Positions 1-64,000 of a DNA stretch of 64,000 nt are shown here, piece by piece. The DNA lies in the NCBI GenBank assembly GCA_034429995.1, contig DAOUEZ010000012.1, forward strand, positions 15,464 to 79,463, in the 5' to 3' direction. The notes below the pieces were generated by a model that saw nothing but the letters and a program-made list of their open reading frames with translations, was not told the origin of the DNA and did no database searches. The translations under genes and the position numbers were made by a program. This DNA comes from Dehalococcoidia bacterium. GTDB lineage: Bacteria > Chloroflexota > Dehalococcoidia > SM23-28-2. The number at the start of each line of letters is the position of its first letter. The first letter of the stretch is position 1.

Positions 1-1
1 C

Positions 2-592
2 TGCTGCGGCGAGAGCGCGCGCAAGGCGGGCGATGAGGAGCTGTTCCAACGTCTGGTCCAGGAGAACATGACCGCCTTCGCCGAAAACGGCGTCAAGAAC
101 ATCGTCGTCTCCTCGCCCCACTGCTACTACACCTTCAGGAACGAATACCCCTTAGCACAAAATGGCTTGCAGGTCATGCATTTCACCCAGTTCCTGGCCG
201 GACTCATTCGGGAGGGTAAGCTGAAATTCAGTAAAGAGGTAAAGAAGAGGGTCACCTATCACGACCCCTGCTACCTGGGGCGCCACAGCGGCGTCTTTGA
301 CGAGCCACGAGAGATCCTGAACAGCATCCCCGGCGTGGAGCTGGTGGAGATGGCCAATCATCACGAGAACAGCCTGTGCTGCGGCGGGGGCGGCGGCCAG
401 GTATGGATGGAGACTAAGCCTGGCGAGAGGCTGGCCGAGGTGCGCGCGCAGCAGGCGCTGGATGTAGGCGCTGAGGTGATGGCTCTGGCCTGCCCCTACT
501 GCATGCTTATGTTCGAAGGTTGCCTGATGCCGGACGTGCTGGAGCGGCTGGAGTTAAGGGATATCACCGAGTTGGTTGCGGAGGCCATGTAG
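2..592 (+). CDS. hdrB: Heterodisulfide reductase subunit B-like protein (two CCG cysteine-rich domains), 5'-truncated by window edge
   Basis: Frame open from window start; CCGES...PHCYYTF and DPCYLG...CCGGGG...CPYC motifs match the CCG domain pattern C-x(n)-CCG-x(n)-C-x2-C of HdrB/HdrD. Confidence 0.65.
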   Translation, partial: CCGESARKAGDEELFQRLVQENMTAFAENGVKNIVVSSPHCYYTFRNEYPLAQNGLQVMHFTQFLAGLIREGKLKFSKEVKKRVTYHDPCYLGRHSGVFDEPREILNSIPGVELVEMANHHENSLCCGGGGGQVWMETKPGERLAEVRAQQALDVGAEVMALACPYCMLMFEGCLMPDVLERLELRDITELVAEAM

Positions 593-594
593 CC

Positions 595-2577
595 ATGGAA
601 GAGCCAAGAATCGGCGTATTTGTCTGCCACTGCGGGAGCAACATTGCGGACACCGTAGATGTTGACGAGGTGAGGGAGTTTGCCAGCGGGTTGCCCGGGG
701 TTGTGTTATCTGTGGACTATAAGTTCATGTGCTCCGAGCCTGGACAGCTCCTAATCAAGGAGAATATAGAGAAGCTGCACCTCAATCGGGTGGTGGTGGC
801 TTCCTGTTCCCCCCGCATGCACGAGCCTACCTTTCGCAAGGCCGTGGCTGAGGCGGGGCTGAACCCCTACCTCTTTCAGATGGCCAACATCCGCGAGCAT
901 GATTCCTGGGTCCACAAGGACGGCGCCACTGAGAAGGCCAAAGCCCTGGTCCACGCCGCCGTCCAGAGGGCTAGCCTGCTGGAGCCTCTGGAGAGAAGGG
1001 AAGTGCCGGTAACTCCCACTGTGTTGATAGTGGGTGCCGGCATTGCCGGCATCCAGGCGGCCCTAAACATCGCTGACTCTGATCACAAGGTGTACTTGGT
1101 GGAGCGAGAGCCCTCCGTCGGCGGCCGCATGATCCAGCTAGACAAGACCTTCCCCACTCTAGACTGCTCATCCTGCATTCTCACGCCCAAGATGGCCTCC
1201 GTTGGCTCCCATCCGAACATCGAGCTTATGACCTACAGCGAGGTGGAGGAGGTCTCCGGCTACATCGGCAACTTCAAGGTCAAGGTTAGGAAGAAGCCTC
1301 GCTACGTGGACTCAGAGCTCTGCAACGGCTGCGGCCTTTGCATCGAGAAGTGCCCCTGGAAGGCGGACAGCGAGTTCGATATGGGGCTAGGCAAGCGCAA
1401 GGCGATCTACACGCCCTTCCCCCAGGCGGTGCCCAACGTGCCGGTCATCGACACGGAGACCTGCGTCTACTTCAAGAAGGGGACCTGCAGGGCCTGCGAG
1501 AAGCTCTGTCCCACGAAAGCCATCGCCTTCGATCAGAAGGAGGAGACCGTCGAGCTAGAGGTGGGGGCGATAATCGTGGCCACCGGCTACGACCTTTTCG
1601 ACCCCTCTCCTATCACTCAATACGGCTACAAGCGCCTGGACAACGTTTTCACTAGCCTGGAGTTCGAGAGGATGTGCAGCGCCACCGGCCCTACCGGCGG
1701 TGAGCTGGTGTTGAAGGATGGCAGCACTCCCCAGAGCGTGGCCATCATCCACTGCGTGGGCAGCCGCGACAAGAACTACTATGAGTATTGCTCACGCGTC
1801 TGTTGCATGTATGCCCTCAAGTATTCCCACCTGATAAAGGAAAAGACCGAGGCAGACGTGTACCAGATGTACATCGACATGCGCTGCTACGGAAAGGGCT
1901 TCGAGGAGTTCTACCAGCGTGTGTCCGACGAGGGCGTCAACTTCGTGCGGGGCAAGGTTGCCCAGGTCACCGACCAGGCGGCAACCGATGAGGAGCAGGG
2001 TAAGCTGGTGGTCGTCGGCGAGGACACCCTGCTGGGCAGGATGGTGCGCATCCCGGTGGACATGGTTATTCTCTGTCCGGCCATGATAGCACGGGCCGAT
2101 GCCGAGGAAGTGGCCAGGCGTTTCCTCATCAGTCGGGGTGCCGATGGGTTCTTCTTGGAGAAGCACCCCAAGCTGGAGCCGGTGGCCACCGCCAGTGCGG
2201 GCGTGTTCGTGGTTGGCTGTGCCCAGGGGCCCAAGGACATCCCGGACACCGTGGCTCAGGCCTCGGCGGGGGCGGCAGAGGCCCTGGCGCTAATCGACAG
2301 GGGGACGGTGGAGATCGAGGCCGCCACTGCCGTAGTGGATGAGGAAATGTGCTCCGGTTGCAAGATCTGCCTGAACTTGTGTCCCTACGGTGCCATCACC
2401 TTCGATGAGGAGAAGGATGTGGCCAGGATCAACGAGGTGCTCTGCAAGGGGTGCGGCGTTTGCGTTGCCGCCTGTCCTTCGGGGGCCATTAAAGGCCGCC
2501 ACTTCACCGACAAGCAGATCTTTGCCGAGATCGAGGGTCTGCTGGCGGACGTCAAGCTGCCCTTGGTGGCAGTTTAA
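595..2577 (+). CDS. hdrA: Heterodisulfide reductase subunit A (FAD/FeS flavoprotein)
   Basis: MEEPRIGVFVCHCGSNI N-terminus, GAGIAG dinucleotide fold, multiple Cx2Cx2Cx3CP ferredoxin motifs; RBS GGAGG 8 nt upstream of ATG 595; long ORF 520..2577 trimmed to the internal ATG. Confidence 0.85.
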   Translation: MEEPRIGVFVCHCGSNIADTVDVDEVREFASGLPGVVLSVDYKFMCSEPGQLLIKENIEKLHLNRVVVASCSPRMHEPTFRKAVAEAGLNPYLFQMANIREHDSWVHKDGATEKAKALVHAAVQRASLLEPLERREVPVTPTVLIVGAGIAGIQAALNIADSDHKVYLVEREPSVGGRMIQLDKTFPTLDCSSCILTPKMASVGSHPNIELMTYSEVEEVSGYIGNFKVKVRKKPRYVDSELCNGCGLCIEKCPWKADSEFDMGLGKRKAIYTPFPQAVPNVPVIDTETCVYFKKGTCRACEKLCPTKAIAFDQKEETVELEVGAIIVATGYDLFDPSPITQYGYKRLDNVFTSLEFERMCSATGPTGGELVLKDGSTPQSVAIIHCVGSRDKNYYEYCSRVCCMYALKYSHLIKEKTEADVYQMYIDMRCYGKGFEEFYQRVSDEGVNFVRGKVAQVTDQAATDEEQGKLVVVGEDTLLGRMVRIPVDMVILCPAMIARADAEEVARRFLISRGADGFFLEKHPKLEPVATASAGVFVVGCAQGPKDIPDTVAQASAGAAEALALIDRGTVEIEAATAVVDEEMCSGCKICLNLCPYGAITFDEEKDVARINEVLCKGCGVCVAACPSGAIKGRHFTDKQIFAEIEGLLADVKLPLVAV

Positions 2578-2593
2578 GGAGGCGCAGTTAACC

Positions 2594-3025
2594 ATGGTAT
2601 CGGGCAACTACGAGCCGACGATTGTGGGGTTCCTGTGCAACTGGTGTGCCTATCAGGGAGCGGACCTAGCGGGCACCTCCCGCATGGAGTATCCGCCCAG
2701 CGTGCGTCCGGTGCGGGTGATGTGCAGCGGCCGTATCGACCCCACCTTTATCCTGAAGGCCTTCGCCGAAGGAGCTGACGGTGTGCTGATTGGTGGCTGC
2801 CATCCGGGCGACTGTCACTATCTGGAGGGCAACTACAAGTGTATTCGCCGCATGGCTATGGTCCACAGGGTGCTGGAACAGTTCGGGATCGAGCCGGAGC
2901 GTTTCCGTGTGGAGTGGGTTTCCGCCAGTGAGGCCCCGAAGTGGGCCAAGATATGCAAGGAGATGACCGAGCAGGTGAAAGCCTTGGGTCCACTTCAGTG
3001 GCAGGAGAAGGTTAGGACGGCCTAG
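2594..3025 (+). CDS. mvhD: Methyl-viologen-reducing hydrogenase delta subunit (MvhD) family protein
   Basis: MVSGNYEPTIVGFLCNWCAYQGADLAG...CHPGDCHY is the MvhD/FlpD signature; AAGGAGG RBS before ATG 2594. Confidence 0.8.
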   Translation: MVSGNYEPTIVGFLCNWCAYQGADLAGTSRMEYPPSVRPVRVMCSGRIDPTFILKAFAEGADGVLIGGCHPGDCHYLEGNYKCIRRMAMVHRVLEQFGIEPERFRVEWVSASEAPKWAKICKEMTEQVKALGPLQWQEKVRTA

Positions 3026-3063
3026 GATGCCGAGTCTGTGGCCTTGGGCTCGGCGGAAGGCCG

Positions 3064-3111
3064 GAGACGAAGGTCGAGACGAAGGTCGAGACGAAGGTCG
3101 AGACGAAGGCC
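3064..3111. repeat. 12-bp tandem repeat gagacgaaggtc x4 (last copy degenerate) in mvhD-mvhG intergenic region
   Basis: Direct reading of sequence 3064-3111; reflected as FVSTFVSTFVST in an antisense spurious ORF. Confidence 0.9.
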
Positions 3112-3141
3112 GAGAGCGAGAAGACGTTAGGGAGGCCTAGG

Positions 3142-4140
3142 ATGGCAAAGCCGAAGATGGCCCTATACTGGGCAGCCAGTTGTGGTGGCTGCGAGATAGC
3201 TGTGGTGCGGCTGTACGAGAAGATTCTAGATGTGGCCAACGCCTTCGAGATCGTTCTCTGGCCGTGCATTATGGACTTCAAGTACAAGGACGTAGAGGCC
3301 CTGCCGGACAAGAGCATTCTGATAACTCTCTTCAATGGTGCCATCAGGAACTCCGAGCAGGAGCACATGGCCCACATGCTGCGGGAGAAGTCGCAGGTGT
3401 TGGTGGCCTTCGGGTCCTGCGCTCACCTGGGCGGCATCCCCGGTCTGGGCAACGTGAGCAACCGCCAGGGGATTTTCGAGAGTTCCTACTGCGAGACGCC
3501 CTCTACGGTCAACGAGGAGGGCACCTACCCGCAGCTAAGCTTCCAGGTGCCCGAGGGGGAGCTTACCCTGCCGGAGTTCTACGACACGGTCTGCGCTCTT
3601 GATCAGGTAGTGCCGGTCGATTACTACATCCCCGGCTGCCCGCCAACGAAGGAGCAGATAGAGAAGGTGATCCAGGCGCTCATAGAGGGGGCGGAGCTGC
3701 CTCCAGCCGGTTCGGTGATCGGGGCATCGGAGAAGACGGTGTGCGATGACTGCCCTCGCACCAAGGGGGACAAGTCGATCAAGGCCATATATCGCCCCTA
3801 TCAGATCATCCCCGACCCCGAGAAGTGCCTTCTGGAGCAGGGTATTCTCTGTGCCGGGCCCGCCACCCGTGGCGGCTGCGGCGCGCCCTGTCCCCAGGTG
3901 AACATGCCCTGCATCGGCTGCTACGGGCCGGCGCCAGGGGCGGTGGACCAGGGAGCCAAGCTTCTGAGTGCAGTGACATCCAATATCGATTCCCGCGATC
4001 CAGAGGAGATCGAACGGATACTGAGCGCCATTCCCGACTCTATCGCCGCCTTCTACATGTTTGGCCTGCCCGCATCGCTTCTGCACCGCCTGAGGCTGGA
4101 GCGGCAGCGCGAGGCAGTGTCGGCCGAGGCGGGGCAGTAG
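3142..4140 (+). CDS. mvhG: [NiFe] hydrogenase small subunit (group 3, MvhG-like)
   Basis: N-terminal CGGCEIA and multiple Cys clusters (CPRTKGD, CIGCYGP) typical of NiFe small subunit; GGGAGG RBS. Confidence 0.8.
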   Translation: MAKPKMALYWAASCGGCEIAVVRLYEKILDVANAFEIVLWPCIMDFKYKDVEALPDKSILITLFNGAIRNSEQEHMAHMLREKSQVLVAFGSCAHLGGIPGLGNVSNRQGIFESSYCETPSTVNEEGTYPQLSFQVPEGELTLPEFYDTVCALDQVVPVDYYIPGCPPTKEQIEKVIQALIEGAELPPAGSVIGASEKTVCDDCPRTKGDKSIKAIYRPYQIIPDPEKCLLEQGILCAGPATRGGCGAPCPQVNMPCIGCYGPAPGAVDQGAKLLSAVTSNIDSRDPEEIERILSAIPDSIAAFYMFGLPASLLHRLRLERQREAVSAEAGQ

Positions 4141-4200
4141 CGGCTCGCGGCCTTCTGAGGCCCAAGAGTGGAGTGGCAGGGAGCGAGGAGCGGAAAAGAG

Positions 4201-5685
4201 ATGACAGAGGCCAAGGTGGAGACGCGGCGAATAACCATTGACCCTATTACGCGGCTGGAAGGACACGGCCGCATCGAGATCTTCCTCAACGATGAGGGGG
4301 ACGTGCAAAACGCCTACTTCCAGGTGCCGGAGTTGCGGGGGTTCGAGAAGTTCTGCGAGGGGCGGCCGGTAGAGACCCTCCCCGTCATTACTGCCCGCAT
4401 TTGTGGGGTTTGCCCCGAGGCGCACCACATGGCCTCCACCAAGACTCTCGATGCAGTCTTCAAGGTGGATCCGCCCTCCCCTGCCAAGAAGCTGCGGGAG
4501 CTGCTGTACAGTGCCTTCATGGTGGCCGACCACGCCACTCACTTCTACGCCCTGGGCGGCCCCGACTTTGTGGTAGGGCCGGACGCCCCTGCCGCCGAGC
4601 GCAACATCGTCGGGGTCATCGGCAAGGTAGGGATGGAGATTGGGGGACAGGTGCTGAAGGCTTTGGCCGCTACCCACGAGGTGGTGGCCATGCTCGGCGG
4701 CAAGTACATCCACCCCACCTGCGGCCTGCCCGGCGGCATAAGCAAGGGCCTCAACGAGGAGGAGCGGGCCAAGGTCGAGGAGATCGCCAAGGCGGCGATC
4801 GAGTTCGGCAAGCTGACGATCAAGATCGTGGACGACGTAGTGCTGGCCAACAAGGCCTACGTGGACATGATCCTCAGCGACACCTTCGCCCACGAGACCT
4901 ACTACATGGGCCTGGTGGACGAGAATAACCACGTGAACTTCTATGAAGGCCAGCTGCGAGTCGTCGACCAGCAGGCCAAGGAAGTGGCCAAGTTCCCCCC
5001 GTCTCAGTACCTGGACTACATTGGCGAGCACGTGGAGCCTTGGTCGTATCTCAAGTTCCCCTTCCTCAAGAGCGTCGGCTGGCACGGCCTGACAGATGGG
5101 CCAAGCAGCGGCATCTACCGGGTAGCTCCCCTGGCTCGCCTCAACGCCGCCGACGGCATGGCTACTCCCCTGGCCCAGGCGGAGTACGAGCGGTTCTACT
5201 CCACCCTGGGGGGCAAGCCGGTGCACGCTACGCTGGCCACCCACTGGGCACGCGTTGTTGAGTTGGTGTACGCCGCCGAGCGCCTGCTGGAGCTGAGCCA
5301 AGACCCGGAGATAACCAGCACGAACATCCGCACCATTCCCACCGAGACGCCCGGCGAGGGCGTGGGGGTGGTGGAGGCGCCGCGGGGGGTGCTGATTCAC
5401 CACTATTGGGCAGACGAAAACGCGGTGGTGAAGAAGGTCAACCTCATCGTGGGGACGGGCCACAACAATGGGGCTATCGCCATGTCCATCAACAAGGCGG
5501 CCAAAGGCCTGATCAAGAAGGGCACGGTGGTCACCGAGGGCCTTCTCAACACCATCGAGATGGCTTTTCGGGCCTACGACCCGTGCTTGGCCTGTGCCAC
5601 CCACTCCTTGCCGGGGCAAATGCCCCTGATCGTCAGCATCTACGACAGCCAGAGGAACCTTATCCAGAGCCTCAGAAGGGACTAG
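4201..5685 (+). CDS. mvhA: [NiFe] hydrogenase large subunit (group 3c, MvhA-like)
   Basis: L1 motif RICGVCPEAH and L2 motif DPCLACATH; start moved to ATG 4201 (MTEAKVE) with upstream GGAG. Confidence 0.85.
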   Translation: MTEAKVETRRITIDPITRLEGHGRIEIFLNDEGDVQNAYFQVPELRGFEKFCEGRPVETLPVITARICGVCPEAHHMASTKTLDAVFKVDPPSPAKKLRELLYSAFMVADHATHFYALGGPDFVVGPDAPAAERNIVGVIGKVGMEIGGQVLKALAATHEVVAMLGGKYIHPTCGLPGGISKGLNEEERAKVEEIAKAAIEFGKLTIKIVDDVVLANKAYVDMILSDTFAHETYYMGLVDENNHVNFYEGQLRVVDQQAKEVAKFPPSQYLDYIGEHVEPWSYLKFPFLKSVGWHGLTDGPSSGIYRVAPLARLNAADGMATPLAQAEYERFYSTLGGKPVHATLATHWARVVELVYAAERLLELSQDPEITSTNIRTIPTETPGEGVGVVEAPRGVLIHHYWADENAVVKKVNLIVGTGHNNGAIAMSINKAAKGLIKKGTVVTEGLLNTIEMAFRAYDPCLACATHSLPGQMPLIVSIYDSQRNLIQSLRRD

Positions 5686-5688
5686 CGG

Positions 5689-6153
5689 TTGCGGACCCTC
5701 ATCCTGGGTCTGGGCAATCCTATCCTCTCCGATGACGCCGCTGGTCTTCAGGCTGCCCGTCGGCTATATGAGCTGATGGGGAGCGGGGACATCGATCTGG
5801 TGGAGGCGGCGGTAGCGGGAATGCAGACTGTCCAGCTTCTGTCCGGCTACGACCGGGCGGTCATCATCGATGTGGTGCAGGACGAGGCGAGCGTGGGAGA
5901 GGTCTGGCGCCTGGATACCGGCGACCTGGAAAGCGGCTCCTCAACGTCCAGTCATGGCATCGGCCTGGGCGAAGCTCTGCGTCTGGCCCGGCTGATGGGC
6001 TTGCCCGTACCAGAGCAAATACTGATCTACGCTATCGCTGCCGCTGATACTTCCACCTTTGGCGAGAGCTTGACGCCTAAGCTCGGGAAAGCCCTACCCG
6101 CCATCGTCCGCAGGATCGCCGCCGACCTGGCCCGTCCTTCGGGCCAGTGCTAA
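5689..6153 (+). CDS. Hydrogenase maturation endopeptidase (HycI/HoxW/FrhD family)
   Basis: LILGLGNPILSDDAAG and GIGLGEAL motifs typical of hydrogenase C-terminal processing protease; TTG start with GAAGGGA RBS, 3 nt after mvhA stop. Confidence 0.7.
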   Translation: MRTLILGLGNPILSDDAAGLQAARRLYELMGSGDIDLVEAAVAGMQTVQLLSGYDRAVIIDVVQDEASVGEVWRLDTGDLESGSSTSSHGIGLGEALRLARLMGLPVPEQILIYAIAAADTSTFGESLTPKLGKALPAIVRRIAADLARPSGQC

Positions 6154-6378
6154 GGGCAAGACCGCGTTCGCCCTTTGCCTTCGGCGAGACGCCGGCTGCC
6201 TGCCGTCTGTGACAAATGGCCGGATGCTTCCTCTTCTCTGTGTAGCTCAGGCATAGGGCTATATTAGTCGAACAATCCTCTAAAAACTCTGTAACATTCT
6301 CGGGCATCGCCCGTCTTTCATTTCAGACGAAAGGCTTTTCAGCCATAACGTCGGGTCCCCTTCCCTTGGCCGGGGAAA

Positions 6379-6420
6379 GTGTCTGCCGGTGGGATACCCC
6401 GCCGGCAGACACATTTTTTT
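6379..6420 (+). terminator. Rho-independent terminator (13-bp GC-rich stem, T7 tract) downstream of hydrogenase operon
   Basis: gtgtctgccggtggg/cccgccggcagacac hairpin followed by attttttt. Confidence 0.55.
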
Positions 6421-6456
6421 GCCTGGTGATGGCCTAGGCTCTGGGCTCTGGTTTTC

Positions 6457-7182
6457 TCACGAGCTGGGGCGAAGTTTGGCGATCAGGAAGGCAGCATGGA
6501 CGCTGTCCAGCTTGCCCATGAGGCGGGGTAGGTGGGGCAGAAGGGGATAGTAGCCGGCGAATGTCAGGCGTTCTACCCAAAAACCGTGATAGTGGCATAG
6601 TTCTGTCAAGCCCTGAAAGCTAAAGACGAGCAGACGACTATCACTCTGAGAGGGATGGCAGATTGCCTGCGAAGGGTCGAAGGCGTTGCCCACCGTGGCG
6701 TCGTTGGGTACGTGCAAGTGCGCCGCCTGTTTGCCCAGCGCCAGGGAGAAGCGGTTGTGCCAGCTAGCCAGGTTGTTGATGGAGAGGATGGCGTAGCCGT
6801 CGGGCCGCAGCACTCGTTTGATTTCCTTGAGGAAGAGATCGATGTTGTGCAAGTGCTCGATGATCTGGTCGGCGTGAATGATATTGAAGAAACGGCTCTT
6901 GTAGGGCAGCGGATCGTTGAGGTCGCCTTTAGTGACGATGACCCCCCGATCAGTGGCTTCTCTGATGCGGTTGTCGATGCACTCGATACCGTATGCCTCC
7001 GACACGCGGGCGCGGTAGGCAACCTGGACGGTGAACTCGCCATCGCCGCAGCCACAGTCCAGAAGGCGACCGCGGGCGCGGGGTTCGATGACATCCAGGA
7101 TCGCTCCCTTGTTGGCCCGCTCGCTCTGCCTGTGGACCCTCTGTAGGTAGGTGATTTCTTTCCTTCCTATATGGACAGCCAA
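6457..7182 (-). CDS. Class I SAM-dependent methyltransferase (Methyltransf_11-like)
   Basis: LLDCGCGDGEF motif I and RVLRPDGYAIL post-motif. Confidence 0.6.
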   Translation of the reverse strand: MAVHIGRKEITYLQRVHRQSERANKGAILDVIEPRARGRLLDCGCGDGEFTVQVAYRARVSEAYGIECIDNRIREATDRGVIVTKGDLNDPLPYKSRFFNIIHADQIIEHLHNIDLFLKEIKRVLRPDGYAILSINNLASWHNRFSLALGKQAAHLHVPNDATVGNAFDPSQAICHPSQSDSRLLVFSFQGLTELCHYHGFWVERLTFAGYYPLLPHLPRLMGKLDSVHAAFLIAKLRPSS

Positions 7183-7430
7183 GAGAATTGCAGCCCTCCT
7201 TGTAGCAGACCCCTGTCCAGGTAGAGGCTGAGGTCATGATTGGCCGAAAGTCTGGCTAGTAAGAATGACGATAGGTTGGCCTCGCTTGTTACGACCGGGG
7301 CGGGAAAAGGTGCAGAGTGGCGGTGCCGCTGGACAAGGCGAGGGTTGGCTGAGGGGGGTGGGGCGGCTATCATTTAATCTATATTGGGAGCTGGCGGACG
7401 CCGGCTTCTTGGACAAGTTAAGGAGTAGCC

Positions 7431-8729
7431 TTGTTTTACGGGTGGTGGGTGGTCTTTGCCTCCGGCGGCATCATCTTTCTGACCACGGGCACTTTCTTCT
7501 ACGGCTTCGGCACCCTGATCATCCCCATGACCAAGGAGTTCGGCTGGTCGCGGGCGGCCATAGCCGGCGCTTTCTCTCTCAGGACAGAGCTTGGAGGAGT
7601 GGGGGCCCCTGTCGTCGGCTATCTGGTCGATCGGGTGGGCCCTCGCCGCCTCGTACTGGCGGGGGTGTTCTTAGTCGGAACGGGTTTCATTCTCCTGAGC
7701 CGCATCCAGGCGGTGTGGCAGTTGTACGCCGTTGCAATGCTCATCGCCATAGGCATGGGTGCCACCGCCGGCCCTGTAGCGATGACAGCGGTCGCTCACT
7801 GGTTCCAGAAGAAACGGGGCCGGGCTTTGGCCTTGATGACAGTGGGCGGTGGCAGCAGCGGCGTGATGGTGGTGGTGCTGGCCTCGCTGATAGCTGCCTT
7901 CGACTGGCGCACGGCCCTGCTCATCACGGGTTTTACCCAATGGGCCATCTGCATCCCTCTGGCCCTGGTCGTGCGCAACCGGCCTCAGGACCTGGGCCTT
8001 CTGCCCGATGGCGAGCCTGACCTCTCGGCCGAGCGGCAGGTAGCCGCCGACGAACGCCAGACCCCTACGGTGGACCCAGATAGCCCTGGCGAGGGGGTGA
8101 CCGCCGGAGAGGATGACGGTCTCACCATAGGCCAGGCGCTACGCACTCGCTCCTTCTGGTTGCTGGCCTTTGCTATGAGCTTGGTCGGCTTCGGTAGCGT
8201 GGCCGTCATTGCCCATCAGGTAGCTTTCCTGGAAGAGTCGCTAGGTTTTTCCTCGCTGATAGCCTCGGCGGTGCAGATGGGCGTGCCGATAGTGAGCCTG
8301 GCTGGCCGACTGGGCTTCGGCTGGCTGGCGGACTATGTAGACAAGCGAAAGGTGATGGCCGCAGCCTACCTCTTCATTGCCGTGGGCATCGTTCTCCTGG
8401 CCACGGTTCAAAGTGCCTGGCAGGTTCCTCTGTACCTCATCATCTTCGCGCCGGGCTGGGGCGGCTCTATCTCCGTGCGGCCCGCTTTTCAGGCGGAATA
8501 TTTTGGCCTGAGAGCCTTTGGCAGCATTCAGGGTCTAATGTTCTTCGTAGCCAGTGTGGGAAGCTTCACTGGTCCTATCTTCGCTGGGGTGATCTACGAC
8601 GCGGTGGATAGTTATCGGCCCGCCTTCCTGATAGTGGGACTGGCCGTTCTGGCGGCTGTCCCTGCTGTGCTGGCAGCGGGAAAGCCGCAAACGGAGCGGG
8701 CGAGGGTGGCTGGCAGCCCCGGGGTGTAG
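7431..8729 (+). CDS. MFS transporter
   Basis: 12 predicted TM helices, MFS-like GxLxDRxGxRR loop (VGYLVDRVGPRR); TTG start after AAGGAG. Confidence 0.7.
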   Translation: MFYGWWVVFASGGIIFLTTGTFFYGFGTLIIPMTKEFGWSRAAIAGAFSLRTELGGVGAPVVGYLVDRVGPRRLVLAGVFLVGTGFILLSRIQAVWQLYAVAMLIAIGMGATAGPVAMTAVAHWFQKKRGRALALMTVGGGSSGVMVVVLASLIAAFDWRTALLITGFTQWAICIPLALVVRNRPQDLGLLPDGEPDLSAERQVAADERQTPTVDPDSPGEGVTAGEDDGLTIGQALRTRSFWLLAFAMSLVGFGSVAVIAHQVAFLEESLGFSSLIASAVQMGVPIVSLAGRLGFGWLADYVDKRKVMAAAYLFIAVGIVLLATVQSAWQVPLYLIIFAPGWGGSISVRPAFQAEYFGLRAFGSIQGLMFFVASVGSFTGPIFAGVIYDAVDSYRPAFLIVGLAVLAAVPAVLAAGKPQTERARVAGSPGV

Positions 8730-8739
8730 GAAGCGCCCC

Positions 8740-9294
8740 TCAGGTCACCGTGAGGGCGACCTGCTGAGCGCAGAGAGGGCATTCGGTCGGGTCGTAGCTG
8801 GGCAGTTCGAGGGCTAGGCAGGCAAAAAAGGGCAGGCCGAAGTCTACGCGGCCGGCAGTGCGATCTACCAGGACAGCCACCCCGATGGGCTCACCCCCTG
8901 CGGCCTGCACTGCCTCCAAGACATCGCGGATGCTGCTGCCGGTGGTAAGAACATCGTCCACCACCAGAGTGCGATCGCCTGGAGCCACCTGAAAGCCGCG
9001 GCCGAAGCGCCGTCCCTCCTTCACCTTCTCGGCGAAGATGCCCCTGACTCCCAACTGGCGAGCTACCTCGTAGCTGAGGATGATCCCCCCGGTGGTGGGT
9101 GCCGCCACCAGTTGCACCCCTTGGGGGCGAAAGTGATCGGCTATCAGGCGGCAGAGCCTTTCGGTGTAGGGCGGCTGCTCTAGAAGGCGAAACTTCTCTA
9201 CGTAGAGGGGCGAATGGCGGCCGGAGGCCAGGAGGAAGTGGCCGTCGAGGATGGCGCCCACCTCCCGTAGGAGATTCTCGATCTCTTCCGACAT
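8740..9294 (-). CDS. pyrE: Orotate phosphoribosyltransferase
   Basis: PRPP-binding motif LVVDDVLTTGSS and OPRTase N-terminal FLLASGRHSPLYVE. Confidence 0.85.
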   Translation of the reverse strand: MSEEIENLLREVGAILDGHFLLASGRHSPLYVEKFRLLEQPPYTERLCRLIADHFRPQGVQLVAAPTTGGIILSYEVARQLGVRGIFAEKVKEGRRFGRGFQVAPGDRTLVVDDVLTTGSSIRDVLEAVQAAGGEPIGVAVLVDRTAGRVDFGLPFFACLALELPSYDPTECPLCAQQVALTVT

Positions 9295-9295
9295 G

Positions 9296-10261
9296 CTAGT
9301 TTTCCGAGTCCTCGCTGGCGAAGGAAACGGAGTGGTTCGGGGCGGGGCCTACGTCCGAGAGGGGCCAATAGGAGAACCAGGTCTTACCGATAATTTTCCC
9401 TTCGGGGATCATTCCCATTGTACTCACCCGCGAATCGCTGCTGTTGTTGCGGTTGTCGCCCAGGACGAAGTACTGGTCGTCGGGGATAACCCAGGAACAC
9501 TTGCCGCTGCATCTGGTTTGGCTGTCTATATACGGCTCGTCCAAGGGCTCACCATTGATGTAAACTACTCCATCGCGAATCTCCACCTTGTCTCCGGGCA
9601 CGCCGATGATCCGTTTGATGAAGTCGCGGTCTCGGCCTTTGGGCGACTCGAAGACCACCACATCACCTCGCTCGGGGCCGCCGAACAGATGGTGAGTGGA
9701 GTCGTCGCCGGCATCGAAGAAGGGGACAAAGTCGAAGAGTCCCAGGTCGAACTGGGCGTAGGCCAGCTTGTTGACAATGATGTACTGGTCATTCTCCAGG
9801 CTGGGGAGCATGCTGCTCCCTTCCACCTTGAAGTTCTGGGCAGTCGATTGGACGGCCAGGAAGACGAGCACGGCTAGAAGGAGCGTCTCGACGACCTCCC
9901 GATAGATGGTAAGGTAGCGGCGCTCGATGCGGCGGGGGAAGATCCCGAGTTGAATGACGCCAGCCAATATGGAGATGGCAGCAAGGGCTATCGGCCCGGC
10001 AAAGATCACGCGGTTCCATCCGGTACCGTGAGTGGCGATCCTGGCAAGCGCACCGACCGCGAACGCTGCGAAACCGACAATGAAGGAAGGAAGGGCGGCT
10101 GCCCAGCGGATTCCCCTGGCGGCAACCTCCTCTTCGGGCTTGCCCGCGGGCTCGTAGGGCGGCCCTGGCTCGATCCAGGGCTCGAGCCAGGGCTCGAATT
10201 CGGGGTCTACCGGTGGACGTGGCCACTGCATAACAACACCGAGGAGGGCTGGGACAATCAC
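9296..10261 (-). CDS. lepB: Signal peptidase I with Pro-rich N-terminal extension
   Basis: GSSMLPSL (box B Ser), KRIIGVPGD (box D Lys), VLGDNRNNSSDSR (box E). Confidence 0.8.
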   Translation of the reverse strand: MIVPALLGVVMQWPRPPVDPEFEPWLEPWIEPGPPYEPAGKPEEEVAARGIRWAAALPSFIVGFAAFAVGALARIATHGTGWNRVIFAGPIALAAISILAGVIQLGIFPRRIERRYLTIYREVVETLLLAVLVFLAVQSTAQNFKVEGSSMLPSLENDQYIIVNKLAYAQFDLGLFDFVPFFDAGDDSTHHLFGGPERGDVVVFESPKGRDRDFIKRIIGVPGDKVEIRDGVVYINGEPLDEPYIDSQTRCSGKCSWVIPDDQYFVLGDNRNNSSDSRVSTMGMIPEGKIIGKTWFSYWPLSDVGPAPNHSVSFASEDSEN

Positions 10262-10395
10262 TCTCCTCAGAATCCTAGTATACCAAATACAGATAACGCT
10301 GGCACACCCTCAAGAGTGTCGCCGCACCCTTTCGTCTCTCTGCTAGAATAGCCCTGGGCCTGCCCAGGGGAGCGAGGCCCTGACGGGGGAAGTCG

Positions 10396-10986
10396 ATGGT
10401 TATCGCCGACGAAGCACAGCTCGTCCGCAGCAGCCGGGAGGGGAATCTGGACGCCTTCAACACCCTGGTGCAGATCTACCAGCGCCAGGTCTATAACCTC
10501 TGTCTGCGGATGTTGGGCTCGGCGGCGGCCGAAGATGCGGCTCAGGAAGCGTTTATCGCTGCCTACCGTCGCCTTAGCAGCTTTCGGGGCGGCAGCTTTC
10601 GGGCCTGGCTCCTGCGCATCGCTGCCAATATCTGTTGCGATGAGCTGCGCCGCCGCCGCAGCCGGCCGGCAGCCTCACTGGAGGCGACGCTGGAAGCGGG
10701 CTCGCCGGCGGACGTCCCCTCCCGCCTGGCCGGGCCGGAGGAAGAGGCCCAGCGGCGTGAGCTGGGCCGGCACCTGCAACAAGGACTGGGCGCTCTGCCA
10801 GCGGAGCAGCGGCTAGCGATTATTCTCCGCGATATCCACGGCCTGAGCTACGAGGAACTGACGGAGGCCTTGGGCTGCTCCCTGGGGACAGTGAAGTCGC
10901 GAATTGCCCGTGGCCGGGCCAAGATGCGCGAATACTTGATGGCGCGACGGGAACTTCTGCCTCGTCAGTTCCGTCTTAAGAAGTGA
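10396..10986 (+). CDS. ECF-subfamily RNA polymerase sigma-70 factor
   Basis: Sigma-70 region 2 (YRRLSSFRGGSFRAWLLRIAAN) and region 4 HTH (LSYEELTEALGCSLGTVKSRIARGR). Confidence 0.8.
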   Translation: MVIADEAQLVRSSREGNLDAFNTLVQIYQRQVYNLCLRMLGSAAAEDAAQEAFIAAYRRLSSFRGGSFRAWLLRIAANICCDELRRRRSRPAASLEATLEAGSPADVPSRLAGPEEEAQRRELGRHLQQGLGALPAEQRLAIILRDIHGLSYEELTEALGCSLGTVKSRIARGRAKMREYLMARRELLPRQFRLKK

Positions 10987-10995
10987 GGACTAGTC

Positions 10996-11817
10996 ATGCT
11001 GGAAGCCTTGCAACAATTTCGCCATCGCCGTTTTCGCCGCGATCTCTCTGCCTATCTGGACAACATGCTTTCCGAGCGGGCGCGCCGTCGCCTGGAGGTC
11101 CATCTCGATTCTTGCCAAGCTTGTCGTCAGGAGCTGGCAGAGCTTCGGGCCACCATCGAGGTCCTGGGTAGCCTGCCCATGGCCGAGGCGCCCCGCTCGT
11201 TCGCTCTGGCGGCCGCTCCCGCGGCGGAGGTGCGGCCGCGGCCAACGGCCAGGCGGCTGGAGTTCGGCCTGCGTCTGGCCACGGCAACCGCCGCTTTCGC
11301 CCTGGCCCTGGTGGTGATCGGCGACTTCGCTGGCCTGCCTGGGGATGGGGAGGAAGAGGAGGAGGAAATGCCGGCGATGCTTGCCCCGGCGGCCGCCGAG
11401 ACGCAAGGAGCGATGGAAGCAGCGCCTGCGGAGACGCCAGAGCCCTCGGTTCCTGGTATCACAGAGGCTGGCCCTCCTCCAGAAGAGACGCCGGCGGCGA
11501 TGGAAGCGGTGCCTGTCGAGACACCAGAGCCTTTGGTTCCCGGTATCACAGACGTGGGACGACCGGCACCGGCGGTCGGCGCGGACGTCTCAGAGGCCGA
11601 GGGTGTGGAGAAGGAGGCGGTGGAGAGGGCAGCGGTCGAAGAGGAAGCTGAGGCTGGCGCGGCGGAGGCCCAAGCGGTGGCTGTGGAGGAGGGCGGCGGC
11701 CTCTCGCGGGAGGAGGCCGTGCGCTGGCTGGAGATCGGCCTGGGCGCTGGCGTAGGCATTCTTGTGGTTCTTTGGGCTTTTGCCCGCCTTCGGAGAAGCA
11801 TCGGAAATCGAGCGTAG
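10996..11817 (+). CDS. Zinc-finger anti-sigma factor with repetitive acidic/Pro-rich region and C-terminal TM helix
   Basis: HLDSCQACRQEL zf-HC2 motif immediately downstream of ECF sigma; internal approx 90-bp coding duplication (ETPEPxVPGIT). Confidence 0.55.
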   Translation: MLEALQQFRHRRFRRDLSAYLDNMLSERARRRLEVHLDSCQACRQELAELRATIEVLGSLPMAEAPRSFALAAAPAAEVRPRPTARRLEFGLRLATATAAFALALVVIGDFAGLPGDGEEEEEEMPAMLAPAAAETQGAMEAAPAETPEPSVPGITEAGPPPEETPAAMEAVPVETPEPLVPGITDVGRPAPAVGADVSEAEGVEKEAVERAAVEEEAEAGAAEAQAVAVEEGGGLSREEAVRWLEIGLGAGVGILVVLWAFARLRRSIGNRA

Positions 11818-11836
11818 CACAAAGGAGGCGATCTTC

Positions 11837-12643
11837 ATGAAGAAAGGGATAGGGGTTCTGCTGATAGCGGGCGCGCTGTTGGCTCTCATTCTGCTCGCTG
11901 CCTGCGATTCCGACTCATCGGCCTCGCCGGAGCAGTCGGGACCGTCGGCAGCCGAGCCGTCGTCGGGGACGCATGCGCCGGCGGCCGTTAGCTTGGCCAG
12001 CAACTCGGAGCCGCAGGGTCTGAGCGTCAGCGGCGAGGGGCGGGTTTCGGCCGCCCCCGACATGGCCGTGCTGGGCTTGGGCGTCTCGGCCAAGGCGTCT
12101 ACGGTCAAGGCGGCCAGCAGCCAGGTTCAGGAAGCCATGAGCGACCTGCTGGACTCCCTGGAGGACAACGGCATCCAGGAGAAGGACATCCAGACGCGCA
12201 GCTTCAGCATCTACCCGGAGTACGACTACCGCAACAACGAGCAGATCCTGACCGGCTATCGGGTTACCCACATGCTCCAGGTGAAGGTGCGGGACATCGA
12301 CAAGGCGGGCGAAGTCATCGACGACGCCGTGGAGGCGGGCGGCGACCTGCTCCAGGTGCAAAGCATCTCCTTCACCATCGACGACACCACAGCCCTGCGC
12401 AGTGAGGCGCGCGAGGAGGCGGTGGCCGACGCCCAGGCCAAGGCCGATGAGTTGGCCACCCTGGCCGGGGTGACCCTGGGCAAGCCCACCTACATCACCG
12501 AATCCATCTCCATGCCCTACCCTCAGCCTTACTACGGCCGCGTTGCCGGCATCACCATGGAGGAGGCAGCGCCAGCTACCGAGATCAGCGCCGGCGAGCT
12601 GGAGGTGGTGGTCAACGTGTACATCACCTACGCTATCGAGTAG
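11837..12643 (+). CDS. SIMPL (DUF541) domain lipoprotein
   Basis: Signal peptide with lipobox LLAAC; SIMPL-like core GYRVTHMLQVKVRD...; AGGAGG RBS. Confidence 0.65.
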   Translation: MKKGIGVLLIAGALLALILLAACDSDSSASPEQSGPSAAEPSSGTHAPAAVSLASNSEPQGLSVSGEGRVSAAPDMAVLGLGVSAKASTVKAASSQVQEAMSDLLDSLEDNGIQEKDIQTRSFSIYPEYDYRNNEQILTGYRVTHMLQVKVRDIDKAGEVIDDAVEAGGDLLQVQSISFTIDDTTALRSEAREEAVADAQAKADELATLAGVTLGKPTYITESISMPYPQPYYGRVAGITMEEAAPATEISAGELEVVVNVYITYAIE

Positions 12644-12766
12644 GCACCTAATCTCTCGATAAGACCTGGCATTGGAGGGCTCGAGGGGGATCATCCCTTG
12701 AGCCCTCGTTTGCCGCTCAGTGTAGTGTTTCACGTTAAGTGAGAGACGAAGGGCCAGACGGCCTCT

Positions 12767-12837
12767 GGCCGCTCATCCTGAGCCTGTCGAAGGGTGAGCG
12801 GGGGCTCATGGTTCGACAAGCTCACCATGAGCGGCCC
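12767..12837. repeat. REP-like palindromic element (SLSKGE-type repeat family)
   Basis: gagcctgtcgaagggtgagcgg core plus gctcatggt/accatgagc inverted repeat; same core recurs in opposite orientation at 35307-35438. Confidence 0.6.
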
Positions 12838-12998
12838 AAAAAGGGAGGCTGCAAGGAATCGAGCGCAGCCATTAGGACTGACATCTGGAAAGTTGCGACC
12901 CGTGATTCATCACGTGTCCTGAAACACCACATCGGTTGCCGCTGAGGCTTAGCGAATGCTAGAATGACGCCACCGAGGGCAAAGGTGGCGAGCTAGCG

Positions 12999-13577
12999 GT
13001 GATTCTTAGCGATCGCTCCATCCGTGAGGAGATAAGGCAGGGGCGTCTGGTGGTCGATCCCCTCGGCCCCAATGCGATCCAACCCTCTAGCGTGGATCTT
13101 CGGCTTGGCAAGAAGTGCAGGATCTTCAAGGCCAGGACCAGAATCGCGTTCATAGACCCGCGGCTCAAGGCGGATGACCTGACAGAGCTCGTCGAGATCG
13201 ATGAACTCCAGCCTCTCGTTATCCATCCTGGCGAATTCTTGTTGGCGACAACGCTGGAGAGGGTGTGTGTCCCTGCGGACTTGGTGGGAAGACTCGACGG
13301 CAAGAGCTCGCTGGGGCGCCTGGGCCTGCTAATACACTCTACTGCGGGCTACGTGGATCCGGGGTGGCAAGGGCATCTGACTCTTGAGCTAAGCAATGTC
13401 TCAAACCTGCCGATAATGCTGTATTACGGTATGCCCGTGTCGCAGATATCCTTTGTGCGCCTCACCGAGCCGGCTGAGCATCCGTATGGCTCGAAAGGCA
13501 TTGGCAGCAAGTATCAAGGCCAGGACGAGCCAATGCCTAGCCGATACTATGAGAACTTCCCGCAACGTAAGCGTTGA
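12999..13577 (+). CDS. dcd: dCTP deaminase
   Basis: MILSDRSIRE...VDLRLG...GWQGHLTLELSN dCTP deaminase/dUTPase fold motifs; GTG start. Confidence 0.85.
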   Translation: MILSDRSIREEIRQGRLVVDPLGPNAIQPSSVDLRLGKKCRIFKARTRIAFIDPRLKADDLTELVEIDELQPLVIHPGEFLLATTLERVCVPADLVGRLDGKSSLGRLGLLIHSTAGYVDPGWQGHLTLELSNVSNLPIMLYYGMPVSQISFVRLTEPAEHPYGSKGIGSKYQGQDEPMPSRYYENFPQRKR

Positions 13578-13590
13578 TTGAGGCATCCCC

Positions 13591-14685
13591 ATGGACTACA
13601 TGCGGCGGGCCCTGGCCCTGGCTGGCCAGGCTCTTGGACGAGTCAGCCCCAATCCGGCGGTGGGCGCCGTCCTGGTGCGCGATGGGCGGGTGGTTGGCGA
13701 GGGCTTCACTCGGCCGCCGGGAGGGCCTCATGCCGAGGTCGTGGCCCTGGAGCGGGCGGGCGAGGCCGCTCGCGGCTCCACCCTCTACGTCAGCCTGGAG
13801 CCCTGCCGCCATCAGGGGCGGACGCCGCCCTGCACCGAGGCCATCATCGCTGCCGGCGTGGCCGAGGTGCATATGGCGATCCTTGACCCTGACCCCAACG
13901 TGAGCGGTCGCGGCCGCAATGAGCTGGCGGCGGCGGGCATCGCCGTGCAGTTGGGCGAATGCGAGGAGGAGGCGCGGCGCCTCAACGAGGCCTACATCAA
14001 GCATCGGACCACTGGCCTCCCTTTCGTGATCGCCAAGTTCGCCGCCAGCCTGGACGGCCGTATCGCTGCCGCCAGCGGCGATTCCCGCTGGATCAGCGGG
14101 CCCCAGAGCCTCCAGTGGGCTCATGAGCAGCGAGCGACGGTGGATGCTATTATGGTGGGGGTGAACACCATCCTGGTGGACGACCCTCGGCTCACTGCTC
14201 GCCCCGGCGGTCAGGAGAGCGAACGTCAGCCCCTACGGGTGGTGATCGACAGCGGTGGCCGCACGCCAGCGAGCGCCAATGTGCTCCAGGGGCCAGGGCG
14301 GGCGCTCATCGCCACCAGCGACCGCTCCAACCCTTCTTGGCGACAGGCCCTGGAGGGGGCCGGGGCGGAGGTGCTGGTGCTCCCCGGGGATGGCGATTCT
14401 CTTGACCTGAGGCCGCTGCTGAAGGCGCTGGCCGAACGGGGAGTTCTCTCCCTGCTGGTGGAGGGAGGGGGCATCCTCCTGGGCTCCCTCTTCGACCAGG
14501 GGCTGGTGGACAAGGTGCAGGTGATCATGGCCCCCCTGATCATCGGTGCTGTCGAGGCACCGGCGGCGGTGGCTGGCCAGGGAGCCCATCGGCTGGCCCA
14601 GGCCTGGCGCCTGCGAGAGGTGGCAGTAGAACGACTGGGGGACGATATTCTTATCGCAGGGTATCCGACGAAGAGGGGTGAGTAG
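13591..14685 (+). CDS. ribD: Bifunctional riboflavin biosynthesis protein RibD (deaminase/reductase)
   Basis: CMP/dCMP deaminase zinc motif HAEVVAL...PCRHQGRTPPC and C-terminal RibD reductase domain. Confidence 0.85.
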   Translation: MDYMRRALALAGQALGRVSPNPAVGAVLVRDGRVVGEGFTRPPGGPHAEVVALERAGEAARGSTLYVSLEPCRHQGRTPPCTEAIIAAGVAEVHMAILDPDPNVSGRGRNELAAAGIAVQLGECEEEARRLNEAYIKHRTTGLPFVIAKFAASLDGRIAAASGDSRWISGPQSLQWAHEQRATVDAIMVGVNTILVDDPRLTARPGGQESERQPLRVVIDSGGRTPASANVLQGPGRALIATSDRSNPSWRQALEGAGAEVLVLPGDGDSLDLRPLLKALAERGVLSLLVEGGGILLGSLFDQGLVDKVQVIMAPLIIGAVEAPAAVAGQGAHRLAQAWRLREVAVERLGDDILIAGYPTKRGE

Positions 14686-15273
14686 ATGTTCACGGGAATC
14701 GTTGAGGAGGCAGGCGTCGTAAGGGAGGCGGAGCGGGGACGATTGGTCATCGCCTGCAAGAAGGTTCTGCGTGGGACGCACCTGGGCGACAGCATTGCCA
14801 TCAACGGGGTGGACCTGACGGTGGCTCACCTGGAAGAGGACTGCTTCACCTCCAACGTCATGCCGGAGACCTATCGCCGCAGCAACCTGGGCCAGTTGAA
14901 GCCGGGCGACCTGGTGAACCTGGAGCGGGCCCTTACCCTCAGCGACCGGCTGGGCGGCCATGTGGTGCGGGGGGTAGTGGAGGCCACCGGCACTCTCCTC
15001 TCCTTCACGCCCGAGGAGGACGCGGTCATAGCCCGCTACGCCGCATCGCCCGAGATCATGCGCTACGTCATTGTCAAGGGGCCCATCGCTGTGGACGGCG
15101 TCAGCCTTACGGTGGTAGACCGCGATGAAAGTTCGTTCGCTGTGTCCCTGGTGCTCTACACCCAGGATGTCACCAACCTCACTCGCAAGAAGCCAGGAGA
15201 TACGGTAAACTTAGAATCGGATATAATAGCTCGCTACGTGGATCAACTGCTCAAGGAGGCGGGCCCTGACTAG
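14686..15273 (+). CDS. ribE: Riboflavin synthase alpha subunit
   Basis: MFTGIVEE N-terminus and duplicated lumazine-binding halves. Confidence 0.85.
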   Translation: MFTGIVEEAGVVREAERGRLVIACKKVLRGTHLGDSIAINGVDLTVAHLEEDCFTSNVMPETYRRSNLGQLKPGDLVNLERALTLSDRLGGHVVRGVVEATGTLLSFTPEEDAVIARYAASPEIMRYVIVKGPIAVDGVSLTVVDRDESSFAVSLVLYTQDVTNLTRKKPGDTVNLESDIIARYVDQLLKEAGPD

Positions 15274-15322
15274 CGAATACGTAGTGAGCAGGGACCCGAC
15301 CGGGGGAGCGAGGGATAGAGCC

Positions 15323-16531
15323 ATGGTAATGGCAACCGTTGAAGAGGCAATCCAGGAGTATCGTCAGGGGCGCTTCGTCATCATTGTCGATGATGAGGAC
15401 AGGGAGAACGAAGGGGATCTTACCATTCCCGCCCAGTTTGTAACGCCCGAGGCCATCAACTTCATGACCAGATACGGCCGTGGCCTCGTGTGCGTCCCCA
15501 TGACGGGCGAGCGACTGGATGAGTTGCGTGTCCCGATGATGGTGGGGGACAACAAGTCGCGCTTTGGCACCGGCTTCACCGTTTCTGTGGAGGCGCGTGA
15601 CGGCGTCAGCACGGGCATCTCAGCCCACGATCGGGCCCAGACGGTGCACGTTCTCATCGACCCGGCCACCAGACCGGAAGACCTGGTGATGCCGGGCCAT
15701 ATGTTCCCTCTGCGGGCCCGTGAAGGGGGCGTGCTGGTGCGAGCAGGCCAGACGGAGGCCGCCGTCGACCTGGCCCGCCTGGCTGGCCTTTATTCGGCGG
15801 CGGTTCTGTGCGAGATCATGAAGTCCGACGGCACTATGGCTCGTCTGCCCGACCTCAAGCGGTTCGCTGCCCGCCACCGTCTAAAAATTATCAGCGTCAA
15901 CCAGCTTATCGCCTACCGCATCCAACGGGAGAGGCTGGTGCGCCGAGTGGCCGAGACTACGATACCTACCCGCTGGGGTGTGGTTCACCTCATCGCCTAC
16001 CGCAGCATCATAGACCCCGACGAGCACGCCGCCCTGGTGATGGGCGATGTTTCCACGCCGGAGCCGGTGCTGGTGCGCGTGCACAGCCAATGTGTCACCG
16101 GCGACGTTTTCCACAGCCTGCGCTGCGACTGCGGCGAGCAGGTGGAGCTAGCCATGGAACGCATCGCCGAGGAGGGAAGAGGGGTCTTCGTCTACATGCG
16201 CCAGGAAGGGCGGGGCATCGGCTTCTGCAACAAGATCCGTGCTTACGCTCTCCAAGACAGCGAGGGTCTGGACACGGTGGAGGCCAACGAGGCCCTGGGC
16301 TTTCCCGCCGACCGTCGCGACTACGGCATCGGCATGCAGATCCTGGTGGACCTGGGGCTGAAGCAGATCCGGCTGCTCACCAATAACCCCTCGAAGCGGG
16401 TGGGCCTGGAGGGCTACGGCCTGGAGGTGGTAGAGCGAATTCCCATTATTATCCGGCCGAACCCTCACAATATGCGCTACCTGGAGACCAAGCGCGATAA
16501 GTTGGGCCACTTGCTGGACATCATGTCCTGA
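15323..16531 (+). CDS. ribBA: Bifunctional 3,4-dihydroxy-2-butanone-4-phosphate synthase / GTP cyclohydrolase II
   Basis: DHBP synthase RENEGDL motif and GCH-II CDCG zinc motif; start set to ATG 15323 after GAGGGA. Confidence 0.85.
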
Positions 16532-16541
16532 CAGGAGGTAT

Positions 16542-17021
16542 TTGTTGGCTGGCACGACCTTCGAAGGACGTCTCGGAGGCAAAGGCTTGAGCATAGCTAT
16601 CGTCGTCTCGCGGTTCAACGATCTGATAACCCGCCAGTTGCTGGCGGGCGCGCAGGATGGCCTGAGGCGTCATGGCGTGGAGGCGGAGGGGGTGGATGTG
16701 GCCTGGGTGCCCGGTTCGTTCGAGATCCCCTTGGCCGCTCGCAAGCTAGCCGAGAGTGGGCGTTATCAGGCGGTGGTCTGCCTGGGGGCGGTCATCCGCG
16801 GCGAGACCCCTCACTTCGAGTATGTAGCAAGCCAGGTCAGCAGCGGCATCGCCCGGGCCGGCCTGGAGACGGGTGTGCCCCTTATCTTCGGCATCATCAC
16901 CGCCGACAGCCTGGAGGAAGCCCTGGAGCGAGCGGGCGGGAAGATGGGCAACAAAGGCTACGACGCCGCGGTGTCAGCCATCGAGATGGCCAACCTGATG
17001 CGAGGGATGGCTGGCGACTAG
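16542..17021 (+). CDS. ribH: 6,7-dimethyl-8-ribityllumazine synthase
   Basis: IAIVVSRFN and FEYV lumazine synthase motifs; TTG start after AGGAGG. Confidence 0.85.
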
Positions 17022-17184
17022 GCGCTGCCTCTGGGCTTCGACCGCAGCCGCCGCCGGCGGCTCCTTTGCCAGCCGTGACGTCAGATGAGGATCGGCAATC
17101 GCCTTGATGCTTGGCCTGGGCGTTGCCCTCCCTGGTATTGTTGCCTTTGTCTCGGAAAGGGTTCTGCGCTGGGTCTCTTAGCGT

Positions 17185-17454
17185 CTATTCGGTCACCCGG
17201 TAGACGGCGTCACCGCTGCGACAGCGCTCCTGCACCTTGATCCCCACCGAGTCCCCTGGACCGGCCTCCTGTACGTCCTGGTGCTCGATCTGCATCGAAT
17301 CCACCACCTGCTGGAGGTCGGTGGTGTGACCCTGGATGTGGATGGTATCGCCCACCTTGAGGCGGCCGCTGAGGTCAATACCCGCTACCCCTATGTGGGC
17401 GAAGTAGTCTCTTACGCGGCCGATCTCTTCTTCTTCAGCCATGGCAGCCTCCAT
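17185..17454 (-). CDS. Small EF-Tu domain 2-like beta-barrel protein
   Basis: 89-aa product (GRLKVGDTIHIQG...GDSVGIKVQ) resembles translation-factor domain II; start trimmed to ATG 17454 with GGAGG RBS. Confidence 0.4.
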   Translation of the reverse strand: MEAAMAEEEEIGRVRDYFAHIGVAGIDLSGRLKVGDTIHIQGHTTDLQQVVDSMQIEHQDVQEAGPGDSVGIKVQERCRSGDAVYRVTE

Positions 17455-17605
17455 TCCCCTGGCCAAACGCGCCTCTTTGAGAGGGAATTTACCACTGGTG
17501 GGCAAGGTTTTCAATAGCCTATGGGGCAAAGTATGGCATAGTTCATTGGGACTGTCAGATATGCCTTTAAGTGGGGAAAATACTGCAAAACATTGCTTAC
17601 GCTGG

Positions 17606-17636
17606 TTGACACTGAGGCTTGCCCATTATACGATTT
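17606..17636 (+). promoter_or_regulatory. Putative sigma70-type promoter (TTGACA -35, TATACG/TACGAT -10) upstream of HTH regulator gene
   Basis: Perfect TTGACA at 17606 followed 15-17 bp later by AT-rich -10-like hexamer in a low-GC intergenic region. Confidence 0.3.
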
Positions 17637-17688
17637 GCTATGCGCCTCAAAAGTCTTTGAAGATTTGAGAAGCTTTAGGGAGGTTTGA

Positions 17689-18369
17689 ATGCGAGCTCGG
17701 CCTCCTCTTGAGGTTACGGAAGGTCAGAGTCGCCCTAGCCGCTGGATCAGTCTGAGCCGGGCCTGCAATCTCTTGGGGGTGAACGAATCGACCTTGCGGC
17801 GCTGGGCTGATGCCGGCTATGTTCGCTCCTTCCGCACCCCTGGTGGTCATCGCCGTTTTGCCGAGGATGACCTACGAGCGCTCATGGCTGGCCAAGAGCG
17901 GCCGGGCCCTGCTAGCTACGGCTCTCTGGGCCACCTGGCGCTGATGCGCATTCGCCGCCGCCTTCAGCGGGGCAAGAAGCACCAGGCCCACTGGTACGCG
18001 GGCGTGCCTGACGACGATCGGGAGCGGCTACGTTCTCTCGGCCAGCGCCTGGTGAATCTAGCCTCCGAGTACCTGAGCCGGGGAAGCCGCCGGTCTCGTC
18101 TCGTGGAGGAGGCCCGCCAGATCGGCCACCAATACGGAAGGGAGTTCGCCGATAAGAGGCTTCCCGTACGTGATGCCGTGGAGGCCTTCATCTTCTTCCG
18201 CAAGGGGCTGGATGACGCGGCCATAGAGCTAGCTCATCGGGGCAATCTATCGGCGGAGGAGGCGGTGGAGGTGTGGGAGCTCATGGCTGGCCTGGCCGAC
18301 CAAATCCTCCTGGCGATGGCCGATGCCTACGAAGAAGTGCGACCCCCGCAGGCTGCTCCGGCGGGCTAG
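17689..18369 (+). CDS. Helix-turn-helix (MerR/excisionase-like) DNA-binding domain protein with uncharacterized C-terminal domain
   Basis: N-terminal WISLSRACNLLGVNESTLRRWADAGYV HTH; GGAGG RBS. Confidence 0.5.
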   Translation: MRARPPLEVTEGQSRPSRWISLSRACNLLGVNESTLRRWADAGYVRSFRTPGGHRRFAEDDLRALMAGQERPGPASYGSLGHLALMRIRRRLQRGKKHQAHWYAGVPDDDRERLRSLGQRLVNLASEYLSRGSRRSRLVEEARQIGHQYGREFADKRLPVRDAVEAFIFFRKGLDDAAIELAHRGNLSAEEAVEVWELMAGLADQILLAMADAYEEVRPPQAAPAG

Positions 18370-18501
18370 CAGCCTTTCGCTTCCTAGAGGTGGTCGCGCT
18401 CTCTGGCTTCACCTTTTGCCGCTTCTGCCTATATACTATCGGCAGTAGTTGCCGGGGGGCGCCAGGCTGGGGAAGCCTCTCCCTAGCGGCTAGGTCGCAA
18501 G

Positions 18502-19209
18502 ATGCTCGATTCGATTCGCGCTGTTGCCTTCGACTGCTACGGCACCCTCGTCCGGTTCACCACTGCCGATCTCATCCGCACCATGGCTGAGATCGCCCGT
18601 GCCCAGGGCCTAGAGGCTGACCCTGAGGTTCTCTGGGACAAGTTCGTGGAGGCGGCCTTCGTCTTTCGGGGCGAGAACGTGGCCAGGCCTACCTATCGCC
18701 GCTACGATGAGGCCTGGGCTTTCCAGTTCGAGCGAGCAACACGGGACTTGGGCTTCGAGGGCGATGGCGCTCTGGCCGCCCTTCGCCTCAAAGAAAAGCT
18801 CTCCCAGGCCGAGGCCTATGCGGAGGTGGCCGAGGTGCTGGAAGCGCTGCGGGCCCGCTATCGGCTGGCCATCCTCTCCAACGCCGACGACGATTTCCTC
18901 CGCGCCTGCCTGGCCAGGAACGGCCTGGAGTTCGATGTCGTGGTCTCTTCGGAGGTGGCTGAGGCCCTTAAGCCGGACCCGGCCATCTTCGCTTATCTGG
19001 CTGAGGTATTGGACCTGGAGCGCCACCAGATCCTCTACGTTGGCGACAATCCCATGCCCGACATCGTGGGTGCCCGACAGGCGCAGGTTCCAGTGGCCTG
19101 GCTGAATCGCTCTGGCCGTCCCCTGCCTGAGGACATGGCCGAGCCTGACGTGGAGGTGGCTAGCCTGACGGAGCTGCTGACCATCCTCGTAGCCGGTGGG
19201 GGCGAGTGA
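18502..19209 (+). CDS. HAD-superfamily hydrolase (subfamily IA)
   Basis: Motif I AFDCYGTL, motif III/IV YVGDNPMPD. Confidence 0.75.
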   Translation: MLDSIRAVAFDCYGTLVRFTTADLIRTMAEIARAQGLEADPEVLWDKFVEAAFVFRGENVARPTYRRYDEAWAFQFERATRDLGFEGDGALAALRLKEKLSQAEAYAEVAEVLEALRARYRLAILSNADDDFLRACLARNGLEFDVVVSSEVAEALKPDPAIFAYLAEVLDLERHQILYVGDNPMPDIVGARQAQVPVAWLNRSGRPLPEDMAEPDVEVASLTELLTILVAGGGE

Positions 19210-19313
19210 AGGTGATCGTTGCCAGCCTCGTGATTCGTTCGGGGCTCGCCCTGCTGGCGGACCGCTGGTCGCTGCGGTGGCGGTGTTCGTGATCCCTGTG
19301 GAGGGGAATGTCT

Positions 19314-19742
19314 ATGGTGACGTTGTTTCCTGACCCTGGGGTGCTGCCTACCCTTCCTCCGCCAAACCCTGGGGAAAGGATACTAATCAGCGTCGAGGGT
19401 GAGCCCCCCCGTAAAGATGTGTCCTTTTCGATACGCAATCCGAAACATCCCAGATACGAGACCTTCCTGAGATTGCGGCAGGAAGCCACAAGGGTCATGA
19501 ATTGCAGGAAGTGGTATGACGGCCCGGTCAGGTTGGTCTTCACCTACTATTCGGAGAGGCTTGAGAGAAGCCTGATTGACTATGTTGGCGGTATTATGGA
19601 CACGCTCGATGGGAGTCACGGACTCACCTTCACCTATCTGCCGATAGTTTTCCAGGATGACTGTCAAGTTTGCGACGCCGAGTCCAGATTCGTACAAGCT
19701 TGCCAGACAACTTATACCGTCGAAGTCATGTCTCTCGAGTAG
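19314..19742 (+). CDS. Possible RusA-family Holliday junction resolvase (low-GC gene)
   Basis: ILISVEGEPPRKD resembles RusA N-terminal phi-x-G-x-P-P-x-K; C-terminal VFQDDCQVCD matches the RusA DDxQV catalytic motif; local GC visibly lower than flanks. Confidence 0.4.
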   Translation: MVTLFPDPGVLPTLPPPNPGERILISVEGEPPRKDVSFSIRNPKHPRYETFLRLRQEATRVMNCRKWYDGPVRLVFTYYSERLERSLIDYVGGIMDTLDGSHGLTFTYLPIVFQDDCQVCDAESRFVQACQTTYTVEVMSLE

Positions 19743-19976
19743 AGGGAACGGCGGCTAAGGGCGAGTCGAGCTTAGAAGACATGCGACCGCAGCCTGAAGG
19801 CTGCGGCATCGGTATGGATTGATGCCATACCCTTCAGGGTGTGGTGCTGAGCCCACAAGAGCGTGAGCGGCGAAAACGCTGTCTTGGGCCAAACTCCTCT
19901 TGTGGCCCTGGCGCCGCCGGTGTATACTTCTGTCTAACCGTATATTCACCTGACTACACGACGATAGGTGGTTGTC

Positions 19977-21110
19977 ATGAATATTTCTTGTCTGCAAGAG
20001 AATCTCTCCAAGGGCCTGTCCATTGTTGGTCGAGCGGTGGCCGTTCGCAGCACACTGCCTCAGACCTCCCATGTCTTCATCGCCACCGACAATGGCCGCC
20101 TCAAGTTAGCGGCCACCAATCTGGAGATTGCTATCACCTCCTGGATTGGCGCCAAGGTAGAGGAGGAGGGGGCGATTACCGTGCCTGCCCGCCTCCTGGG
20201 CGATTTTGTCAACTCCCTGCCCAACGAGCGCATCGAAATGAGCCTGGCGCCCAGGGCCAGGCAGTTGCGCATTGTCTGCGCCCGCAACGAGGCTGCCGTG
20301 GCTGGCATGGACGCCAGCGACTTTCCCCCCATCCCTGCCATCCGCGAAGGGGTCTCCCTCACTCTCGATCCCCTGAGCCTGCGCACCGGTATCAATCAGG
20401 TGGAGTTCGCCGCTGCCAGCGACGACACCCGGCCGGTGCTTACGGGTATTCATCTCCTCAGGGAGGAGCGTAACCTCACCCTGGCCGCTGCCGACGGTTT
20501 CCGCCTGGCCGTGCACACCCTCTCTCTGGAGCAGGAGGCGTCCGAGCGTACTGAGGTCATCATTCCTGCTCGGGCGATGCGAGAGGTCAACCGCCTGCTG
20601 GCCGATGAGGAAGAGCCCATCGAGATGACCATCAACAGCAGCCGCAGTCAGGTTCTGTTTCGCCTCAAGAACGTGGAGCTGGTGGCCCAGCTTATCCAGG
20701 GCACCTTCCCCAACTACAGCCAGCTAATCCCTCAGGCCCACACCTGCCGCGCTGTTGTCGATGTGGCCGAGTTCCTGCGGGAGACGCGCATCGCTGCGAT
20801 CTTCGCCCGCGACGGTAGCGGCATCATCCGCATCCAGGTCACGCCGGGGGAGGAGCTATCGCCAGGCAAGCTGGTCATCTCCGCCCGGGCCGAGGAGCTC
20901 GGTGATAACCGCGGCGAGATCGATGCCTCCGTGGAGGGCGAGGCGTCCAAGGTTGCCTTCAACAGCAGGTATCTCCAGGATGTGCTCCAGGTGCTGGATT
21001 GCAGCCAGGTGGCTCTGGAGACCTCCGGCCCCTCCAGCCCCGGCGTCCTGCGACCGGTGGGCCAGGACAACTACGTCCACGTGGTCATGCCCATGTTCGT
21101 TCAATGGTGA
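19977..21110 (+). CDS. dnaN: DNA polymerase III beta subunit (sliding clamp)
   Basis: MNISCLQENLSKGLSIVGRAV...LTGIHL...three-domain beta clamp architecture. Confidence 0.85.
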   Translation: MNISCLQENLSKGLSIVGRAVAVRSTLPQTSHVFIATDNGRLKLAATNLEIAITSWIGAKVEEEGAITVPARLLGDFVNSLPNERIEMSLAPRARQLRIVCARNEAAVAGMDASDFPPIPAIREGVSLTLDPLSLRTGINQVEFAAASDDTRPVLTGIHLLREERNLTLAAADGFRLAVHTLSLEQEASERTEVIIPARAMREVNRLLADEEEPIEMTINSSRSQVLFRLKNVELVAQLIQGTFPNYSQLIPQAHTCRAVVDVAEFLRETRIAAIFARDGSGIIRIQVTPGEELSPGKLVISARAEELGDNRGEIDASVEGEASKVAFNSRYLQDVLQVLDCSQVALETSGPSSPGVLRPVGQDNYVHVVMPMFVQW

Positions 21111-21189
21111 CGTAGAGCCGAGGGATTCCGTTCCGTTGGGAATTTCAGATTCCCGGCCACACAGTTACGTACTCCACGTGGGGCATTGA

Positions 21190-21966
21190 ATGCCGCGAGA
21201 GGTTGGCTCCTGGACCCAGGACAAACTCAAGATACTACGACAGTATTTGCCGGCTTACCTTGCTGCCACCACCAAAGCACGTGAACGGATCTACATCGAC
21301 GCCTTCGCCGGGCCGGGCTTGAACCGCCTTAGAGGAAGAAACCTCACCATTGACGGGTCACCGCTCATAGCCCTCGATGCCCGTGCCCGGAACGGGACGA
21401 AGTTCGATCGCCTCTTTTTCATCGAGCGTGACCGAGCAGTCGCGGCAGAACTTCGCGGCGTTCTGAAAACTCGCGACAAGACTCAACGGGCCAGCGTAAT
21501 TGACGGGGACGTCAACAAGGAACTGCCCAGACTGATCACCAAGCTTCATCGACGATCTCCCACATTCGTTTTTGTTGATCCAGAGGGAATCGAACCTCAA
21601 TGGACCACCATAGAGGCCATCGCTCCATGGCGAACTGAGCTGCTGATCAATTTCCCACTCGGGATGAGCATCAATCGAAACCCAGATAGTGCTAAGGTGA
21701 CTGCGTATTTTGGGACAGACCAGTGGCGGCAGGTATGGAACTCAACACGTCCGGGTAAGAGTCGCGCGGTGTTGCAACTGTACAAGGAGCGGCTGCGCAA
21801 GCTTGGGTACCAATATACCACCGAAGACGATCGCCTCATCAAAACAAGTGGACGCCGACGCCTTTACTACCTCGTCTTCGTCAGTAAGGTGCTTCCAGCC
21901 AAGAAAATCATGACTTGGGTGTTCGGGCAACCGGATTCGGTTGGTCAGACTCGCATGAACATCTGA
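21190..21966 (+). CDS. tcmP: Three-Cys-motif partner protein TcmP-like (methyltransferase-fold)
   Basis: 258 aa; IDAFAGPG SAM-binding-like motif; found immediately adjacent to a DUF5131 gene as in the described TcmP pairing; lower GC than surroundings. Confidence 0.55.
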   Translation: MPREVGSWTQDKLKILRQYLPAYLAATTKARERIYIDAFAGPGLNRLRGRNLTIDGSPLIALDARARNGTKFDRLFFIERDRAVAAELRGVLKTRDKTQRASVIDGDVNKELPRLITKLHRRSPTFVFVDPEGIEPQWTTIEAIAPWRTELLINFPLGMSINRNPDSAKVTAYFGTDQWRQVWNSTRPGKSRAVLQLYKERLRKLGYQYTTEDDRLIKTSGRRRLYYLVFVSKVLPAKKIMTWVFGQPDSVGQTRMNI

Positions 21967-21974
21967 GTTGGGGA

Positions 21975-22742
21975 CTACCCATAAACCATCGCTGAGACTT
22001 CTGCGGCTGGGAGACTCGGAGCCGGGAACTCGTTCCAAGTCTTGCCATCCAATATTCGTCCGGCGACCTTCTTGCCAAGTCGCTCGCCTGCTTCGTTGTG
22101 GGCTCCCCACTGTTTGAAGAAGAATGGCACGCGTGTTTGCTGACACTGTTGTCGTATCTCCCGCACCCAGTCTGCCTTCATGGGGCGGGCGTGCGGCCCG
22201 CTTTCCCCGCCGACAATCACCCAGTCGATGCCCTGCAGATCCAGGCGAAGAGGGCCCAACAGCGGCTCGCACGATAGAAAGTGCACCTTGGCGGGCACCT
22301 TCCGCAGGTCATCGATTCGACACGTCCACCGCTGATTCTCTACTGATACGCCCATCCAGACGTTGTCGGGCCAAGACAAGCGTGGCGCCAGCTGCACCAG
22401 TCGCTCTGATCGCTTCGTGAGTATCTGGAAGGTGTGCCAATCGGCCTCTGCCATGACGCTGAGCACCGACTCGATGAACTCGTCCGGGACATCCTCATGG
22501 AACAGATCGCTCATGGAGTTGACGAAGATCATGTGGGGCTGAGTCCACTTCAGGGGCTGCTCAAGTCGCTCCGGTCGGAGCTGGAGGTCAAAGCCGCGTT
22601 CGTACGGATGGCCGGGTACGCCTCGAAAGCGCTCCGCAAAGGTTTCAGCGTAGCAGTGAGCGCAGCCTGGGCTCACCTTTGAGCATCCGGTGACGGGATT
22701 CCACGTTGCCTCGGTCCACTCGATAGAGGAGCGCTGTGCCAT
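21975..22742 (-). CDS. Phage Gp37/Gp68 family (DUF5131) three-Cys-motif protein
   Basis: N-terminal IEWTEATWNPVTGCSKVSPGCAHCYAE (C-x6-C-x2-C) characteristic of PF07505; convergent with tcmP-like gene, 8-bp gap. Confidence 0.7.
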   Translation of the reverse strand: MAQRSSIEWTEATWNPVTGCSKVSPGCAHCYAETFAERFRGVPGHPYERGFDLQLRPERLEQPLKWTQPHMIFVNSMSDLFHEDVPDEFIESVLSVMAEADWHTFQILTKRSERLVQLAPRLSWPDNVWMGVSVENQRWTCRIDDLRKVPAKVHFLSCEPLLGPLRLDLQGIDWVIVGGESGPHARPMKADWVREIRQQCQQTRVPFFFKQWGAHNEAGERLGKKVAGRILDGKTWNEFPAPSLPAAEVSAMVYG

Positions 22743-22756
22743 TTCAACATCCTAGA

Positions 22757-22798
22757 GCTAGATGTGCTGCGGCCTCATCCTAACATCTAGCTTGTCGC
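22757..22798. promoter_or_regulatory. Perfect 10-bp inverted repeat (agctagatgt ... acatctagct) upstream of DUF5131 gene
   Basis: Direct reading; 22-bp spacer; located 15-55 bp upstream of the minus-strand start at 22742. Confidence 0.3.
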
Positions 22799-23025
22799 AG
22801 TGCATGTGCACTATGCCTTCGCCAAGTCCATGCTCAGTATCGAATATACACCGCTGGGCGCGGAAATGGGAGACCTTCTACGCCTTGGTTTGCCGTGCGT
22901 GCCCATGCTCGTTCGGCGGAGATGTAACAATAGCGGGCGGCGGTGAGTCTCTTCATAGGTGGGCAGGCTTAGTTTGCCCATGTGTTAGCTTGTCTTGTCT
23001 CCTTCTCAGCATAGGCAGGGGGGCT

Positions 23026-23724
23026 ATGAGAATACTAGCGGTAGATGACGAACCCGAGGTTATCGACGTAGTACGGCTTTGCTTCAATCTCCGCTGGCCG
23101 GAGGCAGAAGTGATCGCCGCCACTACCGGCCAGGAGGCGCTGGCCGCTATCGAAGGGCAAGCGCCTGACCTGGTGCTCCTGGACATCATGCTCCCCGATA
23201 TCGACGGTTTCCAGGTGTGTGAAGAGGTGCGGCGCTTCTCTGATGTTCCCATTATCATGCTCACCGCCCGCGATGCGGAGGTGGAGCGGGTGCGTGGGCT
23301 GGAGATGGGAGCCGACGATTACATTACTAAGCCCTTCAGCCACCTGGAACTGCTGGCGCGATCGCGGGCAGTTCTGCGTCGCTATCAGAACCAGCCGCCC
23401 GCCGTGGGCGAGGCGTTCGAGGCAGGCAACTTCCAGATGGACTACAGCACTCGCAGGGTGACGGTAGGGGACAAGCAGGTGAGGCTTACCCCCATCGAGT
23501 ACGGCCTCCTCTATCACCTGACCCGCAACGCCGGTCGGGTGCTGCCCCATCGCACTCTCCTGGCCAAGGTCTGGGGCCGGGAGTACACCGATGAATTGGA
23601 CTACCTGAAGGTTTACATCCGCCGCCTTCGCCACAAGCTGGGCGACGAGATGAGTGCCACTATCTCCATCGAAAGCGAGAGAGGGGTCGGCTACCGGCTG
23701 GTCCCCACCGATTCCCAATCGTAA
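23026..23724 (+). CDS. OmpR/PhoB-family two-component response regulator
   Basis: Receiver domain (LAVDDEP...DLVLLDIMLPDIDG...K) plus winged-helix trans_reg_C (VRLTPIEYGLLYHL...YLKVYIRRLRHKL); long ORF 22762 trimmed to ATG 23026. Confidence 0.8.
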   Translation: MRILAVDDEPEVIDVVRLCFNLRWPEAEVIAATTGQEALAAIEGQAPDLVLLDIMLPDIDGFQVCEEVRRFSDVPIIMLTARDAEVERVRGLEMGADDYITKPFSHLELLARSRAVLRRYQNQPPAVGEAFEAGNFQMDYSTRRVTVGDKQVRLTPIEYGLLYHLTRNAGRVLPHRTLLAKVWGREYTDELDYLKVYIRRLRHKLGDEMSATISIESERGVGYRLVPTDSQS

Positions 23725-24010
23725 CGTCACCTCCCTAGAGCAGTGAGCGGTCGCACGCTGGGCGCGCCCGTTGCACATTGTCAGGCGGCCACAGCCAGCC
23801 TTCACCCTCTTTTAACGCTCCCGTTCCTGTTTTTCACTGATCCCTAGGTTCGTTCCGGCGATAATAGCCGTAGCGGAAACGGAAGTTTGTGTGGCTTCCT
23901 GGGGAAACCGATTTGCTTGAGTGGCGAAAAGCCGTTATGGTTCGCGCCTCATTCGTTTACATAAGGATAACGCTGCAATGGGTGGCGTTCCTCTCTAGCG
24001 GGATAGGTGG

Positions 24011-25663
24011 GTGATGGACATGTGGCAAAAGGGTCGTTTCGGCAAAGGACTGCTTTTGTGGGCCTTGGCGCTCGTTGTGGTTGGCGGGCTGGCGGTGGCC
24101 GCTCTTGTCGCCAGCCAGGTTAGTTTCGCCAGCGGTTCTCAGAGTGCGCCTCAGTGTTGGACGCCCACGCCGACCCCAACGCCTCCGGCTCCGCCCTACC
24201 TCGTGACTGACAAGAATGCTGATCCTGGGAAGTGCGAAGAGGCGGAGATCGAGCTCATCGTGCGAGGTGAAGGCGATCCGGTGTACAAGCCCCTGGACGT
24301 GATGCTAGTCCTGGACGAGTCGGGGTCCATGGGGAAGCCGTCCGGCGACCCACCCATCGGGTATCTCAAGGACGCCGCCAAGAAACTGCTGCAGGAGCTG
24401 GATTCGAGCCAGGACCGAGTCGGCCTGGTGTCCTATTCGACCAACGCCCACCTCGGCCGGCAACTGACCCACAACTTCAGCCTGGTGGAGAGCGCTATTA
24501 ATGGTTTGAGCGCCGATGGCTACACCAACATCGGTGACGGCGTCTACGATGCTCAGAAGGAGCTGGACGACCACGGCCGTACCGATGCCATGCCGGTGAT
24601 GGTGGTGCTGAGCGACGGTGTCGCCAATCGTAGGCACGCAGCCGCCGGTTGCAGAAGCGTATGTCCCGCTTCTCACAACGACTGCACGGGGGACGCCATC
24701 AACCAGGCAGTGACGGCCAAGACCAAGGGCACAATCCTGTTCACGATCGGTCTGGGCTTCGAAGATCCTGACTTTGTGTGCCCCAGAGGGACCGACCTCG
24801 GCGCTGTGGTAGCGTTGGCCCGCGAAACGCTGCAGACCATGGCCTCCGGTACGGAGAATTACTTCGAGGCGCCGAAGCCTAGCGACCTTGAGGGCATCTT
24901 TGAAGACATCGCCGAGATCATCACCAACATCGCTGGTTACGACGTAACGGTCATCGAGATCCTGCCGTCCTACATGCACTACATCGCTAGCTCAGGGAGC
25001 CCGGCGCATACCACACACGATGCGGGGCCGCCGGAGACCGTGACGTGGGACTTGGGCAATGTGGCCATCGACGAAGAGTACCATATTACCTTCAGCGCGG
25101 AAGTGGACGTGGCGATGGCAGGTTCTTCCGTCCTGGCGGACGTATGGCCCGACACCCGAGTCGAGTATTTTGACTACCTGGACAGCCCGCACTCGGTGCC
25201 CTTCCCAAAGGCATGGGTAACTGTGGAGGCTTGCCCCACACCTACGCCTACACCTACACCTACGCCTACACCTACGCCTACGCCTACACCGACGCCCACA
25301 CCCACCCCGACGCCTACGCCTACGCCCACACCCACCCCGACGCCTACACCGACGCCTACACCGACACCCACGCCCACACCGACGCCCACCGCTACGCCCA
25401 CGCCTACACCAACGGCAACACCTACCCCAACGCCCTCGCCAACACCTGCTCCGACGGTCACGCCATCTGCTCTGCCGGAGGCCGAGACTCCCACGCCGAC
25501 CGTGCCGCCTGGCATGCCAGCGGCTCTGCCGGCAACCGGGGGCAGCGGCGCAACGCCGTTGACCACGGTTTGGCCCGCGCTGGCGCTCATGGCTGGTGCT
25601 ATGGCCTTGATGCTGGCGGGCACGGGGAGTGCGGTGTGGTCGCTGAGGCGGCGGAATAAGTAG
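24011..25663 (+). CDS. Cell-surface von Willebrand factor A domain protein with (TP)n linker and LPXTG sortase anchor
   Basis: Signal peptide; MIDAS motif [13 protein letters not shown]; about 70-residue PTPTPT linker; LPATGG + hydrophobic segment + RRRNK tail. Confidence 0.7.
25234..25445 (+). repeat. Coding tandem hexanucleotide-based (acgcct/acacct) repeat encoding (TP)n linker
   Basis: Direct reading; inside VWA surface protein ORF. Confidence 0.85.
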
Positions 25664-25697
25664 CGAACGACTCCTTTGCTCTCGAGGCCGGATAGTC

Positions 25698-25727
25698 GAG
25701 GCCCCAGGCGAACCCGCCTGGGGCCTC
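25698..25727 (+). terminator. Perfect 13-bp stem hairpin downstream of VWA surface-protein gene (possible terminator, weak U tract)
   Basis: gaggccccaggcg aacc cgcctggggcctc; T-rich run only about 20 nt downstream. Confidence 0.35.
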
Positions 25728-25859
25728 GCTGTTGGAGGTTTCCTCCCCTTTTCCTCAGCAATAGCCTCGCATAACGGATTTTATTCGTAGCGGGGAGAAC
25801 CTGTAACAGGGGCGTGGCTGCGGTGTCTTTATGTTTAGAGAGCCTGCCGAGGTCAGCTC

Positions 25860-27320
25860 ATGTTTCGTATTAGGCAGTATCCCTTTGCCAGGGACCCTCT
25901 GCGAGAGGTAAGCCTTCTCAAGCGATGGGTGAGGGTTGGCGCTTTCTTGGCGACCCTCACTCTTGTGTTGCTTTACCTCTTCGCCTTCGACCTGTCTGTG
26001 GAGAGGGGCGTTATCATCTTCCTGACGATGGGCGTCACTGCTGCCCTGGCCATCGAGCTGGCCTTCAGTCATATTCTTCGCCTGGCCAGAGCAAGCATTT
26101 ATCCGGTGAAGCTGGCGGTGGAGCTGAGCCCTTTGCAGGGCTTCAAAGAGGCCTGCCGTCGCAGCGCCGAGATGGTGGCCCAGCTTTTGGGGGCAGAAGC
26201 GGCGGTGGTGGCCTGGATACACAGCGACCTGCAAGAGCTGGAGCCGCTGGCCAGTGCAGGCCTTCCCAAGCAGTGGCTCAAGGTGGCTCCCCACCTCTCC
26301 TTGGCCGAAAGCGAGCTTCAGGATGCGGTACAGCGAGGTCAGGTGGTCACCAAGCGAACGGCAGCCGGAGACCGTTGGTTTTCCGGCCTCGGCGAATCGT
26401 ATTCTGTGACCTATGTGCCCCTCCTATCCTCGGACAAGGTGATCGGCGTCCTTGGATTGGCAGGCGATAGCGCCACCTTCAATCCCACGGACCGTCGGCT
26501 GTTGAGCGCTATCGGCGTCGTCATTGGCCTGGCCCTGGATAACGCCCGCTTGTACGATCAGGAGAGGAAGCGGGCTGAGCGGCTGCAAGAGCTCGCCCAA
26601 ATAAGGAGCGATTTTCTCCTTACAGTCTCCCATGAACTACGAACGCCTCTCACCTCGGTCAAGACATCTGCTGAGATGCTCCAGGAAGAGGATGACTCGC
26701 CGGCGGAGAGTCCACAGGGCCAGCTCATCCGCAATATTGTGCAAGGCGTCAGTCGACTCAACACTCTCATTGGTGATCTGGTGAGCATGGCCCGCCTGAG
26801 CAATAACCAGCTCCAATTGAACCTGGAACCGGTGGGAACGGGCGAGATGGCAAACGCCGCCTGTAACCTTATCCGGCCCCTCATCCAAACGAAAAGGCAG
26901 ACCCTCGATGTTCACTTCGACGTCCCCGGGCCCAAGGTGCTGGCGGACCAGCGGCGCTTCGAACAGATATTGGTGAACCTGCTATCCAATGCCCATCGCT
27001 TCACGCCTGCCGGTGGGCGCATCAGCGTCGAGGTGCGCGAGGAAGGCGACGAGGTTATCATCGCCGTCTCCGATACCGGTTCCGGCATCCCCGAGCGCGA
27101 ACGGCGGGCCATCTTCGAGCCCTTCTATCGGGGTAGAGAAGGCTCCGGCAGGCGTGTGCCTGGAGGCATGGGCATGGGCCTGGCTATCGCCAAATCTCTA
27201 ACAGAGCTGCACGGCGGGCGCATCTGGGTGGAGAGCAGCGAGGGCGGTAGCACGTTCTTCTTGGCCATTCAGCGTTACCTGGAGCCCGCCGTCGAGCCTG
27301 TGAAGGCGCAGGCCATCTAG
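25860..27320 (+). CDS. Sensor histidine kinase with N-terminal TM region and GAF domain
   Basis: H-box SHELRTPLTSV, N/G1/G2 boxes (LLSNAHRFT, DTGSGIP, GMGMGLAI). Confidence 0.75.
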   Translation: MFRIRQYPFARDPLREVSLLKRWVRVGAFLATLTLVLLYLFAFDLSVERGVIIFLTMGVTAALAIELAFSHILRLARASIYPVKLAVELSPLQGFKEACRRSAEMVAQLLGAEAAVVAWIHSDLQELEPLASAGLPKQWLKVAPHLSLAESELQDAVQRGQVVTKRTAAGDRWFSGLGESYSVTYVPLLSSDKVIGVLGLAGDSATFNPTDRRLLSAIGVVIGLALDNARLYDQERKRAERLQELAQIRSDFLLTVSHELRTPLTSVKTSAEMLQEEDDSPAESPQGQLIRNIVQGVSRLNTLIGDLVSMARLSNNQLQLNLEPVGTGEMANAACNLIRPLIQTKRQTLDVHFDVPGPKVLADQRRFEQILVNLLSNAHRFTPAGGRISVEVREEGDEVIIAVSDTGSGIPERERRAIFEPFYRGREGSGRRVPGGMGMGLAIAKSLTELHGGRIWVESSEGGSTFFLAIQRYLEPAVEPVKAQAI

Positions 27321-27384
27321 GCTTCCCGCCACTGCTAGGCCATTTGCTTCGATTCCCCCTGGGTTCCTGCTCCAGCCCATAGGC

Positions 27385-27434
27385 TATAATGATGGCGCCT
27401 GCCTGTCGGGAGGCGGGGTTTCCATTCCGACAGG
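27385..27434 (+). promoter_or_regulatory. Candidate recF promoter -10 (TATAAT) followed by 8-bp-stem hairpin in leader
   Basis: TATAAT at 27385-27390; cctgtcgg/ccgacagg inverted repeat 27402-27434; no convincing -35. Confidence 0.25.
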
Positions 27435-27457
27435 CCTGAGCAGCCTGGGAGCTTGCC

Positions 27458-28711
27458 ATGAGAGTGCGTCGCCTCCAGCTATCCGATTATCGCAACTTCC
27501 CCCGGCTGGACTTCGCTCTCCCCGCTGGGCCAGTGGTCATTGTGGGGGGCAACGCCCGGGGCAAGAGCAATCTTCTGGAGGCGGTCTGTCTCCTTTCGAC
27601 GATGCGCTCGCCCCGGGCCGACAGCGATGGCGAGCTGATCCGCCGGCAGGCTGCCCAGGCGATGGGGACGCCGCCCCTGGCCCGCCTGGTGGCCGAGGTG
27701 GAGAGGGATAGTGGGCCTCTGCGGCTGGAGATGGTCATCGTTGCCCGCAGCGGAGGCCTGGGCTCCCTTGCTGCCCGACCCGCTGGCGTCCCCCGTGCCA
27801 ACAAGGTGGTGCGGGTGAACGGCGTCGCCAGGCGCCTGGCCGACGCCGTGGGTCAGCTGAACGCGGTGCTGTTCACCGCCCACGACATGGAGGTAATTGA
27901 CGGCCCACCGTCCCTGCGCCGGCGCTATCTGGATATCACCATCTCTCAGGTGGACAGGGGCTACCTGCGGGCCCTTCAGCGCTACGCCAAGGTGCTCCTC
28001 CAGCGCAACCATCTCCTGAAGCGAGTGCAAGAGGGCAGCGCCCGCCGAGAGGAACTGGCCTTCTGGAGCCAGGAGCTAGTGCGGGAGGGCAGTTACATCA
28101 TCTGGGCGCGGGCCCAGACGGTGGCTAGCCTGGGGCCCCTGGCCGCGGCTGCCCACGCCGCCCTAACCGAGGGGCAGGAGGAGCTGACGCTGGTCTACCA
28201 GCCCCAGTTGGGGGGAGCGGTCGACGGTCTCCAGGCCGCCTCCCTCAGCCAGAGCGAGCTTGCTGCAGCCTTCGCTCAGGTCGTGGGTCGCTGGGGTGAG
28301 CGGGAGATAGGAGCCGGCGCTTCCCTTCTGGGCCCTCACCGCGACGATCTGCTGTTCCACCTTAACGGCATCTCGGCAGCTACCTTTGCCTCGCGGGCCC
28401 AGCAGCGCACCATCGCCTTGGCCCTGCGCCTGGCCGAGGCCCGCTACCTCCTGGAACGACGAGGCGAGTCGCCAGTCCTCCTTTTGGACGACGTCCTCTC
28501 GGAGTTGGACGGCGGGCGGCGGGCGGCGGTGCTGGCTGCCATCGCCGACTACGAACAGGTGCTGGTTACGGCCACGGAGCTGGATCGCTTCTTGGCAGAC
28601 TTCCTGAAGGGCGCGAACCTATTCCAGGTGGCTGGAGGCTCGCTGGAGGCTGTGGTTGGGGCTTCCGGCGCCGAAACAGGGGAATCCTCTTCCGGGGCAC
28701 CATCACCGTGA
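27458..28711 (+). CDS. recF: DNA replication and repair protein RecF (with low-complexity C-terminal tail)
   Basis: Walker A GGNARGKSNLLEA, signature LSQSELAAAFAQ... region, Walker B LLLDDVLSELD. Confidence 0.85.
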   Translation: MRVRRLQLSDYRNFPRLDFALPAGPVVIVGGNARGKSNLLEAVCLLSTMRSPRADSDGELIRRQAAQAMGTPPLARLVAEVERDSGPLRLEMVIVARSGGLGSLAARPAGVPRANKVVRVNGVARRLADAVGQLNAVLFTAHDMEVIDGPPSLRRRYLDITISQVDRGYLRALQRYAKVLLQRNHLLKRVQEGSARREELAFWSQELVREGSYIIWARAQTVASLGPLAAAAHAALTEGQEELTLVYQPQLGGAVDGLQAASLSQSELAAAFAQVVGRWGEREIGAGASLLGPHRDDLLFHLNGISAATFASRAQQRTIALALRLAEARYLLERRGESPVLLLDDVLSELDGGRRAAVLAAIADYEQVLVTATELDRFLADFLKGANLFQVAGGSLEAVVGASGAETGESSSGAPSP

Positions 28712-29585
28712 GGGCCGCTGGCGCAACCTCAAAGACCGTGGGATAGCCAGGGTAGAAATCGCCGTCGAGCTGCACCGGCAGGGGCCTCTCGCTGTGCACC
28801 TCCAGCCGACGCGCCCGTCGGTAGAGGACGGGGCTTGCTCTCAGGTGCGCCTGGGCTGCTACCCGCAGGGTGTGGAAGATGATGTCCAGGGTGTGGCGCC
28901 CCTGAAAGATGCACGTGTCCAAAAGGCCGTCGTCGGCGTAGGCGCGGGACGTCACTTGGGTAATGCCGGCGTAGTTGCGGGTATTGCCCACCACCATCAT
29001 CAGAAGACTGGTCTCCAGTGGCTCATCGTCGACGATCAGCTTGACCCGCTGGCCCCGGTATCGCAGAGATTGGCCGACGGCGATGAAGGCATAGGTAGTA
29101 GCGCCCAGATATCGCTTGATGTTCAAGGGCAGGGAGGCGGCGATCTGCCCGTCCAGGCCTAGGCCGGCCATCAAGAAGAAGTAGCGCGCTTTCCCTCCTG
29201 ACTGCGCGCTGGCCCGACCCAGATCCATGCGCCGCGCCTGACCGCCTACCGCCGCCTCGAGGGCAGCGATGGGCTGGCGAGGGATGCCCACCTCCTTGGC
29301 CCAGACGTTGGCTGTGCCCGCCGGAATGACCGCCAGGGGCGTTTGGCTGCCGGCCAGGCCGTTCACCGCCTCGTTGAGGGTACCGTCGCCGCCGCAGACT
29401 ATCACCAGCGAGCGCTCCTCCTGGGCGGCGCGAGCGGCCATGGCTGTAGCGTCGCCCGGCGAGTGGGTGAAAGCCCAGTCCGCCTGCCAGCCCTGGCTGT
29501 GCAGCCAGGAGGCGGCCTCTCGCAGATGGCGACGGGAGGGCAGATTGGGGGCGGCGGGGTTAACGATTACGGTGGCCGACTGCAT
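28566..29585 (-). CDS. Diacylglycerol kinase catalytic-domain lipid kinase (YegS/BmrU/DagK family)
   Basis: LVIVCGGDGTLNEAVNGL and AVIPAGTANVWAKE motifs; 3' end overlaps recF by 146 bp in Pro-rich tail. Confidence 0.7.
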   Translation of the reverse strand: MQSATVIVNPAAPNLPSRRHLREAASWLHSQGWQADWAFTHSPGDATAMAARAAQEERSLVIVCGGDGTLNEAVNGLAGSQTPLAVIPAGTANVWAKEVGIPRQPIAALEAAVGGQARRMDLGRASAQSGGKARYFFLMAGLGLDGQIAASLPLNIKRYLGATTYAFIAVGQSLRYRGQRVKLIVDDEPLETSLLMMVVGNTRNYAGITQVTSRAYADDGLLDTCIFQGRHTLDIIFHTLRVAAQAHLRASPVLYRRARRLEVHSERPLPVQLDGDFYPGYPTVFEVAPAALTVMVPRKRIPLFRRRKPQPQPPASLQPPGIGSRPSGSLPRSDPAPWP

Positions 29586-29656
29586 GAGTGGTTCGCTCCA
29601 GGGCCATGCTAGCGTCCAGCCAGGGAGGGGGCAAGGGCATTGCGTCGTGGCAGTGG

Positions 29657-30694
29657 CTAGGCTGTCTCTGGAGCTGTTTCCTCTGCCGGCTCGACGGGGG
29701 GCGTCGGGCGCAGGAGCTCCAGGTCGGCTTCGTTCCCTAGCACCATCAGGCGGTCGCCCAACTCCAGGATAGTGGTTCCCCGCGGGCCCACCTGAGTGGC
29801 GCCGCTGGGCTTCTGAAGGGCGAGGACGGTGGTGTCAGGACAGGCCTGGAAGCATCCCTCGATGGTCATGCCGGCCAGTCCCGACTCTTCGCTTGCCTCC
29901 AGTTCCGCCAGGATCTGCTCGCCTTGGTGACCTTTGACTAGGGTGTCGATGAAGTCCACCACCAGGGGCTGGAGAGCGGAGAGGGCCATACGCCGCCCGC
30001 CGATGCTGTAGGGGGAGATGACCCGATCGGCGCCTGCCCGCAGCATTGGCGTTGTGCTGGCCGGCTGGCCCACGCGGGCCACCACGAACAGGCGGGGGTT
30101 GAGGGCCTTGGCGGTGAGGACGATGTAGGTGTTGCCGGAGTCAGAGTCGGAGGCGGCCAGCAGGCAGCGGGCACGCTGGATGCCGGCCTTGAGGAGGGTG
30201 GCGTCGGAGGTGGCATCGCCTTCGACCAGCAGGTAGTTTTGCTTGCGGACTCGCTCTATGGCCTCTGGGTTGGAGTCGACGATGACGAGGGGCACGCCCC
30301 GAGCTGTGAGGTCGCGGGCGATCTCCTCGCCCACCCGGCCGAACCCGCAGAGGATGTAATGGTCACGTAAAGCCTCGATCTTTCCCCTCATTCTACGCAC
30401 CCCCAGTAGACTCTCCAACTCGCCTTCCACGGCTAGCTGCATCACCGCTGTCAGGATGTACAAGATAACCACGATCCCCACGACGATAATAACGATGGTG
30501 AAAACGCGTCCCGCATCCCCTAGCGGGTTGATCTCCCCGAACCCCGCCGTCGTTATGGCCGTGATGGTCTGGTAAGCGGCGTCGAGGAAGCTGAAGCCCT
30601 CGATGGTGATGTAGCCGATAATGCCCACCGCCCACAGAACGAGGGCGGCGGTGCCGCCAAGGGCTAACCTCTGCCAGGGGGTGAGCGGTCTCAC
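29657..30694 (-). CDS. RCK (TrkA-N/TrkA-C)-gated potassium channel, MthK-like
   Basis: Two TM helices flanking pore TTAGFGE selectivity-filter-like sequence; Rossmann GFGRVG of RCK domain; C-terminal TrkA-C. Confidence 0.7.
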   Translation of the reverse strand: MRPLTPWQRLALGGTAALVLWAVGIIGYITIEGFSFLDAAYQTITAITTAGFGEINPLGDAGRVFTIVIIVVGIVVILYILTAVMQLAVEGELESLLGVRRMRGKIEALRDHYILCGFGRVGEEIARDLTARGVPLVIVDSNPEAIERVRKQNYLLVEGDATSDATLLKAGIQRARCLLAASDSDSGNTYIVLTAKALNPRLFVVARVGQPASTTPMLRAGADRVISPYSIGGRRMALSALQPLVVDFIDTLVKGHQGEQILAELEASEESGLAGMTIEGCFQACPDTTVLALQKPSGATQVGPRGTTILELGDRLMVLGNEADLELLRPTPPVEPAEETAPETA

Positions 30695-30730
30695 GCCTGC
30701 AGCTCACCCTTCGCCGCTGGCTTCCGCCTC

Positions 30731-32809
30731 TCAGGCGTCACTGATCCGCCTGCGCTTCTGCGCCACATAGTCCACCATGATGTACTGGCCCAGCCTATCG
30801 GGCGTAGTGTAGAACACTCGCCCCTTGTTCATACTGGCGATCTGATTGACGAACTCCTTGAGGTAATAGTTACGGTCGAGCATGAAGGTGTTGATGATGA
30901 TCCCCTTGCGGGTGGCGCGGCGCACCTCCCTGAGGGTCTCGCGGATGGTGATGGGGCTGGGTGGGTAGGCAAAGAAGGAGCGGCCGTGCTCCAGGTGAGC
31001 GGTGGGCTCGCCGTCGGAGATCATGATCACCTGGCGGGTGCCTGCCTTGTGCCTGGCCAAGAGCCGTTGGGCGAGCATGAAGGCGTGGTGCATGTTGGTG
31101 CCCAGCACCGATTCGTCCCAGCGAAGGTAGGGAAGCTGCTCCGCGGTTAACTCGCGGGCGTAAGCGGAGAAGCCCAGGATGTAGAGGGTGTCGCGGGGGA
31201 ACTGGCTGCGAATGAGGTTGTTCAGGGCCAGAGCCACCTTCTTGGCGGCCTGGAAGCTACCCCGCAGGGCCATGGACCAGGAGAGGTCGAGCATCATCAC
31301 CGTGGCCGTCTGGGTGAGCTGCTCCGAGCGGTAGACCTCGAAGTCGTCCTTGTCCAAGTGCAGAGGCAGGCCCGGCCCCTCGCGGAAGACGGCGTTCATG
31401 ATGGTTTGGCCGAGGTGGAGGTCGAAGCGGTCACCGAACTCGTACCTCTTGATCTCGTCGGTGCGCTCGCCGCCCGAGCCGCGCTCAGGCAAGGGATGCT
31501 TGCCCTGGGCGCCTTTCTTGAGCTGGGCGTAGATCTCGCCCAGGGCCTTCTGGCCGATCTTGCGGATGGCGCGAGGGGTTAGCTCCCAGGTTGCCCCCTT
31601 GCGGCGAATGTAGCCCGCCTCCTCCAGCACCTCCAGGAATTGCCTGAGCTGGCGGAAGGTCTCGTAGGCCTCCTCGCCCAGGAGTTCCCGTAACTTATCC
31701 TCGTCGATGTCGTCGACGTTGCCGCCATACTGCATGCGCTCCAACTGCCTCTCCAGCTCGTCCAGTCCCTGGAGGCGGTCCATGAGGCGCAGGGCCTCAA
31801 GGAGGTCCAGCTCCTCATCGCCGTGGAAGGGATAGCGGTTGCTCGGGTCGCGCATGGGGTGGAGGATGTCCAGATTGACGGCCAGCTCGTACAGGTCGTG
31901 CTGAAGCTCAGGGTCGCTGGTCTTCTCCATCAGCAGGTCCTGAAGCTGGCGGCGCATGTCGTCGGGCAGGCTGTCCAGAAGGCTCTGCATGACGGAGAGC
32001 TGGTGCTGCATTTGGGCGATCAGTTCCTCCAGGCTCTGAGGCCCCGACTCGTCGGGGAACATGTCGCCGTAGCTCTGCATGAACTGCTGGAAGTCCGGCT
32101 GGCCGTCGGCCATCTTCTCGGAGAGCATATGGTTCAGCTCGCGCACCATCTCCTTGAGGCGCTGCATCTCCTCGGGCGTCAGGCTGGCGATCTGGCTGGA
32201 TAGGTTCCTGAAGAAGGAGTCCATCATCGCCTGCTTGAGCATCTCCATGAGCTCCTGGAACTTGCGGCCAGCCTCGGGGTCCATGAACTCGTAGTTCTGC
32301 AGCTCCTTCACCTGGCCGCCCACGTCCTCGGGCAGGCTCTCCAGGAAGTCCTTCTTCTTCTCAGCGATGTCCTTGAGCATCTGGGCGAACTGGCGATCCG
32401 GTTGACCCTGTTGGACGCCGGCCTCCTTCATCGCCTCCTGGAAGGCGTGGAGGGGGCTCTCCCGCCCCTCAAGCTGGCGGACGGCCTCGTCCAGCCGTCG
32501 CTCGACGGTCTCATTCTCCAGCCGCACGATCTCTTGCAGGCGCTTCTGGATGTCGTCGAGCGCTGAGCTCAGGTTGTAGTGGTCAAGCATCTGGCGGCGT
32601 TGCTGGCGAAGCTGCTGCAGGAGCTGGCGCAGGCCCTGGAAGCGCTGGCCGAGGGGATTGTGCATGCCTCGCTGTAACAGGTTGCGCAGGGCGTGCTGAA
32701 GGTCACCGAAGCTCATCAGGTCGTCGGTGATGCTGGCCAGGACGTCGTCGGCGTCCAGGGGCGGTATGTCCTGGCTGCCGTCCCACTCCGAGTAGCGGTA
32801 GGCGTACAT
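30731..32809 (-). CDS. ChlD/NorD-like protein: long coiled-coil Gln/Glu-rich region plus C-terminal VWA domain
   Basis: C-terminal MIDAS MMLDLSWSMA...ISDGEPT; operonic with ChlI-like ATPase (1-bp spacing). Confidence 0.6.
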   Translation of the reverse strand: MYAYRYSEWDGSQDIPPLDADDVLASITDDLMSFGDLQHALRNLLQRGMHNPLGQRFQGLRQLLQQLRQQRRQMLDHYNLSSALDDIQKRLQEIVRLENETVERRLDEAVRQLEGRESPLHAFQEAMKEAGVQQGQPDRQFAQMLKDIAEKKKDFLESLPEDVGGQVKELQNYEFMDPEAGRKFQELMEMLKQAMMDSFFRNLSSQIASLTPEEMQRLKEMVRELNHMLSEKMADGQPDFQQFMQSYGDMFPDESGPQSLEELIAQMQHQLSVMQSLLDSLPDDMRRQLQDLLMEKTSDPELQHDLYELAVNLDILHPMRDPSNRYPFHGDEELDLLEALRLMDRLQGLDELERQLERMQYGGNVDDIDEDKLRELLGEEAYETFRQLRQFLEVLEEAGYIRRKGATWELTPRAIRKIGQKALGEIYAQLKKGAQGKHPLPERGSGGERTDEIKRYEFGDRFDLHLGQTIMNAVFREGPGLPLHLDKDDFEVYRSEQLTQTATVMMLDLSWSMALRGSFQAAKKVALALNNLIRSQFPRDTLYILGFSAYARELTAEQLPYLRWDESVLGTNMHHAFMLAQRLLARHKAGTRQVIMISDGEPTAHLEHGRSFFAYPPSPITIRETLREVRRATRKGIIINTFMLDRNYYLKEFVNQIASMNKGRVFYTTPDRLGQYIMVDYVAQKRRRISDA

Positions 32810-32810
32810 C

Positions 32811-34211
32811 CTACCCCCTATACTGGGCCCGGCCGGCGATCTTGTCCTTGTTGAGGCGTCGGTTGAGGTGCAGGCCCTCCAGCACGAACTCCACCGCCGC
32901 GGCCGTGAGGCCGGGTCGGCCTTGCCCCTCCAGCTTCTCCACTGCCCGTGCCAGTCCCTCCACCTTCTTAGTCATGCGCACGTATTCGGCGGAAGGGATG
33001 GTGTCGGCCACCTCCAGCGTAAACCCTTCCTTGAAGCGAGCCACCACCGGCTCCAGCTCGCTGAGGCTTAGATGGCGGTTGAACACCGTGCTCACCGCCC
33101 CCTGGATGAACTTCTCGATGATCTGCCCTTCTCGCTCTTCCTCCACCGTCTCGAACTCCAGCTTGCCGCTAAGGGAGGGGATGATGTAGGGCAGGTCGCT
33201 GATGCGGGGCACGATGTCTCTTTCCTGCAGGCGAATGGCGCGGCGGAAGGCGTTGGCCAGGAGGCTCTCGTAGCCGGTGATGGAGGCCCGCACGGAGACG
33301 CCGGAGCGCTGGTTGATATCGGGGCTGCGGCGAGCCAGGCGGGTGATCTCGGCCACCACTTCCTTCATGTAGGGCGGCACAGTTACCGGACGGCCGTCTC
33401 CTTCGAAGGGGGTGCGCTCCTGCTCCATGATGGCGATCTCGTATTCGGCGTTGCGGGGATAATGGGTGCGAATCTGAGCGCCGTAGCGGTCCTTGAGGGG
33501 GGTGATGATGCGGCCGCGATTGGTGTAGTCCTCGGGGTTGGCGCTGGCCACTACGAAGACGTCCAGGGGCAGGCGGATGCGATAGCCGCGGATCTGGACG
33601 TCTCGCTCTTCCATGATGTTGAAGAGGCCCACCTGGATGCGCTCCACCAGGTCTGGGAGCTCGTTGATGCAGAAGATGCTGCGGTTGTGGCGAGGGATGA
33701 GGCCGTAGTGAATGGTCAGCTCATCGGAGAGGTAGCGGCCCTCGGCCACCCTTATGGGGTCCACCTCGCCGATGAGGTCGGCGATGGTGATGTCGGGGGT
33801 GGCCAGCTTCTCGCCGTAGCGCTCGTCGCGACCGAGCCAGGTGATCTCCACGTCCTCTCCCTCTTCGGCCAGCCAGTCGCGGCAGCGCTTGCAGATGGGG
33901 TGATAGGGGTTGTCGTTGATCTCGCAGCCGGCGATGGCCGGCACTTCGTCGTCGAGCAGTGATACAAGGGCGCGAATAAGGCGCGACTTGGCCTGCCCCC
34001 TCTCGCCCAGGAAGATGATGTCCTGGCCGGAGAGGATGGCGTTCTCCAGGTGGGGAATCACGGTATCGTCAAAGCCAATAATGCCCGGGAAAAGCCGCTC
34101 GTTGGAGCGGATCTTCGCGATGAGGTTCCGGCGCATCTCCTCCTTGACGCTGCATACCTGGTAGCCGGAGCTGCGTAGCTCACCAATGGTTGTCGGTTTC
34201 TTGCTGGTCAC
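32811..34211 (-). CDS. ChlI/BchI-like AAA+ ATPase (Mg-chelatase I-subunit family)
   Basis: Walker A GERGQAKS, Cys-containing insertion (CEINDNPYHPICKRCRD) as in ChlI, Walker B/sensor region FCINELPDL, arginine finger region. Confidence 0.65.
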   Translation of the reverse strand: MTSKKPTTIGELRSSGYQVCSVKEEMRRNLIAKIRSNERLFPGIIGFDDTVIPHLENAILSGQDIIFLGERGQAKSRLIRALVSLLDDEVPAIAGCEINDNPYHPICKRCRDWLAEEGEDVEITWLGRDERYGEKLATPDITIADLIGEVDPIRVAEGRYLSDELTIHYGLIPRHNRSIFCINELPDLVERIQVGLFNIMEERDVQIRGYRIRLPLDVFVVASANPEDYTNRGRIITPLKDRYGAQIRTHYPRNAEYEIAIMEQERTPFEGDGRPVTVPPYMKEVVAEITRLARRSPDINQRSGVSVRASITGYESLLANAFRRAIRLQERDIVPRISDLPYIIPSLSGKLEFETVEEEREGQIIEKFIQGAVSTVFNRHLSLSELEPVVARFKEGFTLEVADTIPSAEYVRMTKKVEGLARAVEKLEGQGRPGLTAAAVEFVLEGLHLNRRLNKDKIAGRAQYRG

Positions 34212-35263
34212 GGCGCTTCCTTGCTGGCTCCTCGTGCCCCACCCCCTTGCCCCTCCTGGGCGAGGAAGCGAGCCACCTCATCCCTGGCGAATGTGGACAG
34301 GGCCATCGTGCCGCCGCCACGTTTTCCTATTATAACGCCCGCATCCTTTGGTGTAACCGTGCCGATGCGCGCGGCAGCTATGCCTGCCTCCTCCAGAGCG
34401 GCCAGGAGTCGGTCGCTGTCCTGCGGGGGTAGGGCTATGAGCAGGGCACCCGAAGCGAGCAGCCCCAGCGGGTCCAGCCCCGCTGCCTGGCACACGGCCC
34501 GAGTGGCTGGCAGCACGGACACCGCCGCCTCTTCGAGCCGCATTCCCACGTCCGAGGCCTCGGCCATCTCATAGAGGGCGGTGGCCAGACCTCCTTCGGT
34601 GGGGTCGTGCATGGCGTGGACGGAGGTCTTGTCCACCGCCAGGAGGGCCTCCCTGACCACGCTGATGCCCGGCTGGAAGATGTAGCCCCTGGCCGTCTCC
34701 AGCACGTCGGCGGCCACGCCCTTGCGGCGCAGGGCATCCGCTGCCTCGCGGGCGAGCACCGCCGTGCCCTCGATGGCGATGCCCTTGGTCAGGATCACGT
34801 GGTCGCCCGGCTGGGCTCCCGACCCTCGCACCAGCCTGTCGCGTTCCACCTCCCCCAGCATTGCCCCCACCACGATCGGCCGGTCGAGGCGATGGGTGAT
34901 CTCGAAGTGGCCGCCGACGAGCTCGACCTTCATTTGGCGGCAGGCGTCGAGGATCTGGTCGAATATGCCCTCCGCCAGCGACTGGCCGGCCCCCTCGGGC
35001 AGGAGGACGGTGGCCAGGAACCAGGCCGGCCTGGCCCCCATGCAGGCCACGTCGTTGGCGTTGATGTGGACGGCGTACCAGCCGATGAGGTCGGTGGCGA
35101 AGGTGATGGGGTCGCTTTTGGCCACCAGCAGCCGGGGGCCCATGTCGATGACGGCAGCGTCCTGGCCCACCCCCGGCCCCACCAGCACGCGCCCCGACTC
35201 GTCGGGGCCGATGCGGGCCAGCAGCTGGCCTAGGAGCTGATTGGGAAGCTTGCCGATATCCAT
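34208..35263 (-). CDS. AIR-synthase-related protein (PurM fold; HypE-like but lacking C-terminal PRIC motif)
   Basis: AKSDPITFATD and INANDVACMGA motifs align to HypE/ThiL/PurM N-domain; DPTEGGL in C-domain; C-terminus GASKEAP (no PRIC); 4-bp overlap with downstream ATPase gene. Confidence 0.55.
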   Translation of the reverse strand: MDIGKLPNQLLGQLLARIGPDESGRVLVGPGVGQDAAVIDMGPRLLVAKSDPITFATDLIGWYAVHINANDVACMGARPAWFLATVLLPEGAGQSLAEGIFDQILDACRQMKVELVGGHFEITHRLDRPIVVGAMLGEVERDRLVRGSGAQPGDHVILTKGIAIEGTAVLAREAADALRRKGVAADVLETARGYIFQPGISVVREALLAVDKTSVHAMHDPTEGGLATALYEMAEASDVGMRLEEAAVSVLPATRAVCQAAGLDPLGLLASGALLIALPPQDSDRLLAALEEAGIAAARIGTVTPKDAGVIIGKRGGGTMALSTFARDEVARFLAQEGQGGGARGASKEAP

Positions 35264-35306
35264 CGTGGTTGGGTCACCATCGAGACTCTTGGCAAATGCC
35301 CCGTTC

Positions 35307-35438
35307 GCCCTTCGACAGGCCCTTCGGCTGCGCTCAGGACAGGCCCTTCGGCCGCGCTCAGGGCAGGCCCTTCGACAGGCTCAGGGTGAGCGGTCTTGAG
35401 TCCTATGCATATCGCCGCTCGTGGTGAGCCTGTCGAAC
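35307..35438. repeat. Cluster of REP-like repeats (three tandem caggcccttcg..gctcagg units plus inverted copy), SLSKGE-type family
   Basis: Direct reading; core ttcgacaggctcagggtgagcgg is reverse-complement match (1 mismatch) of element at 12767-12837; spurious ORF here translates PEPVEGPALSAAEGP. Confidence 0.65.
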
Positions 35439-35649
35439 CATGAACGGACATGCGGGGTATTTCAACAGGCTGCATCGTTTCCCGAAGCCTTGGCTCGAAT
35501 CATACTATGTGGCGACGTGGCGTCAAGCCAGATGGGCCTGGCTGTCTTCCATCGCGGCTCTTCCCTTGCCAGCCCTCGCGGCTGCGAGTAGAATAGGGCC
35601 GCCGTCGAGGCGTGACGTTACGTAGCGAGCTTCCAGGAGGGCGAGGCAA

Positions 35650-36699
35650 ATGGCAAACGACGAGCACGTCAGGGTAGTGCGGCAGGGCGCGGAGGCCATA
35701 GCCGAGTGGCGGTGGCGGAACCCCACGGGGGGGCTTGATCTGTCCGGGGCTCGCCTCGCGGAGGCTATGCTACCCCAAGCGGACCTCGTTTTGGGGGACC
35801 TGAGCAGGGCGGACCTCCATGAGGCTAACCTGGCCGGGGCTCTTCTGTCGTTCGCTAACCTCGACCGGGCCTACCTTTTGGGCGCCAACCTCTCAGGGGC
35901 CGACCTCAGAGGGGCGTGGCTGGGGGAGGTGAACTTCGCATTTGCGGATCTAGAAGGGGCCAATCTCAGCGAGGCCTTTCTCCACGGTACTAGGTTCGAG
36001 GCGTCCGTGGTGTCCCAGGCTGATTTCTCGAACGCCAAGTTAAGCTACGCGTCTTTCGCTGGCGTGGATCTGAGCCAGGCTCGTGGGTTGGGAAGGGCCG
36101 ACCACAGGGCGCCTAGCAGCGTCGGCGTCGAAAGCCTCCTAGCCTCGGTGCGTGGAGCGGGAAACCAGCTGACGCCGGACCTCCGGACGTTCTTCCGAAG
36201 CGCCGGCGTGCCCGCGGAGCTGCTGGAGGCGCTACCCCGGATCGTAGCCGCGGTGCAATACTACAGCTGCTTCGTTGCCTATGGGGAGCCTGACGTGGCA
36301 TTCGCTCGCGAGCTGTGCGAGCACCTAACGGGTAAGGGTGTCTCTTGCTGGCTGTATGAAATGCACGCGACCCCGGGCCAGCGCACGTGGACCGAGATCG
36401 TCCGCAGGAGGCGGGAAGCCGACAAGGTCGTGGTGGTCTGCTCCGCCGATGCGCTGGTGCGCGACGGGGTGCTCAAGGAGATCGAGGAACAAGTAGATGA
36501 AGATCCTGACAAGATCGTCCCGATCTCCCTGGATGACCTCTGGAAGGCACCCGGCTTCAGGGTCATGCGCGCAGAGCGTGACCTAAAGCCCTATTTGCTG
36601 GAGCGGAACCACGCGGACTTCGCCAACCTCGACTACGAGGACGCGCTGGAGCGTCTACTAAAGGGGCTGAGGCGAGAAACCGAGCAGAAGGACGAGTAG
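35650..36699 (+). CDS. Pentapeptide-repeat / TIR-domain fusion protein
   Basis: N-terminal residues approx 28-170 are A(D/N)LxxA(N/D)L pentapeptide repeats; C-terminal CFVAYGEPDVAFARELCEHLTGKGVSCWLYE...KVVVVCSADALVRDGVLKEIEEQ matches TIR_2 pattern (FxSY..D..FA..L...L...G...W...vvvlS...SxW...E) including candidate catalytic Glu. Confidence 0.55.
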   Translation: MANDEHVRVVRQGAEAIAEWRWRNPTGGLDLSGARLAEAMLPQADLVLGDLSRADLHEANLAGALLSFANLDRAYLLGANLSGADLRGAWLGEVNFAFADLEGANLSEAFLHGTRFEASVVSQADFSNAKLSYASFAGVDLSQARGLGRADHRAPSSVGVESLLASVRGAGNQLTPDLRTFFRSAGVPAELLEALPRIVAAVQYYSCFVAYGEPDVAFARELCEHLTGKGVSCWLYEMHATPGQRTWTEIVRRRREADKVVVVCSADALVRDGVLKEIEEQVDEDPDKIVPISLDDLWKAPGFRVMRAERDLKPYLLERNHADFANLDYEDALERLLKGLRRETEQKDE

Positions 36700-36915
36700 G
36701 CCGTCCTGCCGCTGGCTAGCGCCCCGGCCAAACGTTGACACCTATCGGAACCTGCTGCTAAACTCAGGCGAATGGACGGAGCCCCGGTCTGAATGTAGCC
36801 TGCTCTTGCTGGTGGTGGAAGCCCGGCAAGGTGGTGGAGGGAGATCGAAGAGCTACTTCTAGACTTCGTCGAGTACGTCTACGACCTCATCGAGTGGCCA
36901 GGGGTCATCGCCCTG

Positions 36916-37494
36916 ATGGCCATCGAGAGTGCCTGCATCCCCCTCCCCAGCGAGATCATCATGCCCCTGGCCGGCTGGTTTCTGGTGGACGACCGCGGGC
37001 TGGGGGTGGAGTGGCTGCTGCTGGCTGCCTTTTGCGGCGCCCTGGGCAACCTGATTGGCTCTCTGATGGCCTACGCCGTGGGGGCCTGGGGCGGTCGGCC
37101 GCTCCTTCTGCGCTACGGGCGCTATCTGCTCATCTCCCGCCACGAAGTGGAGCAGGCCGAGCGCTGGTTCGCCCGCTACGGCGATCGGGCGGTCTTCATC
37201 TCGCGGGTGCTGCCAGTAGTACGCACCTTCATCAGCTTGCCGGCGGGGGTCGCCCGCATGAACATCTGGCGGTTCACCATCCTCACCTTCGTCGGGTCCT
37301 TCCCCTGGTCGCTGGGGCTGGCCTGGGCGGGCTTCCTTCTGGGCGAGAACTGGGAGCGGATCAGGGAGTGGATGCGTCCGGCGGACATACCCATCCTGAT
37401 AGTCCTGGCAGCGCTGGTGGCCTGGTACATATATCGACGGGTGCGCACTGTTCTGCGGGAGGCTGAGCCCTCGGTGTCGGGCAGTAAGGAGTAG
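36916..37494 (+). CDS. DedA family membrane protein (N-terminus possibly truncated/mis-started)
   Basis: PLAGWF..., GRYLLISRHEVEQAERWFARYGDRAVFISRVLPVVRTFISLPAGV DedA motifs; 39 DedA-like codons upstream in frame without a start codon. Confidence 0.7.
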   Translation: MAIESACIPLPSEIIMPLAGWFLVDDRGLGVEWLLLAAFCGALGNLIGSLMAYAVGAWGGRPLLLRYGRYLLISRHEVEQAERWFARYGDRAVFISRVLPVVRTFISLPAGVARMNIWRFTILTFVGSFPWSLGLAWAGFLLGENWERIREWMRPADIPILIVLAALVAWYIYRRVRTVLREAEPSVSGSKE

Positions 37495-37503
37495 CGGTCG
37501 ACT

Positions 37504-38679
37504 ATGCGAACCCTGCTAGTCTTCTTGGCGTTGGTTATCCTGGCGGCACTTGCTGTAGGCGGCTGCAATGGGGGAGGGGAGGTCAGCCCCACGCCCACTG
37601 GCACCGGCACGCCGCTGCCCACTGGTGTGCCCGAGGAAGGGCTAAGGCTGCTGTACAAGGAGTTCGGCAGCGAGGCCGATGTCATCTGGCTGGCGTTGGC
37701 CGCCGAGCCCCAAAGGCGGGCGAAGGTGGCTGAGGTGGAGCACGCCCCCGGCGTTGGCATATCGGCCAGCCTTTCCCCCGACGGCGAGCGTATCGCCTAT
37801 CTGGCGCTGCCCGCTGCTGGCGGAGACCCGGCCCTGGATGCCCAGGCCTGGCTGCTGGACGTGGATAGCGGTAAGATACGCCTGCTGGCCAGCGATCTGG
37901 ACGGGGCCAGCAAGCCCGTTTGGTCGCCCGATGGAAGCTCCATCGTCGTGCGTCGGAACGGGCCCTGGGAGGAGATGGGCCGAACTGCCTCGCTGCTGGG
38001 GCTGGATGTCAGCGACGGCAGTGAGACCGTTATTCTGGAAGAGCAAGAGGTCTTCGAGCTTTTCCCCATCGGTCATTCGCCCGATGGCGTCTCCCTCTAC
38101 TTCGCTCAGGTCGTCCTTAGCGGCACTCACTTCGGCGCTGTGGCCACAGCAGGGGGCAGTCCCCGATTGCTGGTTCAGGCCAGCGACGAGTCGGCCCGCG
38201 ACTGGCATCTCTCCCCCGATGGCTCCCGCGTTACCTTTCTGGCCGGCCAGCCCACGGACGATCGGATAGCTATCCGGGCCTTCGTAGTCGAGCTTGTTGA
38301 GGGTGGAGAGCCGCAACCCCTGTCCCAACTGTCGGAGGGTCTGGATACTGGCGACCATTTCAATCCCCTGTGGCATCCGGATGGGGAGCGCATCACGGTG
38401 GGGCGGCCGCCTGCCGATGGAGCCAGTGCTGCGGCGCTGGTCTCCCTGGTGGGAGGGGAACTGGAGGAGGTCACACCTGGCCCCGATCAGGGCTTTGACG
38501 TGCCGGCAGGCTGGTCGCCCGAGGGCGACTATCTGGCTGTGCGCTCCTTCGAGGGGAGTTCGGCCGCTCAACCCGGCCGGGAGCATCTGGTGATCATCGA
38601 GTTGGGTAAGGGACGGCAGACAGTGGCCGATAAAGGCAACCTGGAATTCATCGGTTGGCTGACCAGTGATTCGCAGTAG
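37504..38679 (+). CDS. TolB-like PD40 beta-propeller lipoprotein
   Basis: Lipobox LAVGGC; repeated WSPDGS/HSPDGV/LSPDGS/WHPDGE/WSPEGD PD40 repeats. Confidence 0.55.
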   Translation: MRTLLVFLALVILAALAVGGCNGGGEVSPTPTGTGTPLPTGVPEEGLRLLYKEFGSEADVIWLALAAEPQRRAKVAEVEHAPGVGISASLSPDGERIAYLALPAAGGDPALDAQAWLLDVDSGKIRLLASDLDGASKPVWSPDGSSIVVRRNGPWEEMGRTASLLGLDVSDGSETVILEEQEVFELFPIGHSPDGVSLYFAQVVLSGTHFGAVATAGGSPRLLVQASDESARDWHLSPDGSRVTFLAGQPTDDRIAIRAFVVELVEGGEPQPLSQLSEGLDTGDHFNPLWHPDGERITVGRPPADGASAAALVSLVGGELEEVTPGPDQGFDVPAGWSPEGDYLAVRSFEGSSAAQPGREHLVIIELGKGRQTVADKGNLEFIGWLTSDSQ

Positions 38680-40330
38680 GCTACGTCTCATAGTTGTTCT
38701 CTCATCGTTGAGCCTGGCCCTTCTGCTGCAGGCCGACGGGCTGCCGCCGTCGGCGCGAGCGGGCGACTTCGATCTGTGCGCCGCGACGGGCAGCCCCATG
38801 GGGCCTTTCGACGTCATCTCCTACGATGCCGAGGACTATCGCACCGTCTATACCCAGACCTTCGAGCTGGCGGCTGTCGATGGCCTCTTCCCCGGCGACC
38901 TCTATTTCGGCTTGCCTCCTTTGGAGACAGGCCCTCGGTTGCCCCGCACTCCGGTGCCACCGACGCCGACGGGGACAGCGACAGGTACGCCTGCAGGCTC
39001 GCCGACGCCGACAGAGACAGCGACAGGTACGCCCACAAGCTCGCCGACGCCGACGGAGACAGCGACCGCCACGCCCACAAGCTCGCCGACGCCGACGGAG
39101 ACAACGACCGGTACGCCCGCAGGCTCGCCGACGCCGACGGAGACAGCGACCGCTACGCCCGCAGGCTCGCCGACGACTACAGGCGCCTCCGCTCCTACCC
39201 TCACCTCCACGCCTTCCCCCACCCCCTCTGCTACCTCTTCGCCGACGCCCTTCCCGCGCGTCGGACCCGGCCTCACCGAGCCCTACATTCCCCCCACTAT
39301 CCTCAAGGCCATCGGCTGGGTCGAGAGCTCGTGGTCCCAGGCGGCCTTCTCAGTCCCCTACGGGGGCATCGGCCCGGCCCTCGTCTCCCGTGACTGCGGC
39401 TATGGCATCATGCAGGTCACCACCGGCATGGAGAACACCACGGGCGAGCCGACGCAGGAGCAACTCATGGTGGCCGCTCACTTTGCGTACAACATCGCCC
39501 GCGGCACACGCATCCTGGTCGACAAATGGAACCTGGCCACCGAACTGCGCCCCATTGTGGCCGACCGCAACCCCCAGGTCATCGAGGACTGGTACTACGC
39601 TATCTGGGGTTACAACGGCTTCGTCTTTGTGAACCACCCTCTTAACCCTCGCTTTCCCGCCTGGCCACGCACCCCTTATAGCTGTGGCCCCTTCGACGAT
39701 GGTTTCGGCCACGACCGCTCTCAGTACCCTTATCAGGAGCTTGTCTTGGGCTGCATGGCTCATCCTCCTGAGCCAGAGGGTAGCCCCCTCTGGCAGGCTC
39801 AGGAGGTCATCCTGCCCGACCTGTCGTACAAGGACTTCGCCGAAGCCTTGAAGCTGGAGAACTTCGCCTGCGACTCTCCCGACTACTGCTACGACGACAT
39901 GGACATGCCGCGGCCCGCCGGCTCCCATGTGGACCCGACGGAAGTGGGCGGTGACCGCTCGGCGATAGTGGGGTCACCGGTACTGGAGGTGAGCACCCTC
40001 AACGTCGAGCTGACTGCCCGCCCCGAGGGCCTGAGCCAATCCGCCGAAGTGACGATCTCCAACCCTGGTACCGGCGTCCTCGTCTGGACGGCCACCCCTT
40101 CGGCTTCCTGGCTTCAGCTATCGGCGAAACAGGGGCTCGCCTTGGGCAAGGATCTGGGCGGCGACACATCTGCCCTGACCATTCAGGCCAACCTGGCAGG
40201 CCTGGCCAAGGGCAGATATGTGGGCACCATAACCCTGGAGGTGCCCTACGCCGGTGGCAACCCCAAGACCATCACGGTGACTGTCAATGTTCGCGCCCAG
40301 TCCTTCGTGCCAGGCATCACCAAGAGCTAG
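38666..40330 (+). CDS. Secreted protein with Thr/Pro-rich 14-aa tandem repeats and lysozyme-like (SLT/transglycosylase-like) domain
   Basis: Signal peptide; (PTPTETATGTPAGS)x5; GWVESSWSQAAF...GYGIMQV resembles SLT catalytic region; GTG start overlapping upstream gene. Confidence 0.5.
   Translation: MIRSRLRLIVVLSSLSLALLLQADGLPPSARAGDFDLCAATGSPMGPFDVISYDAEDYRTVYTQTFELAAVDGLFPGDLYFGLPPLETGPRLPRTPVPPTPTGTATGTPAGSPTPTETATGTPTSSPTPTETATATPTSSPTPTETTTGTPAGSPTPTETATATPAGSPTTTGASAPTLTSTPSPTPSATSSPTPFPRVGPGLTEPYIPPTILKAIGWVESSWSQAAFSVPYGGIGPALVSRDCGYGIMQVTTGMENTTGEPTQEQLMVAAHFAYNIARGTRILVDKWNLATELRPIVADRNPQVIEDWYYAIWGYNGFVFVNHPLNPRFPAWPRTPYSCGPFDDGFGHDRSQYPYQELVLGCMAHPPEPEGSPLWQAQEVILPDLSYKDFAEALKLENFACDSPDYCYDDMDMPRPAGSHVDPTEVGGDRSAIVGSPVLEVSTLNVELTARPEGLSQSAEVTISNPGTGVLVWTATPSASWLQLSAKQGLALGKDLGGDTSALTIQANLAGLAKGRYVGTITLEVPYAGGNPKTITVTVNVRAQSFVPGITKS
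38959..39175 (+). repeat. Coding 42-bp tandem repeat x5 (ccgacgccgacggagacagcgac...gcaggctcg)
   Basis: Direct reading; encodes PTPTETATGTPAGS repeats. Confidence 0.85.
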
Positions 40331-40376
40331 GGAATGCTCTGCGACGTCATGATATACTGAGGCACGGAGGGTTCAG

Positions 40377-40871
40377 ATGCTGGCCAGGATGATCGCTGCC
40401 GTCCGTCGTAATCATGCCCTGGAGCATGCCACCGTATCGATTCTGCTGGGCAGGGAGGGACAGCACATGCGGTTGGTGGGGCGGGCTTCCCTCGACGGCT
40501 TCTACATCTACGGCAACGTCCCGGCCGAGAAGATCGGCGAGTGCGCCGTCGAGGGGCTGGCTCGCCTCAAGCAAGGGGAATCGTATCTGGCCGTATCGCC
40601 TCTTTGCGGCACCAATCTGGCGGTGGCTGGCATCCTGGCCGGGCTGGCCTCTCTGCTGGCTATGGGCAATAGGCGGCGATTCGAGCGTCTGCCCAACGTC
40701 CTCACGGCGGCTGTGCTGGCTGTGGTCAGTGCTCAGCCCCTGGGCCGCCTGATCCAGAAGCACGTCACTACCTCTGCCGACCTCGATGGGCTGGAGATCG
40801 TGAGCGTGACCCCTGTGGGAAGGGGCCTGATCCCTTTGCACAAGGTGAAGACGGTCTATCGGGGGGCGTAG
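40377..40871 (+). CDS. Conserved hypothetical protein (Cys/His-containing, partly hydrophobic)
   Basis: 164-aa ORF with good coding periodicity; no family recognised from sequence alone. Confidence 0.4.
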   Translation: MLARMIAAVRRNHALEHATVSILLGREGQHMRLVGRASLDGFYIYGNVPAEKIGECAVEGLARLKQGESYLAVSPLCGTNLAVAGILAGLASLLAMGNRRRFERLPNVLTAAVLAVVSAQPLGRLIQKHVTTSADLDGLEIVSVTPVGRGLIPLHKVKTVYRGA

Positions 40872-40955
40872 GCGGCAGGCCTGGTCAGCGCCGTCCAAGT
40901 TGACGATGACAAAGGGCGGTTGCTACATTGAAGGGGGCTTGCCTAGCGGCAGGCC

Positions 40956-41035
40956 GGTGCCCCCGTAGCTCAAGCGGACAGAGCGGCTGCCTTCTAAGCA
41001 GTTGGTTGCAGGTTCGAGTCCTGCCGGGGGCACCA
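40956..41035 (+). tRNA. tRNA-Arg (anticodon TCT)
   Basis: Cloverleaf: acceptor GGTGCCC/GGGCACC, anticodon stem GCTGC/GCAGT with loop CTTCTAA, T-arm GCAGG-TTCGAGT-CCTGC; CCA not encoded. Confidence 0.8.
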
Positions 41036-41123
41036 GCGTTTCGTTCTCCTCGAAGAGGGAAACTACTGGCAGGCTGAACAGCCGGGGCTTCTTTTCGCTA
41101 GGGGTCTCGGGAGAGGTAGGTTT

Positions 41124-42716
41124 ATGCAATCGAAGCAAGCGATCGAAGAAGCATTGGGAAGAAGGCTGCTTCTGGGGGAGCTAGTCGCTCGCAACGCCCG
41201 CAAGTTTCCCGACAGGGAGGCCGTTGTCTACGGGGATACACGCCTGACCTATGGTGAGTTTAACGCCCGCGTCAATCGCCTGGCTCACGCCCTCATGGAT
41301 ATGGGAATCAAGAAAGGGGAGAAGGTGGCCATCCTTCTCTTCAACTGCAACCAGTACCTGGAGGCCTACTTCGCCCTGGCCAAAATGGGCGCAATAGCCG
41401 TTCCCGTGAACTTTCGCCTCCACCCTGAGGAGTTCAGGTATATCGTCAACAATGCCGATGCCGTGGCTTTCGTCCTGGGGGAGACCTTCGTTGGCACCAT
41501 CAAGGGGATTCAGAAGGGCCTCCCCCAGGTCAAACAGTACATCTCGGTGACTGAGAAGCCGGTGGAAGGGATGCTTCATTTTGAGACCCTCCTCCACGAG
41601 TACCCTGACGATGAACCGCTTGTCCTGCTGGAGGAGGACGACCCCGTTTTCATCATGTACACCGCCGGAACCACCGGCAGGCCCAAGGGAGCCGTCCTTA
41701 CCCATAAGGGTCAGGTTGTGGTCTGGACTCTGGCCACCCTTGAGGTTAGCCGCGAACCCGATCTCGGTGACATGTCGCTCTGGCGAGCTTGCGCTGTCCC
41801 TCCCATCTTTCACATAGCCTCCTTTGGCATCTGCCTGGCCTATCTCCTTCTTGGGGCGACGGTCATCTTGCCCACCCAGGTCTTCAATCCGGTGGAGGTC
41901 ATGCAACTGCTGGAGCAGGAGAAGTGCAACTCGGTTCTCCTGATTCCCGCCATGGGCAACTTCCTGCTGCAGATGCCCAACCTGGACAAGTACGACACAA
42001 GTTCTCTGAAGGCTTGGTTCTCAGGAGCGGCTATCCTGCCCACCGAGCTGCGAAAACGGATCATGGAAGCCTTCCCCCAGGTGAAGATCTTCGACTGCTT
42101 TGGACAGACGGAAACGAATGCGCTGGTCTCTATCCTGAGGCATTCGGATGCGGAGCGAAAGGTGGCCTCGGTGGGCAGAGGCCTTCCCTTCATCGAGATC
42201 CGGGTGGTGGACGAGGAGGACAGGGATGTGCCAGTGGGCGAGGTGGGCGAAGCCATCTATCGCAGCCCCGCCATCATGAAGGAATACTACAATGACCCAG
42301 AGGCGACGGCCGCGGCCTTCAGGGGTGGTTGGTTCCACTCAGGTGACGCCGTCCGCCAGGATGAGGAAGGCTTCTTCTACGTTGTGGATCGCAAGACGGA
42401 CATGATCGTCAGCGGCGGGGAGAATATCTATCCGGCGGAGATCGAGGAGGTCCTCTACAAGCACCCCAAGATCCTGGAGGCGGCGGTCATCGGCGTCCAC
42501 GATGAGCAATGGGGCGAGAGCGTCAAGGCCATCGTGGTTACCAAGCCGGGGGAAACGCTGACCGAGGAGGAGGTTATCGAGTTCTGCAAGGGGCACCTGG
42601 CCAGCTACAAGAAGCCCAGGTCGGTCGATTTCATCGATGCCCTCCCCCGCAATCCGGCCATGAAAGTTCTGAAGACGGTGCTGCGGGAGAGATACGGCAA
42701 GGCGGTAAAGTACTAG
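41124..42716 (+). CDS. Long-chain fatty-acid--CoA ligase / AMP-dependent synthetase
   Basis: AMP-binding motif YTAGTTGRPKGAVLTH, GEIxxRSPAIMKEYYN, ...DRKTDMIVSGGENIYPAEIE. Confidence 0.85.
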   Translation: MQSKQAIEEALGRRLLLGELVARNARKFPDREAVVYGDTRLTYGEFNARVNRLAHALMDMGIKKGEKVAILLFNCNQYLEAYFALAKMGAIAVPVNFRLHPEEFRYIVNNADAVAFVLGETFVGTIKGIQKGLPQVKQYISVTEKPVEGMLHFETLLHEYPDDEPLVLLEEDDPVFIMYTAGTTGRPKGAVLTHKGQVVVWTLATLEVSREPDLGDMSLWRACAVPPIFHIASFGICLAYLLLGATVILPTQVFNPVEVMQLLEQEKCNSVLLIPAMGNFLLQMPNLDKYDTSSLKAWFSGAAILPTELRKRIMEAFPQVKIFDCFGQTETNALVSILRHSDAERKVASVGRGLPFIEIRVVDEEDRDVPVGEVGEAIYRSPAIMKEYYNDPEATAAAFRGGWFHSGDAVRQDEEGFFYVVDRKTDMIVSGGENIYPAEIEEVLYKHPKILEAAVIGVHDEQWGESVKAIVVTKPGETLTEEEVIEFCKGHLASYKKPRSVDFIDALPRNPAMKVLKTVLRERYGKAVKY

Positions 42717-42998
42717 AATCCGCGGACTCGGACGCGGCCGAGTGGAAGCCAAGCACTTCCAGGCTGAGGCCACCGAGCGTATCAAGGGCTTGAGGCGTGC
42801 ACTCTCTGGTGGCGCTGGCGGTACACTTGTTGGCAGGTGCTCTGCCCCTCAGAGCGGCTATTTCCTCCTTGGCGTGGAAGCCTAAGCGGCAATAGAGGCT
42901 GAAGGAGACCAGGTTGTAGGCTGCCTGCAACAGCCACAGCGGGTTGCCGCCATCCCTGATTCTCGGGAAGAATTTTCCCCAAGCGGCAGCGAAAGCGT

Positions 42999-43058
42999 TT
43001 GACACAAAATCCACAATTGGTATAATTGAGGTGGATGACTTAGGTTAGCCTATGCTCT
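42999..43058 (+). promoter_or_regulatory. Sigma70-type promoter (TTGACA-16-TATAAT) with overlapping DtxR/IdeR iron-box-like operator (TTAGGTTAGCCTATGCTCT)
   Basis: Perfect -35 and -10 hexamers at 42999-43004 and 43021-43026; left half of 19-bp iron-box consensus TTAGGTTAGCCTAACCTAA at 43040-43058; 20 bp upstream of dtxR-family gene. Confidence 0.45.
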
Positions 43059-43075
43059 TTGGGTAGGGATGCCTA

Positions 43076-43765
43076 ATGCTCGACGAACGCGCCGAGATGT
43101 ACTTGAAGGCCGTGGCTGAGTTGGGTGAGGAGGGAGAGGAAGCTACCACCTCCTCTATTGCCCGCCGTCTGGATGTGTCCCAACCCTCCGTGACGGAGAT
43201 GCTCCAGCGCCTGTCGGCCAAGGGCCTCGTCTCCCACAAGCCGCGCGGGCCGGTGCGACTGACCAAGCAGGGAGAGCGTCTGGCCACCTCCCTCATTCGA
43301 CGCCACCGCCTTTGGGAGAACTTCCTGGTCCGCTTTCTGGGATTCTCCTGGGAGGAGGTGCATGACGAAGCGTGCAAGCTGGAGCACGGTACCTCCCCGG
43401 CCCTCGAGGAGCGTCTGGCGGAGCTAATGAGCGACCTGGAGGCCTGTCCCCATGGTCACACCATTCCTGGCAGGAAGGGTCGAGCCAGAGAGGAGCGGGC
43501 GACGCCTCTGAGCGAGTTCCCCGCTCGTGAGCGTGCCCGCGTAGTGCGCATCCAAGATGAGAGGGCAGAATTCCTTCAGCGTCTTGCTCGCTTGGACATC
43601 AGCCCTGGGTGCATACTGGACACCGAGGGCACAAGCGCCAGAGATGGTTCGGCGCAGGTGCGAGTGGACGGGCGGCCGGTGGAGTTGGCGGCGGACCTGG
43701 CCAAGAATGTGATGGTGAAACCGGTGGAGAAGGACGGGGCGGAAGAAGATCAGCCCCGGAGATGA
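43076..43765 (+). CDS. DtxR/IdeR/MntR-family metal-dependent transcriptional repressor with C-terminal FeoA/SH3-like domain
   Basis: N-terminal HTH (SIARRLDVSQPSVTEMLQRL), metal-site residues region (HRLWENFLVRFLGFSWEEVHDEACKLEH), C-terminal SH3-like domain. Confidence 0.8.
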   Translation: MLDERAEMYLKAVAELGEEGEEATTSSIARRLDVSQPSVTEMLQRLSAKGLVSHKPRGPVRLTKQGERLATSLIRRHRLWENFLVRFLGFSWEEVHDEACKLEHGTSPALEERLAELMSDLEACPHGHTIPGRKGRAREERATPLSEFPARERARVVRIQDERAEFLQRLARLDISPGCILDTEGTSARDGSAQVRVDGRPVELAADLAKNVMVKPVEKDGAEEDQPRR

Positions 43766-43769
43766 TGGA

Positions 43770-44003
43770 ATGACACGGTACGCCCTGAGCGAACTCAAGC
43801 CCAAGGAAAGGGGCACCATCGTCAAAGTGGGCGGCGACGGACCTGTTCACCGCCGCATTCTGGACATGGGTGTGGTCCCCGGCACCGAGGTCGAGGTAGT
43901 GAAGGTAGCCCCCCTAGGTGACCCGGTGGACCTCTTGATCAGGGGCTACCATCTCTCCCTGCGCAAGGATGAGGCCAGGGAGATCCTAGTAGAGAAGATG
44001 TGA
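43770..44003 (+). CDS. feoA: Ferrous iron transport protein A
   Basis: 77-aa SH3-like FeoA (LSELKPKERGTIVKV...RRILDMGVVPGTEVEVV). Confidence 0.8.
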   Translation: MTRYALSELKPKERGTIVKVGGDGPVHRRILDMGVVPGTEVEVVKVAPLGDPVDLLIRGYHLSLRKDEAREILVEKM

Positions 44004-44350
44004 ATGCCTTGATACCTCTTTCGATGGTGAGCCCCGGAGAGGAAGTGCGCCTGGTGGCGATTCAGGGAGGATGGGGCGTACGGCGCCGGTTGGCCGACAT
44101 GGGACTGACCCCCGGCGAAAAGCTGTGGGTAGTCCAGTCGGGCCCGTCGGGGCCGCTGGTCATCGCCGTGCGCGATTCTCGCCTGGCCCTGGGACGGGGC
44201 ATGGCTCACAGGATCATGGTGGAACCTTTGCAGGAAGGAGTCAAAAGACCTCATGGCCGAAGAATTCACCATCGCCCTGGCTGGCAATCCCAACTCCGGC
44301 AAGAGCACCATCTTCAACAGCCTCACAGGCGGCCGCCAGCACGTGGGTAA
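44000..44350 (+). CDS. feoA: Ferrous iron transport protein A (second copy; ORF reads on into feoB)
   Basis: [39 protein letters not shown] FeoA fold; C-terminal 30 codons overlap feoB G-domain start. Confidence 0.6.
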
Positions 44351-44795
44351 CTGGCCGGGAAAGACGGTGGAGAAGAAGGAGGGCATCTGGCGCCATGATG
44401 GGCGTGACATCAAGGTGGTCGACCTGCCTGGAACCTATAGCCTCACTGCCTACTCCCTGGAGGAGGTCATCGCCCGCGACTACATAGTCGACGAGCGGCC
44501 GGAGGTGGTGGTGGCCGTGGTGGATGCCGCCAACCTGGAGCGCAACCTCTATCTGGCGGTGCAGGTCCTGGAGCTGGGCGCCCATCTGCTGATCGCCCTC
44601 AACATGAGCGACATGGCCGACGCCCGTGGTTACAAGATCGACGTCGCCAAGCTGTCCGAAGGTCTGGGTGGGATCCCTGTGGTGCCTACGGTCGGCAACC
44701 GAGGCCAGGGCATAGAGGAGCTGAAGGAGAAGATCATTCAAGCGGCGAGCTCTCAGCCAAGAAGAAAGGCAGCCGCAGCCAAAGACAGAGGGTGA
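44253..44795 (+). CDS. feoB: Ferrous iron transporter FeoB, N-terminal GTPase (G) domain encoded as separate ORF
   Basis: G1 [10 protein letters not shown]3 DLPG, G4 NMSD; stop codon after G domain. Confidence 0.7.
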
Positions 44796-44823
44796 TCAGC
44801 CCTCCTAGAAAGAGATCGCTGCA

Positions 44824-46518
44824 GTGACAACCCACGACATGACCTACCCCCGCAAGGGGCAGCCGCTAGTGGACTACGGCCGCGAGGTAGAGACGGAGAT
44901 CGCCAAGCTCTACGACCTCATCGAGGCGGAGACTATCCGTGTCGACCACTACCCACCCCGCTGGCTGGCGATAAAGCTCCTGGAAGAGGACGCAGACATC
45001 GGTGAGAGGGTGGCCGCCGCCCGCGGCGGTGCCAAGCTTCTGCAAGCGGCCGACGAGAGCATCTCTCACCTGCGCACCATCTACGGCGAGGACGCCGATA
45101 CGGTCATTGCCGACCGCAGGTACGGTTTCATCACTGGCTTGCTCAAGGAGGTGATGGAGCGGCCGGCGGTAACTCGTCGCGTCCTGTCCGACAGAATAGA
45201 TGCCGTCGTTACCCACCGGCTCCTGGGCATCCCCATCTTTGTGGCCATGATGTGGCTAATGTTCAAGCTGGTCACTGACATTGCTGCACCCTACATGGAC
45301 TGGTTCGACGACGTCATCACTGGACCGTTTTCCCACTGGACAGAGCGCTTTCTCAACCTCGTCAATTCACCCGACTGGCTGGTGGCCTTGGCCCTCGACG
45401 GGATAATCGCCGGCGTGGGTGGCGTCATGGTGTTCATACCCCTGCTATTGTTCCTGTACTTCTTCATCGCACTGCTGGAGGACAGCGGCTACCTGGCGCG
45501 GGCGGCCTTTGTCATGGACCGGGTGATGCATCGCCTGGGTTTGCACGGCAAGTCATTCATCCCCATGCTGATTGGTTTCGGCTGCACCGTGCCCGCCATC
45601 TATGCCACCCGCACCCTGGAAAGCCGCAGAGACCGCCTCCTGACGGCGCTACTGTGCCCCTTCATGTCCTGCGCTGCCCGCCTGCCGGTCTACGTTCTGT
45701 TCGCCGCTGCCCTGTTTGCCACCCACCAGGACATCGTTCTCATCTCCATGTACCTCATCGGAATCGCTGTGGCCATTCTGACAGGCATTGTGTTCAGGTA
45801 CACACTCTTCCGGGGCAAGCCCACGGCGCCCTTTGTCATGGAGCTGCCGCCCTACCGGCTGCCCACTCTCAGAGGGCTCGCCACCCACATGTGGGAGCGA
45901 AGCAGCGCTTTCATCCGCAAGGCAGGCGTCTATATCTTCGCCGCCGCTGTTGTCATCTGGTTCCTGCTCAACATGCCTTGGGGTGTGGATGACCAGCGGG
46001 ATAGCTGGTTCGGCCACACCGGCTCTACCATCGGCCATGTATTCGAGCCGACCGGTTTCGGCGATTGGGAGGCCTCGGGAGCTCTGGTCACCGGCTTCAT
46101 CGCCAAAGAGGTGGTGGTGGGCACCATGAGCGAGATCTATGTCGGCGGGGCGGAGGAAGAGGAGGGGGAAGAATTCCCTTCCACCCCAGAAGAGGTGGGA
46201 GATATCTTCGAGGGGGGCGCCAGGGCGGTGCGTGATTCGGTCAAGAATATGCCAGCCCTGATGCCCGGTGCCTTCGAGACGGCCCCAGAGGAGGAAACCG
46301 AGTTACAGGGTGCCCTGAAACCCGTCTTCAGCGAGCGAGCTGCCGTTGCCTTCCTCATCTTCGTTCTCCTCTACGTACCCTGCGTGGCAGCCCTGGCGGC
46401 ATTTGGTCAGGAGTTTGGCTGGAGGTGGGCGGGATTCGCTGCCGTTTTCTATACGTCCGTCGCCTGGGTCGCCGCCTTTGTTGTCTACCAGGGGGCCGGA
46501 CTGTTGGGCCTTGGCTAG
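44824..46518 (+). CDS. feoB: Ferrous iron transporter FeoB, GDI-like/spacer plus membrane permease portion (separate frame from G domain)
   Basis: FeoB gate-motif-like region and about 8 TM helices; begins 29 nt after G-domain ORF stop in a different frame. Confidence 0.7.
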   Translation: MTTHDMTYPRKGQPLVDYGREVETEIAKLYDLIEAETIRVDHYPPRWLAIKLLEEDADIGERVAAARGGAKLLQAADESISHLRTIYGEDADTVIADRRYGFITGLLKEVMERPAVTRRVLSDRIDAVVTHRLLGIPIFVAMMWLMFKLVTDIAAPYMDWFDDVITGPFSHWTERFLNLVNSPDWLVALALDGIIAGVGGVMVFIPLLLFLYFFIALLEDSGYLARAAFVMDRVMHRLGLHGKSFIPMLIGFGCTVPAIYATRTLESRRDRLLTALLCPFMSCAARLPVYVLFAAALFATHQDIVLISMYLIGIAVAILTGIVFRYTLFRGKPTAPFVMELPPYRLPTLRGLATHMWERSSAFIRKAGVYIFAAAVVIWFLLNMPWGVDDQRDSWFGHTGSTIGHVFEPTGFGDWEASGALVTGFIAKEVVVGTMSEIYVGGAEEEEGEEFPSTPEEVGDIFEGGARAVRDSVKNMPALMPGAFETAPEEETELQGALKPVFSERAAVAFLIFVLLYVPCVAALAAFGQEFGWRWAGFAAVFYTSVAWVAAFVVYQGAGLLGLG

Positions 46519-46537
46519 CATCGGAGCGGGCTGAGAG

Positions 46538-46783
46538 ATGCTTTCGCAGATTCTCCAGGAGCTAGGGAGAGCCGACGGGGTCGTTGATCTGAATGAGCTG
46601 AGCCGGCGCCTGGGCGTGCAGCGCAGCGCCCTGGAGGGCATGATCGAGACGCTGGTGCGCAAGGGGCGCCTGCGACAGGTAGAAGTGGGAGAGCCCCCTC
46701 CTATGTGCGCCAGTTGCGCCAAGCGGAACGGCTGCACCCTTGTGAGCATCGGCAAGGCCTACGAGGTGGTCAGGCAGGAGTGA
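46538..46783 (+). CDS. feoC: FeoC-like winged-helix transcriptional regulator
   Basis: 81 aa, wHTH with Cys cluster CASCAKRNGC; immediately downstream of feoB. Confidence 0.5.
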   Translation: MLSQILQELGRADGVVDLNELSRRLGVQRSALEGMIETLVRKGRLRQVEVGEPPPMCASCAKRNGCTLVSIGKAYEVVRQE

Positions 46784-47017
46784 TGGGAGCGAGGGCCTAT
46801 AATTCGCGCTCATTGTGCACCGTCACGCCCCAATTGTCGGCCCCTTTCCTAATTGGAGGCGATGCCACGTTTGCGCCAAAAATCTCGGGTCATCTCTCCC
46901 CGGTTTCCTCGCTCTAGTATACGCTGTAGCAGCTTGGCTTTCCTTGACCGTATCTGGGCAAACGTGATACACTCCAGGCGCTGGCATTGCAACGATGCCG
47001 GCATTTCCACGTCTTGT

Positions 47018-47094
47018 GGTGGGCGTAGCGTAGCGGTTAACGCGCCAGGTTGTGGCCCTGGAGATCGAGGGTTCAAATCCCTCCGTCCACCCCA
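47018..47094 (+). tRNA. tRNA-His (anticodon GTG) with extra 5' G(-1) and encoded CCA
   Basis: Acceptor GTGGGCG/CGTCCAC, anticodon stem CCAGG/CCTGG loop TTGTGGC, T-loop TTCAAAT; G-1 opposite discriminator C. Confidence 0.8.
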
Positions 47095-47178
47095 GTTTCT
47101 TGCCCGCTCTCCCTCGACCTGCTAACCTGAAGGTGCTGTCGCCTGCTGTGCTCTTTGTAGAAGTCCGGTGGTGACGAA

Positions 47179-47658
47179 ATGATTCGGGCGGGTGTGCTCA
47201 TTGTCCTTTGCCTTCTTGCGGGTCTTGCGCTGGCCGCTGCCTGTGGTGGGGGTGAGGAAGAGCCCACGGCAACACCTACTGCCACCGCAACACCCTTGGC
47301 TACGCTTACCCCGGAAGGCACGGTCGCTACCGAGCTGCCAGAGGGCTTTCCTGGGGACTTCCCTGTCTACGCCAAGGCCACCGTCGAGGCGGCCACCGTT
47401 GCTCCGGAGGGGGGCGGGTTCCTGGCGGAATGGCGATCCAGCGATAGCCCTGACCAGGTGCGGGCTTTCTATGAGAGGGAACTGGACAAGGAGCCCTGGC
47501 AGGTGGAGAACGTGGTGGAGATCGCCGAGGAGGAGGTCGTTGTCATCGAGTTCGCCAGGGTGGATAGCGGTGGAGAATGGGGTACGGTAGCCATCCGCAC
47601 CGTGCAGGAGAACGGGCAATACGTGACCATCGCCCTTTCACTCACCGTTCCTCAATAG
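47179..47658 (+). CDS. Small secreted lipoprotein, unknown function
   Basis: Signal peptide with lipobox LAAAC followed by TP-rich linker. Confidence 0.45.
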   Translation: MIRAGVLIVLCLLAGLALAAACGGGEEEPTATPTATATPLATLTPEGTVATELPEGFPGDFPVYAKATVEAATVAPEGGGFLAEWRSSDSPDQVRAFYERELDKEPWQVENVVEIAEEEVVVIEFARVDSGGEWGTVAIRTVQENGQYVTIALSLTVPQ

Positions 47659-49005
47659 CTAGGTCAACTGGGAGAGCAGAAGGGTCGCCAGGCCCAGCAG
47701 GAAGAAGAAGCCCAGGACATCGGTAAAGCCGGTCAGGAAGACTCCCGAGGCGACAGCAGGATCGAGGCGCAGCCAGCGCAGGCCCAGCGGTATTATCGCC
47801 CCCCAGAAGCCGGCCACTACCAGATTTAGCAGTATAGCCAGACCGACGACCAGACCCAGCCAGGCGTTATTCCACCATACCCAGGCTATCAGGCCGACGA
47901 ATAGCCCCAGGGCGATGCCCTCCAGCAGGCCCACGGACACTTCTTTGATCAGGACGCGTCTGGCGTCTTTGAGCTCTACCTCTCCCAGGGCGATCTCGCG
48001 TACCACCAGGGTTATGGTCTGAATGCCAGCATTGCCCCCCTGGGCGGCCACGATGGGCATGAACACGGCCAGGGCCGCTATCTGTTCGATAGTGTCTATA
48101 AAGCGACTGACGACGCCAGCGGCTATGAAGACCAGGGCAAGGTTCACTGCCAGCCAGGGCAACCGTCTGCGGGCCGAGACGTTGACGGGGTCATAACCGC
48201 TCTCTTCGGCTGGCAGGCCGACGATGCCATACATGTCCTCGGTGGCCTCCTCGGAGGCGACGGCCATGGCGTCGTCCATGGTGGTGATGCCTAGCAGATG
48301 GCGCTCTTCGTCCACCACCGGTACGGCGCGCAGGCGGTAGTGCTGGATCAGGCGCGCGCACTCCTCCTGGTCGGTTTGGGGCGCTACCGTAATCACGTCT
48401 CGGCTCATGACTTGGTGGATGGGGGTTGCGGCAGGAGCTACCACCAGCTCGCGCAGGCTTAGCACGCCCTCCAGGCGATTGGCGGCATCCAGGACGTACA
48501 GGTAGTAGGCCTCCTCCACGTTGGGCTTGCGCAGCCGCAGGTACTTGATAGCGTCCTGGGTGGTCATGTCGGTGTGGAGGGACACGAAGCCGCGGGTCAT
48601 GATGCCGCCGGCGCTCTCGTCGGCATGTGCCAGGAGGGGAGCCACTTCTGAGGCCGTGCTCATGGTGGAGAGCACCCGCGCGCCCTCCGCCGGGGGCAAC
48701 GTGCGGAGGATGTCGGCGGCCACGTCGTTATCTATCTTGTCCAGGACGCGGGCCAGAGACGCTCGTGGCATCTTCTCCACCACTACGGCCCGCTCCTCGG
48801 GGTCCAGGTACTCCAGCAGGTGAGCGAGGCCTTCCGCCGACAGAAGGGCCAGAAAGGCCTCCCGCAGCTCTGGCTCCAGGTGCCAGAAGAGCTCGGCCTG
48901 GTCGGCCGGGTGGATAGAGCCAACCAGCTCGACAGCGTCCTTCAGGGCCTTGCCCCGCAGGAGATCCTCCACCGTCTTGATCATGACCTCGGCGTCTTGC
49001 TCCAC
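47659..49005 (-). CDS. mgtE: Magnesium transporter MgtE
   Basis: N-domain, tandem CBS domains, and C-terminal 5-TM MgtE domain (PIVAAQGGNAGIQT...). Confidence 0.85.
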   Translation of the reverse strand: MEQDAEVMIKTVEDLLRGKALKDAVELVGSIHPADQAELFWHLEPELREAFLALLSAEGLAHLLEYLDPEERAVVVEKMPRASLARVLDKIDNDVAADILRTLPPAEGARVLSTMSTASEVAPLLAHADESAGGIMTRGFVSLHTDMTTQDAIKYLRLRKPNVEEAYYLYVLDAANRLEGVLSLRELVVAPAATPIHQVMSRDVITVAPQTDQEECARLIQHYRLRAVPVVDEERHLLGITTMDDAMAVASEEATEDMYGIVGLPAEESGYDPVNVSARRRLPWLAVNLALVFIAAGVVSRFIDTIEQIAALAVFMPIVAAQGGNAGIQTITLVVREIALGEVELKDARRVLIKEVSVGLLEGIALGLFVGLIAWVWWNNAWLGLVVGLAILLNLVVAGFWGAIIPLGLRWLRLDPAVASGVFLTGFTDVLGFFFLLGLATLLLSQLT

Positions 49006-49109
49006 GTTGGCTCTCCCAAGTAGTTGTCAACTGGCGTGCTTGCCAGCAGGCAAGCACGGTTGAGGCCGCACGGGGCCTATGATAAACTTTCTGGGGCTTG
49101 TTGAACACT

Positions 49110-49191
49110 CCGTAGCTTGGTTTGGCTCAGCCAACGGTTCGAACGTGCCCCCGTAGCTTGGTTTGGCTCAGCCAACGGTTCGAACGTGCCC
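49110..49191 (+). repeat. Two tandem 41-bp direct repeats each containing the first 12 nt of the downstream tRNA-Arg gene
   Basis: cgtagcttggtttggctcagccaacggttcgaacgtgcccc x2, third occurrence of gtgcccccgtagct begins the tRNA. Confidence 0.85.
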
Positions 49192-49261
49192 CCGTAGCTC
49201 AATTGGATAGAGCGCCTGGCTTCGGACCAGGCGGTTGTGGGTTCGAGTCCTGCCGGGGGCG
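49188..49261 (+). tRNA. tRNA-Arg (anticodon TCG)
   Basis: Acceptor GCCCCCG/CGGGGGC, D-arm GCTC..GAGC, anticodon stem CCTGG/CCAGG loop CTTCGGA, T-loop TTCGAGT (T-stem has two G-U pairs). Confidence 0.65.
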
Positions 49262-49286
49262 CTAGCTTTTTCCCTTTGGGAGTGGT

Positions 49287-49583
49287 ATGGCGGAGAGGAT
49301 AGGGCGAAGGCCGAGACCGGACAGGTCGCGCCTGTATGGAGTCATCATCTGCGGGACTACTCTGGCTATCGCTGCTGCCTTGCTGGAGGGAGTGCGAAGG
49401 CGTAGCTACTGGGCGCTGGCTGCCCCTCTTGTGGTGGGCAGCCTGGGGGTTCTTTCGGTGGCCTTCTGGATCGGCTGGACCCTTGCTATGACGCGGCTAC
49501 AGGCTCTGACGCCGCAGCCGGACTCGGCTGGCACGCCTGCTGGTAGACGGCCTCGGTCTGCAAAGCAGCCTTCCGCCAATTGA
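49287..49583 (+). CDS. Hypothetical small membrane protein (two TM helices)
   Basis: ORF with GGGAG RBS; overlaps 3' end of convergent GT4 gene; weak. Confidence 0.25.
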   Translation: MAERIGRRPRPDRSRLYGVIICGTTLAIAAALLEGVRRRSYWALAAPLVVGSLGVLSVAFWIGWTLAMTRLQALTPQPDSAGTPAGRRPRSAKQPSAN

Positions 49584-50763
49584 ACTTGTCTAGGATCCTC
49601 TGCCTGCCCGCCTGGCCCATTCGCCGCCGCAAGTGGGCATCTCTCATCAGCGTGTCCATGGCCTCGGCCAGGGCACGGGCATCGGCTGGCGGCACCAGGA
49701 TGCCGGTGACGCCGTCCTCCACCACCTCGGGTAGCGCGCCGCCGGTGGTGGCTACCACCGGCAGGCCGCAGGCCATGGCCTCGGCGGCGGGCAGGCCAAA
49801 CCCCTCGTACAGGGAAGGGCAGACGCTCATCTGGGCGCGGCAGTAGTGGCGCACCAGTTGGGGCGTGGTAACTCGCCCGGTGAAGCGAACGCGGGTGCTC
49901 AGGCCGTAGCGGCGCAATAGGCGCGGGGCTAGCCTCAGTTGCTGCCGCGGCCGATCGACAAAGGTCAGGCGGTAGTCTGTGCTGTCGCGTAGGTAGCGCA
50001 GGGCCTGGAGGAGATAGAGGGCGCCCTTGTTCCGATCCTCGGAGTTGCTCACGTAGATGATGTCGTTGGGCTGTTTGGCCACCCTGAGAGGGCGGAACAT
50101 GTCGGTGTCGATTCCGTTGTAGATGATGTCCATCTGCTGCCTGGGCACAGCGAAGGCTAGCTCTACCATACGGGCGGAGGCTTCCGACACGGTGATGATC
50201 CTATCCAGATGGCGGGCAACGAACTCCTGCATGAAGATGGGGTAGTAGATGAGGCGACGGGCCTTCTCGATGGGGCCTGTGGCCTGGGCAACAGCGTTGC
50301 GCACATCGATGGACAAGGGGTGGTGGATGGTAGCCACCGTAGGCACACCGCAGCTCTTTATTAGCAGCAGGCCGATGCCCAGCCCCTGGTTGTCGTGAAC
50401 GACATCGAAGGGGTGACGGCGGTGCAGCTCCTGGAACTTAGCCACTGCCCGCAGGCTGAAGGTGAACATCAGGGAGAAGATGCCGGCGCGGGTGCTGGCG
50501 AACTCGAACAGGTTCAGAGGGTAGAAGAACTGCAGCGGGTTGGGCCGGTCAAGGAATTCTCGGCGCGCCTCGACGAAGCGGAACCAGCTGAAGCTCTCCA
50601 GGCGGTGCACTTGGACGCCCTCGGCCATGGTGGGGTAGGGGGGGCCGGCGATGACGTGCACCTCATGGCCGAGGCGCATGAGCTCGCGGGTCAGGTAGTA
50701 GAGATAGATTCCCTGGCCGCCAGAGTACATGCTGCCGTGATACATGAGGAAGCAAATGTTCAT
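49486..50763 (-). CDS. Glycosyltransferase family 4 (GT-B fold)
   Basis: N-terminal MNICFLMYHGSMYSGGQGIY and C-terminal EGFGLPAAEAMACGLPVVAT E-x7-E motif; start trimmed to internal ATG. Confidence 0.75.
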   Translation of the reverse strand: MNICFLMYHGSMYSGGQGIYLYYLTRELMRLGHEVHVIAGPPYPTMAEGVQVHRLESFSWFRFVEARREFLDRPNPLQFFYPLNLFEFASTRAGIFSLMFTFSLRAVAKFQELHRRHPFDVVHDNQGLGIGLLLIKSCGVPTVATIHHPLSIDVRNAVAQATGPIEKARRLIYYPIFMQEFVARHLDRIITVSEASARMVELAFAVPRQQMDIIYNGIDTDMFRPLRVAKQPNDIIYVSNSEDRNKGALYLLQALRYLRDSTDYRLTFVDRPRQQLRLAPRLLRRYGLSTRVRFTGRVTTPQLVRHYCRAQMSVCPSLYEGFGLPAAEAMACGLPVVATTGGALPEVVEDGVTGILVPPADARALAEAMDTLMRDAHLRRRMGQAGRQRILDKFNWRKAALQTEAVYQQACQPSPAAASEPVAAS

Positions 50764-51605
50764 CGGGCTCTCCTGGGTTGCCGCCTGGCTCGGCGAGGGG
50801 CCCTTCGCCTCTTGACCTCGGGCCTGGGCGACCAAACGGATATAATGACGTCGCTCATGCTGGGCGTGAGCCGGGCGATGGAGTCGGCCGTCCTGAGGAT
50901 GGCGAAGGCCAGGGGCCGAGGTAGGTTATCGAGGAAGCTTCCCCAGCCGGGGAAGAGCCATAGCAGGGAAACGCCGAAGCATTTCCTGAGCTTGAGCCAT
51001 CCATCGCCGAGGCGGATTATCTGGTGGTAATGGCCCTTGAAGGTGTGATGGTCGGGTATTACCCAGTAGGGGTGCTCGGTTCTGGACATCCAGCGGCAGC
51101 GGACAAGCAGCGGATAGAGCCAGCGGCCGAGCTTGCAGGAGAGGCTCTCGTAGTTGGTGAGGGCGATGATGGCTCGGCCCTGCGGCTTCAGCACGCGGGC
51201 GGCCTCCCTTATGAAGGCCTGGGGGTCGGCAAAATGGTCCAGCGAGCCCTTGCAGATCAGGCGGTCGAAGGAGGAATCGCGGAAGGGGAGCCTTTCGCCT
51301 AGCCCTCTTACCAGGGGTAGGCTGACCCTCTGCTGCCGGGCATCGCGACGGGCTATTGTCAGCATCTTGTCGGAGGAATCGAGGCCCCAGGCCTGCCAGC
51401 CCTTCTGGGAGAACTGGATCATCTCCCTGGCGGAGCCGCAGCCCACATCGAGGATCCGTCCCCGTCGTAGACGTTGGGCCGCCTGGATAGTAGCCTCGCT
51501 TAGCCGGTCAATGTAGAACTCGGTGTCCGGGTGGTAGGGGCCGGGGAAGACATCTTCCAGATGGTAGTCGAGGTCAGGCTGCGGCTGGTCCAAGGCTGTC
51601 ATCAC
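50760..51605 (-). CDS. Class I SAM-dependent methyltransferase
   Basis: ILDVGCGSAREM motif I, Methyltransf_11-like. Confidence 0.7.
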   Translation of the reverse strand: MMTALDQPQPDLDYHLEDVFPGPYHPDTEFYIDRLSEATIQAAQRLRRGRILDVGCGSAREMIQFSQKGWQAWGLDSSDKMLTIARRDARQQRVSLPLVRGLGERLPFRDSSFDRLICKGSLDHFADPQAFIREAARVLKPQGRAIIALTNYESLSCKLGRWLYPLLVRCRWMSRTEHPYWVIPDHHTFKGHYHQIIRLGDGWLKLRKCFGVSLLWLFPGWGSFLDNLPRPLAFAILRTADSIARLTPSMSDVIISVWSPRPEVKRRRAPRRARRQPRRAR

Positions 51606-51606
51606 C

Positions 51607-52197
51607 TCAACCTGATCTCGAGCTTTTTGCCGGCCGGCGAGGACGGCGCGGCGGTCGCCATTCCTTCACTGCCCTCAGGATGACGAAGGCCTCATCGAAG
51701 CCTACCCAGGGGCCCCACCAGCGCTCGCAGCGGTACTGGGCGGTGCGGCTGCGATTGGCCAGAGCCTCTAGAGCGTCGCTCACAAGGCGGCGCAAGGGGC
51801 TGGCTCGGCCCTTGGCGGCAGCGGTGATGAAGCGCAGGCGGGCATACTCCAGCTCGAAGCGGGCCCGCTCGTTGATGGCAAAGGAGGCGAAGGTTTCGAT
51901 GGTCAGACCGCGCCTGTGGCCGGGGTCGACCCAGGTCACATAGGGGGAGGAGGCATGGGGCACCCGGATGTAGACCAGGCTCCCCTCCTTGCACACCCGC
52001 CAGATTTCCTCCATCGTCGCCACCAGGTCCTCGGCATGCTCTAGGACGTGGTAGGCATAAATCTCGTCGGCACAGTTGTCTTTGAGGGGCAAACCCACGT
52101 TCGGGTCGGCCTTGACGCCGGTCCTGGGGACGAGATAGGGGTCGATGCCTATGACATCCCGACGCTGGGTGCGGCAGCCGATGTCCAGTCTGATCAT
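51607..52197 (-). CDS. Class I SAM-dependent methyltransferase (short)
   Basis: IGIDPY...ADEIYAYHVLEH...GSLVYIRVP methyltransferase type 11 motifs. Confidence 0.6.
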   Translation of the reverse strand: MIRLDIGCRTQRRDVIGIDPYLVPRTGVKADPNVGLPLKDNCADEIYAYHVLEHAEDLVATMEEIWRVCKEGSLVYIRVPHASSPYVTWVDPGHRRGLTIETFASFAINERARFELEYARLRFITAAAKGRASPLRRLVSDALEALANRSRTAQYRCERWWGPWVGFDEAFVILRAVKEWRPPRRPRRPAKSSRSG

Positions 52198-52203
52198 CGT
52201 TCC

Positions 52204-52998
52204 CTAACCATCGCCGGCCGGGGCCGCTCCGGCATGGCCGAAGACCTGGGCCAGGTACTCGTCTACCACATCCCGAGGGTCGCCCTGGGCGGCGATGACG
52301 CCGTGGCTGAGGAGCACCGCGCGGTCGCAGAAGCGCTTCACGCTCTCCAGGTCGTGGGTGACCAGGACGATGGTCACCTGCTCCTGACGCAGCCTATCGA
52401 TGTGGGCAAAGCACTTGTCCTGGAACTCGGCGTCGCCCACCGCCAGCACCTCGTCCACCAGGAGGATCTCGGGCTTGACGTGCACGGCGACGGCGAAGCC
52501 CAAGCGCACATACATGCCCGAAGAGTAGGTGCGCATGGGCTGGTTGATGAATTCCCCCAGCTCGGAGAACTCCGTTATCTCTGGCAGCTTCTCCTGGGCC
52601 TCCTTGCGGGATAGGCCCAGGAGGACGGCGTTGAGGATGGCGTTCTCCCGCCCGCTGAGCTGGGCGTGGAAGCCCGCCCCCAGCTCCAGCAAGGGCGACA
52701 CACGCCCTCGCACCATGAGCGTGCCCTGCGTGGGCGGGGCCAGGCGAGCCATGATGCGCAGCAGTGTGCTCTTGCCAGCGCCGTTGGCGCCGATGATGCC
52801 CACGCTCTCGCCCTGGCAGACGGAGAGCGATATGTCTCTCAGGGCCCAGAACGGCTCCTTGGCGCGGCTGGCTTTGAGGTAGGTGGGAAGATGCAAAAGG
52901 GCCGTCTTCAGCTCTCTCGCGCGTTCGTGCTGGAGGAAGTAGCGCTTGGAGATGTTATCCAGGGCTATGACCTCTTGATCGTTATAGGGCGTCTTCAA
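52204..52998 (-). CDS. Polysaccharide/O-antigen ABC exporter ATP-binding protein (Wzt/TagH-like, no C-terminal carbohydrate-binding domain)
   Basis: Walker A GANGAGKST, signature LSGGM, Walker B ILLVDE; start set to TTG 52998 (GAGGA RBS) rather than 53112 to avoid 130-bp overlap with permease gene. Confidence 0.75.
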   Translation of the reverse strand: MKTPYNDQEVIALDNISKRYFLQHERARELKTALLHLPTYLKASRAKEPFWALRDISLSVCQGESVGIIGANGAGKSTLLRIMARLAPPTQGTLMVRGRVSPLLELGAGFHAQLSGRENAILNAVLLGLSRKEAQEKLPEITEFSELGEFINQPMRTYSSGMYVRLGFAVAVHVKPEILLVDEVLAVGDAEFQDKCFAHIDRLRQEQVTIVLVTHDLESVKRFCDRAVLLSHGVIAAQGDPRDVVDEYLAQVFGHAGAAPAGDG

Positions 52999-53791
52999 AA
53001 CGTTCCTCGAGAGTCTTGAATACGATGATGCCGGCCACCAGGGCGACGGCTGTGAAGACAAGGGCCGGCCAGATACCGGCTGATGGGAGCTTGTTGTCCA
53101 GGAACAGGTCACGCCAGGCCTCGATGAGAGAAGTCATGGGGTTGATGAGCATCACCGGCTGCACCTTTTCGGGGACCCGATCCAGAGAATAGAGGATGGG
53201 CGTCATATAGAACCAGAGGTTCAAGAAGACCTCCACCAGGTGCTCCAGGTCGCGCAGGAACACGTTGAACGAGGCGACCACGAGGACAGCCCCCGCCAGC
53301 AGCAGAAGCTGTATGGCGATGAGGAGGGGGATGCCTAGCAGCCACTCGGGCCCAGGGTAGCGGCCCGAAGCTATGAGGAGCAACATGAGTATGGGTATCG
53401 ATAGGCAGAAGTGGAATAGCTGATTGGTGACTGTCGATAGGGGCAGGACGAAACGGGGGAAGTAGACCTTCTTGAGCAAGGGGGCGTTATTAGAGAAGGA
53501 CGAGGTGGAGAACTGTAGCGAAGCCTGAAACCAGCCCCACGCGAACAGAGCAGACAATAGGAACAGATGATAGGGAGCGTCTCCCACCTTTATGCCGAGC
53601 ACTCTATTGAGAGCGAAGTAAAGAACCAGACCGAGGAGCAGGGGCTTGGCCATGGTCCAGAGGAAGCCCAGGATGGTGCCCTGATAGCGCAGCTTTAGCT
53701 CGCGAGCGGTGAGAAGCACCAGCAGTTCCCAGGTGTGGGTCACCTGGGACAGGTTGATGCCAGTCGGCAAAGGGATAGACAGCACGCGCAC
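52982..53791 (-). CDS. ABC-2 type polysaccharide exporter permease (Wzm/TagG-like)
   Basis: 6 TM helices, ABC-2 family conserved N-terminal LLTARELKLRYQGTILGFLWT. Confidence 0.75.
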   Translation of the reverse strand: MRVLSIPLPTGINLSQVTHTWELLVLLTARELKLRYQGTILGFLWTMAKPLLLGLVLYFALNRVLGIKVGDAPYHLFLLSALFAWGWFQASLQFSTSSFSNNAPLLKKVYFPRFVLPLSTVTNQLFHFCLSIPILMLLLIASGRYPGPEWLLGIPLLIAIQLLLLAGAVLVVASFNVFLRDLEHLVEVFLNLWFYMTPILYSLDRVPEKVQPVMLINPMTSLIEAWRDLFLDNKLPSAGIWPALVFTAVALVAGIIVFKTLEERFEDAL

Positions 53792-53946
53792 AGAGTTTCT
53801 CCAGAACTGCCGAGAATCTCAGACAGTAGACTAGCAGGACGGGGATCATAAATCAAGGAATGCCTCGCCGTCAGGCGGCTGCAGCCGTTTGCCTTGACAA
53901 TGGGGGAGGACTAAAATACTCCTAGCCCGGTCGCGGGCGAAGGTCT

Positions 53947-55083
53947 ATGGCGAAAGAGAATCCGAAAGGGCTGATCCTCAGCGGCGGCAAGGGCGAACGC
54001 CTGCGCCCCTTCACCTATACGGGTGCCAAGCAGTTGGTGCCCATCGCTAACAAGCCCGTCCTTTTCTACGCCATCGAGGACCTGGTGGGCTGTGGCATCA
54101 CCGACATCGGCATTGTGGTGGGCGACACGCGGGCGCAGGTGGAGAAAGCGGTGGGCGATGGCAATCGCTTCGGTGCCAGGGTGACCTACATCCAGCAGGA
54201 GGCCCCCCTGGGCATCGCCCACGCTGTGAAGATCGCCGCTGATTTCCTGGCCGGCCATCCCTTCGTCCTCTACCTGGGGGACAACCTGGTGCTGGGCGGT
54301 GTGGCCCCCTTTGTGCAGCGCTTCCGCAGCGATTCCAGCAACTGCCAGCTTCTTCTCAGGCGGGTGGACACGCCCCAGAGCTTCGGCGTGGCCGAGCTGG
54401 TGGACGGCCGGGTGGCGCGGGTGGTGGAGAAGCCACGCCAGCCGGCCAGCGACCTGGCAGTGATCGGCGTATACATGTTCGACCAGCATGTGTTCGAGGC
54501 GGTGGAGCAGCTACGGCCCTCGGCTCGCGGCGAGCTGGAGATCGCCGACACCATCCAGTACCTCATCGATAAGGGGCTGGCCGTGCGTGCCCAGGAGCTG
54601 GACCGGTACTGGATGGACACCGGCAAGATGGGCGATATCCTGGAGGCCAATGCGGTCGTTCTCGATGCCTTGCCAGCCAGGAAGGAAGGCAGCATCGACA
54701 GCGCCTCGCGGGTGGGGGGCAAGGTGATCGTCGAGCGCGGCGCCCAGGTGACCAACAGCGTGCTGGAGGGCCCGCTGATCATTGGCGAGGAGAGCCGCAT
54801 CGTGGATTCGGAGATCGGGCCCCACGCCTCCATTTATCACCACTGTCAAGTGAAAGACAGCCGTATCGCTAACAGCGTGGTCATGGAGCACACGCTGATC
54901 GAGGGCGTGGGCTACCGCATCGAGGACAGCCTCATCGGCCGCTACGTGGAGCTGAGAGGCGACGGTGGGGTGGACGACCGCCGTTGCGCGCTTACCCTGG
55001 GCGACCACAGCCAGATCCGAGCTCAAGCCGATGAAGGTGGGCTTTCGGGCATTTCGAATCTGCGTAGGGAGCGCGGGCCATGA
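53947..55083 (+). CDS. rmlA: Glucose-1-phosphate thymidylyltransferase, long form with C-terminal left-handed beta-helix
   Basis: GLILSGGKGERLRPFTYTGAKQL nucleotidyltransferase motif; C-terminal hexapeptide repeats. Confidence 0.7.
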   Translation: MAKENPKGLILSGGKGERLRPFTYTGAKQLVPIANKPVLFYAIEDLVGCGITDIGIVVGDTRAQVEKAVGDGNRFGARVTYIQQEAPLGIAHAVKIAADFLAGHPFVLYLGDNLVLGGVAPFVQRFRSDSSNCQLLLRRVDTPQSFGVAELVDGRVARVVEKPRQPASDLAVIGVYMFDQHVFEAVEQLRPSARGELEIADTIQYLIDKGLAVRAQELDRYWMDTGKMGDILEANAVVLDALPARKEGSIDSASRVGGKVIVERGAQVTNSVLEGPLIIGEESRIVDSEIGPHASIYHHCQVKDSRIANSVVMEHTLIEGVGYRIEDSLIGRYVELRGDGGVDDRRCALTLGDHSQIRAQADEGGLSGISNLRRERGP

Positions 55084-55658
55084 CCGCGGCCACATGGGCA
55101 CTTGTAGCCGTTACTTTTCTCCTCGCGGTCGGCGCGGCCTGGTATGCGCTGGAGACCCGCAGGATAGTGAAGAGAATGGATCTGGAGCGCGAGGATAGGA
55201 TTCGGCCCTTCCTGGGATTTCAGTTGATACCCTGGGAGCCGATCTTGCTTAAGCTTAGGATCCAAAATCTCGGCTGGGGGCCTGCCTTAGAGGTTAAGGG
55301 GTACATTGAGGCGGTCTCTGGATCGGGTAACGAAAGTTTTGCCTGGAGCTACCCCCTGCTTGCTCCGGGTAAATACGAAGACTTCGGTTTCCCTGCGCCC
55401 CCAGGTGCCACCAGCGACGACCGGTTCAGGCTCGATACCATAAGAGGACGGGTCGATACCGTTAGAGCGCAGTTCAGCTACAAATCTGTTCGCGGTCGCG
55501 AATATAGCCTGGACGATGCCATCTCGGTTGCGGAAGTCACGGCTGACTGGATAAGCAGTCGCATGTTGGCGACTGAGGATCACCCTGAACGGCTCGTACC
55601 TCGCATTGCCAAAGCGCTGGAGGGCATCGAGGAGCACATCAAGGCTGTCGGTAAATGA
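55080..55658 (+). CDS. Hypothetical membrane-anchored protein
   Basis: N-terminal TM helix; 4-bp overlap with upstream gene suggests co-translation in the rml operon. Confidence 0.35.
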   Translation: MTAATWALVAVTFLLAVGAAWYALETRRIVKRMDLEREDRIRPFLGFQLIPWEPILLKLRIQNLGWGPALEVKGYIEAVSGSGNESFAWSYPLLAPGKYEDFGFPAPPGATSDDRFRLDTIRGRVDTVRAQFSYKSVRGREYSLDDAISVAEVTADWISSRMLATEDHPERLVPRIAKALEGIEEHIKAVGK

Positions 55659-55710
55659 GAGCCAGCCTGTGAGTGGGCACATGACGCGTTCATCCCTGGC
55701 GAGGCGGAGT

Positions 55711-56748
55711 ATGCGCAGGATTCTGGTCACGGGTGGGGCAGGATTCATCGGCAGTCACTTCGTGCGCCGCCTGTTGCGAGAGCACCCTGAATATGAGGTC
55801 ATCAACGTCGACAAGCTGACCTACGCCGGCAACCGCGACAACCTGCGTGACGTAGACGGCGACCCCCGCTATCGTTTCGTCCAGGGCGACATCTGCGACC
55901 GCCGGCTTGTGGACGAGCTGGTGGGCCAGGCCGATGCCATCGTGAGCCTGGCTGCCGAGACCCATGTTGACCGCTCGCTCCTGGCGGCGGACGCTTTTAT
56001 CAGGACCGATGTTCATGGCACCTACGTGCTCCTCTGCGCTGCCCGCGAGCATGGCATCGAGCGCTTCGTCTACGTCTCCACCGACGAGGTCTACGGGGAG
56101 GTGCCCGAAGGCTACTCGTCTGGCGAAACGGACCCTCTTCGGCCCCGCAACCCTTACGCCGCCAGCAAGGCGGCCGCCGATATGCTCTGCCTGGCCTTCT
56201 TCGCCTCCTACGGCCTGCCGGTCATTGTCAGCCGCGGCGTCAACACCATGGGGCCCTGCCAGTACCCGGAGAAGATGATCCCTCTGTTTATCACTAACGC
56301 CCTGCGCGATGAGCCTCTGCCTCTGTATGGCGACGGCCGCCAGGTGCGCGATTGGCTTTTCGTGGACGACCACTGCGAGGCCCTCGACCTGCTCCTGCAC
56401 GAAGGGACGCCGGGGGAGGTGTACAACATCGCTGCCGACAACTACCGCCAGAACATCCAGGTGGCCGAGGCCATCCTGGCGCTGCTGGGCAAGCCGCGCA
56501 GCCTGGTTCGCCGGGTGGAGGATCGCCCGGGGCACGATAGGCGCTACAGTCTGGACTGGTCGAAGATAAGGGCCCTGGGCTGGTCGCCACGGCGTGGCTT
56601 CGAGGAGGCCCTGGCCAAGACGGTCGCCTGGTATGGCGAAAACGAGTCGTGGTGGCAGAAGGCGCGTTCAGGTGCCTATCGGAACTACTACCAGCGCCAG
56701 TACGGGTGGCGGCTGGAGGCGGCCGCTCGCCGGGAGGGAGAAGGATGA
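55711..56748 (+). CDS. rfbB: dTDP-glucose 4,6-dehydratase
   Basis: ILVTGGAGFIGSH, catalytic STDEVYG, YAASKAAAD (YxxxK). Confidence 0.85.
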   Translation: MRRILVTGGAGFIGSHFVRRLLREHPEYEVINVDKLTYAGNRDNLRDVDGDPRYRFVQGDICDRRLVDELVGQADAIVSLAAETHVDRSLLAADAFIRTDVHGTYVLLCAAREHGIERFVYVSTDEVYGEVPEGYSSGETDPLRPRNPYAASKAAADMLCLAFFASYGLPVIVSRGVNTMGPCQYPEKMIPLFITNALRDEPLPLYGDGRQVRDWLFVDDHCEALDLLLHEGTPGEVYNIAADNYRQNIQVAEAILALLGKPRSLVRRVEDRPGHDRRYSLDWSKIRALGWSPRRGFEEALAKTVAWYGENESWWQKARSGAYRNYYQRQYGWRLEAAARREGEG

Positions 56749-57200
56749 TCGAGGGCGTGGAGATCAAGCAGCTTACCAAGCATGCGGACGAGCGGGGCTA
56801 CCTGATGGAGCTTGTGCGCTGCGATGATGCCATCTTCCGCAAGTTCGGTCAGGCCTACGTGGCCTTGAACTATCCGGGCGTGGTGCGGGGCTGGCACTAC
56901 CACAAGAAGCAGGACGACCACTTTGCGGTGGTGAAGGGCATGGGGAAGGCGGTCCTCTACGACGCTCGCGAGGGCTCCCCCACGCAGGGCCAGGTGGACG
57001 AATTCTTCCTAGGGGAGCAGAACAACATCCTGCTGAAGATTCCAGTAGGCGTCATGCACGGCTACAAGACGGTAGGTACTGAGCCCTCCCTCCTTATCAA
57101 CTTCCCCAGCGAGCCCTACAACCCAGAGCAGCCGGACGAATATCGTCTTCCCTGGGATACCGACCAGATCCCCTACGACTGGGACATCAAGATGGGCTGA
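56745..57200 (+). CDS. rfbC: dTDP-4-dehydrorhamnose 3,5-epimerase (RmlC cupin)
   Basis: HADERGYLMEL...RGWHYHKKQDDHFAVVKG cupin motifs; ATGA overlap with rfbB. Confidence 0.8.
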   Translation: MIEGVEIKQLTKHADERGYLMELVRCDDAIFRKFGQAYVALNYPGVVRGWHYHKKQDDHFAVVKGMGKAVLYDAREGSPTQGQVDEFFLGEQNNILLKIPVGVMHGYKTVGTEPSLLINFPSEPYNPEQPDEYRLPWDTDQIPYDWDIKMG

Positions 57201-57212
57201 GGGGGTGGTGGT

Positions 57213-58064
57213 GTGCGCATCCTCATCACCGGCGGTCGTGGCCAGCTAGGCCGCGAGCTTCAGCAGGCGCTATCTGCAGAGACGGTGCTGGCCCTCGGCC
57301 GCCAGGAGCTAGACGTCACCGATGTGGCGGCGGTCGGCCGGGCCGTCGGCCAGTTTCGGCCGCAGGTGGTCATTCATGCCGCCGCCTACACCGATACGGC
57401 AGGCTGCGAGGCGCAGCCCGATCTGGCCATGGGGGTGAACGGCGAGGGCAGCCGTCAGGTAGCCCTGGCCTGCCGCGAGAGCGACGCCGCCATGCTGTAC
57501 GTGAGCACCAACGAGGTCTTCGATGGCCAGAAGAGCGAGCCTTACCTGGAATCGGACGAGCCCAAGCCCATCAACGCCTACGGCCGCTCCAAGCTGGCGG
57601 GTGAGCGATACGTCCAGTCCATCCTCCAGCGCTTCTACATTGTGCGCACCGCCTGGCTGTACGCCGCCGGAGGCAACAACTTTCCGACCAAGGTCCTGCG
57701 AGTCGCCGCCAACGAAGGCGAGCTGCGCTTCGTGACCGACGAGGTCGCCACCCCCACCTGGGCCCGCGATCTGGCTCAGGCCATTGTCGGGCTCATCGGA
57801 CAGGCGGCGTATGGCATCTATCACCTGACCAATAGCGGCTGCTGCTCCCGCTACCAGTGGGCCCAGCGGGTCCTGGAGCTGGCCGGTCGCGGCGATGTCG
57901 CACTGCGTTCGGTCATCCAGGCCGATTACGGCGGGCCCTACCGCAAGCCGCCCTATTCCGAGCTGGCCAACCGGGCGGCGGCCGCCCTGGGCATTGTCCT
58001 GCGGCCCTGGCAGGAGGCGCTCCAGGAATACCTTCTCACCGCCCCGGCCAGGGCCGGTCGCTAG
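57213..58064 (+). CDS. rfbD: dTDP-4-dehydrorhamnose reductase
   Basis: MRILITGGRGQLG, YGRSKLAGE (YxxxK). Confidence 0.85.
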   Translation: MRILITGGRGQLGRELQQALSAETVLALGRQELDVTDVAAVGRAVGQFRPQVVIHAAAYTDTAGCEAQPDLAMGVNGEGSRQVALACRESDAAMLYVSTNEVFDGQKSEPYLESDEPKPINAYGRSKLAGERYVQSILQRFYIVRTAWLYAAGGNNFPTKVLRVAANEGELRFVTDEVATPTWARDLAQAIVGLIGQAAYGIYHLTNSGCCSRYQWAQRVLELAGRGDVALRSVIQADYGGPYRKPPYSELANRAAAALGIVLRPWQEALQEYLLTAPARAGR

Positions 58065-58074
58065 GGGGCCGCCC

Positions 58075-59001
58075 ATGGCCGTCCAAGACAAGGGATTTCC
58101 CCCCGTAGCCATCCTCACCATCAACTACAACAGCAGGCCCTACATCCGCGATTTCCTGGCCTCGTTGCAGGCAGTCACCTATCCCAACTACCGGCTGGTG
58201 GTGGTGGACAACGCCTCTGACGACGGCTCGCTCGGGGAGATATCGCGGCTGTTCCCCCAGGCGGTGCGGATGCGCAACGGGGAGAACCTGGGGGTCAGCG
58301 GCGGCCACAACGTGGGCATCCGCTACTGCCTGAAGGAGGGCTTCGACTACATCCTCTTCCTGAACAATGATACGGTGGTGAGCGAGGACTTCCTGGACTG
58401 TCTGCTGGAGAGTGCTGACGCTCGGACGATGGTCGCCCCCAAGACCTATCTCTACGGCCAGCCAGGATTGCTCGACGATACGGTAGGCGACTTCGACTGG
58501 TGGCGCGGTGTCTGGCGGGGCTGGCTCTACGGCAAGCCGGAGCCCGCCGGGTTCGAGCGGCCGCGGGCGGTGAGCATGGCCAGCCTGTGTTGCCTGCTGG
58601 TGCCCGCCGCCGTCTTCGGCGACGTCGGCCTCATGGACGAGCGCTTCTTCATGTACTACGAGGATTTCGACTTCGTTGCGCGGGCCAGGGCGGCAGGCTA
58701 TCGCCTGCGCCTCAATCCGGCGGCGGTCATCCACCACCGTAAGGCAGCCTCGAGCGGCGGTGTGGAATCGCCGTTCAAGGTCTACTACGCCAGCCGCAAT
58801 CGACTCTACCTCATGAGGAAGCACTCGTCCCGTCCGCGCTTTGCGCTATTCCTGGCCTACTTCCTGGCGACTCGTGTTGGCTACTTCGTGTCGTATCTCG
58901 CCAGGGGTCAGGGGCGGCAACTGAGGGCCATGCTCATGGGCATCGCCGATTTCTTCCGCGGCCGCCTGGGGCGCACGCGCGAGTTGGCCGATTTTCGTTA
59001 G
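58075..59001 (+). CDS. Glycosyltransferase family 2
   Basis: VAILTINYNSRPY...VVVVDNASDDGS DxD-type GT-A motifs; start trimmed to ATG 58075. Confidence 0.75.
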   Translation: MAVQDKGFPPVAILTINYNSRPYIRDFLASLQAVTYPNYRLVVVDNASDDGSLGEISRLFPQAVRMRNGENLGVSGGHNVGIRYCLKEGFDYILFLNNDTVVSEDFLDCLLESADARTMVAPKTYLYGQPGLLDDTVGDFDWWRGVWRGWLYGKPEPAGFERPRAVSMASLCCLLVPAAVFGDVGLMDERFFMYYEDFDFVARARAAGYRLRLNPAAVIHHRKAASSGGVESPFKVYYASRNRLYLMRKHSSRPRFALFLAYFLATRVGYFVSYLARGQGRQLRAMLMGIADFFRGRLGRTRELADFR

Positions 59002-59015
59002 GGGGGCATTCCAGC

Positions 59016-60149
59016 GTGCGTATCGCCATCGATGCCACCTCGGTTCCCCGCCAAAGAGCGGGTGCCGGCACCTACATCTACAACCTGGTGCAGGCCCTGG
59101 CCCAGGTGGATAGAGATAACACCTACTTTGTCTTCACCAAACGCGAGACCTTCGATCGCCGCAGCCTGCAAAGGGATGGCTTCCGATTGGTGTCCGTGCG
59201 CCTCGCCTCGCGGCTGGCCCGAATGTTCTGGGAGCAGGCGGTGCTGCCCTTGCATCTTCGCCGCCTGGGCGTGGACGTCCTCCATTCGCCTCACTACACG
59301 ACGGCGCTGGCGCCTGGCGGCTGGCGGCGGGTGGTCACCTTCCACGATGTTACCTTTTTCCTTTTGCCCCGCCGCTATCCCGTCCTGCGGCGGCTTTACT
59401 TTCAGGGGGCGAGCCGTGCTGGCGCCCGCCTGGCCGATTGCGCCATCGCTGTCTCCGAGACGGTAAGGGGCGATGTCATACGCCACCTGGGCCTGCCAGC
59501 GGAAAGGGTACGGGTGGTACCTCTGGCGCCGGGGCCTGGCTTTCACCCGCTGGACGATTCGGCTAGGATGGAGGCGGTTGGCGACAGGTACGGGCTGCCG
59601 CCCAGGTTCATCCTCAACGTGGGCACTCTGGAGCCGGGCAAGAATCAGGCGACGCTGGTGCGCGCTTTCCACAGGCTCAAGGGGCAGGGCCTGGAGCAGG
59701 GGCTGGTCATCGCTGGGCAGAAGGGCTGGATGTATGAGAAGCTGTTTCGGCTGGTGGATGACCTCGGCCTGAGGGAGGACGTGCGCTTCGTCGGCTACCT
59801 GCCCGACGACGATCTGGCGGCGGTCTACAGTATGGCCGACCTGTTCGTCTTTCCATCGCTGTACGAGGGCTTCGGTCTGCCGCCCCTGGAGGCAATGGCC
59901 TGCGGCCTGCCGGTGGTGGCCTCCAGCGCTCCGGCCCTGGCCGAGGTGTTGGACGGCGCTGCTCTGCTGGTGAACCCTTCGGACGTGGATGCCCTGGCCG
60001 AGGCCACGGCCAGGGCATTGCGGGACAGGCACCTGCGCTCCCGTCTGCGGAGGCAGGGTCTGGAGCGGGCCAGCCAGTTCTCCTGGCAGCGGACGGCGCG
60101 GGGGACGGTGGCCGCCTATGAGGCGGCCGTGAGCTCAACGAGGGACTAG
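59016..60149 (+). CDS. Glycosyltransferase family 4
   Basis: MRIAIDAT...; C-terminal EGFGLPPLEAMACGLPVVAS. Confidence 0.8.
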   Translation: MRIAIDATSVPRQRAGAGTYIYNLVQALAQVDRDNTYFVFTKRETFDRRSLQRDGFRLVSVRLASRLARMFWEQAVLPLHLRRLGVDVLHSPHYTTALAPGGWRRVVTFHDVTFFLLPRRYPVLRRLYFQGASRAGARLADCAIAVSETVRGDVIRHLGLPAERVRVVPLAPGPGFHPLDDSARMEAVGDRYGLPPRFILNVGTLEPGKNQATLVRAFHRLKGQGLEQGLVIAGQKGWMYEKLFRLVDDLGLREDVRFVGYLPDDDLAAVYSMADLFVFPSLYEGFGLPPLEAMACGLPVVASSAPALAEVLDGAALLVNPSDVDALAEATARALRDRHLRSRLRRQGLERASQFSWQRTARGTVAAYEAAVSSTRD

Positions 60150-60152
60150 CGG

Positions 60153-61034
60153 GTGGACCTATCGGTCGTAGTCGTCAGCTTCAACGCCAGGGACTATCTG
60201 CGGCGCTGCCTGGGCTCGCTGTTCGAACACACGGAGGGCAGTGGCTATGAGGTGATCGTGGTGGACAACGCCTCCTGGGACGGCAGCGCCCAGATGGTGG
60301 AGAGCGAGTTCCCTCAGGCCAGCCTTATCCGCTGCTCCGCCAACCTGGGCTTCGCCGTCGCCTGCAATCGAGGCATCGCCCAGGCCAAGGGCGAGTTCAT
60401 CCTGCTCCTGAACCCCGACACGGAGATCGCCGACAACGCCTTCGCCTCTATGGTCACCTACTGCCGCCAGCAGCCGCAGGTGGGTATCCTCGGTCCCAAG
60501 CTCCTCAACAGCGACGGCTCGTTGCAGCTCTCCTGCCGTCGCTTCCCCAGCCATCTGGCCGGCCTGTTCAATCGCCAGTCCGTCCTCACCCGCCTCTTCC
60601 CCCGCAATCGCTTTTCCAGTCGCTACCTGATGTCTGACTGGAACCACAATAGCATCGCCGAGGTAGACTGGCTGTCGGGGGCCTGCATGCTCCTCCGCCG
60701 CCAGATGCTGGCGGACATCGGCGCTCTGGACGAGGGATTCTTCATGTACATCGAGGACGTAGACATCTGCTATCGGGCCCATCAGGGCGGCTATCGAGTG
60801 GCCTATTTCCCCCAGGCGGTGGTGACTCACCACATCGGCAGGAGCAGCGATACCCTGCCTAACAGGAGCATCCTCCAGTGGCACCGCAGCATGTGGCGCT
60901 ACTACCGCAAGCATATGGGCGGCAATCCTCTGGTGGACGGGCTGACCTTGGCGGGCATTGGCGCCCGCTGTGGCTATCAACTGGTGCTTCAGAACGGGCG
61001 ACGCTTGCTGGCGGGTAGGGGGCGATCCTCGTAG
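60153..61034 (+). CDS. Glycosyltransferase family 2
   Basis: LSVVVVSFNARDYL...VIVVDNASWDGS. Confidence 0.75.
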   Translation: MDLSVVVVSFNARDYLRRCLGSLFEHTEGSGYEVIVVDNASWDGSAQMVESEFPQASLIRCSANLGFAVACNRGIAQAKGEFILLLNPDTEIADNAFASMVTYCRQQPQVGILGPKLLNSDGSLQLSCRRFPSHLAGLFNRQSVLTRLFPRNRFSSRYLMSDWNHNSIAEVDWLSGACMLLRRQMLADIGALDEGFFMYIEDVDICYRAHQGGYRVAYFPQAVVTHHIGRSSDTLPNRSILQWHRSMWRYYRKHMGGNPLVDGLTLAGIGARCGYQLVLQNGRRLLAGRGRSS

Positions 61035-62170
61035 GGCATCTCCGGCTCGTCCGGCCCGGGCGGCGAAGGGTGGCGTTGGAGACCAACGGCGGAGGCGAGG
61101 GCACTCCGTAGGGATGCCACCGAGGCGCTGTTCCACAAGGAGCGGGCGTAGCCCAATCGAAAGAGGACGGCAGTGATAGCAGCGCCGAAGGCAAAGAAGG
61201 CCAGGAACTCGGCTGCGGTTGCTTCCAGGTAGTGGATGGTGAGCGCTGCCCCCGAGAAAAGGATGCAGAGGGCGTAAAGGGAGAGGACGACCGCCCTGTC
61301 GCTCAGACCCCTTTGCTCCAGCCGATGCTGGATGTGATCGAGGTCAGCAACGAAGGGGTGTCTCAAGTCCGCGGCTCGCCTCACAAAAGCGAGCAGTGTG
61401 TCCAGGATAGGGAAGCCCAGGGCGACAATGGGCACGCTGATGAACATGCTGCCGGTGACACCGATGGAGCCCTCGATGGCCAGGGCCGCCAGCAGGAAGC
61501 CCAGCAACAACGCCCCTGAATCTCCCAGCAGGCGCGAGGCCACCGGCAGGTTGAGGGGGAGGAAGCCGGCACAGGCTCCCGCTACGGCCACCAGCTGAGC
61601 GGCCACCAGGGGGTTGTCCACATCGGCGGCGATGAAGGCCAAGGGAACGGCCACGATGATCGCTACGCCCGCCGCTATCCCGTCTTTGCCATCGATGAGG
61701 TTCATGGCGTTGGTCAGGAACACCAGCCAGAGGATGGTCAGCACGGGGGCCGCCCATCCCAGGGAAAAGGTGGCGCCCCAGGGCAGGGACACATCCTCGA
61801 TGCGGTAGCCGATCACGAACACCAGCGCCGCCGCCGCCGTCTGCACCAGGAACTTGATCTTGAAGTTCACCTCCAGCAAGTCGTCCACGAGGCCCAGGAG
61901 GAGGATCATCAGGGCGGCGCCCAACAGGCCGGCCGTCTCCCCTTTCTGGTCGGCCAGTAGGTCGGAGAGGTCGGACGAGACCAGGGAGGCGAGAAGAAGG
62001 GCAAGGACGAAGGCGGTGAAGATGGCCAGGCCCCCGACCCGCCGCCTGCCCAGGCGGGCCTCGGCCGGCCGTGCCAGGCGGTTGAGGGGAAGAAGGGCTG
62101 TCAGGCCCCAGGCCCCTGCCGCGGCTAGCACGAAGACAAGGAGGTAAATGTCAAGGCCAAGCTCGGACAT
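60989..62170 (-). CDS. wecA: Polyprenyl-phosphate N-acetylhexosamine-1-phosphate transferase (WecA/TagO/MraY family, GT4 membrane family)
   Basis: 10-11 TM helices; NAMNLIDGKDGIA and VDD motifs. Confidence 0.75.
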   Translation of the reverse strand: MSELGLDIYLLVFVLAAAGAWGLTALLPLNRLARPAEARLGRRRVGGLAIFTAFVLALLLASLVSSDLSDLLADQKGETAGLLGAALMILLLGLVDDLLEVNFKIKFLVQTAAAALVFVIGYRIEDVSLPWGATFSLGWAAPVLTILWLVFLTNAMNLIDGKDGIAAGVAIIVAVPLAFIAADVDNPLVAAQLVAVAGACAGFLPLNLPVASRLLGDSGALLLGFLLAALAIEGSIGVTGSMFISVPIVALGFPILDTLLAFVRRAADLRHPFVADLDHIQHRLEQRGLSDRAVVLSLYALCILFSGAALTIHYLEATAAEFLAFFAFGAAITAVLFRLGYARSLWNSASVASLRSALASAVGLQRHPSPPGPDEPEMPYEDRPLPASKRRPF

Positions 62171-62229
62171 AGTAACAGCCTACTCTAGCAGGTTGGCAAT
62201 CATTACGCTATATCTCGCCGATGCGATGG

Positions 62230-62967
62230 TCAGGAAACGATGACCAGACCCGAGGCCAAGAAGTAGGCGCCCAGCCCCAGGAGAAAGAGACCGCAGAAGA
62301 CAATGATGGCCCGATAGACAAGCCCGCTCATCATCCGTCTGCCGCTGGCCAGAACGAAGGCCAGCAGAGTGAGCCAGAGTATGTCCGATAGGATGTGACC
62401 GACGTAGAAGGAGGCCACCCCGGCAGCACCTTGCTCCAGGGATCGGCTGATGAAAGCAGAGCCTACGCTAGCCCACCAGGCCACCCAGGCCGGGTTGAAG
62501 ACGCTCACCAGGATGGCGGCAGACATCAGCGCCGCCGCCATTCTCGGTGGAGATTCGCTGGCTGTCTCTCCGCCGGTTAGGGAGCGCAGCCAGCGCCTTC
62601 GCCAGGAGTTGTTGTAGGCAGCGGCGCCGGGGTTGTTCGGTAGCGGCGGACGGACGGCAGCGGCTGGCTGTTCGGGCGGCCTGGTCAGGATGTGTACCCC
62701 CATCCAGAGCAGGAAGAGCCCTCCGGCAATGCCCACGCCAGCCTTCACCGGATCCTCGACCAAGAAGCGACTGAGGCCCAGGGCCAGGCCAACGACGAGG
62801 GCCAACTCGATCAGGCTGTGACCGGCGGCCAGTAGCGGCCCGGCCCAGAAGCCGCGCTGCATGCTCTCGCGGACGGCCACGGTGGTGAGGGGGCCGGGTA
62901 TCAAAGCGCCGGTGAAACCCACGCCGAAGGAGGTCACGAAAATGGCTGCTAGGGCTGCTGCAGGCAT
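62230..62967 (-). CDS. LysE/RhtB-family amino-acid exporter
   Basis: N-terminal FGVGFTGALIPGPLT and FNPAWVAWW LysE-type motifs. Confidence 0.6.
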   Translation of the reverse strand: MPAAALAAIFVTSFGVGFTGALIPGPLTTVAVRESMQRGFWAGPLLAAGHSLIELALVVGLALGLSRFLVEDPVKAGVGIAGGLFLLWMGVHILTRPPEQPAAAVRPPLPNNPGAAAYNNSWRRRWLRSLTGGETASESPPRMAAALMSAAILVSVFNPAWVAWWASVGSAFISRSLEQGAAGVASFYVGHILSDILWLTLLAFVLASGRRMMSGLVYRAIIVFCGLFLLGLGAYFLASGLVIVS

Positions 62968-63020
62968 CTTTTTTAGTGTTGCATTGTTCTCAAAGGTTCG
63001 TCAACGTGGGGCAAAAAACG

Positions 63021-63049
63021 CTTGACGGCCAGCATATTAGGAGGTAGAA
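63021..63049 (+). promoter_or_regulatory. Sigma70-type promoter TTGACG-17-TAGAAT upstream of substrate-binding protein gene
   Basis: Direct reading; followed about 95 nt later by AAGGAGG RBS and ATG 63146. Confidence 0.4.
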
Positions 63050-63145
63050 TCCGCGCGATAAGTGACCATTTTGTCCGTGCTCTTGTGCATGGGCTAGGGG
63101 ATTAGTGGCGGGTCAGCGGGGGGCCCGCGATCAAAGGAGGCATAC

Positions 63146-64000
63146 ATGCGTATGTTTCGAGTAGCGCGATACTGGCTGCTCGGGTTAGTGATACTTCTTG
63201 CGGCCATGTCCCTGGCTCTTCTTCCCGCCTGCGGGGAGGAAGAAGAGGAGGGGACTCCTGCCGCAACGGGAACTCCGGTGGTGACAGGGCCTCTCAAGAT
63301 AGGGATCCTGGTGCCCTATACGGGGCCTCTGTCGGACTTCGGGGAACCATTCGGCAACGCGGCCAAGCTGGCGGTGAAGGAGATCAACGAGGCTGGCGGC
63401 GTGCTGGGTGAGGATGTGGTGCTGCTCACAGGGGACAGCGCCACCGAACCCGTGAAAGCGCAGGAGGAGGCGCGCCGACTCATAGACATTGAGGGCGTGT
63501 CGGCCCTAGTCGGGGCGGCAGCCAGCGGGGTGACCCTGCCGGTAGCGGAATCGGTGGCAGTGCCCAGCGAGATCGTCATGGTCTCGCCGGCGTCCACCTC
63601 GCCCGCCCTCACCGTTGTCGACGATGACGGCTTCCTGTACCGGACCACTATCTCGGACGCGGCTCAGGGAGTCATTCTTGGCAAACTGGTGTACGAGATT
63701 CTGGGCTTCACCAGCGCCTGCACCATGTACGTAAACAATGCCTACGGTCAGGGGCTCTCTGAGCAGTTTACCAAGACCTTCGAGGAGTTGGGCGGCACGG
63801 TGACGGCGCAGGTGTCCCACGCCACGGAGGAGCAGGTCTCCTACCTGTCGGAGCTAAACCAGTGCGTCGAGGGCGGCCCAGAAGTGCTCGCGGCCATCAG
63901 CTACCCGGAGCACGGCGGTGTCTACCTGAAGGAGGCCCTGGAAGGGGATCTGATCGACCAGTTCGTCTTCTGTGACGGCACCAAGTCGGACAAGCAATTC
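63146..64000 (+). CDS. ABC transporter periplasmic substrate-binding lipoprotein (LivK/branched-chain amino acid-binding family), 3'-truncated by window edge
   Basis: Lipobox LLPACG; LKIGILVPYTGPL..., type I periplasmic binding fold motifs; ORF open to window end. Confidence 0.7.
   Translation, partial: MRMFRVARYWLLGLVILLAAMSLALLPACGEEEEEGTPAATGTPVVTGPLKIGILVPYTGPLSDFGEPFGNAAKLAVKEINEAGGVLGEDVVLLTGDSATEPVKAQEEARRLIDIEGVSALVGAAASGVTLPVAESVAVPSEIVMVSPASTSPALTVVDDDGFLYRTTISDAAQGVILGKLVYEILGFTSACTMYVNNAYGQGLSEQFTKTFEELGGTVTAQVSHATEEQVSYLSELNQCVEGGPEVLAAISYPEHGGVYLKEALEGDLIDQFVFCDGTKSDKQF

Follow-up and report, generated by a model that had tools for sequence, protein, structure and literature searches.

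A ChlI-like AAA+/VWA gene pair beside a HypE-like enzyme in a Dehalococcoidia bacterium: probably a remodeling pair with an independent, lineage-specific neighbor

Three adjacent minus-strand genes in a 64,000-nucleotide stretch of DNA from a Dehalococcoidia bacterium (contig DAOUEZ010000012.1, hereafter the window) raise the question of whether a HypE-like enzyme, a ChlI-like AAA+ ATPase and a VWA protein work as one system or merely lie side by side. A preliminary description had left the trio unassigned, offering a metal-insertion or maturation machine, a link to a distant hydrogenase, or a conflict module as candidates. We refer to the genes as P1 (34208–35263, 351 aa), P2 (32811–34211, 466 aa with a GTG start) and P3 (30731–32809, 692 aa); the window sequence confirms their coordinates and strand as first given, and because each has thousands of homologues we take all three to be real genes. 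The last codons of P1 are CCG TGA, and the GTG within them is the P2 start codon, so that stop and start overlap in a 4-nt GTGA (34208–34211, minus strand, read directly from the sequence), with a Shine-Dalgarno-like AAGGAAG upstream of the P2 start. The P2/P3 junction reads TAG-G-ATG, so the second junction is a 1-nt spacer at 32810 and not the 1-bp overlap originally reported. In more distant members of the same clade, P1 and P2 are separated by ~14–70 nt and do not overlap; the overlap points to coupled translation in the closest relatives of the window, and the tight co-directional packing itself is real in this genome and kept in its own clade.

P1 belongs to the PurM/AIRS superfamily, matching Pfam AIRS at 73.8 bits (cut-off 24) and AIRS_C at 92.7 bits (cut-off 23.1), and it keeps the conserved acidic and Gly motifs of the superfamily. 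Within the HypE/SelD/ThiL branch, its scores stay under the cut-offs for HypE (TIGR02124, 129.1 bits against 251.6), ThiL (TIGR01379, 111.4 against 184.15) and SelD (TIGR00476, 90 against 125), and P1 is thus not a bona fide HypE or ThiL by these scores. A P1 profile run against the PDB finds HypE at 2e-30, SelD at 2e-20 and ThiL at 4e-18, and HypE proteins are its best solved relatives, with ~30% identity and PDB matches at 6e-27. P1 has the PurM fold of HypE, which acts as carbamoyl dehydratase in the maturation of [NiFe]-hydrogenases, and DPT(R/E)GG is among the motifs that the two have in common. In HypE, however, a C-terminal Cys carries the carbamoyl/cyano group, whereas P1 ends in ...GARGASKEAP without the PR[IV]C tail, its final Cys is C258, and a C-terminal Cys is absent from every P1-family member of the alignment. 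These matches and the position of the last Cys uphold the preliminary view of a PurM/HypE-fold protein that lacks the PRIC cysteine and is not a canonical HypE. The GDTK and ANEGK motifs have catalytic roles in HypE; in an alignment to four solved HypE proteins, all of which have both, they are replaced in P1 by GGHFE and ASGAL, respectively. The P1 N terminus, MDIGKLP, has no Cys and so lacks the Cys/Sec of the N-terminal Gly-rich loop of SelD. Without the self-substrate Cys tail and signature motifs of HypE and the N-terminal Cys of SelD, P1 would be expected to act on a substrate different from theirs.

The AAA+ core of P2 is of the ChlI type and has the insertion characteristic of that type behind Walker A; a ~190-aa C-terminal extension follows the core. 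Behind the Walker A helix, LLDDEVPAIAGCEINDNPYHP of P2 lines up with the ChlI/BchI segment LLPEIPVVANDPFNSDPSDP / EIEAVEGCPVSS, which is why we call the insertion ChlI-like, and the pre-Walker B segment PGL..ANRG...E is another point of likeness. Walker A is GERGQAKS (residues 69–76; 33984–34007, minus strand, from the translation) and reads GERGQAK[ST] in 67 of 72 P2 orthologues. Walker B differs from that of ChlI/BchI in having Asn183-Glu184 (hhhhNE, not hhhhDE; 33660–33665, minus strand, placed by alignment), and this Asn is shared by all 72 orthologues. Conservation in the alignment extends to Walker A, Glu184, the sensor-1 Asn225 and Arg242/Arg308. The insertion carries a Cys triad, C96-x10-C107-x2-C110 (33882–33926, minus strand, translated as CEINDNPYHPICKRC), and the preliminary description had taken a Cys-containing insertion as typical of Mg-chelatase I subunits. 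The alignment bears out the ChlI-like insertion itself but not Cys as a ChlI hallmark, as the triad is invariant among close clade relatives only, occurs elsewhere in 21 of 72 orthologues, and is otherwise replaced by S..S..A/G. RefSeq names P2 a sigma-54 regulator and other databases name it "magnesium chelatase," but our results bear out neither name. The structure model of P2 is weak (pLDDT 69).

P3 opens with a helical N-terminal part (residues ~1–400) and closes with a C-terminal VWA/MIDAS domain, a middle region lying between the two. Precomputed Pfam annotation of the identical protein gives PF27532 (Mb0984_helical), PF27098 (Rv0959_3rd) and PF13519 (VWA_2, residues 503–601), and the first two are found on all 120 P3 homologues among the matches listed, placing P3 in the Rv0959/Mb0984 family. 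The MIDAS motif D508-L-S510-W-S512 (DLSWS) lies at 31274–31288 on the minus strand (from the translation), and D508, S510, S512, T571 and D599 are invariant in the alignments. In an AlphaFold2 model of low confidence (pLDDT 49), the N-terminal ~400 aa are all-helical; a fold search on this model was dropped because the model was too poor, and a profile search of the PDB with P3 returned generic VWA matches only. The domain calls first made for the three proteins (PurM/HypE fold, ChlI-like AAA+, C-terminal MIDAS VWA) were right.

P2 and P3 travel together over a wide range. Of the P2 loci, 75 could be evaluated, and they represent at least eight phylum-level groups, including Chloroflexota, Actinomycetota, Binatia and Rokubacteria; 58 of them have P3 no more than 8 kb away, 43 of these directly downstream and the other 15 elsewhere in that range. 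P2 occurs at one place per matching record, and its identity is 53–60% between Chloroflexota and Actinomycetota, Binatia or Planctomycetota loci; against actinobacterial orthologues the P2 of this window is 48–58% identical. A ~460-aa ChlI-like ATPase adjoins the Rv0959-family gene upstream in Actinomycetota, including Mycobacteriales, which would place P2 in the Rv0958 family. The pair is also carried by Thermomicrobium roseum, and in Tsukamurella the gene order is purN-purH-...-P2-P3. We take the order of Rv0956–0959 in M. tuberculosis to be the same as in Tsukamurella. The closest known counterparts are, in M. tuberculosis, Rv0958 (annotated as "possible magnesium chelatase") and Rv0959 (a conserved hypothetical protein) and, in M. 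smegmatis, MSMEG_5512 with its neighbor; the Pfam domains of P3 were built on Rv0959/Mb0984, and Actinomycetota have the pair in the same gene order. Most Actinomycetota copies differ in lacking the Cys triad that this Chloroflexota copy has, and the window copy differs from the Rv0958/Rv0959 family in having a HypE-like gene upstream. No third gene family recurs across phyla beside P2-P3 in 80 P2 neighborhoods. We rejected sdhCAB, a GH2 glycosidase and formiminotransferase as third partners, each being confined to Actinomycetota and therefore reflecting lineage synteny, and the inserted genes that separate P2 and P3 in Actinomycetota are heterogeneous. Our literature search covered Rv0958/Rv0959, MSMEG_5512 and AIRS+VWA+AAA+ operons and turned up no study of function; MSMEG_5512 has surfaced only in interaction screens with RNA polymerase and with ClpC1, with no DNA association.

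P1 has a very different distribution from that of the pair. A P1-like gene neighbors P2 at one of 80 P2 loci and is missing at the other 79; conversely, P2 lies downstream of P1 in 10 of 64 P1-family loci and is absent from 54. The lone P1-like neighbor among the P2 loci (L032) is a distant gene, 41% identical to P1 and likewise upstream of P2-P3, and all 10 P1-P2 loci fall in a single Dehalococcoidia clade of the P1 tree. Within that clade the P1-P2 adjacency is kept down to ~56–64% P1 identity, and it survives in three genomes where P3 has moved away or is separated (L086, L172, L173). The clade also contains loci where P1 is followed directly by a K+ channel gene and P2-P3 are absent (L093 and L094, ~91% identical in nucleotides over the P1 gene), one with P1 alone (L085) and one with P2 but neither P1 nor P3 (L174). 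The flanking VTT domain, Tricorn-like, DUF6391, K+ channel and DAGK genes are syntenic across the clade as well, so that the P1-P2 adjacency can reflect inherited gene order. The neighbors of P1-family genes include VTT/DedA, histidine kinase, PLP enzyme and permease genes, and P1-family neighborhoods have no thiamine, selenium or hyp genes. The trio is thus not one conserved system: co-conservation of the three genes in relatives fails outside one Dehalococcoidia clade and partly fails inside it, where the packing does hold.

From these data, we favor, with some confidence, a reading in which the locus is an AAA+/VWA remodeling pair, P2-P3, plus an independent lineage-specific neighbor, P1, that shares its transcript in this lineage. 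The mechanism of the pair would be as follows, wholly by analogy with the MoxR-class AAA+/VWA chaperone pairs NorQ-NorD, CbbQ-CbbO and RavA-ViaA (PMC9976466, PMC4660213, PMC10585395) and with ChlI-ChlD. P2 presumably forms a ring and P3 would serve as its adaptor, as in those systems; the P3 MIDAS site would bind an acidic residue, either on a client protein or on the ATPase itself, and P2 would use ATP to remodel the client, for example, so that a cofactor or metal can be inserted or a complex assembled. The two-gene architecture and the VWA partner with an N-terminal helical part and a C-terminal MIDAS match the MoxR-class pairs. P2, in contrast, appears closer to ChlI than to the MoxR class, with AAA_3 under its cut-off (21.5 bits against 27) and AAA_5 borderline (23.5 bits against 22, with no single stretch passing), and no client operon (nor, cbb, frd) adjoins P2-P3; the client would not be encoded by a conserved gene next to the pair. 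P1 would then be an ATP-dependent PurM-superfamily enzyme, closest to HypE and separate from P2-P3, and its position upstream of P2 would be the ancestral gene order of one Dehalococcoidia clade rather than a part that defines the AAA+/VWA system. Of the metal-insertion or maturation machine first suggested, what stands is a generic metal-insertion or remodeling chaperone as the best analogy for P2-P3 only, and the inclusion of P1 does not hold.

A different reading keeps all three genes together as a machine of this Dehalococcoidia clade, in which P1, having no Cys tail itself, would act in trans, using ATP to activate a ligand or protein side chain, and the P2-P3 motor would deliver the product to a client or insert it there. 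The adjacency, the distant P1-like gene upstream of P2-P3 in L032 and the 4-nt overlap are all compatible with a real functional link in the clade; the P1-P2 order also persists over considerable divergence and where P3 is displaced, and P2 is found next to P1-family genes more often than any other neighbor (11 of 80 loci). We nevertheless consider this machine improbable, as each partner is missing from most loci of the other, the adjacency is monophyletic and part of a wider block of conserved synteny, the clade itself includes derivatives with P1 only or P2 only, the Cys triad of P2 does not correlate with P1 adjacency, and we found no such trio described in the literature. A bolder form of it, in which a HypE-like enzyme that lost its Cys tail was recruited as the third subunit of a ChlI/ChlD-like motor, activating with ATP a ligand or partner residue that the pair installs in a client, is a somewhat longer shot. 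If true, it would add a machine of a new kind to those known for cofactor maturation and provide a first lead on what the Rv0958/Rv0959 family does. Far less plausible is that P1 is the HypE of the organism, or an auxiliary maturation factor, and that the operon matures the [NiFe]-hydrogenase that does lie, with an HdrA-like protein, ~29 kb away at 520–5685, as the preliminary description had noted. HypE is the closest characterized relative of P1, and this hydrogenase and its maturation protease have no hyp genes alongside. On the other hand, P1 scores half of the HypE cut-off, lacks the C-terminal Cys and has both signature motifs replaced, no hydrogenase subunit was found within 6–8 kb of 160 related loci, and the 5-kb flanks of P2-P3 in Mycobacteriales and Thermomicrobium hold unrelated genes in place of hydrogenase or hyp genes. 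The proposed link of these genes to the hydrogenase thus finds no support in the neighborhoods.

Could the pair instead be a true chelatase motor of class I, for Mg or Co, equivalent to ChlI/ChlD or CobS/CobT and serving a tetrapyrrole chelatase? ChlI/BchI are the best sequence and fold matches of P2, P2 and P3 both weakly match TIGR02442 (fused putative cobaltochelatase), P3 resembles ChlD/BchD in its C-terminal MIDAS VWA, and the database name points the same way. We find this very hard to sustain, because the scores (41.8 against 466.95, the former being that of P2 with TIGR02030, a ChlI/BchI family of ~340–380 aa, and 35 against 779) are far under the cut-offs, P2 is longer than ChlI/BchI by its added C-terminal domain and has the Asn-Glu Walker B, and no large partner family recurs in the 80 P2 neighborhoods, judged by family recurrence. 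P3, moreover, has no match to TIGR02031 (ChlD/BchD) and no AAA match, its N terminus being helical where that half of ChlD is AAA-like. Hardly more credible is a role of the pair in conflict or phage defense, as a module of the MoxR-VWA type that may work with the divergent gene upstream of P1 (35650–36699), which encodes a TIR_2 domain and weakly matches the PADLOC model Aga_TIR. Some AAA+/VWA pairs do occur in conflict systems. Against this, PADLOC gave no match for P1 or P2 and weak coiled-coil matches only for P3 (E≥3e-4), which we regard as noise, the TIR gene is absent from this position in related loci, and P2 is well conserved across phyla, sits beside housekeeping genes in Actinomycetota, and in the plasmid collection is found on only four replicons, all non-mobilizable and 0.4 to 11.9 Mb in size. 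Neither PADLOC nor the plasmid search therefore lends the conflict-module idea any support.

The apparently unassignable trio probably resolves, then, into a catalogued orphan pair and a lineage-specific neighbor, and not into a new system. The pair is highly conserved and widespread, has no assigned function, and by its domains and gene order appears to extend to M. tuberculosis; the Asn-Glu Walker B, the facultative Cys triad and the absence of a conserved third gene may be useful hallmarks for characterizing the family. Around the locus, the region 29500–36800 contains no Rfam families or riboswitches, and no GIY-YIG remnant lies upstream of P1 in the window. A consensus scan picks out a promoter-like site upstream of P1 (TTGACG-16-TATGAT, 35499–35526, minus strand) and a second inside the 3′ end of P1 (GTTACA-17-TATAAT, 34329–34357), which could drive P2-P3 separately from P1. 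The TrkA-type K+ channel gene (29657–30694, minus strand, Pfam Ion_trans_2/TrkA_N) begins 36 nt downstream of P3 and is a syntenic neighbor, probably co-transcribed with P3, that lies outside the module.

We find the three consecutive minus-strand ORFs of the preliminary description in our ORF scan, and they encode a HypE-like protein of the PurM superfamily (P1, 34208-35263, 351 aa), a ChlI/BchI-lineage AAA+ ATPase with a GTG start (P2, 32811-34211, 466 aa), and a VWA protein (P3, 30731-32809, 692 aa). Reading the sequence at the junctions, the reported 4-bp overlap of P1 and P2 is a GTGA in which the stop codon of P1 overlaps the start codon of P2, closely preceded by an AAGGAAG site, but the 1-bp overlap reported for P2 and P3 is instead a single-nucleotide spacer (TAG-G-ATG). 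The earlier observation holds after two minor corrections, and its interpretation is partly supported. Sigma-70-like sites, by consensus match only, lie 5′ of P1 (35526-35499, minus strand) and inside the P1 3′ end (34357-34329, minus strand). Downstream of P3, 36 nt away and on the same strand, is a gene for a TrkA-type K+ channel, so more than three genes may be transcribed together, and no Rfam family or riboswitch was detected in the region around the three genes (29500-36800). The nearest relatives come from sediment metagenomes and belong to uncultured Dehalococcoidia, and identical copies of P1 are present on JGI contigs.

The only solved structures that match P2 by sequence are ChlI/BchI, and when P2 was used as a profile LonB-type modules were matched too. 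P2 comes nowhere near the curated HMM cut-off for BchI-ChlI (41.8 vs. 466.95), and it has a C-terminal extra of ~190 residues. We compared the Walker motifs of 72 P2 orthologues (from loci L005-L084), all of which have a Walker A that reads GERGQAK[ST] or nearly so and a Walker B whose Asp is replaced by Asn (hhhhNE; P2 residues 183-184, window 33660-33665). Judged from this alignment, the Asn is a hallmark of the P2 family and may point to slow, switch-like, or regulated ATP hydrolysis. The insertion described as ChlI-like and Cys-containing is indeed ChlI-like, but its Cys triad (C-x10-C-x2-C), while invariant among close relatives, occurs in just 21 of the 72 wider orthologues, the others having Ser/Ser/Ala-Gly at these positions. 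This facultative pattern suggests that the triad is a dispensable structural metal site.

The N-terminal region of P3 is helical and the MIDAS residues of its VWA domain are invariant; precomputed Pfam annotation of a protein identical to P3 reports Mb0984_helical (PF27532) and Rv0959_3rd (PF27098). There are 3900 clusters at 50% identity that match P2, and a scan of species-representative genomes gave 80 P2 loci from Chloroflexota, Actinomycetota, Binatia, Rokubacteria, Dormibacterota, Gammaproteobacteria, Myxococcota, and Planctomycetota. At the 75 loci where the available sequence sufficed to place P3, it is directly 3′ of P2 in 43, non-adjacent but within 8 kb in 15, and absent from the P2 flank in 17, including Tepidiforma flava, where P2 is solitary. 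RefSeq replicons name P2 a "sigma 54-interacting transcriptional regulator" and P3 a "VWA domain-containing protein." In Tsukamurella, the pair follows purN-purH, the same order as in M. tuberculosis (Rv0956 purN, Rv0957 purH, Rv0958, Rv0959). Across phyla no third gene family recurs beside the pair; sdhCAB, GH2, and formiminotransferase genes were rejected as conserved neighbors because they recur in Actinomycetota only, and the genes that separate P2 from P3 in that phylum are heterogeneous. Literature searches found no functional study of the family. MSMEG_5512 has been recovered, showing no association with DNA, in a pull-down of RNA polymerase, and it is present in a ClpC1 interactome. 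The P2-P3 pair here is a new member of a catalogued, functionally uncharacterized family.

P1 contains the AIRS and AIRS_C domains of Pfam and scores under the cut-off of every curated equivalog tried, namely hypE (129 bits vs. 251.6), thiL (111 vs. 184), and selD (90 vs. 125). When solved structures were ranked using a P1-family profile, HypE came first (E = 2e-30), followed by SelD (2e-20), ThiL (4e-18), and PurM (2e-14). In residue-level alignments, GGHFE and ASGAL of P1 stand where four of four solved HypE proteins have GDTK and ANEGK, and the C-termini of P1 and its relatives have a conserved FARDEVARFL ahead of a variable, Cys-free tail. The acidic and Gly-rich motifs of the superfamily (D35, D51, N68, D71, D220, and TEGG) are invariant in the P1 family. 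The earlier view that P1 is not a canonical HypE is borne out by all of the HypE-specific tests (score, GDTK/ANEGK, and Cys tail), and the low scores, substituted motifs, and Cys-free tail together place P1, on sequence grounds, in a separate branch of the HypE/SelD/ThiL group. A small N-terminal GIY-YIG domain (PF01541) with a low-complexity linker is called as fused in 7 of 120 P1 homologues (P0162, P0174, P0199, P0205, P0213, P0222, and P0229; loci L086 6001-7383 and L173 2484-3962); a mobile GIY-YIG gene may have inserted 5′ of P1 and then been read through, and the window has no remnant of one.

Evidence from both the P1 and the P2 sides indicates that P1 is usually not part of the P2-P3 system, and the proposed three-gene unit is not conserved. 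A P1-like gene is nearby at 1 of the 80 P2 loci (L032, 41% identity, 218-nt gap), and P2 is downstream in 10 of the 64 loci that had at least 400 nt downstream, out of 80 P1-family loci (49-92% identity) from a metagenome scan. In a neighbor-joining tree, the P2-adjacent P1 copies all fall in one clade, window included, within which we find every arrangement: P1-P2-P3 (window, L088-L090, L095, L097, and L137), P1-P2 with P3 relocated (L086 and L172), P1-P2-X-P3 (L173), P2 alone (L174), and P1 then directly the K+ channel gene (L093 and L094, about 91% nt identity over P1). At L085, a P1 homologue with 61% identity adjoins an ECF sigma factor and has neither P2 nor P3 nearby. Since the flanks are syntenic throughout the clade (VTT domain, Tricorn-like, DUF6391, K+ channel, and DAGK), the P1-P2 adjacency may be inherited gene order. 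We conclude that P1 is a lineage-specific neighbor of the pair. That P1 is nonetheless functionally linked to P2-P3 would fit with P2 being the commonest neighbor of the P1 family, with P1-P2 adjacency outlasting P2-P3 adjacency within the clade, and with L032, which may be an independent second juxtaposition, but the low counts from both sides and the syntenic flanks make such a link unlikely.

The other roles considered fare worse. A connection to the hydrogenase of the window (520-6153; HdrA-like Fe-S flavoprotein, [NiFe]-hydrogenase small and large subunits, and maturation protease), as had been suggested, is very unlikely because no hydrogenase subunit was found within 6-8 kb of any of 160 related loci and P1 passes none of the HypE-specific tests; no hyp genes lie beside the cluster. 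The suggested MoxR-VWA conflict module is likewise very unlikely, since PADLOC gives no match for P1 or P2 and coiled-coil noise only for P3, and the strongly conserved pair occupies one place per matching record and occurs in the plasmid collection on only four non-mobilizable replicons (0.4 to 11.9 Mb). A true chelatase is also very unlikely, as scores are far under the cut-offs, P3 lacks the AAA-like half of ChlD, and no partner family, such as ChlH/CobN, was found to recur in the 80 P2 neighborhoods.

By analogy with ChlI-ChlD, NorQ-NorD, CbbQ-CbbO, and RavA-ViaA (PMC9976466, PMC4660213, PMC10585395), from which we largely infer the mechanism as a whole, P2 would form an ATP-driven ring and P3 would be an adaptor whose MIDAS site may engage an acidic residue on either the client or the motor. 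Client specificity would come from the conserved helical region of P3, and hydrolysis of ATP would drive remodeling of the client, plausibly so that a metal or cofactor can be inserted or a complex assembled. That P2 and P3 are so highly conserved argues for a conserved housekeeping protein as the putative client.

The window has other elements around these genes. A divergent gene (35650-36699, plus strand) encodes pentapeptide repeats and, at the C-terminus, a TIR_2 domain; PADLOC matches it weakly (E 5e-8) to TIR proteins associated with Argonaute. This gene looks like a variable insertion because it is missing at this position in related loci. Convergent RecF/SMC_N-like (27458-28711, plus strand) and DAGK-like (28566-29585, minus strand) ORFs overlap, as called, by an unusually long 146 nt, and the call may extend the C-terminal tail of the RecF-like ORF too far. 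The P1 leader contains a REP-like palindromic element (window 35290-35445) made of a 13-bp inverted repeat (TTCGACAGGCTCA / TGAGCCTGTCGAA) and then three tandem units of CCTGAGCGC.GCCGAAGGGCCTGTC, which resembles "PVEG/LSAAEG" repeats when translated and has a partial related copy 22 kb off (window 12769-12835).

Follow-up and report, generated by a model that had tools for sequence, protein, structure and literature searches.

A pentapeptide-repeat–TIR gene among housekeeping neighbours

The window, by which we mean the whole 64-kb stretch of DNA that was analysed, carries at positions 35650..36699 (+ strand) a complete coding sequence for a pentapeptide-repeat–TIR protein of 349 amino acids plus stop codon. 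The ORF list agrees exactly with the boundaries that a sequence-only reading of this DNA had given. The host is an uncultured Dehalococcoidia bacterium, and a homologue search returned the identical protein (P0001) on 23 metagenomic or MAG contigs. The N-terminus MANPEHV is conserved family-wide, with M1 invariant in an alignment of 60 family sequences, which supports the start codon. A ribosome-binding site (GGAGG, 35636..35640, + strand) can be read from the sequence 9 nt 5' of the ATG. A consensus scan gave a sigma-70-like promoter candidate (TTGCCA-17-TAGAAT, 35566..35594, + strand) 55 nt upstream of the start codon; it is a consensus match only, at 10 of 12 positions, and lies at the margin of the sequence still shared with relatives without the gene. 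The GC content of the gene is similar to that of its surroundings. Since DedA/VTT, the next gene downstream, has its own promoter-like site, the pentapeptide–TIR gene looks monocistronic. No intrinsic terminator was found near it, the only Rfam RNA element in the 30-42 kb stretch is a tRNA at 40959, and the 64-kb window holds no paralogues.

Within 10 kb on either side, Pfam assigned the neighbours to housekeeping-type families. On the upstream side these are a histidine kinase, SMC_N, DAGK, a TrkA channel, vWA, a MoxR-like ATPase and an AIRS-family protein, and on the downstream side DedA, PD40, BACON_2, an AMP-binding enzyme and Feo. The sequence-only reading had already named the DedA neighbour, and the match to PF09335 (VTT_dom) bears it out. 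Pfam revealed no known defence genes within ±10 kb in the window, the flanking proteins had no PADLOC matches, and no transposase or integrase was seen within ±10 kb. The gene had also been described as flanked by REP-like repeats, which holds for the upstream side only. There, a REP/MITE-like palindromic element occupies intergenic positions 35301..35447 (no strand assigned), outside the gene, and consists of a 24-nt tandem repeat and a 23-nt inverted repeat. Its core recurs at 12769-12835 and in five other loci (L009, L019, L023, L027 and L028), and L028-L030 lack the element at the orthologous site. Nothing comparable lies downstream of the gene.

The gene contexts of divergent family members are all different. 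Across 20 loci we found no recurrent partner gene, as all-against-all ORF clustering yielded nothing but shadow ORFs within the family gene; the earlier description of a standalone gene without a partner thus extends to the family. Two genes do appear more than once, an HpaB-like gene (five loci) and one for an AMP-binding enzyme (three loci), which we attribute to lineage synteny. A functional link to the adjacent MoxR-like ATPase/vWA pair was considered and rejected: the related contigs L027 and L030 have the pair but not the pentapeptide–TIR gene, and other family loci have the gene without the pair.

A variable β-helix between conserved parts

The 60-sequence family alignment, together with a full-length AlphaFold2 model (pLDDT 93.2, pTM 0.82), divides the protein into four parts, namely a helical cap, a pentapeptide β-helix, a three-helix linker and a TIR domain. 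The alignment contains 23 invariant and 79 nearly invariant positions. Conservation is unevenly distributed, with a mean identity to the query of 0.60 in the cap, 0.41 in the repeats (the lowest value), 0.60 in the linker and 0.67 in the TIR domain.

The N-terminal two-helix cap (residues 1-28; 35650..35733, + strand) has modelled helices at residues 4-11 and 14-23. Its family consensus is MANPEHVxVVRxGAxAIAEWRRxNP, in which M1, H6 and G13 are invariant and W20 is conserved in at least 90% of the 60 sequences.

The cap is followed by the pentapeptide-repeat β-helix, with about 23 repeats in residues 29-145 (35734..36084, + strand). Pentapeptide repeats had been recognised at the N-terminus from the letters alone, and this was confirmed: the Pfam scan matched PF00805 in four stretches (E=2.6e-29, 100.8 bits against a cut-off of 20.2), AlphaFold2 predicted a right-handed quadrilateral β-helix with a short strand every five residues (pLDDT 95-99 over residues 1-190), and the top 50 Foldseek matches in the PDB are pentapeptide β-helices or effector proteins containing one (NleL). 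By position, the family repeat is composed of A (71%), D or N (66%), L (87%), S or T, and G. The β-helix of the query is acidic, if modestly so, with a net charge of -8 and a pI of 4.4; the family mean pI is 4.7.

The length of this β-helix differs greatly among family members. In the 60 sequences the repeat region spans 82-217 amino acids, or 16-43 repeats, a 2.6-fold range. The length of the region modulo five is identical in 58 of the 60; the repeat number therefore changes by single pentapeptides, that is, by quarter-turns and not by whole coils. Each such step rotates the cap by 90°.

The linker (residues 146-203; 36085..36258, + strand) has modelled helices at residues 160-169, 176-185 and 189-203. 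In the 60-sequence alignment G146, L147, F181, G186 and I198 are invariant, and H152, P155, S156, G159, F182, V187 and P188 are at least 90% conserved. Judged by sequence matches, the linker is specific to the pentapeptide–TIR architecture, because matches from proteins of other architectures start only at about position 55-60 of a linker+TIR query.

The TIR domain resembles that of SPARTA and retains a candidate catalytic glutamate

The C-terminal part (residues 204-340; 36259..36669, + strand) is a TIR domain of a SPARTA-like subtype. A TIR_2 domain had been proposed here, and the Pfam scan placed PF13676 above its curated threshold (E=1.3e-14, 55.1 bits against a cut-off of 28) over residues 208-337, covering profile positions 2-122 of 122. 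Structure prediction confirmed the flavodoxin-like α/β (βαβ) fold of a TIR domain, and a model of the TIR domain alone is confident, as is the full-length model. Low pLDDT inside domains is confined to residues ~240-250, which form the BB-loop, the loop between βB and αB. Structural neighbours of the domain include Cat1 and ThsB. The best match of the family TIR profile among PDB sequences is SPARTA TIR-APAZ (8qlo, E=4e-7), and both share the αC motif R(D/E)GVLKE(I/L), in which Gly replaces the usual Trp of WxxxE. By sequence similarity, the domain thus falls within the subtype of the SPARTA TIR-APAZ NADase.

The sequence-only reading had pointed to a glutamate at the NADase catalytic position. 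In our alignment E277, the first E of KEIEE (codon GAG, 36478..36480, + strand), coincides with Glu77 of SPARTA TIR-APAZ, whose replacement in the E77A mutant abolishes NADase activity (PMC9097488). This glutamate is invariant in 60/60 sequences of the family alignment and in 29/29 of the TIR-APAZ mapping. Trp247 (codon 36388..36390, + strand) is the equivalent of TIR-APAZ Trp46, which is experimentally required and is proposed to stack on nicotinamide (PMC10474274), and is a Trp in 29/29 sequences. Trp46 belongs to a set of proposed substrate-contacting residues that also includes Thr11, Phe45 and Tyr105 (PMC10474274). Of the five residues implicated in SPARTA catalysis, three differ in the family, where they are replaced (T11 by E/Q, F45 by T and Y105 by E/A/Q), and an invariant W298 lies two residues before the Tyr105 column. 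From the sequence alignment we infer that E277 is a candidate catalytic residue, intact for NAD cleavage. Two outcomes had been named beforehand as refuting the sequence-only reading, a profile search without a TIR match and a glutamate out of line with known catalytic ones; the analysis gave neither, and the reading is supported. In SPARTA, activation of the NADase needs self-assembly or oligomerisation of the TIR domains together with ordering of the BB-loop (PMC10474274). With a mean of 67% identity across bacteria and archaea, the sequence conservation of the TIR domain is unusually high for a defence effector.

A widespread family found in bacteria and archaea

The pentapeptide–TIR family is abundant. 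A word-indexed search returned at least 1,422 close homologues, in Dehalococcoidia and Bathyarchaeia. The best 120 of these all combine Pentapeptide with TIR_2, measure 311-518 amino acids and are 42-77% identical to the query, a range that leaves out the identical P0001 (100%). The named members among these best 120 matches are from Dehalococcoidia MAGs and one Bathyarchaeota MAG. Scanning species-representative genomes yielded 13 loci in Chloroflexota and three in Bathyarchaeia, so that the family crosses the boundary between bacteria and archaea. An exhaustive search with linker and TIR, clustered at 50% identity, gave 109 clusters with E≤1e-30; at the looser limit of E≤1e-10 there were 631. 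A search seeded with P0254 revealed a sister clade of the same architecture, which exceeds 2,300 members and occurs in Chloroflexota, Verrucomicrobiota and others; JGI labels some of these proteins 'TIR domain/Pentapeptide repeats'. No family members were found in IMG/VR or INPHARED, and PLSDB plasmids gave only two distant TIR matches, so that the family is essentially absent from plasmids.

Our literature search found no description or test of a pentapeptide–TIR fusion, and papers that mention both terms treat them separately. The sequence-only reading had called the architecture uncharacterised, which this search supports; at the same time, with thousands of homologues and labels already assigned automatically, for example by JGI, it is hardly rare. 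The family is thus abundant and auto-annotated, yet uncharacterised in the literature searched.

An accessory cassette whose slot differs among close relatives

Four Dehalococcoidia contigs, L027-L030, were identified as close relatives of the locus via their AIRS-family gene (85-91% identity). None of them contains a pentapeptide–TIR gene by tblastn. We delimited the segment without a counterpart in these relatives to 35599..36725 (no strand assigned) by blastn of window positions 33500-38500 against the four contigs. On the AIRS side, all four contigs lose nucleotide similarity to the window at 35534-35604. L028 regains it from 36726 onwards, towards DedA, so that both of its flanks are conserved. 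The slot in this contig holds about 2.65 kb with three unrelated small ORFs in place of the 1.1-kb cassette of ribosome-binding site and ORF. Its absence from four relatives and the occupation of the L028 slot by unrelated ORFs make the pentapeptide–TIR gene accessory, a cassette in a variable chromosomal slot. We also considered whether the slot is a defence hotspot and rejected this idea, as neither Pfam nor PADLOC matched the alternative occupants in L028 and L030.

Copies of the gene arise and decay elsewhere in the family. Tandem or fragmented extra copies were present in five of 20 loci, with fragmented members in L019 and L025. P0003 is a run-on of two tandem paralogues, and one of the paralogues in L009 has lost its TIR domain. 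The tandem pair in L007 differs by five repeats in length; its repeats are 55% identical, and its cap, linker and TIR domain are 76-84% identical.

The TIR domain itself is reused. Related TIR domains, 42-55% identical to that of the query, sit in several other fusions, including one with a retron-type reverse transcriptase (PADLOC RT-TIR_XII, E=1e-128). Other partners are Schlafen/AlbA_2, HATPase_c, a glycoside-hydrolase-like region, bSEFIR, a region with a weak AAA_16 match and unknown N-terminal regions of 540 amino acids. Such shuffling of partners is typical of defence effectors. Overall, the pentapeptide–TIR family behaves like an accessory conflict gene.

Relation to known TIR and pentapeptide-repeat systems

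We compared the query with the SPARTA TIR-APAZ structures 8qlo, 8j7s, 8fex and 8ifk. By sequence, theirs is the closest TIR domain among solved structures, with Glu77 corresponding to E277 and Trp46 to W247, and the oligomerisation-switched NADase of SPARTA is the mechanism that we propose for the pentapeptide–TIR protein. In other respects the two differ. The query has no APAZ: of the 443 positions of the PADLOC model Aga_TIR-PNTD1-PNTD2, only 14-135, the TIR part, match it, and the pentapeptide–TIR architecture as such is not among the PADLOC models. The TIR domain is C-terminal in the query and N-terminal in TIR-APAZ, and T11, F45 and Y105 of TIR-APAZ are not conserved in the query family. 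The proposed sensor is a pentapeptide β-helix, in contrast to the guide-RNA-loaded pAgo of SPARTA, and no Piwi/Argonaute (short MID-PIWI) gene was found within ±10 kb or in other family loci.

The single-gene RT-TIR_XII system shares with the query the logic of a variable sensor joined to a constant TIR domain. Its representative P0195 has a C-terminal TIR domain 55% identical to that of the query. The sensor of that system is a reverse transcriptase, however, and the query lacks the RVT_1 match that its relative P0195 has. Other TIR enzymes are more remote. TIR-STING, TIR-SAVED, Cat1 and SARM1 have sensors that bind cyclic nucleotides or NMN/NAD, whereas Pfam found no STING, SAVED, CARF or ARM domain in the query, and no linked cyclase lies within ±10 kb. 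Unlike Thoeris components, the query matches neither PF08937 (ThsB_TIR) nor the PADLOC Thoeris models, and no family locus examined contains a ThsA-type neighbour (SIR2 or Macro/TM with SLOG).

With MfpA, Qnr and AlbG, and with the cyanobacterial Rfr proteins HetL and NP275/276, the query shares the right-handed quadrilateral β-helix and the A(D/N)LXX repeat. MfpA, Qnr and AlbG are DNA-mimicking gyrase protectors, and MfpA and Qnr are acidic, like the β-helix of the query. Still, the query scores only 29.6 bits against a cut-off of 240 for Qnr and 29.4 against 360 for MfpA in NCBIfam, and its scores for models of this type are 29-32 bits overall, against cut-offs of 240-450. None of these proteins has an enzymatic domain, whereas the β-helix of the query is followed by a helical linker and a TIR domain, and they also differ from the pentapeptide–TIR family in that β-helix length varies widely within the latter. 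The query is therefore a member of the pentapeptide-repeat and TIR_2 families and is not a SPARTA, Thoeris, Qnr/MfpA, retron RT-TIR or CBASS/CRISPR-linked TIR effector. By analogy, it probably works like the oligomerisation-activated TIR NADases with a different, unstudied sensor.

A possible one-protein sensor–effector and its alternatives

TIR domains form the enzymatic core that innate immunity shares between bacteria, plants and animals. TIR systems differ in how the TIR domain is switched on, and such modes of activation are still being discovered. An accessory single gene with a constant SPARTA-type TIR domain, variable repeats and a TIR domain reused in other fusions fits a one-protein sensor–effector. 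Our preferred explanation, to which we give about an even chance, is that the gene encodes a cytoplasmic single-polypeptide sensor–effector with NADase activity, directed against invading genetic elements. Both the enzyme activity and the defence role are what we infer for this protein.

Composite TIR active sites formed by head-to-tail assembly are known from SPARTA, SARM1, TIR-STING and TIR-SAVED. By analogy with these and with Cat1, the TIR domain of the pentapeptide–TIR protein would be inactive in the resting monomer and would cleave NAD+ upon assembly. A multimeric or repeated ligand of the invader might engage the β-helix and so bring at least two TIR domains together head to tail, and this contact, with ordering of the BB-loop, would complete the composite active sites. 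The assembled TIR domains could then cleave NAD+, leading either to its depletion, with abortive infection or growth arrest, or to an ADPR-derived signal. Variation in the number and sequence of the repeats may tune ligand specificity. That the β-helix acts as a sensor, and what its ligand would be, is pure conjecture on our part; to our knowledge, pentapeptide β-helices are DNA mimics in a few characterised cases and have no established role as immune sensors.

The accessory status of the gene, the birth and death of paralogues and the shuffling of the TIR domain strengthen the anti-invader explanation without proving it. Several observations speak against it. No defence genes are nearby, and the family is missing from phages and viral contigs and essentially from plasmids. 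Sequence comparison adds the high conservation of the TIR domain and the change of three of the five SPARTA residues, and PADLOC has no model for the architecture.

One alternative is a signal-producing TIR domain. ThsB is a TIR protein of this kind. Here, the pentapeptide–TIR protein would make a cyclic-ADPR-type or ADPR-conjugate messenger that activates an effector encoded elsewhere in the genome, rather than kill through NAD+ depletion. Catalytic Glu and Trp are both intact, the very strong conservation of the TIR domain fits a single specific product recognised by a partner, and the structural neighbours include the signal-activated TIR enzyme Cat1 as well as ThsB. However, no neighbour recurs in the 20 loci, nor did we find a SLOG, Macro, SIR2 or SAVED partner or a PF08937 (ThsB_TIR) match. 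In addition, the closest relatives, SPARTA in the literature and RT-TIR in PADLOC labels, are described as NAD-depleting. We consider a signal producer fairly unlikely.

High sequence conservation across phyla and domains, the housekeeping gene context and the acidic β-helix, which resembles MfpA, Qnr and AlbG in structure as well as in profile searches, could also indicate a cellular factor outside defence. In such a protein the β-helix would imitate DNA towards a host enzyme, for instance gyrase, as MfpA and Qnr do, and the TIR domain would be a protein–protein scaffold or a regulated NAD-linked switch of normal physiology. The NCBIfam scores are far below the Qnr/MfpA cut-offs, though, and the gene is missing from four close relatives, varies in copy number and occurs as pseudogenes. 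Furthermore, the 2.6-fold range of helix length, with its 90° rotations of the cap, is hard to square with a fixed host target, and the invariant catalytic Glu argues for an enzymatic function. We regard a cellular factor of this kind as improbable.

DNA mimicry might instead serve the sensor–effector itself. An acidic β-helix, considered together with the DNA mimicry of MfpA and Qnr, makes a bait for the DNA-binding proteins of invaders an attractive idea. In its full form, the family would be a widespread, hitherto unrecognised single-gene abortive infection system of uncultured sediment Chloroflexota and Bathyarchaeia archaea, in which a DNA-mimicking β-helix of evolvable length baits such proteins and thereby assembles a SPARTA-type TIR NADase. 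So specific a version of the sensor–effector is, in our view, a long shot.

A selfish, addictive toxin-like element or an inter-microbial toxin would likewise be an accessory, patchy, single-gene unit; the spread across the bacteria–archaea boundary and the adjoining REP/MITE-like element would agree with this as well. Since it is unaccompanied by an adjacent antitoxin or immunity ORF, has no signal peptide or secretion-associated domain, has no transposase or integrase nearby and was not found on plasmids or phages, we consider it very improbable that the gene is of this type and not an immunity gene. Finally, a non-functional chance ORF or decaying pseudogene, which the fragmented members in L019 and L025 might bring to mind, is effectively refuted by the Pfam matches, the homologues, the conservation of 23 invariant and 79 nearly invariant positions across 60 of them, the full-length ORF with its conserved start and ribosome-binding site, the identical copies on many independent assemblies and the confident structural model.

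Significance of a possible pentapeptide-repeat sensor

A TIR domain joined to a repeat-type sensor will, as a general theme, be no surprise to the specialist; the sensing principle is potentially new. At about 350 amino acids, with a confident model and E277A as a clear catalytic-dead control, the pentapeptide–TIR protein is directly testable. If the DNA-mimic bait were correct, the family would provide the first immune receptor that senses by DNA mimicry and a TIR immune system common to bacteria and archaea. More generally, if the β-helix is the sensor, the pentapeptide–TIR family would represent a new recognition principle in prokaryotic immunity, and a function would be assigned to one branch of the pentapeptide-repeat superfamily, which is large and for the most part enigmatic.

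Genomic context of the family genes

In some of the 20 loci compared, two other kinds of gene lie near the pentapeptide-repeat–TIR (Penta–TIR) genes. A gene of about 480 aa resembling HpaB/4-hydroxybutyryl-CoA dehydratase lies near the family gene in a quarter of them (5/20), immediately upstream in L012, L017 and L020 and within a few kb in L007 and L011. In L007 and L023 the gene directly upstream encodes an AMP-binding enzyme; in the window such a gene lies 5 kb downstream of the Penta–TIR gene. These HpaB-like and AMP-binding neighbours probably reflect lineage synteny; alternatively, they may mark a recurrent insertion context for family genes.

A REP/MITE-like dispersed palindrome, with the core TTCGACAGGCTCAGGGTGAGCGG and its inverted partner, occupies positions 35301-35447 of the window, where it includes a 24-nt tandem duplication, and a further copy lies at 12769-12835 (-). 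We found additional copies in L027 (516-759), L028 (7961-8026), L023 (7132-7158), L019 (6484-6508) and L009 (6161-6181), those in L023 and L019 likewise adjoining the family genes. In the window and in L027, a close relative lacking the Penta–TIR gene, the element lies upstream of the AIRS gene; the relatives L028, L029 and L030 lack it at the orthologous site. The element is therefore polymorphic for presence/absence in its own right.

Between the TrkA channel gene and the AIRS gene is a pair encoding a MoxR-like AAA ATPase (32811-34211, -) and its partner, an Mb0984/Rv0959-type vWA protein of 692 aa (whole pair approximately 30731-34211, -, from L001 coordinates). Because this pair occurs in the window, L027 and L030 and is absent from L028 and L029, it is also accessory. 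Pairs of vWA and MoxR proteins have earlier been proposed to be conflict systems (PMC7159879). Comparing the window with L027-L030, we found no link between the pair and the Penta–TIR gene.

At 38666-40330 (+), a BACON_2-domain protein of 554 aa carries a long linker of Pro/Thr-rich tandem repeats (TPTETATGTP...). Because of this repeat, both GC skew and AT skew flip locally (38750-39750), and long shadow ORFs arise in other frames. The gene for tRNA-Arg(tct), at 40959-41035, is followed at once by a drop in GC content, from about 0.64 to 0.57 (40959-42000), and this could be an element integrated at the tRNA. Two further tRNAs are located at 47019 and 49188.

Variation and distribution of the family

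The Penta–TIR family includes products of decay and rearrangement. L009 contains a tandem paralogue with the pentapeptide region and linker and without TIR (9127-10116), while frameshifted or fragmented copies occur in L019 (5205-7559) and L025 (6001-6986). One predicted protein, P0003, is two tandem paralogues read through as one.

Full-length members are also carried by Bathyarchaeia archaeal MAGs (L015, L016, which is the same as L010, and L018), where they are 42-51% identical to the window protein. Their TIR conservation nearly equals that within Dehalococcoidia. Such near-equal conservation implies that, among anaerobes of sediments, Penta–TIR genes have been transferred across the divide between bacteria and archaea.
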